Below are positions 1 through 32,000 of a DNA stretch of 32,000 nt, piece after piece. Source of the DNA: Nostoc punctiforme PCC 73102. GTDB taxonomy: Bacteria > Cyanobacteriota > Cyanobacteriia > Cyanobacteriales > Nostocaceae. Both the position numbers and the translations under genes were made by a program. Numbering within the stretch: position 1 is the stretch's first letter; each line of letters begins with the position of its first letter. Under the pieces are notes generated by a model. It was not told the origin of the DNA. It saw nothing but the letters and a program-made list of their open reading frames with translations, and did not search any database. Location of the stretch: assembly GCF_000020025.1 (NCBI RefSeq), contig NC_010630.1, positions 60,001 through 92,000 of the forward strand. Reading direction: 5' to 3'.

Positions 1-3000
1 AAGTAGAGAATAAAGAACCAGCGATGGTGATACCATTATTAGCCTTAAGGTCAATATTGCCCGCATTTCCTGCTAGATTAAGATCGCCGTTACCACTTGA
101 AGAATCCAAAGAAATAGGTGAGGAAGAGTCCAAAACGCCAGTGATGTTGATGCTGTTACCAGCTTCAAGGGTAATTGCACCACCATTTCCTGCAATATAA
201 TTAGATGATTCCGAGGTAGAATCCAAACCATCAGCAATGTTGATATTGTTGCCAGCTTTAAGGGTAATTGCACCCCCATTTCCTGCTGTGTGATTAGAGT
301 CTGAGGAAGAGTCGAACCTACCAGTAATGTTGATGTCGTTGGCAGCTTTTAGGCTAATATTGCCCCCATTTCCCGCTGTGCCATCATCCTCATCATAATT
401 GAAATAAAGCGAGTAAGAGTACATACTACCAGTGCTAATGCTGCCATTGGTGGCTTCAAGAGCGATCGCTCCTCCGTTGGTGTTATTAGAGTCAGGAGCT
501 TGTTGTCCATTACTGCTGATGAGTTGAGTATTCACATCCCCTGATGCTGCCAAAAGACTAACTATACCCCCAATCCCATTAAACGGTTGTAATACAACAT
601 CTCCACCTATCGTAATTCCAGGAGGTACATTGCCAGTACCGTAAGTAGGTATTGAGCCAGAATTAACACCCCCGTAAGCTAGATTCGACTGTCCCGAACG
701 TAGAATTAACGCTGAACGAGTACTAAGGGTTTCTGTATCTGCTCCTATAGGAAAAGAAGTGATATTATCTGGTCTAGTAATATTGATGTCACCTTGGAAG
801 CGAATATCACCTGTGGCTTCAACTAATAGCGAGGCTCCTACATAATTGGCAGCAACATCAACATTGCTATTAGCACTGATAATTGAGCCATATTTACTAA
901 TAAAAGTGGCTAACCCTCCGGAGCCGCTACGAATCAAAACACTATCATCACTCTGAAAGTTACCATTGTCAGCAATTATTTGATCGGCAAGAAAAGTTAG
1001 ATTACCGCCACTTATAGAACCGATCTTAATGTTGCCATTGGCTGTTATGAGGCTAATATCTCCTCCATTTCTGGCTACGCTATCAGTAGCAAGAGAGTTA
1101 GAGTCCAAATTACTGGCGGCAATGTTACCGTTAAAAGCAATAATATCAATTGCACCCCCATCTCCTGCTATCTCACCACTGGAAAATGAGTATAAACTGC
1201 TTGTAGAAACGTTATTTTTAGAGGTAGATAGAGTAATCGCACCACCCTGACCTGCACTACCAAAATTAGCTTGTGAATTAGAATTCAAATTGCCACTGAT
1301 ATTGATGCCATTGGTAGATTCAAGAGTAATTGCTCCACCATTTCTGGCATTGCCAAACTCAGAGAGTGAGTCCGAACTCAAATTTTGTGCTTCAATCTTA
1401 CCGTTGGTAGTGCTAATGGTAACTATGCCTCCATTGGCTGCATTACCAACATTGTTAAGAGAAGAGGAGGATAAATCATCTTCAATATTGATGTCATCGG
1501 CAGCTTTAAGGCTAATTGCACCACCATTTCCGCCATTGCCAGAGCTAGAAAAGGAAGAAGAATTTATATTATAAATATAAATACCTTCAGAGGATTGAAG
1601 AGTAATTGCACCACCATTTCCGGCATTGCCAGAGCTAGAAAAGGAAGAAGAATTTATATTATCAGTATAAATACTAGCTTCAGAGGATTGAAGAATAATT
1701 GCACCACCATTTCCGGCATTGCCAGATTCAGAGTATGAGTAAGAGAGCAAATCATCTGTTTGAATATTGCCATTGGCAGTTAAAGCGATCGCGCCCCCCT
1801 GACCTGCACTGGCAAAACGAGAATCCGAAGAAGAGTCTAAATCGCCAGTGGTAATGTCCTTAGCAGATTCAAGGCTGATGTTGCCCCCATTTGCCGTACT
1901 GCCAGATTCAGAGTATGAGTAAGACAATAAATCATCTGTTTGAATATTGCCATTGGCAGTTAAAGCGATCGCGCCCCCCTGACCTGCACTGGCAAAACGA
2001 GAATCCGAAGAAGAGTCTAAATCGCCAGTGGTAATGTCCTTAGCAGATTCAAGGCTGATGTTGCCCCCATTTGCCGTACTGCCAGATTCAGAGTATGAGT
2101 AAGACAATAAATCATCTGTTTTAATACTACCGTTAGCAGTTAAAGCGATCGCGCCACCATTGTTAGCCCCATTTCTAGTATCTAGAGTTTGAGTAACAAT
2201 TGCTCCACCACTTTTAATTTCAATTGCGCCACCATTAATAGTAATTGCTTCGGTAGTGACATCCCCTGTTGTCGTTGTTAAGCTAACTTTTCCTATGAAC
2301 TCATCATTGATTGGGTTTAAGGTAAGGTCTGTTTTTAAGTTTATTTCTTGATTGCCAATAAGTGTGATATTTCTACCTGCTTGTAGCTGTCCTTGCAAAT
2401 CAAGTTTGTCTGCTACTAGTGTCAGGTCTTGCTGGGGTGCTAAATTTCCGCTATTGGTAATAGTTGCCCCTGCCTGACTTGCTCCATACTGCAATCCAGG
2501 CGTAATATTTATCGTCAGTAATGGTGGTGCTTGAGGATTAGTAGCACTAAATTCACTCCCATCAGGAAACTTAAAACTCTTTGCGGTAGTTGCAGAAAAG
2601 GAGCCACCAATATCTAACCGAGCATTCTGACCAAAAACAATACCATTGGGATTAAGTAGGAATAAGTTTGCTGTACCGTTAGCGCGAATTAAGCCATCAA
2701 TATTAGAAATTGAATTACCCGTTACTCGTGTCAGAATGTTTTGAATATCTAGTGGATTATTGAAGAAAGCTGTACTGCCATTAGGAACAGAGAATTCCTC
2801 AAAACTGTGGAACAGATTAGCGCCTCTTGTGGTTCCACCCTGAATATTGATGGTATTACCCTCTAATCTGACATTGGAATTATTTGGGAGAGTCCCATCT
2901 GGAGTGATTTGGGCAACTGAGCTATTTGCATACAAGGCGATGACCGCACTTCCAATGGCAATTTCTAGACCTTGCAACCAGTCTAGACGTGCAGTTCTAA

Positions 3001-3007
3001 TAGGCAT
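1..3007 (-). CDS. Two-partner-secretion (TPS / filamentous-haemagglutinin N-terminal domain) repeat exoprotein; the first ~1002 codons are present and the 3' end lies beyond the left window edge
   Basis: Absent from the supplied ORF track (no stop in window). I read the minus-strand frame line by line. ATG is at 3007-3005, with GGAGA 5 nt upstream and an in-frame upstream TAG at 3016-3014. There is no stop in any codon down to position 2. The N-terminus is [137 protein letters not shown], i.e. a signal peptide plus the conserved TPS secretion domain. The rest is Gly/Asn/Ala-rich beta-helix-type repeats (..GNGGAI..). Confidence 0.93.
1721..2160. repeat. 180-bp (60-codon) near-identical tandem repeat, ~2.4 copies, inside the TPS exoprotein gene
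   Basis: Lines 1741-1920 and 1921-2100 are identical apart from a few bases at 1744-1750. A third partial copy starts at 2101. Shorter 78-81-bp repeats lie at 1500-1740. Confidence 0.9.
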
Positions 3008-3120
3008 TGCACTCTCCTATAAAAATAAATTATCTTGAAATGCTCAATTAAGAGTATGGGTGTCAGCACAATTAGCTGATACGTAAGTGAGCATACTAGC
3101 AGATTCGCACTCCTGAATCA

Positions 3121-3256
3121 AGTGAATAAAATCAACTCACTGCTACCAATTAAAAATTAGGAAGGTTAGCAAAGCTCAAAAAGTCTGATTTGTAACAGTG
3201 AATCAAATTAGCTCACTGCTACTAATTAAGAATCAGATTCGAGGCAAACAAGCTTA
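3121..3256 (+). promoter_or_regulatory. Leader repeat copy 1 (136 nt) with two AGTGA-N11-TCACT boxes, upstream of the 82-aa peptide gene and divergent from the TPS gene
   Basis: Aligns base for base (~90% by eye) with 3538-3673. Boxes: AGTGA 3121-3125 / TCACT 3137-3141 and AGTGA 3197-3201 / TCACT 3213-3217. Each is followed by GCTACNAATTAARAATYAG. A 9-bp stem (3183-3191 with 3230-3238) encloses box 2. Confidence 0.6.
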
Positions 3257-3297
3257 TTTTCAGTTCAAAATTACATTTGAAATTAAGGAGAAAAATA

Positions 3298-3546
3298 ATG
3301 TCTAACATCAATATAGGGGACGACTTGTTTAGAGCTATAAAAGGTATTGCTAGTAATATTGATCCATCTGGATTAGTGAAAGCAGCCGATGGTATTGCCA
3401 CTATTGCAAGTGGTGCACTCAAGCTAGCAACTGGCGAGGAAGATGCTTTGACAGACATTACAAATGGGGCTGGCAAAGTTATAACTGGAACAGGTACACT
3501 TTGTGGCTTTATCAAATCAAATAGCGATAGTGATGATAGTGAATAA
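3298..3546 (+). CDS. 82-aa Gly/Ala-rich small protein with an acidic tail (glycine-zipper-like GxxxG/A runs); function unknown
   Basis: The ORF-track start at 3277 is TTG. ATG 3298 has a strong AAGGAG (3285-3290) 7 nt upstream. Product: MSNINIGDDLFRAIKGIASNIDPSGLVKAADGIATIASGALKLATGEEDALTDITNGAGKVITGTGTLCGFIKSNSDSDDSE. I recognise no family. Confidence 0.65.
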   Translation: MSNINIGDDLFRAIKGIASNIDPSGLVKAADGIATIASGALKLATGEEDALTDITNGAGKVITGTGTLCGFIKSNSDSDDSE

Positions 3547-3673
3547 ACTCATGTCACTGCTACGAATTAAAAATTAGGAAGGTTAGCAAAGCTCAAAAGC
3601 TCTGATTCCTAACAGTGAATAAAATCAAATCACTGCTACTAATTAAGAATCAGAGTCAAGGCAAACAAGCTTA
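3538..3673 (+). promoter_or_regulatory. Leader repeat copy 2 (136 nt), upstream of the GTPase gene; its first 9 nt overlap the end of the 82-aa ORF
   Basis: Boxes: AGTGA 3538-3542 / TCACT 3554-3558 and AGTGA 3614-3618 / TCACT 3630-3634. A perfect 9-bp stem pairs 3600-3608 with 3647-3655. Confidence 0.6.
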
Positions 3674-3731
3674 CAGCATCTAAGTAAGCTTTACTACTCA
3701 TAATATCTTGTCAAATTTAGGATGGTAAATT

Positions 3732-4559
3732 ATGGTTAAAGAAATTGAACAATTGGAAAAAGCACTCCCGATTATTCAACGAGAATTGAAAAAACGTCCT
3801 CCTACCATTGGTTTAATTGGACTTTCAGGGGTTGGCAAATCCTCAACAATTAACAGACTTTTTAAAACTAATTTGGCAACTAGTGACACAGTTGCTTGTA
3901 CCAAAGAGTTTGAGCATAAGGATATTGAACTTAAGCTTACTAATAGCACAATCCAAAATTATCCAGTTCAATTAAGAGTAATTGATGCTCCAGGTTTAGG
4001 TGAAGATATTAACCTCGATCCTCAGTATCTGCAAATGTATAAAGAGAATCTTGGGAGGTGCGACGTTATAGTTTGGGTTTTGGCGGCTCGTAATAGAGCT
4101 GTAGCTCTAGACCAACAGTATTTGCAGGAACTTGAAGAATTCCACAATAAAATAGTATTTGCACTACACCAAATAGACCTTGTTGAACCCCTTAACTGGA
4201 ACATTGAATATAATATTCCATCCCCCAAGCAAAAGAAGAACATTGAAGTGATACTTCAGGATAAAAAAGAGAAGCTTTCTGCTGTAATTAAAAAGGATGT
4301 AAAAATGATTGAATATTCGTCAAGAACTGGTTTTGGGCTTGAACAATTGTTTGCAGCCATAATTAATTCTTGCCCTGAAGAAAGAACCTGGATATTTAAT
4401 GGACTGAAAGGCTTTTCTTACAAAGAATATACACCTAAGATTGTGCTTGATGAACTAGAGAAACGTAATAACGGGAAAGTCAGCGTTGGAAAGAGTTGGC
4501 TAGAAAATTGGCTAGAAATATTAGAGAATTTGCTAGAAATGTTAAATCCATTTAAGTGA
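3732..4559 (+). CDS. P-loop GTPase, TRAFAC class (MMR_HSR1 / AIG1-Toc34-like G domain)
   Basis: 275-aa ORF. G1 is GLSGVGKSSTINRLF, a candidate G2 Thr lies in ACTKEF, and G3 is DAPGLGE. The G4 position reads HQID rather than NKxD. A G5-like YSSRTG is present. The C-terminal ~60 aa are Trp/Leu-rich and helical. AGGA lies ~11 nt upstream of the ATG. Confidence 0.8.
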   Translation: MVKEIEQLEKALPIIQRELKKRPPTIGLIGLSGVGKSSTINRLFKTNLATSDTVACTKEFEHKDIELKLTNSTIQNYPVQLRVIDAPGLGEDINLDPQYLQMYKENLGRCDVIVWVLAARNRAVALDQQYLQELEEFHNKIVFALHQIDLVEPLNWNIEYNIPSPKQKKNIEVILQDKKEKLSAVIKKDVKMIEYSSRTGFGLEQLFAAIINSCPEERTWIFNGLKGFSYKEYTPKIVLDELEKRNNGKVSVGKSWLENWLEILENLLEMLNPFK

Positions 4560-4813
4560 TTCTTTTACTTGCTTCGATACTGTACAACATAAGTTATTCA
4601 CATCTTATTTCCATGTCTAATAAACACGATTCTGAATTTGAACGCGCCTTAAATGCTGCAAAAAATGCTAGCTATTCTGATAAGAAGGCTGCTGCTAAAT
4701 CACCTAATTCATTTCTTGACTTTTTGCGTAATTTAGGTTTGCGAACTCTAGCAAATAATTTGTCAGATTGGATTAGAGATAACTGGTCAACAATTGTTGA
4801 TTGGATACTATAA
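4556..4813 (+). CDS. Small protein (85 aa from GTG 4556, or 66 aa from ATG 4613) with a Trp-rich amphipathic C-terminus; function unknown
   Basis: GTG 4556 overlaps the GTPase stop (GTGA, 4556-4559), a typical coupling arrangement, and would add a hydrophobic N-terminus (ILLLASILYNISYSHLI). The alternative start gives MSNKHDSEFERALNAAK...LSDWIRDNWSTIVDWIL. No clear SD precedes either start. Confidence 0.45.
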   Translation: MILLLASILYNISYSHLISMSNKHDSEFERALNAAKNASYSDKKAAAKSPNSFLDFLRNLGLRTLANNLSDWIRDNWSTIVDWIL

Positions 4814-4873
4814 GCTTTTGATCTATCACTATAGCGATCCATCACCTGTGGATAAAAATGTCGTGATATATAG

Positions 4874-5105
4874 CGGAACTGTGCTAAAAGACAATTTTTC
4901 TATGCTAAGAAATTAGACTAATCGTCAAAGTTTTACCAGGAAAAAATTTCAGCCTAAAGTTCTGTTTTATTTTTTCAATCTACCTTAAATGGTGAATGTG
5001 AAAATCTTCCATTCTTCCGAAACTTGCTAAACCTTTTGGTAGACATGAATTTTAGCATTTGGAGTTTTTTCTTAAAGTACAATTTTCCGTTTTAGCACGT
5101 TCCTG
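4874..5105. repeat. ~230-bp element bounded by imperfect nested inverted repeats (MITE-like or structured 3' UTR)
   Basis: Left arm: cggaactgtgctaaaagacaattt...atgctaagaaatt (4874-4913). Right arm: aattttagcat...acaattttccgttttagcacgttcc (5047-5103). The outer 14-15 nt and the inner ~11 nt are complementary. Confidence 0.35.
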
Positions 5106-5129
5106 CCATACACATTTTTTAACCGGAGT

Positions 5130-5164
5130 GGTAGAAAGCTAAATTAGCTTTCTACCATTTTTTT
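5130..5164 (+). terminator. Rho-independent terminator closing the plus-strand cassette
   Basis: Perfect 11-bp stem ggtagaaagct (5130-5140) / agctttctacc (5146-5156), 5-nt loop, then a + 7 T (5158-5164). The minus-strand reading has no T tract. Confidence 0.7.
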
Positions 5165-5213
5165 GTGTCTGGATTATATTTTGGACGAGTCTACTGGTGT
5201 TAACTTGACGTTT

Positions 5214-7598
5214 TTATTCACGTAAGGAATGGGTCGCAGTGGAAAATTCCCGACGACTTTGAATAAATAACACAACAACACCACTTGTAACCACACCAAA
5301 GGCAGTGGGAATAAATGGCAACCATAGCCCTTGCTGGAAAAGAGCGATCGCACAAACTCCATATAAGACAAAAACCATTGCAACTATGACCCATCCCCGA
5401 TCAAAGAGCGATCGCACACACCAAACAATTAGACTTCCACCTACAGACCATGCACATATCCAAATCATATCGCCCCAGAAAGGCAACACCCAAAGAATTA
5501 GACGTTCATCTAAAACTGCACTTAAAACTTGGCTGACCATTTGCGCTTGGATCAATACCCCTGGTGTTTCCTGGTAAGGTTGCTGTGCAGCAGAGTAAGG
5601 AGTAGACCAAGTATCGCTGATGGTGTTAGCTGTCACTCCCACGATCACTACCTTATCTTTAAGTAATTTCGGGTCAAATTTATTAGTCAATATATCTTCC
5701 AGGGAAACTCTCTGATAATCAGTATCGCGGTAGTTGACAAGTAATTGCATTCCGCCTAACTCAACTCCTTGTTGATAGCCACCACTGCGCCCAGGTTTTA
5801 AGCGTTTTAAGACTTTAGAGCCAAATTGTACATAATCTTTCTGAAATTCAGGTTGAATATTTTCCGCAAATAAGTAACGCGCAGCTAATTGTAACGACAG
5901 CGAATAAGGCGTTTTACAAGTTGAAGGAGGCTCTTGTGCCATCATCAAGATTTGGCGACGGACGATCCCATCTGGATCTTGAACTCCATCCGTAAAACCT
6001 TGACGTTCTACAGGTACGTCTTTTGGAGCTTTCACACCTTGGGGGTCATATTTGCGATCGCGGCTTTTGCAGACAACAACAACATTATCTTTACCAAGTT
6101 CAGTCGGAAGTTCGATTGGATTTAATTTATTTAGAGGGTCGGCAAAGTCTCTGTAAATATCTAATCCAATAACTCGCGGTTCATACTTTTGTAATTTATT
6201 CAGCAATGTTGCTAAAGTACTATCCGAAACTGATTTCCAACCTAGAGTTTTTTCAGGTCGAGATTGAATATCTTTTTCAGTGATTTCCACAATTATCAAT
6301 CTTGGCTCTGGGTCTTCCTTGGGTCGCAGCCGTAGCATTTGGTCAAAAGTTTGTAATTCGATTTTCTCAAACACTCCCAAGTATCTTAAACCCACTGTTG
6401 AAACAGCTACAATAAAAATACTAATTAGTACAGTCAAAAGTTGAGATTTTGGGTTAGCAATTTTACCTTTAGTCGCAATACCCATAAATTTAGTATCGCC
6501 AAAATTGCCTAGCAGTGCTAGCCACGTAGTCGGCACAGTTGTAGGATTTTGATAAATTACTGGTAACCAGCTAGCACAAGGAAATTCATTTTCCAATCCC
6601 TGAAGTCTTTCTCTTGCTTCTCGCACAGCCAAGTAAAATGGTTTGCTACCTGCAAAGGCGATAAGAAAGTGTTTTAAGAATTCCTGCGCTATTAAATCTG
6701 GCACTGCTTCCCGCATGACAATCGTTTGGGGAATATTTAAATCAGCTAAATTTCGTGCTAACCCAATTCCATCACAAGAATTGAAAATTACCAGTTGTAA
6801 ACCACGCCTAATTGCATTTTTCAGTGCATTTTTTAACTGTGGAATAGTTAAATTTTCTGTTTGATTGATGCCAATCTCTCCTATCTCTCCATTAGCAAGA
6901 CTAGTGCTATGTCCCGCAAAAAATAGGATATCCCAATCCTGTTTCCAAAGATATTCATCAAGTGTTTTACGTGATGGTTCGACAAGAAACGTAGTTTGGG
7001 CATCTGTTAAAGCTTCTAGCAAAGAGCTATCTTTATCAATATCAATACCGACTCTATTACCTAGAATCGCCAAAATTTTTACCTTACCTGCTGAAGATTT
7101 TAGTAATACATGATGAGATGCATACTCATGATTGCTTAAAGCTAATTCAGCTTTAGGATAATCTTCAAAAAAATGCCACAGATGCCAAGGCAAGCGATGT
7201 AGTAGAACTATATTCGTTTCAATAATAACTCTAATTTCATCATCCCGATTGAGTTGAGTACGCAACTGCCGCTCAATGTTCTGAAACGATTCAAATTGTA
7301 ACCAAGCATTGATATTTGCTTGTAGCTGTTGACACACTTCATCGAAGTCATTGATAGAAATATTGGTTATGTCTTGGGAATGCACTTTTATACGTTGATT
7401 GCGACCCAGACTTTGATGTACTGCTGTATAGAGTAACTGCCATCTACGGTAGAGTTCGCTTAATTCTGGTGCTGCTGGCAAACTCCCTGTTAATTTCATG
7501 GGGAAAAATTGATTATGATGCCAAAGTTGAGCTGTGACAACAAGAAATCCTTTATTTAGATCTCCTCCCAGAAAACTGAAGACGACTAGCTTACTCAT
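5214..7598 (-). CDS. CHAT (caspase-like protease) - TM - CHASE2 - 3xTM membrane protein
   Basis: 794-aa ORF. The N-terminal ~390 aa carry the caspase/CHAT dyad context: ILFFAGHS (His) and LQLVIFNSCDGIG (Cys). Next come a hydrophobic helix (LLTVLISIFIVAVSTVGL), a ~290-aa CHASE2-like segment (RLIIVEITEKDI..., VVIVGVTANTISDTWSTPYS) and three C-terminal hydrophobic helices. The ORF ends 16 aa after the last helix. Confidence 0.8.
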   Translation of the reverse strand: MSKLVVFSFLGGDLNKGFLVVTAQLWHHNQFFPMKLTGSLPAAPELSELYRRWQLLYTAVHQSLGRNQRIKVHSQDITNISINDFDEVCQQLQANINAWLQFESFQNIERQLRTQLNRDDEIRVIIETNIVLLHRLPWHLWHFFEDYPKAELALSNHEYASHHVLLKSSAGKVKILAILGNRVGIDIDKDSSLLEALTDAQTTFLVEPSRKTLDEYLWKQDWDILFFAGHSTSLANGEIGEIGINQTENLTIPQLKNALKNAIRRGLQLVIFNSCDGIGLARNLADLNIPQTIVMREAVPDLIAQEFLKHFLIAFAGSKPFYLAVREARERLQGLENEFPCASWLPVIYQNPTTVPTTWLALLGNFGDTKFMGIATKGKIANPKSQLLTVLISIFIVAVSTVGLRYLGVFEKIELQTFDQMLRLRPKEDPEPRLIIVEITEKDIQSRPEKTLGWKSVSDSTLATLLNKLQKYEPRVIGLDIYRDFADPLNKLNPIELPTELGKDNVVVVCKSRDRKYDPQGVKAPKDVPVERQGFTDGVQDPDGIVRRQILMMAQEPPSTCKTPYSLSLQLAARYLFAENIQPEFQKDYVQFGSKVLKRLKPGRSGGYQQGVELGGMQLLVNYRDTDYQRVSLEDILTNKFDPKLLKDKVVIVGVTANTISDTWSTPYSAAQQPYQETPGVLIQAQMVSQVLSAVLDERLILWVLPFWGDMIWICAWSVGGSLIVWCVRSLFDRGWVIVAMVFVLYGVCAIALFQQGLWLPFIPTAFGVVTSGVVVLFIQSRREFSTATHSLRE

Positions 7599-7705
7599 AA
7601 GTTAAGTAGACTTTGACATTCGTGATTAACTAATGACTAATAAATATCAATTCGACTAGGTTGTGCGTAACTATTAGAAAACCTGTTCAATCTGGCTCTT
7701 AATAA

Positions 7706-8953
7706 CTAAATCACGAAATTTTCTGTTATTTGGCAACTATCAAGAGTCACTTGGATGCTAAAACGTTCCCCCACTTCCCCATCAAATAGTTTCAATTGCA
7801 CGTACATATCTTGAACTCTTGCTTGTACTTCTTGAAGTATTTCCCCTTGCTCTGAAAGTAAAACTAGCTTGATATTAGCGGGTAGGTAAGGTTGATTACA
7901 AGCTGGATGTAGTTGCACACGAATACTAACTTGTTGGTTAACCTCTGGCATTAAGGCAACTAATAAGATAACTTTCTGTGCCTCTATTTGCATTCCCAAG
8001 TCAATCAATTTGGCGCGTTTGATAGCGGCAGCATTTAACCCAGAAGAACTACGAAAATTAAAAGCTAGGCTACTGGTATTTGGCTCAAAAAAAGTCTCTA
8101 TAGCTTGCCAAGAAGCATCGTAAATCTGAAGAAGCCAACGACTGAGATTCACTTGCACTTGGGAAAATTGCGTAGGCACAGCCCGTCGTAGACATCGCTG
8201 ATGCTGTTCATATAAGCATTGCCGCCATTGTTCATTATCCAGTAGTGCTGCCCAGGTTGTAAAAGGTACTGCTAGCCTCACAAATGTGACTGAAGAATCG
8301 CTTAACAGTTGCTGCATATTTTCTGCTTGAGCAGTCGATAATTCTGGTAGTGGAGCGATCGCAGCTTTCATCTCCTCTTTTATACAAAATTGGTAGGTTA
8401 TCCAAAAAGCATTAAGGTCTTTAATTAAGTACCGTGCATCTATACAATAAGTTCTATCTACTTGGTCATAGTGTGCCAGTGATTTAAGTTCCTGATGGGT
8501 TATATAACCCCAAATTCTTACCCACTCGCCATCTGGTGTGACTTGTACTGCTAAATAATAGTCTGCTACCCAACTGGGAATGTCTACCCATTCTTGAGGG
8601 ACTTCTAACTCGCTATCATCAATTGCCTCGCTGGGAATTAAAACAACTCGCTTTTCCTCTAACAGAATTGCTGTGCCATTGACAAATTCCCAAAAAGCAG
8701 GGATACCGGGTGAACTGTACCAAACACTTGCTTTTGAAACAGATTCAGTTTTTATCCAATTCAAAAACGCATAGAGGCAAATTTGATTTGTGTAAGCACA
8801 CCAGCGACTGCTAGGTGTAGCGTAAACTTGACTTTCTTGCCAAGCACTTTTCTGTAGTGATGGTGATATCTCTAACAATATTTCTTGCGGTTCTGTAAAA
8901 TCTAAAGTCATTTTTGCTACCTCATCTTTCATGATATCAACTTGATTCGCCAT
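7706..8953 (-). CDS. DUF1822-like protein (cyanobacterial family of unknown function)
   Basis: 415-aa ORF. Its ATG (8953) overlaps the end of the sigma-factor gene by 17 nt. Size, position next to a sigma factor, and the N-terminal pattern (..YATPSSRWCAYTNQICLYAFLNWIK..) match my recollection of DUF1822 proteins. This needs HMM confirmation. Confidence 0.55.
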   Translation of the reverse strand: MANQVDIMKDEVAKMTLDFTEPQEILLEISPSLQKSAWQESQVYATPSSRWCAYTNQICLYAFLNWIKTESVSKASVWYSSPGIPAFWEFVNGTAILLEEKRVVLIPSEAIDDSELEVPQEWVDIPSWVADYYLAVQVTPDGEWVRIWGYITHQELKSLAHYDQVDRTYCIDARYLIKDLNAFWITYQFCIKEEMKAAIAPLPELSTAQAENMQQLLSDSSVTFVRLAVPFTTWAALLDNEQWRQCLYEQHQRCLRRAVPTQFSQVQVNLSRWLLQIYDASWQAIETFFEPNTSSLAFNFRSSSGLNAAAIKRAKLIDLGMQIEAQKVILLVALMPEVNQQVSIRVQLHPACNQPYLPANIKLVLLSEQGEILQEVQARVQDMYVQLKLFDGEVGERFSIQVTLDSCQITENFVI

Positions 8954-10127
8954 ACTTAACTCTCAACCATTCTTCCAAAGCAGTACTCATATCTTTAACT
9001 TGGTTGGAATTTACAGAAATATTAAAGGTCTCTTGAGTCCATTGGATCAATGCTGTCAGCAAGGATTCTCTAGCTTTGAATAGCCTGCGAGAAACAGTAG
9101 GCTGACTCATTTGTAGGTGTTGTACAATCTGTGGCTGAGTTAGCCCCTGTTGGTAGTAAAGTTTAAGTATTTCCTTGGTTTTAGTCTCAAAAGTTTGTAA
9201 AGTTTTTAACAAGATAGCTTGAATCTGAGATTGTTGATTTTGTTGGTGTTGGGCATCCTCTTCGGCTATCATCTCAGCGATTAATGAATCAGAGGATGGA
9301 TCTGGCAAATCAAGAGTTGCTATGGAGTCATCTTCTGATATAGCTAAATTTAGAGAACTAACAGGTGGATAAAGATAAGCACGCACGTAAATAGCTGCTT
9401 GAGTTAACCACTGTTCAATTTTCTCTCTCGTGCATTGTGGAGTAGGTTGAGTTAATTGATTTTGTCGTTCGCGGTTGTAGAGGTTGGCAATAGCTTCCCA
9501 AATTTGGCGTTCTGGTTCTGGTAGTGCCTTTATGCCTCCTGGTTGGTTTTGCACATACAGTTCTTTGAAACAATTCCAGGCAAGCCGATATTGGGCAATG
9601 ATAGCAGGTGATAATCCAGCTTTATCCAGAGCTTCTAAGAACTGCTTTTTGCTTACTTTGCGTAACAATCCCCAATTTGTGCAAATATCAGCTTCCTTAC
9701 GTTGGCGTAAAATATCTTTTAGCCGACTGGGAAGTGCCATAGTAGCATAAGCTTTTAAACTAGAACATTTTTCTGGATTAAAGCTTTTGAGAACCGTTTC
9801 AATTTCAGCACTCGCCATTTGAAAGTAATCTGCCAAGCTGTATTGGCTATTGGTAAATTTAGCAATTGTTTTTTTAGCACTCCAGTAACTTGGTTCTTGT
9901 AAATAAGCAGACAAATGCATTCTGGCAAGGTGATTAGATTGCTTTCGCCAATGCTTGTGCCAATATAGTGCCCAAAAGTTTTCTGAGTTAGGGACTAACG
10001 GTGAATACTCCAAGCAATTTTGAATGCTTCGATGTAGTTTGATATCAATCAACCATTTGCTGAATCTGTCTCTTTCCAAATGAACAAAGGTTGAGAACAT
10101 CTCGGTAATTTCTTGACGAGGACGCAT
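8937..10127 (-). CDS. Sigma-70-family RNA polymerase sigma factor (divergent, long N-terminal part)
   Basis: The ORF-track start at 10133 is TTG; the first ATG is at 10127. A clear region-4 HTH is present: ILKLYYQQGLTQPQIVQHLQMSQPTVSRRLFKARESLL. An acidic linker (SEDDSIATLDLPDPSSDSLIAEMIAEEDAQ) precedes it. Confidence 0.8.
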   Translation of the reverse strand: MRPRQEITEMFSTFVHLERDRFSKWLIDIKLHRSIQNCLEYSPLVPNSENFWALYWHKHWRKQSNHLARMHLSAYLQEPSYWSAKKTIAKFTNSQYSLADYFQMASAEIETVLKSFNPEKCSSLKAYATMALPSRLKDILRQRKEADICTNWGLLRKVSKKQFLEALDKAGLSPAIIAQYRLAWNCFKELYVQNQPGGIKALPEPERQIWEAIANLYNRERQNQLTQPTPQCTREKIEQWLTQAAIYVRAYLYPPVSSLNLAISEDDSIATLDLPDPSSDSLIAEMIAEEDAQHQQNQQSQIQAILLKTLQTFETKTKEILKLYYQQGLTQPQIVQHLQMSQPTVSRRLFKARESLLTALIQWTQETFNISVNSNQVKDMSTALEEWLRVKYGESS

Positions 10128-10526
10128 AAGCAATACAAAAGACCCTTATCTTTTATCCGACATAACCTACGATAAACACCTTTTCTCCCTTAACACTACT
10201 ACAATTTTTGTATAAAATTATACTGTATAATTTCAGGGGTGAAACTTGTGCAGACTCAATGAAATGCACAAAATATAAAACGATAGAATCAGGGGTTGGC
10301 AACTTCTCGGGGAATAGCGAAGAGTTCTTTAATCCCAGATAAAATCTGGGACTACGTTATCTGTTGGATTCCCTTTCATGCTCAATCCAATTGTATTACT
10401 CTATTACATTCGACTAAACTTTCCAGCGTTCGCTGGAAAGTTTAGTATGCGCTCCGCCAGTGACGACGGATTTGGATGTAAGGCAAGTTCAAAAACGACA
10501 AATACCAACCGTTCCACATCGGGATA

Positions 10527-10735
10527 GAGATATCTGACCTGACTTTTCCCGTTAAGTCTTGAAAGGCTTACTGGCAAAAGATTTAAGAAACAGCACAGCA
10601 AATACGGTACAGTAATTGAAATCAGGTGCTAAAGGTGACAAGCAATGCTGGACTGGTGGGAGAAAAATTTTGCAACCTTAGAACTGGGCGATTACCTACG
10701 GTAGGCTTCTCTACGAGACGCTCCGCGAACGCCAA
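10527..10735 (-). mobile_element. Remnant of an IS end plus a short dispersed repeat, in inverted orientation relative to 13356-13430
   Basis: gacttttcccgttaagtct (10540-10558) is the reverse complement of agacttaacgggaaaagtc at 13397-13415. cttctctacgagacgctccgcgaa (10703-10726) is the reverse complement (1 mismatch) of ttcgcgtagcgtctcgtagagaag at 13356-13379. No intact transposase is present. Confidence 0.4.
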
Positions 10736-10794
10736 CGCCGATTAAATGAGCGTGCAATGTCGATAGGCTATGCTCTCAGTCTTGGATAAGGCAT

Positions 10795-11198
10795 TGCACT
10801 GTCGGAGATGATGGTAGTGTCCGCTTGTGGGATTTGCAAGGTCAGCAGTTATCTAAATTCACTGCCCATCAAGGTTCGGTTAGGAGTCTCAGTTTAAGCC
10901 CAAATGGTCAACAACTGGCTACTGCTGGAGAAGATCGTACTATGCGTTTATGGAATTTACAGGGTGAGCGGTTGGCAGAATTTTCAGCAAATTCTCGGAA
11001 CGTTATTTTTGGTCCAGATGGTCAACGATTAGCTACCGTAGGAGTTGATGGTAATGCTAAGTTAAGTTATGGCAAATTGAAACGTTTGAGGAATTGTTGA
11101 AGCAGGGTTGCGGTTGGGCGCGTGATTATCTGAAAAATAATTCTAATGTTAATGAGAGCGATCGCACTTTGTGTAATGATATCGGCACTCAAAAGTGA
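10795..11198 (+). pseudogene. 3' fragment of a WD40-repeat protein gene, 5'-truncated and frameshifted
   Basis: WD repeats are present (GDDGSVRLWDLQG, SPNGQQLATAGEDRTMRLWNLQG, GPDGQRLATVGVDGNAKL). A tandem 5-bp duplication aagtt|aagtt (11059-11068) shifts the frame. The conserved tail WQIETFEELLKQGCGWARDYLKNNSNVNESDRTLCNDIGTQK* continues in the +1 frame to 11198. Confidence 0.75.
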
Positions 11199-11259
11199 AC
11201 TATTCGCGCTACCGAAGGCTGCTTTCAACTTCGCACAGTCAAACACAACTGTTCAAGAA

Positions 11260-11388
11260 ATCATATTATGTCCGGTTAAACACTTGTCATTGCGAACGAA
11301 GTGAAGCAATCCCATAGACTTTGTGATTGCTTCACTTCGTTCCACTGCGTTGCACTCGCAATGACATAATTTGCCGGACATGATATCA
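11260..11388. mobile_element. Nested-hairpin MITE (~125 bp)
   Basis: Three concentric inverted repeats: atgtccgg (11268-11275) / ccggacat (11374-11381); tgtcattgcga (11285-11295) / tcgcaatgaca (11357-11367); cgaagtgaagcaatc (11297-11311) / gattgcttcacttcg (11325-11339). Confidence 0.7.
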
Positions 11389-11392
11389 AAAC

Positions 11393-11640
11393 CCTTGCAG
11401 GGCATACTAACAAGGTTTGGGCGCGAGTTTCTCACCCAATGGTAAAACAGTGGCTTCTGCATCCGGCGATGGGACAGTAATTTTGGGGAATTTTGATTTA
11501 GATAATTTATTAATTAATATGTGTGATTTAATACTAAAAATTCCAGTAAAAATTCTGAAGTTAATGTGAAAGATCGGAAATTGTGCAATCTAATTGGGAA
11601 TAAGCGTTCACCGATTTTTTGCACTAGTCAGCGACTCTCA
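11393..11640 (+). pseudogene. Second WD40-protein 3' fragment, multiply frameshifted
   Basis: It begins right after the MITE. GHTNKVW is in one frame, then SFSPNGKTVASASGDGTVILGNFDLDNLL, then in another frame KNSSKNSEVNVKDRKLCNLIGNK. This is the same C-terminal tail type as the fragment at 10795-11198. Confidence 0.5.
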
Positions 11641-11890
11641 CCAAGGGTTATAAATGTAGCTCTTATTTTCCTTGAGAATTTATATAAACTATTCCAACTA
11701 AGTGAATAGGTTGATTGAACCTGAACCTATTTAAAAGTGGAAGCAGAGAAAACAATTACCTTAAGGTGTTCTTTCTGCATTACATCGCACTTTACAAATA
11801 ACTGCTGTTGTTGCAGGTATCTCGGCAAATACCCAAAGTCAACCTATTAATTATTGACACTCTCACAAAATTACAAGAGGAATAACTTAA

Positions 11891-12130
11891 ATGTTGAATC
11901 AACGTGTTTTGGCTGGTCTATTGGCTGTTTCAACCGTAATGACTACTCTTGCTGTTAATGCTTCTCCTTCTTCTGCTGCTATTAGAATCGATGTTTCTCC
12001 ATCTTATACGGCTACCAAATTTACTAAGAAGATGACACTAGCTAAACGCCCTCCTAATATTTTGGAATGGAACCGAAAATACCGCAAGTTTTGTGCAACA
12101 GTTACAAAAGCTCCAATTTGTAAGAGATAA
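11891..12130 (+). CDS. Small secreted basic protein (79 aa), unknown function
   Basis: AGAGGA lies 8 nt upstream of the ATG. The N-terminal signal peptide is MLNQRVLAGLLAVSTVMTTLAVNASPSSA. The mature part is Lys/Arg-rich with 2 Cys. A hairpin follows the gene. Confidence 0.5.
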   Translation: MLNQRVLAGLLAVSTVMTTLAVNASPSSAAIRIDVSPSYTATKFTKKMTLAKRPPNILEWNRKYRKFCATVTKAPICKR

Positions 12131-12163
12131 TAACCTTTAAGTAAATTAAAAAACACCTACCTA

Positions 12164-12212
12164 AAAAGTGTACTGCAATTATTAAAACCAATACTTACAG
12201 TACACTTTTATT
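12164..12212 (+). terminator. Possible terminator hairpin after the 79-aa ORF
   Basis: 12-bp stem aaaagtgtactg (12164-12175) / cagtacactttt (12198-12209), followed by a T-rich run. The loop is large (22 nt), so confidence is modest. Confidence 0.35.
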
Positions 12213-12382
12213 AACTGTAGCCGTATGCGCGTAAGCAGGTATGTTCAATCTGTTGATTGCCAGTCATGGAATAAGTTATCAGGCTTATTTGATAAAAGCT
12301 TAGTAAATTGCTGAAAAGGGATAAATATTTCTAATATTCTGAAAAAAGATTTTTCAGAAATTAGCTTTTTGCTTTATATAGA

Positions 12383-12476
12383 TAGGACTTACGCACAACA
12401 TAACGAAAGTAGCAGTAATTCATGAATTACCGCTACCGAATAATCAACTTTTCAGTCATATTTTGCGTAAGTCCTA
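12383..12476. mobile_element. MITE (94 bp) with 13-bp perfect terminal inverted repeats and an inner palindrome
   Basis: taggacttacgca (12383-12395) / tgcgtaagtccta (12464-12476). The inner palindrome is gtagcagtaattca|tgaattaccgctac (12409-12436). Confidence 0.65.
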
Positions 12477-12520
12477 GTAGAAATGTTTAGTTGTTAGACA
12501 TTAGAATAGGAAAAATTTAA

Positions 12521-12889
12521 ATGTTAGACACATTTGGTGCGTTTGAACAAGGTTTTATCTTATCTCAAAAAGCACTTGATTATTTAATGGAATGGAATAC
12601 TGAAGCTGAAATTGCTTCTAGTATTTCTCAGACAGCCCAACAAGTTGTTGAAATATTGGTTAATGTTCCTGGTATGACAATGGCTCATAGTAGAGATTTT
12701 CAAAGATCAATGCCCCATTTTACGCTAAAAGATAAAACTGTGGTTAAAATTTACATAAATCCAGCACAAGTAAAACATATATTTTTAGCAGACTGCAACC
12801 ATAAAATGGTCTTTGGAGGTTACGTAGGTTGGATTCACACAAAAGAACTAAATAAAGCTATAGATAATATAAAGAAAAATTTTAACTAA
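12521..12889 (+). CDS. Hypothetical protein (122 aa)
   Basis: Open frame only; weak SD; I recognise no motif. Confidence 0.35.
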   Translation: MLDTFGAFEQGFILSQKALDYLMEWNTEAEIASSISQTAQQVVEILVNVPGMTMAHSRDFQRSMPHFTLKDKTVVKIYINPAQVKHIFLADCNHKMVFGGYVGWIHTKELNKAIDNIKKNFN

Positions 12890-13024
12890 TTACTAATTCG
12901 TAATAATCAAAGGGTGATAGTGATGATAGTTAAAAATCACGATCTAAATAATTGAGAAAAACCCTACTAAAAATGAAGAGATTTTTTTAGACCATCTATT
13001 AAAATCGCTAAATCAATCTCGATT

Positions 13025-13225
13025 CACAAAAATTGCTCTCAGGGGCAGCACCATCGCTACGTATGTTGCCGACAGGCAGTTGATTATGGTGGCGATAAGT
13101 GCCAGCAACTAGCAGGAGCCGCACTTGATAAGTTTGTGAGCCAGCAGGTTTTACAAGCGCTTGAGCCTGCGGCTTTAGAACTATCTTTGGAGACAGCATC
13201 CCATCTCGAACAAGAAGTTAGTTGG
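13025..13225 (+). pseudogene. Internal fragment of a large serine recombinase (zinc-ribbon / coiled-coil region)
   Basis: Translates HHRYVCCRQAVDYGGDKCQQLAGAALDKFVSQQVLQALEPAALELSLETASHLEQE. This is the Y-x-C...C-Q..(I/L)-x-G..LD..V...VL.AL.PAALE pattern of large serine recombinases. There is no N-terminal catalytic domain and no start codon. Confidence 0.5.
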
Positions 13226-13430
13226 GCTGTCGAAGCGTTGGCGAAGCCCGCCGTAGGCATCGCTCGTCTTGGCGGCTACCTAGAACATCGAAGCAAAACA
13301 CCAATTGGTATCCAGGTACTGTGGCGAGGTTGGTTAAAATTACACGACCTCTGTGTTCGCGTAGCGTCTCGTAGAGAAGGTTGGCAGCTTGCAAAAGAGA
13401 CTTAACGGGAAAAGTCAGATATCTGACCTC
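13226..13430 (+). mobile_element. 3' remnant of an IS4/Tn5-like IS (transposase C-terminal tail plus element end)
   Basis: Reads GIARLGGYLEHRSKTPIGIQVLWRGWLKLHDLC, the typical extreme C-terminus of IS4-family transposases. It is fused in frame to the recombinase fragment through a short dispersed repeat (gcgaagcccgccgtaggcatcgc, 13244-13266). The end sequence agacttaacgggaaaagtcagatatctgac lies at 13397-13426. Confidence 0.45.
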
Positions 13431-13672
13431 TACTAGCTCACCTCTTACCAGGGATCACAAAATTTACTCAATGTTATGAGTTTTTACATAGCAGTTAAAG
13501 TATTTGAGAATATCCGAAATGCCCAGTAAAGATTGATAACTGAGTTTAAGCTGTTAAAGCTTTTTTGGGACAGTTAGATCGAGTTTGGGGCAACGAGGTA
13601 AAAAAACTAGGCGAGAGGTGACAAATTGGGGTATAAGGTTACGTAAAGAACTATTATCGTCACCTAGTTTTT

Positions 13673-14641
13673 ATGTCCGGTCGCATCCTGAAAGTCAATA
13701 ATAATACTTTGCCTTCCGTGCTGGATTGGTGGACTCAGCCGGATGTGTTGGCGATGTTGTTGTCGGAGAAGCGTAGTGAGTCCACGCGGAAAGCTTATGA
13801 TCGGGACATTAAAGATTTTTTTACCAAGATGTTTGCGGTGGAATCGACGGCGGAATGGGTGGTGCGATTTTTGGCACTGCCGGGGGCGCAAGCACTCTTG
13901 TGGGTGGTCAAGTACAAAGCCAAGATGATTGAGCAGAGGTTATCGGAGGCCACGGTTAACCGGCGGTTGTCAGCTCTACGGGCGCTGGTGCATAAGGGTA
14001 GAGTGTTGGGGGTTTGTGGTTACACCTTGGAGGATATTAAGGGTGAGACTGTCATTAAATACCGAGATACCAGTGGTGTTACTCCCCAGGAATTTAAGCA
14101 GATACTTTTGACTTGCGATCCAACAACGGCGAAGGGGGTCAGGGATTATGCTTTGCTGCGCTTGCTTTGGGATAATGCGCTACGACGGGGGGAGATTGCG
14201 AAGTTAAAGATGGGGGATTTTGACCGTCAAAATAGCAAACTGCTGATTTTGGGTAAGGGAAGGGGTAGTCAACGGGAGACGATTGATTTAACTCCTAAGA
14301 CTAGGGATGCAATTTGTTATTGGTTGGCGTTTCGGGGGTTGGCATCAACTAAGGATGCGTTGTTTGTGGCGTTGGATCTGAATACGCCGGGGCATCCTTT
14401 GACGGATACGGGGATTGCCAAGATGGTAAGAACACGGGCGAAAAAGGCGAATATTAGTAAGCCGTTAAGTCCGCACCGCATTCGGCACAGTTCGATTACG
14501 GCGGCGTTGGATGCGGGGCAGAGTGTGCGGGAGGTGCAGAAACTCAGTCGGCACACCAAGTTGGAGACGTTAATGATTTATGACGATAATCGACAGCAGC
14601 ACCAGTTGAAGGTGAGTAGCGTGCTGGCGGATTTGGTTTGA
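13673..14641 (+). CDS. Tyrosine recombinase / phage-type integrase
   Basis: 322-aa ORF with the R..HxxR..(H)Y catalytic pattern: ALRRGEIAKL, SPHRIRHSSITAALDAG, LSRHTKLETLMIYD. It is markedly GC-richer than the flanks (35 of 60 G+C counted in line 13861-13920). Confidence 0.9.
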   Translation: MSGRILKVNNNTLPSVLDWWTQPDVLAMLLSEKRSESTRKAYDRDIKDFFTKMFAVESTAEWVVRFLALPGAQALLWVVKYKAKMIEQRLSEATVNRRLSALRALVHKGRVLGVCGYTLEDIKGETVIKYRDTSGVTPQEFKQILLTCDPTTAKGVRDYALLRLLWDNALRRGEIAKLKMGDFDRQNSKLLILGKGRGSQRETIDLTPKTRDAICYWLAFRGLASTKDALFVALDLNTPGHPLTDTGIAKMVRTRAKKANISKPLSPHRIRHSSITAALDAGQSVREVQKLSRHTKLETLMIYDDNRQQHQLKVSSVLADLV

Positions 14642-14903
14642 TGGTGTCTAGTTGCCAATCGGAACTAAGAGGAGTGCCAGTTTTTTGCGTACAACAAATA
14701 TGAAATACAGGTTTTTAGATATTCAGTGCTGGTGGCTGGTAGATAGCAACTTTGCCCCATACCCTTGTATTGCCTGAACTAGCTGTAAAATCGACATAAG
14801 CATCCAATGTTAGAATAACTGACCTTACTCCAATTGGTAGTATAGTTCTTACTTTAACCGCCAATATATAAGTTTAATAAAGTAGAATTTGGAGAATGGC
14901 GAA

Positions 14904-15290
14904 ATGATTATCAACCGACCCCAATGGCAACTATCACTAATAGAATCAGACAACAGAATCAGTGCGGAGTTAGTGGTGTTTGATGAGCAAATATTCTCCA
15001 ACATTTTGGCAGCAATCCAACGTGATTGGCAGCAGGTGGTTCAGGACTTCTACACTGCTGAAAGAAGAAATTTCAACACCATTACTCCACTTGGTGATTT
15101 AGAGACAATTGAAATTGTTCAGCCGCTAACAATCAAAGTCAAAGATGATTATATTATGGGCAGGAATCAGGTAAGTTGTTTGCTGTGGGCGATGAGAGAT
15201 TTACTTGAACCTAGAGAGTCTGTTGAACTACGTAAAATTTGCAACTCTCGCAAAAAACCTGACAGTAATATTTTTCAATTGCACGGTTGA
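14904..15290 (+). CDS. Hypothetical protein (128 aa)
   Basis: The ORF-track start at 14889 is TTG. ATG 14904 lies 9 nt after GGAG (14891-14894). I recognise no motif. Confidence 0.4.
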   Translation: MIINRPQWQLSLIESDNRISAELVVFDEQIFSNILAAIQRDWQQVVQDFYTAERRNFNTITPLGDLETIEIVQPLTIKVKDDYIMGRNQVSCLLWAMRDLLEPRESVELRKICNSRKKPDSNIFQLHG

Positions 15291-15425
15291 GCTTAATCTA
15301 ACTCGGCAAGCAGTTCATCGCCAATTAAAAGACTGAGAAGCAAACAATAATCATCTAAGAAATGTCTAAAAAGCTCTGTTCACAGACATTTTATTCACGA
15401 TTATACATTGCTGTTTGACACAAAT

Positions 15426-16280
15426 TCATATATTAGTAACTATCTGATTTTCTGACGGATGTTTGTAATGAGGCTGATTAATCGAGGGACATAAATAGTC
15501 AAAAGAATTATCAGTATGTTCAAGTTGCATATTCCGGGGTGCATTTAAAGCAATGACTGCATCGCCAATCTTTTCACAACGCTTGCAGTCACAGGCTGCT
15601 GCTCCTTGAGCCAATATCTCTTTTAGGTTACTGGCAATATTGATAAATCCCCTAGTTTTTGAATTTTTGGGTAGTTGGGAGGCAATTTGAACTAATTGCT
15701 CAATTTCTGAAGGGTATTGCACTAACAGAAACTGGTCAATTTGACATTTGCTACGACAAGTCTTTACATCTCCAAATTCATCAGCAAACTGCTTTAATCC
15801 TGTTGCTGCATTTTGCAAATCAAGGTTAAGCGCTCCTTGGGCGCGGGCGCAGGCGGTAGGATCTGTGTTGGTATTGTTAAACTTTTTTCTGAGTAGAAGT
15901 TCAAAACGTTTGATATAAATTCCTAAAATAGCAAGGGCTTTTTCTTTATCTTGGGGACTGCTAAAGTTAAGTTGATGCGTGCTAAAAAGTTGGGGTATAA
16001 GTTGTAAAATAGCTTTGAGTTCGCTAGTCTTAAATCTATTACTCCACAGAGTAATAGCATCTCCAATATTGTTGATAGTTTCTAGACGCAGGACAAAGTA
16101 GAAGGAAATAAGATTAATCAGATAACTTCGCTTCATCTCCATCTGAACATAGTTAGAGATATAAAGCGGTTGGTCAGTAAATTGAGATTCAAAATACTGC
16201 TTATAGACTTGTGTACCTAGTAGCAGAGAACGTAGAACCGAGGTGTCTAAAAAGTGTTGAGGAACAGAATTATCATCCAT
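15426..16280 (-). CDS. PIN-like nuclease-fold protein with a ~130-aa Cys-containing helical insert
   Basis: 284 aa. The PIN acidic residues are in their usual contexts: FLDTSVL (D12), YVQMEMK (E48), KIGDAVIALNAP, LEHTDNSFDYLC. About 185 aa (instead of ~50) separate the second and third acidic positions, and that stretch contains TACARA, KTCRSKCQ and AACDCKRCEK. Confidence 0.5.
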   Translation of the reverse strand: MDDNSVPQHFLDTSVLRSLLLGTQVYKQYFESQFTDQPLYISNYVQMEMKRSYLINLISFYFVLRLETINNIGDAITLWSNRFKTSELKAILQLIPQLFSTHQLNFSSPQDKEKALAILGIYIKRFELLLRKKFNNTNTDPTACARAQGALNLDLQNAATGLKQFADEFGDVKTCRSKCQIDQFLLVQYPSEIEQLVQIASQLPKNSKTRGFINIASNLKEILAQGAAACDCKRCEKIGDAVIALNAPRNMQLEHTDNSFDYLCPSINQPHYKHPSENQIVTNI

Positions 16281-16286
16281 CCTGGG

Positions 16287-16697
16287 TTATTCCTCGTCTT
16301 CATCTGTCTCTAAATCATCGTCAATTTTTACCCCGAATGGTAGGGTATCAAAACCTAAGTTTTCTAAAGTTAAAATGGCTGACTCGACTGAGGAATTGTT
16401 GATGGTTTCTTGATTCACTAGGGATGTAAGTAATTCACAAACTCCCTTGTATTGATTGGCATTGTAATCAATCCATCTGTTTTCAAAGAAGAGTGCATCA
16501 TGCAGCGCCATTACCACTTCTGTATAGGGGTCGAAAGGTAATTTATCGCGCAACTTCCGCATGGTACGCAGTAGATTGTCTGCATAGACAGCTGCTATTG
16601 GTTCTCCAGTGTATTGTTGGAGTTTTTGTAAATCTACTAAGAGAGTTTTGGTAATTTCTACTCCTGAAACTTCTAAGACGGTCTGTTCAATATTCAT
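16287..16697 (-). CDS. 136-aa protein with an acidic tail, translationally coupled to the PIN-like gene (candidate antitoxin/partner)
   Basis: Its stop lies 6 nt before the PIN-like ATG. GAGGAA inside its last codons serves as the SD for the downstream gene. The C-terminus is IDDDLETDEDEE. Confidence 0.5.
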   Translation of the reverse strand: MNIEQTVLEVSGVEITKTLLVDLQKLQQYTGEPIAAVYADNLLRTMRKLRDKLPFDPYTEVVMALHDALFFENRWIDYNANQYKGVCELLTSLVNQETINNSSVESAILTLENLGFDTLPFGVKIDDDLETDEDEE

Positions 16698-16852
16698 TGT
16701 TTTTATTTGACAATAAGTTCAGTTTATTCGGAGCTAATTGACATTTTATGGGGTAGACTTATGGGATGAACCCGCAGTTCAGATCCGCTCTGTACCAACC
16801 CTAGCGGCAATACCTAAGTCTACAGGTTATTCTATTTTCTAGTCTATTAATT

Positions 16853-17200
16853 TTATTCCTCAAGATACTCTACCATCGCCGTCAGGTCTGCCATAGCCCG
16901 ATCAAATCGATTTAACAAAGCTTGGGCTACTTCTGGATCAGCGTTGACGGTTGCTAGTTTTTCCCGTACACGACGGTCAAGGGCTTCTAGCCACAATGAC
17001 AAGCCTGTATGCCGAATTGCTGATAATAACCCCATGTTGGTGAGGACAGCCAAATGAAAACCAAGTTGGTCTTGTCCGCCATAGCCTAGATATCCGTTAC
17101 TCAGTTCCAGCTTTTCTGGGGTAAATTCTAAATACTGTTCAAAGGTAATACCAGCTTTTTCTAGCTGGGGTTGGGGCAATGAAGGGTGAGATTGAGTCAT
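16853..17200 (-). CDS. Hypothetical protein (115 aa), divergent from parA
   Basis: Open frame, GC-richer than the flanks (31 of 60 in line 16921-16980). I recognise no family. Confidence 0.4.
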   Translation of the reverse strand: MTQSHPSLPQPQLEKAGITFEQYLEFTPEKLELSNGYLGYGGQDQLGFHLAVLTNMGLLSAIRHTGLSLWLEALDRRVREKLATVNADPEVAQALLNRFDRAMADLTAMVEYLEE

Positions 17201-17349
17201 AACACAATTCTTTTAAGTAATATTTGTGTGGAATTCGAGGGAATGCTCCTGCTCAATGAGTTTTTCCTAGTAGTAGGACAACACTACCCACGATGGTTAA
17301 TCATACTCTTTGTTCCTGGCATGGCCTGTGTCAACTCTATGGCGTACTA

Positions 17350-17377
17350 TTGACATACAAACTCTGTAAGTTAGTAT
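17350..17377 (+). promoter_or_regulatory. Sigma-70-type promoter for the partition operon
   Basis: TTGACA (17350-17355), a 16-nt spacer, then TAGTAT (17372-17377). The spacer is occupied by the left arm of the inverted repeat AACTCTGTAAGTT. Confidence 0.5.
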
Positions 17378-17446
17378 CTTTGTTACTTACAAACTTACAG
17401 AGTTACGAACAAACAGAGTTACGAACAAACAGAGTTACAAAGTTAC
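17357..17446 (+). promoter_or_regulatory. Iteron / operator-centromere-like cluster upstream of parA
   Basis: 13-bp inverted repeat aactctgtaagtt (17360-17372) / aacttacagagtt (17392-17404) with a 19-nt spacer. It is followed by 16-bp direct repeats cagagttacgaacaaa at 17398, 17414 and (partial) 17430. Confidence 0.6.
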
Positions 17447-17457
17447 GGAGTCAGGAT

Positions 17458-18087
17458 GTGCATATTATTGCTGTTGTGAACGGAAAGGGAGGGTCAGCTA
17501 AGACGACAACTAGCGTCAATTTAGCAGCCATCCTTGCTGAGAAATCAAAAGTATTGTTGGTAGATGCAGATCCTCAAGGTTCTGCTACTTGGTGGGCAGA
17601 GCGCAATGAGCGAGATTTTGAATTATCTAAGGAAACAGATACGAATGAGTTGTTAAAACTTAAAAAAGTAAAAGGGTTTGATTTTATTATTGTGGACACT
17701 CCTCCGGCACTCCACTTTGAGGCACTGCAAATTACTATCGATGCAGCTGATTTTGTTTTGCTGCCATCTCCCCCAGCCCCAATGGATCTTCAGGCACTGA
17801 TTGAAACTGTACAGGCATCGATCATGCCAGCAAATGTTAAGTTTCGAGTTTTATTAACTCGTGTTGATCCTCGTAGTTTGGGTAAGGCACTTGATGCTCA
17901 ACAAGCACTCATGCAAGGAGGTATTCCTGCATTTAACGGTTTTGTCAGGGCTTATGCTGTTCATGAACAAGCTGTTCTTGATGGCATACCAATTACTCAA
18001 GTTCGCGGAAAAATAGCTCGTGAAGCTGAAGGGGATTATCGGCGTGTTGCTGATGAGCTTTTGAGAGAGGTAAATACTCATGGCTAA
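17458..18087 (+). CDS. parA: ParA-family partition ATPase
   Basis: Deviant Walker A VNGKGGSAKTT, then LLVDADPQGS and the Walker B-like FIIVDTPP. The ORF-track start (17293) reads through the promoter and iterons. GTG 17458, with GGAG 7 nt upstream, gives a normal 209-aa ParA. Confidence 0.85.
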   Translation: MHIIAVVNGKGGSAKTTTSVNLAAILAEKSKVLLVDADPQGSATWWAERNERDFELSKETDTNELLKLKKVKGFDFIIVDTPPALHFEALQITIDAADFVLLPSPPAPMDLQALIETVQASIMPANVKFRVLLTRVDPRSLGKALDAQQALMQGGIPAFNGFVRAYAVHEQAVLDGIPITQVRGKIAREAEGDYRRVADELLREVNTHG

Positions 18088-18973
18088 AGCACGTCGTCGT
18101 TTATCTGATCTTGTCCACGAAGAAACGCAAAAAATCAGAGAACCAAACTTACAGACTTCGGAAGTTACAAAGTCCGAAAGTTTATTAGAAAATCCAAGTG
18201 AAGCAGAAGACAAAGTTACAGACTTACAGACTTTGGAAGCTACAAACTCTGTAATATTATCCGAATCCGAACCTTTAAGCAAAGCAGACTCAACAGAACA
18301 ACAGACTGCCAAGGTTACAGACTTACAGACTTCGGAAGCTACAAACTCTGTAACGTTATCCGAATGCGAACCTTTAAGTAAAGCAGACTCAACAGAACAA
18401 CAGACTACCAAAGTTACAGACTTACAGACTTCGGAAGCTACAAACTCTGAAGGTTTACTGGAAACTCCGAGACAAGTAGAAGACAAAGTTACAGAACAAC
18501 AGACTGCCAAAGTTACAGAGTTACAGACTTCTGGACTTACAAAGCCTGTAACTCTACCAGAATCTTCAAGTGAAGTAGAAAAAAGAGTTACAGAGCAACA
18601 GGCTTCCAATGTTACAGACTTACAGACTAATAAATATTCAGAGTCTGTTTCTTCTATGCAAATTGCTATTGAGCGGGAGGGTGAAGAAGTAAACAAAACT
18701 ACAAAGTTACAAAGCTTGAAAGATACAGACTTACAGAGTACCGAACTTCCGAAGTATTTAAAATTGGAGCGTAAGGAAACACGATTGAGACAGGATCAGA
18801 TTGACGCACTTACCGATCTCACCCGGAAATTAAATAGAACGAAACAAGTTAAAGGTGGTGAGAGACTTACAGATAATACTTTGATCCGTGTTGCAGTAGA
18901 TTTACTGCTGAATAAAGCTTCGGAGCTTCAAGGTACTACAGAAGATGAGTTACGAAGCTCCTTAAATCTGTAA
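18080..18973 (+). CDS. Putative centromere-binding partition partner (ParB/ParG analogue) with a repetitive acidic Thr/Ser/Glu-rich middle
   Basis: The ATG overlaps the parA stop by 8 nt. The N-terminus is basic (MAKARRRLSDL). Next come 33-aa repeats (KVTDLQTSEATNSVTLSE.EPLSKADSTEQQT.). The conserved-looking C-terminus is RLRQDQIDALTDLTRKLNRTKQVKGGERLTDNTLIRVAVDLLL. The role is assigned by position only. Confidence 0.6.
   Translation: MAKARRRLSDLVHEETQKIREPNLQTSEVTKSESLLENPSEAEDKVTDLQTLEATNSVILSESEPLSKADSTEQQTAKVTDLQTSEATNSVTLSECEPLSKADSTEQQTTKVTDLQTSEATNSEGLLETPRQVEDKVTEQQTAKVTELQTSGLTKPVTLPESSSEVEKRVTEQQASNVTDLQTNKYSESVSSMQIAIEREGEEVNKTTKLQSLKDTDLQSTELPKYLKLERKETRLRQDQIDALTDLTRKLNRTKQVKGGERLTDNTLIRVAVDLLLNKASELQGTTEDELRSSLNL
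18212..18480. repeat. 99-bp tandem repeat (~2.7 copies) within the parB-like gene
   Basis: Units start at 18212, 18311 and 18410. ACAAACTCTGTAA recurs at 18242 and 18341, and in truncated form at 18440. Confidence 0.85.
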
Positions 18974-19011
18974 GTTCGAGAGTTTGGAAGTTTGTAACTT
19001 ACAGAGTTTGT
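18964..19011. promoter_or_regulatory. Second copy of the par inverted repeat, spanning the parB-like stop codon
   Basis: aaatctgtaagtt (18964-18976) / aacttacagagtt (18996-19008), 12 of 13 complementary. The 19-nt spacer is the same length as in the copy at 17360-17404. Confidence 0.6.
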
Positions 19012-19107
19012 TATTAATTTATCTTGCCTGATGTGTGATCATCGCTGTCGATTCTCACTCCATTTGATGAGTTTGATTTCGACAAATAAAAAGTTAATCA
19101 ACAATTT

Positions 19108-19311
19108 CCATGACATCTATATATCCCTGTTTTGTCAATCTAGGTGAAACCAATCTCTGAAAGCTTTTCGGAGCTTTACTTTTCAGCTTTTGGCTATACT
19201 TTTTAGTTTCTGCTAGAAAATAAAGGCTCAAAACTTGATTAAATCAAAGTTTCAGAGTTTCGCTTCGATTATTATTTTCCGAAAGTGATAAAACAGGGAT
19301 ATATACATGGC
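19108..19311. mobile_element. MITE-like element (~200 bp) with 16-bp perfect terminal inverted repeats
   Basis: tatatatccctgtttt (19118-19133) / aaaacagggatatata (19291-19306). The outer ccatg / catgg also match. Confidence 0.5.
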
Positions 19312-19345
19312 TAGTGTCGGTTGTTGCCATTGCCTACGGTGGGCT

Positions 19346-19999
19346 TCACTTGATCGGATAATATAATCCATCGTCACCAAAACGCCAACCACGAGAAGCG
19401 GGGTCTCTATGGCGGCTCCATGACTCAAATTCGGATGGACTTTTGCTTTCTCTCTCTCTGGAAAGGCTTAATTCATCAACACCCAATCTTCGAGCTAGAT
19501 TTTCCCCAGTTAAAGACTGAATTTCTACTGATATACCATGAAACTGATGAGATGATGAAAATTGCCTTCTGCCTGTATTTCCCTGGTGTCGAAGCTGCCC
19601 TAGTGCATTGTTAAGTTGGGCAACGTTCTTGGCGACGGTTTCTAACTTTTCTTCCAAGTTACTTAGCTGTTGTGCTTGTTGTTCCGTGGATGTTGATTCT
19701 ATACTTTGGGTGAGATGCCCCAAAACAGTTTCTATTTGCTGTAAGCGGTTCTCTATACTGCTTTCTATACTCGAAGTATTATTTACCTGATTTGCTTCCA
19801 GTGCTGAGAGTCGGCTAACTATCTGGTGTAGAACATTTTCTATACGATTGTCAGCAACTTCTGCCTGTCCAAGGATATGATGCAGACCCTGCACTACCAA
19901 CTCCGTAGCTGACACTTGGCGTTTTTTTGCTTCGGCTCTGAGTAATTCAACTAAAGACTTGGGAAGTTTAAAATTTACTGATTCCCGTTCTATAGCCAT
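19346..19999 (-). CDS. Ribbon-helix-helix (CopG/Arc-like) N-terminal domain protein with a long coiled-coil middle
   Basis: The likely start is ATG 19999 (MAIERESVNFKLPKSLVELLRAEAKKRQVSATELVVQGLHHILGQ, an RHH pattern). The ORF-track start at 20080 would run into the VapC remnant. The C-terminus is ...WSRHRDPASRGWRFGDDGLYYPIK. Confidence 0.6.
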   Translation of the reverse strand: MAIERESVNFKLPKSLVELLRAEAKKRQVSATELVVQGLHHILGQAEVADNRIENVLHQIVSRLSALEANQVNNTSSIESSIENRLQQIETVLGHLTQSIESTSTEQQAQQLSNLEEKLETVAKNVAQLNNALGQLRHQGNTGRRQFSSSHQFHGISVEIQSLTGENLARRLGVDELSLSRERESKSPSEFESWSRHRDPASRGWRFGDDGLYYPIK

Positions 20000-20055
20000 T
20001 AAAATACCCATACTTGAGCAATACCTGTCCTTAGTTAGCTTACAGTGTACTGAAA

Positions 20056-20370
20056 AACAACTCAAACTATTTCTTCCCAATCCTCAACTTGTAAGCCATT
20101 CACCCGATTGAACTCAGATGTGTTGTGAGTGACCAGTATTAAATTCAGTAGACCGAACTGAGCGGAAGAATAAGGGTTTTAGCCTTCCTTGATAAGAGCC
20201 TTCAGCTTCTGTTTTCGGCAATATTTTATAAGTTGGATAGATAAGCGGGAAGCGTTCACTAGGCTGAAAGCCTTACTCAGCATACTTTTCTCTCATATGG
20301 ACAAAGGCGAACGTGCTGAATTTGTTACAAAAACTTTACATGGTGATAAATTTTGCGTGTATCTTGTCTT
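20056..20370 (-). pseudogene. Decayed VapC-type PIN toxin gene
   Basis: The minus-strand frame gives a typical VapC C-terminus, LNLILVTHNTSEFNRVNGLQVEDWEEIV*. The same frame upstream contains at least two in-frame stops (..KALIKEG*NPYSS.. and ..SPLSI*EKS..). Confidence 0.45.
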
Positions 20371-20387
20371 TACCCCAAGAACAAGCC

Positions 20388-21446
20388 TCAACTGCTAAGT
20401 TGGCTCATTTTCGCCTTCCGAGAGGTATACTTAACACGGGTAACAAAAATTGCGCTTACAGCACCGAGTGCTAACAAACCTAACCCAGTAGAAGGTTCAT
20501 GGACGGGCACAAGTTGCTGGTAAGCTGCGTCTGCCACTATCTTATGGAAAGCTGTTGTCGGTTCGAGCGAATACCAGAACAAATACTGGTTTTGAATATT
20601 AGGCTGAGTACCGCACAAAGTGATTTTGCTTGGATCTAATTGATCTAGACAAGAATCTTGCACATTTGTAAAACCATATTTCGCTGGATTGGAGAGAATT
20701 GCATTAAATAAAGAATTAACATCAAAAAGTTGAATTTTGACCCCATTATCTAGACTTTGATTTTGAATATTAATCAATTTAGCCAAATCGGCGTTATGTT
20801 CAGAAGTCAGAGTATTGAGCGGTGTGGCTAGAGGTGTGTCCTGTATATAAGGGTTTTTTCCCAAATCTGGTAAGTTAGGCACAAAAATGTTTTGAGCGCC
20901 GACTTTAACTAGCGAATTAATTGCTTGCGATAAATTACTAATTGTTTGGGTAGGTGTCTGATAAGGCTGAAAACTGTTTGTAACAGGAATGTAATCAGCA
21001 GCACCAGCCCACACTATATAAAGAGCATTCGGATCGGCAGTAGGATTAGTTGTTGTAAAGGCGTTTATCTCCTGCTGCAATCCCAATGCTAGTAAAGGGT
21101 CAGAAGTAAGATTGGCAAAAAGATTAGCGGTTCCCGTTGTAGCGTTTATATAGGCATAGTTAATGCCTTGGCTAGAGCTAGCACCCCCAAGAACAGCAGT
21201 GTAAGGAGTGGGGTTTAATCCTAGATATTGTGAGAGATAATCTATCCAGATTGGGCCATTAGAAGCACGTCCTTGATAGAAAGGTGGGGAAGAAGGTGAG
21301 GTTTGTCCCGTAGCATTGAAGAAGTTGCCAGTATCGGAGAGATCGTCGCCAAAGACAAAAATTTTATCGAATATAGCTGCCGAAACTTTGATCGGAAACA
21401 TGCTAGATACAAGTAAAATTCCTACTGCTAGAATTGATTTTTTCAT
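20388..21446 (-). CDS. Secreted SGNH/GDSL-hydrolase homologue with a PEP-CTERM sorting tail; catalytic residues substituted
   Basis: The signal peptide MKKSILAVGILLVSSMFPIKVSAA starts at ATG 21446 (the ORF-track start is 21491). Block I is FVFGDDLSDTGN, block II GRASNGPIW, block III VWAGAADY, block V FWYSLEPTTAFH. The C-terminus VHEPSTGLGLLALGAVSAIFVTRVKYTSRKAK is a PEP-CTERM motif plus TM plus basic tail. Confidence 0.8.
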   Translation of the reverse strand: MKKSILAVGILLVSSMFPIKVSAAIFDKIFVFGDDLSDTGNFFNATGQTSPSSPPFYQGRASNGPIWIDYLSQYLGLNPTPYTAVLGGASSSQGINYAYINATTGTANLFANLTSDPLLALGLQQEINAFTTTNPTADPNALYIVWAGAADYIPVTNSFQPYQTPTQTISNLSQAINSLVKVGAQNIFVPNLPDLGKNPYIQDTPLATPLNTLTSEHNADLAKLINIQNQSLDNGVKIQLFDVNSLFNAILSNPAKYGFTNVQDSCLDQLDPSKITLCGTQPNIQNQYLFWYSLEPTTAFHKIVADAAYQQLVPVHEPSTGLGLLALGAVSAIFVTRVKYTSRKAKMSQLSS

Positions 21447-22033
21447 TTGGCAAAAGAATGGCATATTTTTCCTTAATTGAGCCTTTAACATTAAAAATTG
21501 AGCTATTGCTTTTAGATAAATAATTCTTTTGTGTGCCTGTAATTACATGATTGCAAGCTTTGGATGTTCCATTTGAAATGCCAGCTATCATTCGAGGTAA
21601 ACATGGAGGTACTAGACAATTAATTAGAGGGAGGTATAGTTATCCACTAGCTACAATTTAAACCTATTCGGTTTCTGTTTGTGGCTTGATACTTTTTAAG
21701 TATTAACGTCTGGATTTATTTAGTATGCCACTATCTCAGTCTTTTAAGAATAAGTTCTATAAAAGTTTTTTATTATCTATTTACTCTTAAACAAAGAAGA
21801 GAGTTTTTACGTTAAGCAGTAGACCGTAACTATGGGGTTGCTTGTGAAATTTGTTTACCATCTAGCTAATTTTGCTTGATCTTTAACTCGGCTTTTATAA
21901 GCTTAGTTTATCATTCTCTCTAGAAATCATCTTTTGTGCATTTTCCGAAAAACGGTATCATAAACTACCATTTTTAGCGATCACCAAAGTTTTCGGTCTA
22001 CTGACTTGAGTTAGTATTCAAGTTGGATGGTTT

Positions 22034-25000
22034 TCAAAAAGTTTGTGCCTCATTCAAACAGTCTCTTAATTTGTCTGCTAGGTCTTGAATATATGGGTTG
22101 GACATCATGGTAAGATGCTCCCCTGGTACGGTGTAAATTTTGACAGGCTTAACAGTTAATTTTTCCCAACCCAATGCAGAATTGGGACAATCTGAGGATA
22201 ATGCAGCACTGGCTTTAAAAAGAATGACTTGGTTTGGATAAATCTGTGGAACATAGTTTTGAGCAGCTTGAAGATTCGCCTTGAAAACTTCTGCCAGAGG
22301 ACGAAGATACTCAATTCCAGCATCGGTTGGCATAAGCCCAGCCATTTTTGCCCGCTCCAAGATGTAGTGTAGCTGCTGGTTGAAAGTTAGCTCTTTGAAC
22401 TCATCGTCACACTCGACCAATTTTTTGCCAAAATAAACTCCGATAACGTGAGCAAAGTTGTTCAGGAGTACTGTGTGGTCAAAGTCGTTCTGACTCTCAA
22501 AGTTGGGAGCTTGACTGTCGAATAAGGCAAGCAGGGCTACCTGATGGCCTTGTTTTTGTAACTGAACAGCCATCTCAAAAGCTATAGTTCCGCCCAATGA
22601 CCAGCCACCGAGTAGGTAGGGACCTTCTTTTTGAACGATGTGCATAGCCTTGATATAAGAAGTTGCCATCTCTTCAATGCTAGTCATCGGTGTATGTTGT
22701 CCATCCAACCCTTGAGCTTGCAGCCCATAGAAAGGTTGCTCCTCACCTAAATAACGGGCTAAATTGAGGTAGCTCACAACGTTACCCCCAGCTGGATGCA
22801 CGCAAAAGAAAGGTTTTTTAGAACCATTAGGCTGAATTGCTACCAAATGAGACCAGCTTGAAGAATTAACTTGCTGACGAATAATGGTAGATAATTGTTC
22901 GATGGTCGCGTTTTGAAAAAGCGTACTTAGAGGTAAGCTTTGTCCAAATCGCTTGTGAATCTGAGCCATTAAACTGACAGCTAAGAGAGAATTCCCAAGG
23001 TCAAAAAAGTTATCCAAAACACTTATAGGATTAGTGTTCAGAATGTTTTCCCAGATTTGTGTAAGTTGAAGTTCCACAGAATCCCGAGGCGGGACAAAGG
23101 TATTTTGTAGCTGTACGTTGTGGGGTGCAGGCAATGCAAAGCGATCAACTTTGCCATTTGGCATCAGCGGCAGTGTTTCCAAGATGACGAAGTGTGATGG
23201 CATCATGTATTCTGGGATCTGTTGTTTTAAGAACTGGCGCAGTAGCTTGTCGGTGGGAGCTGGCTCAGTGTTGGATACCACGTAGGCGACTAGGCGCTTG
23301 TCCCTTAGAATATCTTCACGGGCGATGACACAAGAAGCTTGTACATCACCTAGTTGGCTCAGAACTGCCTCTATCTCTCCCAACTCAATGCGGAAACCAC
23401 GGATTTTTACCTGATTGTCAATTCGTCCCAGGTATTCGATGTTGCCATCAGGTAAATAACGTGCCAAATCACCAGTTTTGTAGAGCCGGGAATGAGGGTC
23501 AGTGCTAAACGGGTTGGGGATGAATTTTTCAATTGTCAATTGTGGGCGGTTGAGGTAGCCTCTTGCTAATCCAGCACCAGCAATGTGCAACTCTCCTGCT
23601 ACACCCACAGGTACTGGTTGCAGATATTCGTCTAAGATGTATATCTGTGTGTTGGCTATGGGCCTACCGATAGGTGGTGCAAAAGTTGTACCCTTTTCAA
23701 TTAATGCAAAGGTCGAGTAAGTTGTATCTTCTGAAGGACCATAAAGATTGAAAATATATTTAACTATTTGTTGCTGGTAAATCTGCTGTACCAGTTGATT
23801 TTGTAGCGGTTCTCCAGCTAGGTTAACCGTGCTTACTCCCCCTGGTAAACCATTTATGCGAATTAACTCGGTGATGACGGAGGGGACTGTATTAATCAGT
23901 GTGACTTGTTCGGCAGCAGGTAAGGTAGGTAAATGTAAGGCATTCTCAGCCAAGATAACTTTTCTACCCCAGGATAGAGGTACAAATAACTCAAAAACTG
24001 ATAAATCAAAACAGATTGAGGTACAAGCTAAAACACCAGCCAGTTGTTCTGGAGTAAATACCTCTTTAGCCCAAGCGACTAAGGCAACTGGGCTGTGATG
24101 TTCTATAGCTACTCCTTTTGGCTTACCTGTAGAGCCAGAGGTATAAAGGACATAAGCCAGGTTTGTGGGTTGAACTTGACTATGAACATTGTCTTTTGGA
24201 AATTGAGCGTAGGCGTAGTCTGCTGTAAGTATCGCATCCCAATTTTGATCTAAGTAAACTACCTGCGCTTGATGTTCAGGTAATTTCTCAACTAGATGCT
24301 GTTGTGTCAATAATACAGATATTTGGGCATCTGACAATGCGTAACCCAAACGCTCACTAGGATACCCTGGGTCAAGTGGTACATAAGCCCCACCCGCCTT
24401 GAGAATCCCTAACAATCCCACTACCATCTCTAAAGAACGCTCGATACAAATACCCACCAGCGTATCTGGTTTTACACCCAAAGACTGTAAGTAATGTGCC
24501 AACTGGTTAGCGCGATTATTCAACTGCTGATAAGTCAGTTGTTGGTTTTCAAACACCACTGCTACAGCATCGGGTGTACGTGCTACTTGCTCCTCAAACA
24601 ACTGATGGATACACTTATCATAAGGATAATCCGCTTGAGTATCATTCCATTCCACCAACAACTGCTGTCGCTCAATTTTTGTAAGCATTGGCAATTGCGA
24701 AATCCGTTCCTCTGGATTAGCCACAATTCCTTCAAGTAATGTCACAAAATGCCCAGTCATCCGCTCAATAGTGTTGGCATCAAATAAGTCAGTGCTATAC
24801 TCCCATACACCCACCAGTCCATCAGCAGTGTTTTGCATTGATAAAGTCAAATCAAACTTGGCAGTTGTACTTTCTACCACCAGTGGACTGACACTTAACC
24901 CAGTCAACTCTACTTCAGACATAGGTGCATTCTGAAGTGCAAACATCACTTGGAACAGTGGTGTATAACTGAGGTCTCTTTGTGGCTGCAATGTTTCTAC

Positions 25001-28000
25001 CAGCATTTCAAAAGGCAAGTTCTGATGAGTGTATGCCTCCATTGCCATGAAGCGAACACGAGTCAGCAATTCGCTAAAGCTCGGATTACCTGCTAAGTTG
25101 GTACGCATCACTAAGGTGTTGACAAAAAAGCCTATCAATCCCTCTATCTCATTACGATCGCGGTTAGCAATAGGAGACCCCACCAAAATGTCTGCTTGTC
25201 CTGTGTATCGGTAAAGCAGAGTGTCATAAGTTGCTAACAGCGTCATGAACAAGGTAACTCCTTGTTCCTTGCTCAGTTGTATCAACCCTTGAGTGAGTTT
25301 CTCTGAAAGTGCAAACTTTTGATGTGTGCCAGCGAATGTCTGCACAGCAGGCCTAGGTCTATCAGTGGGCAGCACTAACAGGGCTGGTGCATCTTTTAGT
25401 TGTTGTTGCCAGTAATTCAGTTGGGTTTGCAATACATCCCCTTGCAACCAGTTGCGCTGCCAAATGGCAAAATCTGCGTACTGAATTGGCAGTGATGCTA
25501 GGGGTGAAGGTTGACCTTGAGAATAAGCATTGTACAGCACCGCTAATTCTTGGAGAAATACACCCGTTGACCAGCCATCACTGACTATATGATGCATACA
25601 CACTAATAAAATGTGTTTTGTCTCAGACAGGATGATTAATGTTGCTCTGACTAACGCTTCACTTGTTAGATCAAAGGGTTGAATAAGTTGTTTTTGCGCT
25701 AATTGCTGTGTGGCAATCTCTTGTTCACTTGTGGATAAATGCTGATAATCAACAACTGAGACTATCCAATTTGTTTGTGTTTGAATGATTTGAGAAGGTT
25801 TTCCCTCAATAGTGATGAAGTTGGTGCGTAACGCTTCATGGCGATGAATAATTTCTTCTAAGCTTTGTTCTAAAGCTTTAACTGAGAGAGTTCCAACAAT
25901 ACGCAAAGTTAAGGGTATGTTGTATAAAGCACTGTTCGGCTCTAACTGGTCTAAAAACCACAAACGCTGTTGAGCAAATGACAGTAGTAATTCTGCATTA
26001 TCAACCCTTGGTAAGATGGGTGAGGAAGTTAGTTCTAAGCCCTGTTGCTGTAACTGCTCAATTTCTTGTGCTAATTCGGCAACTGTCGCTGCTGCAAATA
26101 GGCTACGCAATGGTAGTTCTACTTTGAAGGTGTTACGTATGCGGGAAAGCAGTTGGGTTGCTAGTAGTGAATGTCCCCCAAGTTCAAAGAAGTTGTCGTA
26201 AATGCCCACTTGTTCTACTTTCAGCACTTGTGCCCAAATTTGTGCCAGCATATCTTCAATTGGGGTGCGTGGGGCGACAAATTTTTCTAGCAGTGTGCTG
26301 TCTAACTCCGGTTTTGGCAATGCGCGGCGGTCTATTTTGCCGTTAGATGTTAAGGGTAAGGATTCCAGCATCATAAAAGTGTTTGGCACCATATAGCTGG
26401 GGAGTTGGTTGGCGAGGAACTGACGTAGTTCTGCGGCTGTAGAAGATTGTTTCACCTTCGGTACTACGTAAGCCACTAAACGTTTGTCGTCAAGTTCATC
26501 CTCTCGTATCACCACCACGCTTTCCCAAACAGCTGGGTGTTGCGCCAGTAGTGCCTCAATTTCTCCCAACTCAATGCGGAAGCCACGAATTTTCACTTGT
26601 TGGTCAATTCGTCCTAAATACTCTAACTCGCCATTGGGCAAATACCGCGCCAAGTCTCCTGTTTTATATAATTTTGAATTGTCAAAAGGACTAGATATAA
26701 ATCTTTGCGCTGTAAGTTCCGGACGATTGAGATAGCCACGCGCCACCCCTGCACCACCAACGTACATTTCACCAGGAACACCAATCGGCACTGGCTGTTT
26801 ATACTCATCCAGCACATACACCTGTAAGTCACGAATCGGACGACCAATTACACTTGCTGTGCTATTCAAATCGGCTTTGCTCAATGGACGGTAGGTGACG
26901 TGTACAGTAGTTTCCGTAATCCCGTACATATTTACTAACTGTGGCAATTGGTCGCCGTGACGCTCAAACCAAGGCTGTAAACTCTTGAGTTCTAGGGCTT
27001 CTCCACCGAAAATAACTAGGCGTAAGTTCAAATTGCCAGTAGTTGCCGTTGACTGTTCGGCTTGAATCAACTGACGGAAAGCTGAAGGTGTTTGATTGAG
27101 AATTGTGACTTTCTCTTGAGTTAATAACTCGAAGAAGGATTCGGGCGATCGCGTCACTAAATAAGGCACTACTACCAGTCGTCCACCATACAGTAAAGCA
27201 CCCCAAATTTCCCAAACAGAGAAATCGAATGCATAAGAGTGGAATAGTGTCCAGACATCTTGAGCGTTGAAGCTATACCAAGAGTTTGTTGCTTCAAATA
27301 GACGAACTACATTTGAGTGATTGACTAAAACGCCCTTGGGTTTGCCTGTAGAACCGGAAGTGTAGATGACATAAGCTAGGTTATCGGATGTAGTGGTGTT
27401 TAGAGAGTTTGACTCGCTTTTTTGAGCAATTTTTTCCCAGTCGCTGTCTAAGCAGATGACACGCGCCTGATGTTTGGGAAGAGAATTTACTAATTGCTGT
27501 TGGGTTAACAACACTGAAACTTGAGCATCTTCTAAGATAAATTGCAAACGCTCAGTCGGATACTCAGGGTCAAGTGGCACATAAGCCCCACCCGCTTTAA
27601 GAATACCTAATATTCCTACGATTGTTTCTAGCGATCGCTCTACACACAACCCCACCACCACATCTGGCCCCACACCCAAAGTTTGTAGATAATGTGCTAG
27701 CTGATTTGCTTTGGCGTTCAACTCCCGGTAAGTGAACTGTTGATTTTCATACACTACCGCCACTGCATCCGGGGTGCGCTCTACCTGCTCCTCAAATAGT
27801 TGATGGATGCACTGATCTTGGGGATAATCTACCTGAGTATCGTTCCATTCAACTAATAACTGATGCTGCTCAACTTGTGTCAACAGAGGCAATTGAGAAA
27901 TCCGTTCCTCTGGATTAGCAATAATACCTTCAAGCAACGTCATAAAATGACCAGTCATTCGCTCAATAGTACTGCTATCAAACAAATCAGTGTTATATTC

Positions 28001-31000
28001 CCAAAGCCCCACCAGTCCAGTACCAGTATTCTCCATTAGTAAGGTAAGATCAAACCTGGAAGTTGTACCTTCTACTACCAGTGGACTAACGGTTAACCCA
28101 GTCAACTCCAATTGAGACATGGGAGCATTTTGGAGGACAAACGCCACCTGAAATAGTGGTGTATGGCTAAGATCCCGTTCTGGCTGTAATGCTTCTACTA
28201 ACATTTCAAAAGGTAAATCCTGATGAGAGTATGCATCCATCGCCATTTCCCGAACACGATCCAGTAACTCACAGAAACTAGGATTGCCTGATAAGTCTGT
28301 ACGCATCACTAAGGTATTGACAAAAAAGCCAATTAACCCTTCAATTTCACTGCGATCGCGATTTGCGATCGGTGAACCAAGCAAAATGTCTGCCACACCT
28401 GTGTAGCGGTAAAGTAGAGTATCATAAGCTGCCAACAGCGTCATGAACAAGGTAACTCCTTGCTCTTGACTTAACTGTATTAAGCCACTAGTTAACTGCT
28501 TGGAAAGTGCAAACTGTTGATATGCCCCTGCAAAACTCTGCACAGCAGGTCTTGGTCGGTCTGTAGGAAGCGACAATAAACCTGGTGCATCTGCCAGTTG
28601 TTGTTGCCAGTAACTCAATTGGCTTTGCAGAATATCTCCTTGCAACCACTGTCTTTGCCAAATTGCGAAATCTGCGTACTGAATCGGTAGTGGTGCTAAT
28701 GATGACGGCTGACCTATTGAATAAGCATTGTACAGTACTGCTAACTCCTGAACAAATACACCCATTGACCAGCCATCAGAGACAATGTGATGCATACACA
28801 CTAACAAGACGTGTTCTGTCTTATTAAGCACTACTAATGTCGCTTTAATTAATGCTTCAGTTGCTAGGTCAAAGGGTTGAATAAGTTGTTTTTGCGCTAA
28901 TTGCTGTGTGGCAATCTCTTGTTCACTTGTGGATAAATGCTGATAATCAACAACTGAGACTATCCAATTTGTTTGTGTTTGAATGATTTGAGAAGGTTTT
29001 CCCTCAATAGTGATGAAGTTGGTACGTAACGCTTCATGACGATGAATAATTTCTTCTAAGCTTTGTTCTAAAGCTTTAACTGAGAGAGTTCCAACAATAC
29101 GCAAAGTTAAGGGTATGTTGTATAAAGCACTGTTCGGCTCTAACTGGTCTAAAAACCACAAACGCTGTTGAGCAAATGACAGTAGTAATTCTGCATTATC
29201 AACCCTTGGTAAGATGGGTGAGGAAGTTAGTTCTAAGCCCTGTTGCTGTAACTGCTCAATTTCTTGTGCTAATTCGGCAACTGTCGCTGCTGCAAATAGG
29301 CTACGCAATGGTAGTTCTACTTTGAAGGTGTTACGTATGCGGGAAAGCAGTTGGGTTGCTAGTAGTGAATGTCCCCCAAGTTCAAAGAAGTTGTCGTAAA
29401 TGCCCACTTGTTCTACTTTCAGTACTTGTGCCCAAATTTGTGCCAGCATTTCCTCAATAGGTGTGCGCGGGCTGACATATTTTTCTATTCGTTCGCTGTG
29501 TAAATCTGGTGTGGGTAAAGCGTGGCGATCTACTTTGCCGTTGGGAGTGAGTGGTAGCGACTCTAACACCACAAAAGCATTTGGCACCATGTACTCTGGG
29601 AGTTTTGCTTTCAGGGAGTGACGCAGTTCGCTAATTGTGGTTGTACAGTGCTGATCTGCTACCACATAGGCAACTAGGCGTTTATCACCAGGGGTATCTT
29701 CGCGGGCGATGACACAAGAAGCTTGTACATCACCTAGTTGGCTCAGAACTGCCTCTATCTCTCCCAACTCAATGCGGAAACCACGGATTTTTACCTGATT
29801 GTCAATTCGTCCCAGGTATTCGATGTTGCCATCAGGTAAATAACGTGCCAAATCACCAGTTTTGTAGAGCCGGGAATGAGGGTCAGTGCTAAACGGGTTG
29901 GGGATGAATTTTTCAATTGTCAATTGTGGGCGGTTGAGGTAGCCTCTTGCTAATCCAGCACCAGCAATGTGCAACTCTCCTGCTACACCCACAGGTACTG
30001 GTTGCAGATATTCGTCTAAGATGTATATCTGTGTGTTGGCTATGGGCCTACCGATAGGTGGTGCAAAAGTTGTACCCTTTTCAATTAATGCAAAGGTCGA
30101 GTAAGTTGTATCTTCTGAAGGACCATAAAGATTGAAAATATATTTAACTATTTGTTGCTGGTAAATCTGCTGTACCAGTTGATTTTGTAGCGGTTCTCCA
30201 GCTAGGTTAACCGTGCTTACTCCCCCTGGTAAACCATTTATGCGAATTAACTCGGTGATGACGGAGGGGACTGTATTAATCAGTGTGACTTGTTCGGCAG
30301 CAGGTAAGGTAGGTAAATGTAAGGCATTCTCAGCCAAGATAACTTTTCTACCCCAGGATAGAGGTACAAATAACTCAAAAACTGATAAATCAAAACAGAT
30401 TGAGGTACAAGCTAAAACACCAGCCAGTTGTTCTGGAGTAAATACCTCTTTAGCCCAAGCGACTAAGGCAACTGGGCTGTGATGTTCTATAGCTACTCCT
30501 TTTGGCTTACCTGTAGAGCCAGAGGTATAAAGGACATAAGCCAGGTTTGTGGGTTGAACTTGACTATGAACATTGTCTTTTGGAAATTGAGCGTAGGCGT
30601 AGTCTGCTGTAAGTATCGCATCCCAATTTTGATCTAAGTAAACTACCTGCGCTTGATGTTCAGGTAATTTCTCAACTAGATGCTGTTGTGTCAATAATAC
30701 AGATATTTGGGCATCTGACAATGCGTAACCCAAACGCTCACTAGGATACCCTGGGTCAAGTGGTACATAAGCCCCACCCGCCTTGAGAATCCCTAACAAT
30801 CCCACTACCATCTCTAAAGAACGCTCGATACAAATACCCACCAGCGTATCTGGTTTTACACCCAAAGACTGTAAGTAATGTGCCAACTGGTTAGCGCGAT
30901 TATTCAACTGCTGATAAGTCAGTTGTTGATTTTCAAACACCACTGCTACAGCATCGGGTGTACGTGCTACTTGCTCCTCAAACAACTGATGGATACACTT

Positions 31001-32000
31001 ATCATAAGGATAATCCGCTTGAGTATCATTCCATTCCACCAACAACTGATTTCGCTCGGGCTTACTCAACAGGGGTAACTCTGATAACTGTTGCTGGGGA
31101 TTAGCCACAATTCCTTCGAGCAGTAATTGAAAATGCCCCGCCATCCGAGTAATCGTAGCAGCATCAAATAAATCGGTGTCGTATTCCCATACCCCTACCA
31201 ACTCCAGATCTGTTTCTAGTATTGATAAAGTTAAATCAAACTTGGTCGTGTCAGTTTCTACTGTCAACGAGCTCATACTCAACCCAGTCATATCTAAAGC
31301 ACTCATCGGCACATTTTGCAGGTCGAACATCACCTGAAATAGGGGTGTATGGCTTAAAGAACGCTCTGGTTGTAATGCTTCTACCAACTGCTCGAAGGGG
31401 ATGTCTTGATGTGTATAGGCTTCTAGGGCTACCGATCTTACTCGCGACAGTAATTCGGCAAAACTGGGGTTGCCTGATAAATCGGTTCGCATTACCAGGG
31501 TGTTGACGAAAAAGCCAATCAATCCTTCAATTTCCTGGTGCTGGCGGTTAGCTATCGGCGTCCCTACACAAATGTCATCGCTGCTAGTATAGCGGTAGAG
31601 CAAGGTATCAAATGCCGCCAATAAGGTCATGAACAGAGTTACACCTTGCTGCCGACTCAATAACCGCAGTGCTTGCGATAGTTCCACTGGAATTGTGATC
31701 TGTTGATGAGATCCTCGGAAAGATTGGAATGCTGGTCGCGGGCGATCTGTTGGCAGTGCCAATAATGTGGACACCCCAGCTAGTTTTTTTTGCCAGTAAT
31801 TAAGTTGAGATTCTAGGACTTCACCCTGCAACCACTTGCGCTGCCAAGCGGCAAAATCTACATACTGAACCGATAGTTTTGGTAATGGTGAAGGTTGACC
31901 TTGAGAATAAGCATTATACAGTGCGGCTAACTCTCGGACAAACACTCCCATTGACCAACCATCGGAGATGATGTGGTGCATGGTCAGCAACAAGACGTGT
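22034..32000 (-). CDS. Non-ribosomal peptide synthetase, C-terminal part: (C)-A-T-C-A-T-C-A-T-TE; the 5' end lies beyond the right window edge
   Basis: The frame stays open past 31993 to the window edge (..HVLLLTMHHIISDGWS). C motifs: HHI(I/V)SDGWS x3 and LSFAQQRLWFLDQLEP x2. A motifs: LAYV(L/I)YTSGSTGKPKGV, YKTGDLARY, GRID.QVKIRGFRIELGEIE. T motifs: DNFFELGGHSLL x2 and DNFFDLGNSLL. TE motif: GGWSLGG. Approximate domains: C >32000-31060, A1 31050-29560, T1 29520-29300, C2 29230-27900, A2 27880-26370, T2 26320-26100, C3 26030-24690, A3 24680-23200, T3 23100-22900, TE 22850-22034. Confidence 0.95.
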   Translation of the reverse strand, partial: HVLLLTMHHIISDGWSMGVFVRELAALYNAYSQGQPSPLPKLSVQYVDFAAWQRKWLQGEVLESQLNYWQKKLAGVSTLLALPTDRPRPAFQSFRGSHQQITIPVELSQALRLLSRQQGVTLFMTLLAAFDTLLYRYTSSDDICVGTPIANRQHQEIEGLIGFFVNTLVMRTDLSGNPSFAELLSRVRSVALEAYTHQDIPFEQLVEALQPERSLSHTPLFQVMFDLQNVPMSALDMTGLSMSSLTVETDTTKFDLTLSILETDLELVGVWEYDTDLFDAATITRMAGHFQLLLEGIVANPQQQLSELPLLSKPERNQLLVEWNDTQADYPYDKCIHQLFEEQVARTPDAVAVVFENQQLTYQQLNNRANQLAHYLQSLGVKPDTLVGICIERSLEMVVGLLGILKAGGAYVPLDPGYPSERLGYALSDAQISVLLTQQHLVEKLPEHQAQVVYLDQNWDAILTADYAYAQFPKDNVHSQVQPTNLAYVLYTSGSTGKPKGVAIEHHSPVALVAWAKEVFTPEQLAGVLACTSICFDLSVFELFVPLSWGRKVILAENALHLPTLPAAEQVTLINTVPSVITELIRINGLPGGVSTVNLAGEPLQNQLVQQIYQQQIVKYIFNLYGPSEDTTYSTFALIEKGTTFAPPIGRPIANTQIYILDEYLQPVPVGVAGELHIAGAGLARGYLNRPQLTIEKFIPNPFSTDPHSRLYKTGDLARYLPDGNIEYLGRIDNQVKIRGFRIELGEIEAVLSQLGDVQASCVIAREDTPGDKRLVAYVVADQHCTTTISELRHSLKAKLPEYMVPNAFVVLESLPLTPNGKVDRHALPTPDLHSERIEKYVSPRTPIEEMLAQIWAQVLKVEQVGIYDNFFELGGHSLLATQLLSRIRNTFKVELPLRSLFAAATVAELAQEIEQLQQQGLELTSSPILPRVDNAELLLSFAQQRLWFLDQLEPNSALYNIPLTLRIVGTLSVKALEQSLEEIIHRHEALRTNFITIEGKPSQIIQTQTNWIVSVVDYQHLSTSEQEIATQQLAQKQLIQPFDLATEALIKATLVVLNKTEHVLLVCMHHIVSDGWSMGVFVQELAVLYNAYSIGQPSSLAPLPIQYADFAIWQRQWLQGDILQSQLSYWQQQLADAPGLLSLPTDRPRPAVQSFAGAYQQFALSKQLTSGLIQLSQEQGVTLFMTLLAAYDTLLYRYTGVADILLGSPIANRDRSEIEGLIGFFVNTLVMRTDLSGNPSFCELLDRVREMAMDAYSHQDLPFEMLVEALQPERDLSHTPLFQVAFVLQNAPMSQLELTGLTVSPLVVEGTTSRFDLTLLMENTGTGLVGLWEYNTDLFDSSTIERMTGHFMTLLEGIIANPEERISQLPLLTQVEQHQLLVEWNDTQVDYPQDQCIHQLFEEQVERTPDAVAVVYENQQFTYRELNAKANQLAHYLQTLGVGPDVVVGLCVERSLETIVGILGILKAGGAYVPLDPEYPTERLQFILEDAQVSVLLTQQQLVNSLPKHQARVICLDSDWEKIAQKSESNSLNTTTSDNLAYVIYTSGSTGKPKGVLVNHSNVVRLFEATNSWYSFNAQDVWTLFHSYAFDFSVWEIWGALLYGGRLVVVPYLVTRSPESFFELLTQEKVTILNQTPSAFRQLIQAEQSTATTGNLNLRLVIFGGEALELKSLQPWFERHGDQLPQLVNMYGITETTVHVTYRPLSKADLNSTASVIGRPIRDLQVYVLDEYKQPVPIGVPGEMYVGGAGVARGYLNRPELTAQRFISSPFDNSKLYKTGDLARYLPNGELEYLGRIDQQVKIRGFRIELGEIEALLAQHPAVWESVVVIREDELDDKRLVAYVVPKVKQSSTAAELRQFLANQLPSYMVPNTFMMLESLPLTSNGKIDRRALPKPELDSTLLEKFVAPRTPIEDMLAQIWAQVLKVEQVGIYDNFFELGGHSLLATQLLSRIRNTFKVELPLRSLFAAATVAELAQEIEQLQQQGLELTSSPILPRVDNAELLLSFAQQRLWFLDQLEPNSALYNIPLTLRIVGTLSVKALEQSLEEIIHRHEALRTNFITIEGKPSQIIQTQTNWIVSVVDYQHLSTSEQEIATQQLAQKQLIQPFDLTSEALVRATLIILSETKHILLVCMHHIVSDGWSTGVFLQELAVLYNAYSQGQPSPLASLPIQYADFAIWQRNWLQGDVLQTQLNYWQQQLKDAPALLVLPTDRPRPAVQTFAGTHQKFALSEKLTQGLIQLSKEQGVTLFMTLLATYDTLLYRYTGQADILVGSPIANRDRNEIEGLIGFFVNTLVMRTNLAGNPSFSELLTRVRFMAMEAYTHQNLPFEMLVETLQPQRDLSYTPLFQVMFALQNAPMSEVELTGLSVSPLVVESTTAKFDLTLSMQNTADGLVGVWEYSTDLFDANTIERMTGHFVTLLEGIVANPEERISQLPMLTKIERQQLLVEWNDTQADYPYDKCIHQLFEEQVARTPDAVAVVFENQQLTYQQLNNRANQLAHYLQSLGVKPDTLVGICIERSLEMVVGLLGILKAGGAYVPLDPGYPSERLGYALSDAQISVLLTQQHLVEKLPEHQAQVVYLDQNWDAILTADYAYAQFPKDNVHSQVQPTNLAYVLYTSGSTGKPKGVAIEHHSPVALVAWAKEVFTPEQLAGVLACTSICFDLSVFELFVPLSWGRKVILAENALHLPTLPAAEQVTLINTVPSVITELIRINGLPGGVSTVNLAGEPLQNQLVQQIYQQQIVKYIFNLYGPSEDTTYSTFALIEKGTTFAPPIGRPIANTQIYILDEYLQPVPVGVAGELHIAGAGLARGYLNRPQLTIEKFIPNPFSTDPHSRLYKTGDLARYLPDGNIEYLGRIDNQVKIRGFRIELGEIEAVLSQLGDVQASCVIAREDILRDKRLVAYVVSNTEPAPTDKLLRQFLKQQIPEYMMPSHFVILETLPLMPNGKVDRFALPAPHNVQLQNTFVPPRDSVELQLTQIWENILNTNPISVLDNFFDLGNSLLAVSLMAQIHKRFGQSLPLSTLFQNATIEQLSTIIRQQVNSSSWSHLVAIQPNGSKKPFFCVHPAGGNVVSYLNLARYLGEEQPFYGLQAQGLDGQHTPMTSIEEMATSYIKAMHIVQKEGPYLLGGWSLGGTIAFEMAVQLQKQGHQVALLALFDSQAPNFESQNDFDHTVLLNNFAHVIGVYFGKKLVECDDEFKELTFNQQLHYILERAKMAGLMPTDAGIEYLRPLAEVFKANLQAAQNYVPQIYPNQVILFKASAALSSDCPNSALGWEKLTVKPVKIYTVPGEHLTMMSNPYIQDLADKLRDCLNEAQTF
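23311..24664. repeat. Intragenic NRPS repeat A (copy in module 3, A-domain core)
   Basis: 1354 bp matching 29695-31048 (offset 6384). In my line-by-line comparison I found only 2 mismatches (23318, 24545). Confidence 0.9.
25671..26250. repeat. Intragenic NRPS repeat B (T2 + N-terminal third of C3)
   Basis: ~580 bp matching 28869-29448 (offset 3198) with about 3 mismatches seen (two within 25821-25845, one at 26225). Confidence 0.9.
28869..29448. repeat. Intragenic NRPS repeat B (T1 + N-terminal third of C2)
   Basis: See 25671-26250. The encoded peptides are identical from MLAQIWAQVLKVEQ to KQLIQPFDL. Confidence 0.9.
29695..31048. repeat. Intragenic NRPS repeat A (copy in module 1, A-domain core)
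   Basis: See 23311-24664. The encoded peptides are identical from LLVEWNDTQADYPYDK to ASCVIARED. Confidence 0.9.

What the first reader, a model, noticed from the sequence alone, without database searches (positions are those of the whole stretch)
3298..4813. Three-gene cassette (Gly-zipper-like peptide / atypical GTPase / Trp-rich peptide) wedged in opposite orientation between the TPS gene and the CHAT-CHASE2 gene
Seen: a plus-strand unit interrupts an otherwise minus-strand block (sigma, DUF1822-like, CHAT-CHASE2, TPS). It has its own strong SD, overlapping stop/start (GTGA at 4556-4559) and its own terminator (5130-5164). The GTPase has G1 GLSGVGKSSTINRLF (closest in my memory to AIG1/Toc34-type and HSR1-type P-loops), and its G4 position reads HQID instead of NKxD. 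The first peptide has repeated small-xxx-small spacing (GIATIASGALKLATG, GAGKVITGTGTLCG) and an SDSDDSE tail. The last peptide ends in WIRDNWSTIVDWIL. Inference: an NTPase switch flanked by two small, possibly membrane-active peptides resembles toxin/immunity or conflict-system layouts. It could also be an accessory module of the surrounding secretion/signalling cluster. I cannot assign any of the three proteins to a characterised system.
Basis: partly seen in the sequence, partly recalled or inferred. Interest (0 to 1): 0.72.

Follow-up and report, generated by a model that had tools for sequence, protein, structure and literature searches.

The report
Mobile GTPase pair in Nostoc cargo slot
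The three plus-strand genes are real, but they are two separate units: a small secreted-peptide precursor that belongs to the surrounding Nostoc gene cluster, and an uncharacterised GTPase plus a ~65-residue helical partner that travel together on plasmids, phage-like DNA and genomic islands in at least nine bacterial phyla.

Summary
The window comes from a Nostoc punctiforme PCC 73102 plasmid. All three ORFs, the flanking genes, the P-loop, the HQID motif and the terminator are present as described.

The trio is not one conserved cassette.

1. The GTPase (3732-4559) and the downstream small protein are a conserved two-gene module. The small protein most likely starts at ATG 4613, not at the overlapping GTG 4556. 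The partner lies next to the GTPase, on the same strand, in 28 of 44 loci from cyanobacteria to actinomycetes. It sits either downstream or upstream. No other neighbour is conserved. Contexts include plasmids, a phage-like contig and STAND/TIR/restriction-modification neighbourhoods. The GTPase is septin/IRG-like and distantly related to E. coli YkfA. The family G4 motif is NQxD.

2. ORF1 occurs only in close Nostoc relatives. It shares its 5' UTR, its SD and its first five codons (MSNIN) with a family of proteins that carry a double-glycine-type leader.

3. Each unit sits behind its own copy of a tandem 72-77-nt repeat leader. This leader marks a variable cargo slot between the TPS gene and the CHAT-CHASE2 gene in related clusters.

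Neither small protein has a predicted membrane segment. The function is untested. The best guess is a GTPase switch plus adaptor acting in a conflict or mobile-element role.

The parts
2..3007 (-). 5' part of a large TPS-domain (filamentous-haemagglutinin-type) exoprotein gene. It is transcribed divergently from the cassette and runs off the window.
   Evidence: Pfam TPS E 3.3e-55; open frame.
3121..3256 (+). Leader copy 1: 1.8 tandem units of a 72-77-nt repeat. Each unit holds two inverted repeats, CAGTGA-N11-TCACTG and GAATYAGRAGG-N12-17-CYTCTGATT.
   Evidence: The same element forms arrays of 2-5 units in N. calcicola, in Nostoc UHCC 0926 and in five metagenome contigs.
3285..3290 (+). Shine-Dalgarno AAGGAG for ORF1.
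   Evidence: Read directly. It is conserved, together with the start codon context, in the MSNIN gene family.
3298..3546 (+). ORF1 (82 aa), a putative double-glycine-type leader peptide precursor. The leader is about residues 1-39 and ends IASG. The core is about 43 aa, Gly/Thr-rich with one Cys and an acidic tail.
   Evidence: It shares its 5' UTR and MSNIN start with leader+beta/gamma-crystallin proteins. The N. calcicola orthologue has IAGG at the aligned site. Homologues occur only in close Nostoc relatives.
3538..3673 (+). Leader copy 2, 90% identical to copy 1. It overlaps the ORF1 stop and precedes the GTPase.
3732..4559 (+). GTPase of a septin/IRG-like, YkfA-related family. G1 is GLSGVGKSS (residues 30-38), switch I is ACTKEF, G3 is DAPGLGE, G4 is HQID (family NQxD) and G5 is YSS. 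It has a C-terminal helical extension with an amphipathic tail.
   Evidence: Pfam MMR_HSR1 2e-14, Septin 1e-9, AIG1 2e-6. 514 homologue clusters. Alignment. AF2 model pLDDT 89. PDB profile hits to septins and IRGB10.
4613..4813 (+). Partner protein (66 aa from ATG 4613; annotated as 85 aa from GTG 4556 = Npun_CF056). It is all-helical, with an invariant Phe34 and Trp58.
   Evidence: Family alignments. The partner is adjacent to the GTPase in 28 of 44 loci. 148 representative clusters. AF2 helices.
5125..5161 (+). Hairpin plus T-run, an intrinsic-terminator-like site for the plus-strand unit, 53 nt beyond the CHAT-CHASE2 stop.
   Evidence: (I5).
5214..7598 (-). CHAT (caspase-like)-CHASE2 sensor protein. 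It forms the right border of the cargo slot.
   Evidence: Pfam. 71-80% identical homologues border the slot in L058, L073 and L074.
7706..10133 (-). DUF1822 protein (7706-8953) and a sigma-70-family protein (8937-10133). They are candidate regulators of the cluster.
   Evidence: Pfam. The CHAT-CHASE2 + sigma + DUF1822 association is described as a predicted conflict system in PMC8195603.

Best explanation
The region holds two units, both placed in a variable cargo slot of a Nostocales cluster. The cluster runs TPS exoprotein | slot | CHAT-CHASE2, DUF1822, sigma. Each unit sits behind its own copy of a cluster-specific tandem-repeat leader.

Unit A is ORF1. It is a small precursor of the 'MSNIN...' family, whose N-terminal ~38 residues look like a double-glycine leader. 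It is probably exported and cleaved by a peptidase-domain ABC transporter encoded elsewhere.

Unit B is a self-contained, horizontally mobile two-gene module. It consists of a septin/IRG-like GTPase that lacks the catalytic Gln (DAPGLGE), so it probably needs dimerisation or a partner for hydrolysis, and a ~65-aa helical protein. Inferred mechanism: the small protein binds the GTPase as its adaptor or regulator. In other genomes the same domain carries variable C-terminal modules. The pair works as a nucleotide-dependent switch in a conflict role, either defence or competition between mobile elements. In N. punctiforme the pair has been captured as cargo and is probably co-regulated with the cluster through the repeat leader.

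Shown: the gene anatomy, the family memberships, the pair conservation, the leader duplication and the slot variability. Inferred: physical interaction, the conflict function, export of ORF1, and regulation by the leader.
For: Pair:
- An HMM of the partner finds it in 28 of 44 GTPase loci among 2,945 small ORFs. It is always adjacent and on the same strand, with one exception. It lies downstream in 18 loci and upstream in 10.
- No other neighbour family is shared across the loci.
- In 10 of 10 Pfam-annotated contigs, an ORF follows the GTPase directly.
- Contexts: ParA/ParB/resolvase (L054), between terminase and portal (L053), Fic/RhuM (L052), STAND/NB-ARC/TIR neighbours (L001, L051, L080, L082), HsdM (L082), and the N. 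punctiforme plasmid itself.
- The partner domain is fused to variable modules: two TM helices, a beta-rich domain, a Cys-rich domain, and HTH.
- GTPase affinities: septin and IRGB10 by profile, and YkfA and small Col-plasmid GTPases at 30% identity.

ORF1:
- The DNA from the last repeat unit through the SD to ATGTCTAACATCAA is shared with five paralogues in L072 and one in L062.
- In those proteins the beta/gamma-crystallin domain starts right after ...ISGG.
- IAGG in N. calcicola aligns to the same position.

Slot:
- The same order, TPS(-) | repeats | + strand cargo | CHAT-CHASE2(-), recurs with different cargo in UHCC 0926, L072, L073 and L062.
- L074 has almost no cargo in the slot.
Against: - There is no experimental evidence for any of the three proteins, and no paper was found.
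- PADLOC gives only weak hits: LeoA 0.0025 and mad8 0.0047.
- No homologue was found in 50,697 phage genomes.
- Enrichment near defence genes was not tested against a background. One context (Pyrinomonadaceae) looks like housekeeping.
- 16 of 44 loci have no HMM-detectable partner.
- The ORF1 leader is degenerate: SG instead of GG in the window and in P0122, and no L(-12)S(-11). No peptidase-ABC transporter is in the window. No leader HMM matches it.
- Whether the repeat acts as DNA or RNA is unresolved. 92% of cells are paired, but covariation is no better than in shuffles.
Confidence: 0.55

Rival explanations
1. ORF1, the GTPase and ORF3 form one three-component toxin/immunity-type cassette, in which two membrane-active peptides are controlled by the GTPase.
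For: - All three genes are on the same strand with no predicted terminator between them.
- The arrangement is kept in N. calcicola.
- One unrelated locus (L023, Rhodospirillales) also has a second small protein. It has a partner-like N-terminus and a true glycine-zipper hydrophobic segment (KD19 1.85), and it lies 660 nt upstream of the GTPase.
- ORF1's DDLFRAIK resembles the N-terminal helix of some partners, for example L051 DDLLRAVK.
Against: - ORF1 is absent from 42 of 44 GTPase loci.
- hhalign of ORF1 against the partner profile gives probability 0.4%, and the N-terminal-helix HMM does not find ORF1 at E<=5.
- ORF1 shares its UTR and start with a different family.
- Neither small protein in the window has a TM-like segment.
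Confidence: 0.12
2. The pair is an addiction (toxin-antitoxin-like) module that stabilises plasmids and islands. The small protein neutralises a growth-arresting GTPase, or the reverse.
For: - It is a two-gene, tightly linked module with one small gene, found on plasmids next to ParAB and resolvase.
- The gene order flips between lineages.
- Related GTPases are the main cargo of 4.8-5.9-kb Col-type plasmids.
Against: - No known TA family matches.
- Fusions of the partner domain to TM, beta-rich and HTH modules fit an adaptor better than a labile antitoxin.
- The small Col plasmids lack the partner.
Confidence: 0.15
3. The pair is a cellular membrane or cytoskeleton factor (septin/IRG-like membrane remodelling) with no role in conflict. 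Here it is recruited to help secretion by the TPS cluster.
For: - The sequence is similar to septins, IRGs, EHD and Toc34.
- The GTPase has a C-terminal amphipathic tail, (S/G)(W/F)LxR(I/F)L-like, in many members.
- The pair is located inside a secretion/signalling cluster.
Against: - The pair is next to TPS/CHAT genes only in two close Nostoc strains.
- It has a sporadic distribution and variable contexts, including a phage-like contig.
- Other versions of the cluster lack it.
Confidence: 0.1
4. The GTPase is a housekeeping ribosome-assembly GTPase (Era/EngB/Der type), and the small ORFs are noise.
For: The best Pfam hit is MMR_HSR1, and public records name it '50S ribosome-binding GTPase'.
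Against: - All equivalog models score far below their cut-offs.
- The gene is plasmid-borne.
- There is no KH or other RNA-binding domain.
- ORF3 is conserved across phyla, with 148 representative clusters.
- The name is only the Pfam family title.
Confidence: 0.03

Closest known systems
YkfA / YfjP / YeeP 'GTPase family protein' of E. coli CP4-type islands, and the GTPases of small Col-type plasmids
   Same: - About 30% identity over about 75% of the G domain (E 9e-18 to 5e-21).
- Similar size (280-295 aa).
- Carried on mobile DNA.
- Function unknown; no functional study was found.
   Different: - No partner-family gene lies next to them.
- The G1 sequence differs (GKTGAGKSS).
- They form a different clade: the window's family is more than 45% identical within itself across phyla.
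Septin / IRG / GIMAP(AIG1) / Toc34 group of TRAFAC GTPases
   Same: - These are the best solved-structure matches by profile: septin-9 at 9e-9 for G1-G3, and IRGB10 at 3e-8 over residues 10-227.
- Pfam Septin and AIG1 pass their cut-offs.
- The catalytic Gln position is hydrophobic.
- G4 is non-canonical.
   Different: - There is no septin unique element, no IRG helical domains and no coiled coil. Fold search gives only generic G-domain matches with TM about 0.5.
- Filament or dimer formation is untested.
DO-GTPase / GAP1 'GTPase-centric' conflict systems (Kaur et al. 2020, PMC7159879)
   Same: Both are mobile neighbourhoods built around a TRAFAC GTPase, a co-evolving partner gene and variable modules.
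   Different: Those GTPases have a Walker-B Glu, are often paired, carry Zn ribbons and have a three-domain GAP1 partner. They are nearly absent from cyanobacteria. Here there is a single GTPase with DxxG and a 65-aa partner.
EACC2-caspase(CHAT)-CHASE2 + sigma + DUF1822 systems (Kaur et al. 2021, PMC8195603)
   Same: The flanking minus-strand genes match this description.
   Different: The passages I retrieved from that paper by term search do not mention a TPS-bordered cargo slot, the tandem-repeat leader or a GTPase pair. I did not read the whole paper.
Double-glycine leader precursors of cyanobacteria (Wang et al. 2011, PMC3140520)
   Same: ORF1 and its MSNIN relatives have a ~38-aa N-terminal extension ending I-x-G-G, with an acidic residue at -9. 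Mature domains start right after GG.
   Different: - The consensus M(R/K)ELx3E(I/L)x2(I/V)xG(G/A) is only partly met.
- The window copy has SG.
- No C39 transporter is nearby.
- No NHLP/N11P model matches.
Aureocin A53-type leaderless bacteriocins
   Same: ORF3's Trp-rich C-terminal 29 residues give a weak hit (E 0.017, 14.7 bits against a cut-off of 27).
   Different: The hit is below the cut-off. ORF3 has a long hydrophilic N-terminal helix, is not cationic (net +1) and is always paired with a GTPase. This is rejected as membership.

Membership tests
P-loop GTPase (TRAFAC class) | G1 GxxxxGK[ST], a switch-I Thr, and G3 DxxG. | tested here: met
   GLSGVGKSS, ACTKEF and DAPGLGE are invariant or nearly so in 30-120 homologues. 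Pfam MMR_HSR1 scores 53.9 bits against a cut-off of 21.9.
P-loop GTPase (TRAFAC class) | G4 [NT]KxD, which confers guanine specificity. | tested here: inconclusive
   The window has HQID. The family has NQxD in 88 of 120, NQVE in 16 and SQAD in 7. Lys is always replaced by Gln, and Asp is not invariant. Nucleotide preference cannot be read from the sequence.
Housekeeping Era/EngB/Der/Obg equivalogs | A score above the NCBIfam equivalog cut-off, plus the family-specific extra domains. | tested here: not met
   Era 43.8 against 237, Der 45 against 306.7, YsxC 29.2 against 124. There is no KH or OB domain. The gene is plasmid-borne and has variable synteny.
Septin / IRG / AIG1 clade | Sequence affinity of the G domain. 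| tested here: met
   Pfam Septin 38.1 against 26.2 and AIG1 27.7 against 27. The PDB profile search is topped by septins and IRGB10.
Septin / IRG / AIG1 clade | Nucleotide-dependent dimerisation or filament formation, and clade-specific extensions. | not testable with these tools
GTPase + partner two-gene module (defined here) | A partner-family gene adjacent to the GTPase on the same strand. | tested here: met
   The window partner scores E 4.7e-26 against the family HMM. 28 of 44 loci are positive, with the partner downstream or upstream.
Known anti-phage defence systems (PADLOC-DB v2) | A significant match to a system component. | tested here: not met
   Only LeoA at 0.0025 and mad8 at 0.0047 for the GTPase, and nothing credible for the small proteins.
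Double-glycine leader precursor (ORF1) | An N-terminal leader ending in GG/GA/GS, with hydrophobic residues at -4 and -7 and an acidic residue near -8. | tested here: inconclusive
   N. calcicola: D(-9) I(-7) I(-4) A G G. The window and P0122 have S at -2. The register is the same as in the L072/L062 ISGG proteins, whose crystallin domain begins after GG.
Double-glycine leader precursor (ORF1) | A cognate C39-peptidase ABC transporter. | tested here: not met
   None is in the 32-kb window. Related clusters on other Nostoc plasmids do carry peptidase-ABC + HlyD genes. The rest of the genome was not examined.
Glycine-zipper / membrane-active peptide (ORF1, ORF3) | A hydrophobic segment able to span or insert into a membrane. 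| tested here: not met
   The maximum KD19 is 1.15 for ORF1 and 0.24 for ORF3. A true Gly-zipper paralogue in L023 scores 1.85. TIGR03057 is at its threshold (18.7 against 18.6).
Rfam RNA families (repeat leader) | A match to any curated covariance model. | tested here: not met
   No hit at gathering score in the whole window, and none at E<=1 in 3020-3760.

The most novel reading that the evidence does not exclude
The Nostocales TPS | CHAT-CHASE2 | DUF1822 | sigma cluster may be a sensor-regulated launcher with an exchangeable cargo slot. Genes of very different kinds are plugged in behind a constant tandem 72-77-nt repeat leader, sometimes with one array per gene. The cargo seen includes double-glycine-leader crystallin proteins, a lysozyme-YkuD protein with an S8 protease, an AfsA-type signal-molecule operon, and here a GTPase + adaptor pair. 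The leader would be the element through which the cluster's own sigma factor or sensor switches the cargo on. Under this reading the GTPase + 65-aa adaptor pair is a new, phylum-spanning conflict switch that this launcher has captured.
Probability: 0.35. Interest if true: 0.78.

Novelty: new variant of a known kind. Interest (0 to 1): 0.6.

Why it matters
- A GTPase family related to eukaryotic immunity and cytoskeleton GTPases (septin, IRG, GIMAP) is locked to a tiny helical partner in at least nine phyla and moves on plasmids and phage-like DNA. Neither protein has a studied member or, for the partner, a Pfam family. It is a compact, testable two-gene system.
- It could show how such GTPases are switched in bacteria.
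- It could also give a function to the long-unexplained YkfA/YfjP/YeeP group.
- Separately, the repeat leader and the variable slot give a handle on what the widespread cyanobacterial CHAT-CHASE2/DUF1822/sigma clusters control.

Tried and rejected
- ORF1 as a paralogue of the partner: hhalign probability 0.4% and no hit with an HMM of the N-terminal helix. Kept only as a weak lead.
- ORF3 as an aureocin-A53-type bacteriocin: below the cut-off and the wrong architecture.
- Known defence systems, phage protein families and phage genomes gave nothing useful. PADLOC hits were weak. One PHROG of unknown function matched at 1.5e-8. tblastn against phages found no match.
- Conserved large neighbours of the GTPase: none found by all-against-all BLAST of 419 neighbour ORFs.
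- RNA structure of the repeat: folding z-scores are only -2.3 and -2.4. Both inverted repeats are kept (92% paired), but covariation does not exceed shuffles. One-sided changes are G-U compatible on the + strand, which is only suggestive.
- Rfam gave no hit.
- A sigma-70 promoter scan found no more sites than in shuffles.
- A Pfam census of about 215 neighbour ORFs was dropped because it exceeded the size limit and high-GC spurious ORFs would add noise.
- Literature searches for Npun_CF05x, paraseptin, YkfA/YfjP/YeeP and GTPase defence found no functional data.
Full report
**Origin and anatomy**

The GTPase is 100% identical to a Nostoc punctiforme protein. The downstream ORF is Npun_CF056, on a 123-kb plasmid of PCC 73102. 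The window also carries an integrase, a ParA and an NRPS.

On the + strand lie three ORFs:
- ORF1, 3298-3546, 82 aa.
- A GTPase, 3732-4559, 275 aa.
- A small ORF ending at 4813.

They interrupt a minus-strand block. That block holds a TPS-domain exoprotein (E 3e-55), a CHAT+CHASE2 protein, a DUF1822 protein (E 2e-107) and a sigma-70 region-4 protein. A 17-bp hairpin with a T-run at 5125-5161 faces the + strand. ORF1 has AAGGAG 7 nt upstream of its ATG.

A 136-nt direct repeat (3121-3256 and 3538-3673, 90% identical) precedes both ORF1 and the GTPase. Each copy is 1.8 units of a 72-77-nt tandem repeat. The core TCACTGCTACNAATTAARAAT occurs four times in the window and never in 100 shuffles.

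**The GTPase**

- Pfam places it in MMR_HSR1 (2e-14), with Septin (1e-9) and AIG1 (2e-6) also above their cut-offs.
- All NCBIfam housekeeping equivalogs score far below their cut-offs, for example Era 43.8 against 237.
- 514 homologue clusters were found.
- 43 loci in reference genomes span Cyanobacteriota, Acidobacteriota, Actinomycetota, Bacteroidota, Chloroflexota, Planctomycetota, Gemmatimonadota (Longimicrobium) and Alphaproteobacteria, at 41-96% identity. An Opitutaceae (Verrucomicrobiota) member is among the protein hits.
- G1, the switch-I Thr and G3 (DAPGLGE in 117 of 120) are conserved.
- G4 is NQxD/E with an invariant Gln. The window's HQID is one of only two His variants.
- The position of the Ras catalytic Gln is Leu. 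From general knowledge of such GTPases, this suggests that hydrolysis depends on dimerisation or a partner. This is inference.
- The AF2 model is confident (pLDDT 89, pTM 0.83). It shows a G domain with an N-terminal helix and four C-terminal helices.
- A profile search of PDB sequences is led by septins (G1-G3 region) and IRGB10/Irgb6 (whole G domain). Foldseek gives only generic small-GTPase matches.
- Distant relatives at about 30% identity are E. coli YkfA and the GTPases that are the main cargo of 4.8-5.9-kb Col plasmids. No functional study of these was found.

**The partner (ORF3)**

- Small ORFs directly after the GTPase in Pelatocladus, Fischerella, a Pyrinomonadaceae MAG and many others align with ORF3. 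Phe34 and Trp58 are invariant.
- An HMM of 13 of these sequences was searched against all 2,945 ORFs of 40-160 aa in the 44 loci. It hit 28 loci with a partner next to the GTPase on the same strand: downstream in 18 and upstream in 10, the latter mostly Hyphomicrobiaceae and an Anaerolineales MAG.
- The only non-adjacent hit is a paralogue in L023.
- No other neighbour family is shared.
- A profile search of 1.84 billion representatives finds 148 clusters. Most are 60-90 aa. None has a precomputed Pfam domain in the earlier hit list.
- A few carry C-terminal additions after the domain: two TM helices, beta-rich domains of about 125 aa, and a Cys-rich tail. One has an N-terminal HTH. The phage-like contig L053 has a 226-aa form.
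- The AF2 model is all-helical, with confidence high only for residues 31-66. Hydropathy excludes a TM segment, with a maximum KD19 of 0.24.
- Homologues start at the Met equivalent to ATG 4613, 42-215 nt after the GTPase stop. The GTGA overlap at 4556 is therefore probably not the real start.

**Contexts of the pair**

| Context | Locus |
|---|---|
| ParA/ParB, YhcG, resolvase | L054 |
| Between terminase and portal | L053 |
| Fic, RhuM, AAA_14 | L052 |
| nSTAND1/NB-ARC | Pelatocladus L001; L082, with HsdM and GT4-conflict |
| HTH-TIR-NB-ARC | L080 |
| Caspase and MalT-like | L051 |
| Resolvase or integrase nearby | L081, L083 |
| Ordinary-looking neighbourhood | Pyrinomonadaceae |

This pattern, together with the sporadic distribution across phyla, points to a mobile accessory module. 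A conflict role is plausible but was not tested against a background.

**ORF1**

- It has homologues only in N. calcicola (96%) and one metagenome contig (86%). It is absent from the other GTPase loci.
- A metagenome scan for the repeat core found further arrays.
- Downstream of these arrays, L072 has five paralogous genes and L062 has one. All begin MSNINN... and carry ...LSHEAAATISGG, followed at once by a beta/gamma-crystallin domain (Pfam 1e-12 and 3e-10).
- The DNA from the last repeat unit (GGCAAACAAGCTTAC, TTCAGTTCAAA) through the SD to ATGTCTAACATCAA is shared with ORF1.
- ORF1's ATIASG, which is ATIAGG in N. calcicola, aligns with their ATISGG.
- The register (acidic at -9, Ile at -4, G at -1) resembles the cyanobacterial double-glycine motif cited in PMC3140520. 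It is degenerate, however, and no leader model or nearby C39 transporter supports it.
- ORF1 has no TM-like segment, with a maximum KD19 of 1.15.

**The slot and the leader**

The order TPS(-) | repeat array | + strand genes | CHAT-CHASE2(-), DUF1822(-), sigma(-) recurs with different cargo:

| Locus | Cargo in the slot |
|---|---|
| Nostoc UHCC 0926 plasmid pn1 | Two acidic proteins, an S8 peptidase, a lysozyme-PG-binding-YkuD protein |
| L073 | AfsA, hydrolase, ICMT, epimerase, PPDK-like, UbiA |
| L072 | Five crystallin precursors; four have a repeat array directly upstream (L072_b does not) |
| L062 | One crystallin precursor |
| L074 | About 1 kb with a single unit remnant |

More distant versions of the cluster on other Nostoc plasmids have neither the pair nor this slot order.

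N. calcicola has one more repeat unit than the window. In 25 aligned units the two inverted repeats are 92% paired, but covariation is not above shuffles. The one-sided changes are G-U compatible on the + strand. There is no Rfam match. Whether the units are promoter or operator sites or a structured 5' UTR is open.

After the shared AAGCTTAC, the GTPase's own 65-nt upstream sequence begins. This marks where the pair was joined to a leader copy.

**Synthesis**

The finding is real but should be re-parsed. The conserved, portable entity is the GTPase + partner pair. ORF1 belongs to the host cluster's own cargo family. Both are wired to the cluster through duplicated leaders.

The flanking CHAT-CHASE2 + sigma + DUF1822 set has been proposed as a conflict system (PMC8195603). 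The DO-GTPase/GAP1 systems of PMC7159879 are a different family.

My preferred mechanism is inferred, not shown: a GTPase switch with a small adaptor, used in conflict and captured here as regulated cargo. The architecture claims I hold at about 0.85 and the functional claim at about 0.4.

Noticed in passing
window 3121-3256 and 3538-3673; L007 5304-5493; L050 3998-4289; L062 2201-2561; L072 4522-4814, 5903-6050, 6684-6760, 7213-7361; L073 10877-11239; L075 884-1244; L063 5298-5445: A Nostocales-specific tandem repeat of 72-77 nt in arrays of 1.8-5 units. Each unit has two conserved inverted repeats. It always lies at the 5' end of plus-strand cargo genes. In at least six loci it lies divergent from a TPS gene. 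It matches no Rfam family.
   Followed up: partly
L058 (Nostoc UHCC 0926 pn1) 16300-24700; L073; L072; L074 2992-4069: The space between the TPS gene and the CHAT-CHASE2 gene is a variable slot. Its contents include lysozyme-YkuD with an S8 protease, an AfsA/UbiA/ICMT biosynthetic operon, five double-glycine-leader crystallin genes, or almost nothing.
   Followed up: partly
L023 4565-4855: A Rhodospirillales GTPase locus has a second small protein. Its N-terminal 25 residues copy the local partner (DDYTDAKLGKLVKEAA), but its C-terminal half is a true glycine-zipper hydrophobic segment (KD19 1.85). This suggests that the N-terminal helix is a constant docking part.
   Followed up: partly
P0150, P0152, P0161, P0178, P0180, P0205: The partner domain is fused to different extra modules: two TM helices, unknown beta-rich domains, Cys-rich repeats, and an N-terminal Cro/C1 HTH. 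None has a Pfam assignment apart from the HTH and a weak BrkB hit.
   Followed up: partly
L055 (Salmonella pN16-1393-c), L056 (E. coli pE1246_2): Col-type plasmids of 4.8-5.9 kb in Enterobacteriaceae carry a related GTPase (31% identity) as essentially their only cargo. In pE1246_2 it sits with a Cys-rich 144-aa protein and an EcsC-family protein. No function is known.
   Followed up: no
window 4501-4542: A 21-nt tandem duplication inside the 3' end of the GTPase gene (LENWLEI/LENLLEM) lengthens the C-terminal amphipathic helix. It is present in N. punctiforme and N. calcicola but not in Pelatocladus.
   Followed up: no
window 3666-3694: AAGCTTAC...AAGCTTTAC, a short direct repeat, flanks the point where leader copy 2 ends and the GTPase-specific upstream sequence begins. 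It may be a recombination footprint.
   Followed up: no
window 10825-11569: Short ORFs with WD40-like repeats (for example SPNGQQLATAGEDRTMRLWNLQG) are broken into pieces. They look like remnants of a degraded WD-repeat gene next to the sigma gene.
   Followed up: no
window 13673-14641, 17293-18087, 22034-31993: The window carries a tyrosine integrase, a ParA-type ATPase and a 3,319-aa NRPS (C-A-T-TE at its end). This fits a plasmid origin.
   Followed up: partly
L053 8001-9611: A member of the pair lies between the terminase large subunit and portal genes of a phage-like contig. No homologue was found in the 50,697 GenBank phage genomes.
   Followed up: no

Follow-up and report, generated by a model that had tools for sequence, protein, structure and literature searches.

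A sigma factor, a DUF1822 protein and a CHAT-CHASE2 protease form a conserved cyanobacterial gene trio that probably activates adjacent genes for secretion and toxins through proteolysis

We found that three genes on a plasmid of Nostoc punctiforme PCC 73102, encoding a sigma factor, a DUF1822 protein and a CHAT protease joined to a CHASE2 sensor, co-occur far beyond chance. The trio probably switches on secretion and toxin genes in its neighbourhood through proteolysis. The trio itself is already known from computer analysis. Kaur, Iyer, Burroughs and Aravind (eLife 2021, PMC8195603) described, in silico only, neighbourhoods of an EACC2-caspase, an ECF sigma factor and DUF1822, and proposed a route from stimulus through peptidase activation to sigma-mediated transcription. 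The original prediction held that no member of the trio had been studied experimentally, and no such work was found in the literature searched; its novelty was overstated, as that paper already contains both the neighbourhood and the route. New here are the secretion cassettes that flank the trio in 68 of 80 loci and a 71-77-nt tandem element adjoining it; the text of Kaur et al. consulted mentions neither flanking TPS or T1SS cassettes nor the tandem element.

Within the window (the whole 32,000-nt stretch of DNA that was analysed), all three minus-strand ORFs were confirmed at 5214-10127, co-directional and tightly packed in an operon structure as originally described, with the expected 107-nt gap between the DUF1822 and CHAT-CHASE2 genes. 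Their features are as follows.

5214..7598, minus strand: sensor-protease, 794 aa (ACC85395; Pfam, hydropathy), laid out as an N-domain (aa 1-180), CHAT (~181-360), a first transmembrane segment, TM1 (386-404), CHASE2 (397-722) and three C-terminal TMs
6909..6911, minus strand: codon of the predicted catalytic His230 (FFAGHS; motif, alignment)
6774..6776, minus strand: codon of the predicted catalytic Cys275 (FNSCDG; motif, alignment)
7706..8911, minus strand: DUF1822 protein (ACC85396), 401 aa from the conserved Met (PF08852, orthologue starts)
8937..10127, minus strand: sigma-70-family factor, 396 aa (ACC85397; profile matches, AF2 model), laid out as an N-extension (1-~70), sigma2 (from ~76), a helical module (~160-252), a linker (260-280) and sigma4 (307-358)

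When comparing the orthologous Nostocales loci, we observed sigma in 80/80, DUF1822 in 80/80 and the protease in 78/80; the two loci without a protease gene are contig ends, and this gene is third wherever the contig allows. Sigma lies ahead of DUF1822 in 79 of the 80 loci, the order sigma, DUF1822, protease holds in every locus except two rearranged ones, and identity across the trio ranges from 56 to 90%. The trio is conserved as a neighbourhood, as the original prediction needs. The housekeeping-type flanks are conserved only inside sub-clades.

Upon extending the comparison to distant paralogous loci, we found sigma and DUF1822 to be constant, with the protease or its sensor swapped. The partner is a CHAT-CHASE2 protein, a CHAT protein without CHASE2, a Peptidase_C14 protein, or a split 184-aa N-domain plus a CHAT protein with a weak periplasmic-binding-protein-like match. 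A sigma homologue stands beside DUF1822 in the Nostoc C052, A. cylindrica, PCC 7120, Rippkaea and L087 loci, while the gene upstream of DUF1822 in Stanieria gave no match to the sigma profile. In Rippkaea, the protease is a C14 caspase and the sigma profile aligns over positions 1-394. One protein (P0309) is a single-chain fusion of a sigma4/LuxR HTH, a TRADD-like_N domain and DUF1822, that is, a "Rosetta-stone" protein.

Next, we examined the sensor-protease. Profile search gave a CHASE2 match of 1.8e-64 (Pfam; residues 397-722, 218 bits) and a CHAT match of 7.6e-12 (residues 201-338, 45.7 bits against a Pfam gathering score of 24) that spans just the C-terminal half of the Pfam model (positions 123-272 of 289), which bears out the proposed joining of the two domains. 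Hydropathy places TMs at 386-404, ~701-727, 736-754 and 761-779, the second of them read by eye below the scan threshold; with TM1, CHASE2 and then three TMs in this order, the predicted topology therefore has CHAT inside the cell, in the cytoplasm, and CHASE2 outside. Most CHASE2 receptors have a C-terminal output domain, whereas the sensor-protease carries its output at the N-terminus. The His/Cys context that had been called intact is present (FFAGH(230)S and FNSC(275)DG); conservation of both residues reaches at least 98% across 70 orthologues, and four paralogous CHAT proteins keep them too. The domain is a predicted peptidase of the clan CD caspase fold with its dyad intact. The N-domain of ~180 aa is homologous across paralogues (E-values of 1e-65 to 2e-32) and is EACC2-like, going by the description in Kaur et al. 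2021. Their EACC2-caspase systems share with the trio the adjacent sigma and DUF1822 genes (80/80 loci here) and a variable C-terminal sensor, for example TM plus CHASE2 (1.8e-64 here).

The middle protein, which had been called DUF1822-like at 415 aa, matches PF08852 over its full length (E-value 2.1e-107, profile positions 1-370 of 370). Its longest ORF is 7706..8953 (minus strand, 415 aa), and the start common to orthologues is Met15, with its ATG at 8911 and GAGG ahead of it. The reported 17-nt overlap with the sigma gene thus holds for the longest ORF only, and from the conserved start there is a gap of 25 nt. DUF1822 is the sole Pfam match, with no anti-sigma Pfam match in the protein; the neighbouring ORFs scanned also lack Pfam anti-sigma domains, in agreement with the earlier remark that no recognisable anti-sigma partner lies nearby. 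Foldseek of the DUF1822 model against PDB returned nothing below 1e-3, no anti-sigma match and just generic beta-sandwich matches, and PDB holds no sequence homologues of the protein. Neither the Pfam nor the Foldseek search points to a known anti-sigma fold. Kaur et al. call DUF1822 a TPR protein, but the AF2 model has two folded modules, an alpha/beta N-domain with a helical segment and a C-terminal beta-sandwich, separated by a disordered, Q-rich, variable linker (residues 245-294). A TPR identity was rejected on this model, HEAT repeats occurring only as insertions in some members, where the linker tolerates them. No motif in the linker is common to the paralogues, the FNFRS of the orthologues being missing from the Rippkaea and PCC 7120 proteins, and for this reason no specific cleavage site can be named.

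Upon examining the sigma factor, we found that its longest ORF spans 8937..10133 with a TTG start, that the ATG at 10127 is instead the conserved start, and that the 396-aa product is 100% identical to N. punctiforme ACC85397. TIGR02937 matches residues 76-362 at 4e-28, Sigma70_r4_2 matches residues 307-358, the normal region-4 HTH of the original prediction, and Sigma70_r2 is found by Pfam in the orthologues and in the Rippkaea homologue. Sigma2 and sigma4, an ECF trait, are thus both present. Kaur et al. call this sigma ECF, whereas its architecture here looks three-domain rather than minimal ECF in the AF2 model: a helical module of ~90 aa (~160-252) occupies the sigma3 position between sigma2 and sigma4, and the top Foldseek matches are the three-domain factors SigB, sigma32, sigmaS and WhiG over ~300-390 columns. 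Pfam Sigma70_r3 gave no match in the protein, middle module included. A plain two-domain ECF factor (group 4, ~180-220 aa) was ruled out by the 396-aa length and the middle module. The linker at 260-280 is acidic and disordered. No promoter motif shared upstream of the sigma gene was found in the orthologous loci, and autoregulation is therefore not evident.

These observations are compatible with a single signalling module, which we rate as quite possible though a little short of probable as a whole. At rest, soluble DUF1822 would keep sigma inactive, its conserved N-module probably binding the disordered sigma N-extension and/or sigma4. CHASE2 would sense an extracytoplasmic cue and switch on the cytoplasmic CHAT, which would cut DUF1822, most plausibly in the disordered, length-variable linker before the beta-sandwich. 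Released sigma would then bind RNA polymerase. The putative output would be the secretion and antagonism cassettes found beside the trio in almost every locus, which differ from one locus to another. We infer the cleavage and release step from gene order, from analogy with Craspase and CalpL, and from the one HTH-TRADD-N-DUF1822 fusion; a DUF1822 gene directly after a sigma gene has the classic sigma/anti-sigma order.

Among known systems, CHAT-gated sigma release is experimentally established for Craspase (Csx29-Csx30-RpoE), the type III-E CRISPR Cas7-11 with Csx29 (TPR-CHAT), Csx30, Csx31 and RpoE/CASP-sigma. It has the logic proposed for the trio, a sensor-activated CHAT protease cleaving a soluble partner that holds sigma. 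However, its trigger is target RNA binding by the CRISPR effector, whereas that of the trio is presumably an extracytoplasmic cue through CHASE2; the trio protease is moreover predicted to be membrane-anchored, with no cas genes among the ORFs scanned, and no sequence link between DUF1822 and Csx30 surfaced in the indirect searches made. In the type III CRISPR system CalpL-CalpT-CalpS (SAVED-Lon), CalpL cleaves CalpT and CalpS is released, and in the SAVED-CHAT, PCaspase, PCc-sigma cascade a signal-activated protease acts on a sigma of the same operon. Both resemble the proposal in having a signal-activated protease and an anti-sigma-like substrate or a sigma in one operon, and differ in their Lon family or cyclic oligoadenylate trigger and in their cytoplasmic sensors. 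The classical ECF sigma/anti-sigma pathway RseA-DegS-RseP likewise leads from an envelope signal through proteolysis to sigma release, with the regulator gene after the sigma gene as here. In RseA-type systems it is the anti-sigma that spans the membrane, and proteolysis falls to separate serine or metallo enzymes, whereas here the putative anti-sigma is soluble and sensor and cysteine protease are one membrane protein.

Several results weigh against this model: DUF1822 resembles no known anti-sigma domain, its linker offers no motif shared by paralogues, the CHAT match is confined to half of the Pfam model, no promoter motif is shared ahead of the sigma gene, and the tandem element described below occurs in a minority of sources and points away from the trio. 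The conserved extensions of sigma itself could also be the regulated element instead. CHAT would then remove an inhibitory N-extension, or the C-terminal helix, from sigma, comparable to the maturation of pro-sigmaE by SpoIIGA and of pro-sigmaK by SpoIVFB in Bacillus, with DUF1822 as an adaptor bringing sigma to the membrane protease. Residues 1-~70 are indeed highly conserved (42 orthologues) at low pLDDT, unstructured alone in the AF2 model, and are retained in Rippkaea beside a C14 caspase; a conserved helix extends past sigma4 in the orthologues, and DUF1822 lacks any known anti-sigma fold. We nonetheless consider this unlikely. Sigma and DUF1822 are tightly coupled in an order that sigma/anti-sigma pairs typically show; the fusion puts DUF1822 in cis with a DNA-binding module, which is easier to reconcile with a direct regulator than with an adaptor; and the N-extension stays constant while the protease type changes, as expected if its binding partner is the likewise constant DUF1822 and not the protease.

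It is rather less likely that the protease acts first on itself. In the proposal of Kaur et al. 2021, a stimulus leads to self-cleavage of the EACC2-caspase and frees or activates a cytoplasmic module, which goes on to act on partners further along, sigma and DUF1822 forming a later transcriptional step; the proposal derives from the constant EACC2 plus caspase architecture. The linker between CHAT and TM1 (aa 361-400) is the least conserved segment of the sensor-protease (mean conservation 0.49) and a plausible self-cleavage region, and in L087 the N-domain stands on its own as a separate 184-aa protein (E-value 2e-13). However, no conserved cleavage motif was seen, the strict coupling of sigma and DUF1822 is left unexplained, and self-cleavage is compatible with cleavage of DUF1822 rather than exclusive of it.

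We then turned to what the trio might control. Secretion cassettes lie beside it in 68/80 loci, and in 58 of the 63 with at least 4 kb downstream. They are of two types, TPS exoprotein/TPR-CHAT/DUF928, or a C39-peptidase ABC/HlyD exporter (T1SS) with GG-leader (double-glycine) proteins. TPS-domain genes occur within 8 kb of the trio in 37/80 loci, often just downstream on the same strand (43-311 nt away in nine loci), which strengthens the link to a TPS exoprotein drawn originally. In the window, the following features adjoin the trio.

2..3016, minus strand: TPS-domain (TpsA/FhaB-like) exoprotein gene, candidate output (PF05860, 2.9e-55)
3017..3115, minus strand: conserved 5' region of TPS genes (GCTGAyACCyATAy ... 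TATAGGAGAGTGCAATG)
3122..3250, plus strand: two copies of the tandem element (GTGAATAAA-N8-CACTGCTACCAATTAAGAATCAG) upstream of the MSNIN ORF, candidate promoter/operator
3298..3546, plus strand: 82-aa ORF "MSNINIGDD..." (start and 5' UTR comparison)
3539..3670, plus strand: two more copies of the tandem element, ahead of the GTPase gene
3732..4559, plus strand: small GTPase (MMR_HSR1/septin/AIG1-like) with the tandem element ahead (domain matches)
5125..5161, plus strand: terminator-like 17-bp stem-loop followed by a T-run, between convergent gene ends (T-run scored on the plus strand only)

The TPS gene has its N-terminus at ~3016 and runs off the window start. This gene is the neighbouring TPS exoprotein of the original prediction, and the 3319-aa ORF at 22034..31993 is an NRPS. 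TpsB (POTRA/ShlB) was absent from the recurrent neighbour clusters, and in the window the TPS gene is cut by the edge. The start and 5' UTR of the MSNIN ORF are common to GG-leader cargo genes beside the trio in other genomes, and the small GTPase has a conserved counterpart in the closest locus (L001) alone. The window also carries integrase and ParA genes, a plasmid or mobile context. Under the signalling module, the output here would be the TPS gene and two small operons behind the tandem elements. The tandem element, a candidate promoter or operator, occurs in only 25/87 sources and points away from the trio.

A more specific reading, which we hold tentatively and think doubtful in full, is that a membrane-anchored CHAT switch, set off by an extracellular cue, destroys a new class of soluble anti-sigma, DUF1822, with a fold unlike that of known anti-sigma domains, so firing a dedicated three-domain sigma for a swappable arsenal of secreted antagonists. 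The arsenal would comprise TPS exoproteins, GG-leader proteins that leave the cell through C39-ABC/HlyD, and enzymes of the lysozyme or subtilase type, expressed from a conserved bidirectional control region with the tandem element. If true, this would be a cyanobacteria-specific "danger-sensing" circuit for weapon induction, and either an ancestor or an analogue, outside CRISPR, of the sigma control seen in Craspase-type systems.

That CHAT is instead a toxic effector of broad specificity, acting in abortive infection or programmed cell death with sigma and DUF1822 controlling its expression or working in parallel, appears improbable. Kaur et al. class EACC2-caspase systems with counter-invader conflict systems, PCaspase offers a precedent, and the mobile context of the window (integrase, ParA) would fit. 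On the other hand, PADLOC defence models gave no match apart from weak sub-threshold Csa3 matches to the HTH. An external CHASE2 and a membrane anchor suit signalling over the sensing of intracellular invaders. Several orthologous loci are chromosomal, on multi-megabase records, and 14 share a MutL-adenosine deaminase-NAGPA flank. Finally, TPS genes are repeatedly accompanied by a second CHAT protein (TPR-CHAT) and DUF928, and CHAT proteases may therefore have roles in TPS secretion. It is nonetheless very improbable that the adjacency is meaningless and that CHAT-CHASE2 processes or regulates the exported TPS or T1SS cargo without any part played by sigma and DUF1822: the trio remains intact in 78/80 loci while the cassettes vary or are missing, and in paralogous loci that lack TPS genes, sigma and DUF1822 still stand with a caspase-fold protease.

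Anchoring a genome scan on DUF1822, we found 80 Nostocales loci (56-90% identity) across which the trio of sigma factor, DUF1822 protein and 794-aa CHAT/CHASE2 sensor-protease is conserved as a neighbourhood. In the window all three genes are ORFs of the minus strand, read in one direction. A sigma orthologue is present in 80/80 loci, upstream of DUF1822 in all but L072 (L-numbers denote DUF1822-anchored loci in other genomes), where it lies downstream, and the N-domain of the protease gene follows DUF1822 in 78, the two exceptions being contig ends. CHAT was detected in 74 and CHASE2 in 75 of the 80, and local rearrangement is seen in two (L072 and L075). The window's own flanks, a GTPase gene and ORF 12521, are each present in one of these loci only. 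Multi-megabase chromosomal records hold several trio loci, and the module is therefore not plasmid-specific. The window features needed below, apart from the DUF1822 and protease genes, are as follows.

2..3016, minus strand: TPS-domain (two-partner secretion) exoprotein gene, running off the window start
3122-3250 and 3539-3670, plus strand: tandem element arrays
8937..10133, minus strand: longest ORF of the sigma factor, with a TTG start; the conserved start is the ATG at 10127
13673-14641, plus strand: tyrosine recombinase
17293-18087, plus strand: ParA-type ATPase

The 5' regions of the sigma genes (n = 76 aligned) all end in an invariant ...TTGCTTATG, and ACC85397 (N. punctiforme, 396 aa, on a 123,028-bp contig) is 100% identical to the window sigma protein. 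Because of this invariant ending and the 396-aa database protein, we place the true start at the ATG at 10127, exactly where the original prediction had ended the locus. The protein matches TIGR02937 (4e-28, residues 76-362) and, over residues 307-358, Sigma70_r4_2/r4, in line with the region-4 HTH first read from the sequence; a PDB sequence search with it returned an HTH match only. Its structure model (pLDDT 76.3) is all-helical, with low confidence at residues 1-26 and 39-47 despite strong sequence conservation, and likewise in the acidic linker 260-280. The best Foldseek matches are three-domain sigmas (SigB, sigma32, sigmaS and WhiG, over 300-390 columns), and the stretch of ~90 aa that separates sigma2 from sigma4 therefore appears to occupy the place of sigma3; judged by this model, 'ECF' is a loose label for the trio sigma. 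An autoregulatory promoter was sought 5' of the sigma gene, where the upstream regions align poorly across loci. A ~45-nt leader directly before the sigma ATG (GATAGTTGCTTAAGTTCGGATCAATTTAAATTTTTAAyTGCTTATG) recurs in many loci and is missing from the window, and a sigma70-like promoter upstream of the window gene was rejected, its -35 fitting 2/6 positions only.

The middle gene encodes a full-length DUF1822 protein (PF08852, 2.1e-107), as had been proposed. Most orthologues start at the equivalent of Met15 (ATG at 8911, preceded by GAGG), so that the 17-nt overlap originally described between the sigma and DUF1822 genes is probably a 25-nt gap, while the 107-nt gap to the CHAT-CHASE2 gene was correctly given. 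In the AF2 model (pLDDT 75.6, pTM 0.67) the protein is predicted to comprise an alpha/beta N-domain (residues 1-175), a helical segment (190-245), a disordered linker (~245-294 of the 401-aa form) and a C-terminal beta-sandwich (297-400). Foldseek against the PDB returned no match below 1e-3 for this model, with generic Ig-like matches only, and DUF1822 therefore appears to be neither a TPR nor a known anti-sigma domain; a PDB sequence search with DUF1822 gave no match either.

The third gene product (794 aa) carries both domains originally assigned to it, CHAT (7.6e-12) and CHASE2 (1.8e-64), and the catalytic dyad is in place (His230 in FFAGHS, Cys275 in FNSCDG), as had been noted from its context, and is kept in the orthologues. 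Across 70 full-length orthologues identity reaches at least 98% in FNSC275 and in the segment W222-S231, which includes His230, and conservation is lowest at 361-400, covering the linker and TM1. Hydropathy places TM1 at 386-404, CHASE2 outside and two further TMs at 736-754 and 761-779; an additional TM at ~701-727, under the threshold of the scan, was picked out by eye. By this topology the first ~385 residues are cytoplasmic, which supports the predicted arrangement of an outside CHASE2 and a cytoplasmic CHAT. A PDB sequence search with the N-domain and CHAT region found no match. The RefSeq form WP_234711211 has 761 aa and starts 33 residues later (window 7500-7598, minus strand); since these first 33 residues are kept in orthologues, the 794-aa form is probably right.

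Beyond the orthologous loci, tblastn searches of plasmids, of annotated regions and of a single metagenomic locus identified paralogous systems with 26-42% DUF1822 identity. Run on these loci, a profile of the orthologous sigmas finds the gene upstream of DUF1822 in Rippkaea (1e-126), PCC 7120 (3e-117), L087 (1.5e-47), Nostoc C052 (2e-39) and A. cylindrica (4e-35). Paralogous sigmas of 490-520 aa (L081 4428-5996, L082 4348-5871 and L087 5508-6983) contain a second, C-terminal sigma4-like copy, profile positions ~302-391 matching twice. Three of the paralogous loci, C052, A. cylindrica and PCC 7120, have CHAT-CHASE2 as the protease partner; in PCC 7120 its gene lies upstream of the sigma gene and is read from the other strand. 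Stanieria has a 583-aa CHAT protein that lacks CHASE2, L087 has the N-domain split off as a 184-aa protein and a 726-aa CHAT protein with a weak, sub-threshold periplasmic-binding-protein-like match, and the Rippkaea partner is a Peptidase_C14 protein. All 4 aligned CHAT paralogues retain the His/Cys dyad. The family pattern thus shows sigma and DUF1822 as a constant core, together with a protease of caspase fold and a sensor that varies.

An exhaustive profile search places the DUF1822 family at 2,343 representatives (clusters at 50% identity). Almost all of these stand alone, with lengths of 380-500 aa, and every member whose organism name was seen is cyanobacterial; a homologue search that started from the distant Stanieria DUF1822 gave 2 matches only. 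Among the longer members examined, HEAT repeats sit in the disordered linker of the library representatives P0122 and P0274 (Pfam) and P0286 (read by eye), and such insertions may explain the earlier description of DUF1822 as a repeat (TPR) protein. Another of the longer representatives, P0309, fuses a LuxR/sigma4-type HTH (residues 4-57), a TRADD-like_N domain (175-237) and DUF1822 (248-625). This fusion connects DUF1822 with a DNA-binding module of sigma4 type and with the TRADD-N/EACC2 systems of Kaur et al., EACC2 being the constant domain of their caspase proteins.

When all ORFs flanking the trio in the 80 loci were clustered, the recurrent neighbours were TPS-domain exoproteins (37 loci), C39-peptidase ABC exporters (31), HlyD (29), small 'MSNIN' proteins, which have a double-glycine leader and a body that by eye resembles a beta-gamma-crystallin (19), TPR-CHAT (18) and DUF928 (14). 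One or both of the cassette types, TPS or T1SS-type (C39-peptidase ABC exporter with HlyD), occur in 68/80 loci, and in 58/63 of those whose downstream sequence extends for at least 4 kb; nine loci have the TPS gene 43-311 nt after the protease gene on the same strand. These secretion and antagonism cassettes, consistently beside the trio, suggest what the circuit controls. The neighbour counts lend statistical support to the idea that the TPS exoprotein belongs to the system, and the TPS protein is therefore its likely output. Within the window TPS gene, 90-93-nt tandem repeats (120-380 and 1513-1726) mark a repetitive passenger domain. A 3319-aa ORF (22034-31993, minus strand) was rejected as a TPS protein, being a three-module NRPS (Condensation, AMP-binding, PP-binding x3 and a terminal Thioesterase).

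A tandem array of 2-5 copies, with a period of 71-77 nt and the invariant core GTGAATAAA-N8-CACTGCTACCAATTAAGAATCAG, precedes the MSNIN genes. Four copies occur in the window (3122, 3198, 3539 and 3615), against 0 expected from shuffles, its arrays preceding the 82-aa ORF 3298..3546 and the GTPase gene. The 87 sources, each a DUF1822-anchored locus or the window itself, yielded 72 distinct units, spread over 25 of the sources, and the units point away from the TPS gene wherever one adjoins. The TPS 5' region (window 3017-3115; GCTGAyACCyATAy…TATAGGAGAGTGCAATG) is conserved before TPS genes in many loci and forms, with the tandem element, a candidate bidirectional control region. As an RNA motif the element is unsupported: it has no Rfam match at gathering or E<=1 thresholds and covariation is near nil (term 0.02), so a DNA-level element, a candidate promoter or operator, is likelier. 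The window MSNIN ORF (3298-3546, plus strand, 82 aa) has only its start and 5' UTR in common with the copies of other genomes, where (L005, L009, L010, L015, L019, L026, L051, L057 and L058) the genes carry the leader …AATCSGG and adjoin C39-peptidase ABC and HlyD genes. The sole PLSDB plasmid with the element, Nostoc UHCC 0926 pn1, also bears an orthologous trio, and there the element precedes subtilase and lysozyme/PG-binding/YkuD protein genes. The plus-strand genes between element and trio on this plasmid (L086, 8580-16200) code for acidic small proteins in duplicate, a subtilase of family S8 and a protein combining Phage_lysozyme, PG_binding and YkuD, a set that looks like antibacterial cargo.

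Alongside the observed domains, topology, dyad, synteny, constant core with variable sensor, fusion protein and neighbour statistics, we tentatively favour, at a little under an even chance, a joint model in which soluble DUF1822 would bind the sigma factor as an anti-sigma-like partner. A cue at CHASE2 would activate the cytoplasmic CHAT domain, CHAT would cut DUF1822 as its substrate, probably within the disordered, insertion-tolerant linker, and the released sigma would turn on the adjoining secretion and antagonism cassettes as its regulon. In experimentally characterized systems that set a precedent for this logic, Csx29 (TPR-CHAT) cuts Csx30 to release CASP-sigma/RpoE, CalpL cuts CalpT to release CalpS, and SAVED-CHAT acts on PCaspase and PCaspase on PCc-sigma; for the trio, direct processing of a pro-sigma is unlikely, at about one chance in five. 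In their account of these proteins, Kaur et al. (eLife 2021, PMC8195603) describe a constant 'EACC2' alpha+beta domain with a caspase and a variable C-terminus, naming CHASE2, and propose stimulus-induced (auto)peptidase activation with sigma-mediated transcription as the final step; autoproteolytic release of the protease module is for the trio somewhat less probable still. PADLOC gave no defence-system match and has no model for the trio proteins, and we consider an effector-protease conflict system improbable. Unrelated adjacency of the three genes is very improbable.

In the literature searched, DUF1822 is named in two papers only. Searching by the trio accession numbers gave no paper citing them, and no experimental work on the sigma/DUF1822/protease system was found, in agreement with the original prediction; the trio exemplifies a system that has been described computationally and is untouched by experiment. 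Should a dedicated sigma have DUF1822 as its cleavable partner, a new anti-sigma class would be defined, and CHAT/caspase-gated transcription, demonstrated to date inside CRISPR type III systems only, would become a general bacterial signalling principle tied to an extracellular sensor. N. punctiforme PCC 73102 is open to genetic manipulation, so the hypothesis is directly testable.

The recombinase and ParA-type ATPase genes and the 123,028-bp source contig, which we take to be a plasmid of this strain, fit a plasmid context. Just upstream of the sigma gene lie two WD40-type short ORFs on the plus strand (10825-11100, Pfam WD40 5e-15; 11417-11569, by eye), probably remnants of a WD40-repeat gene, and 8 loci have kinase-WD40 proteins close to the trio.
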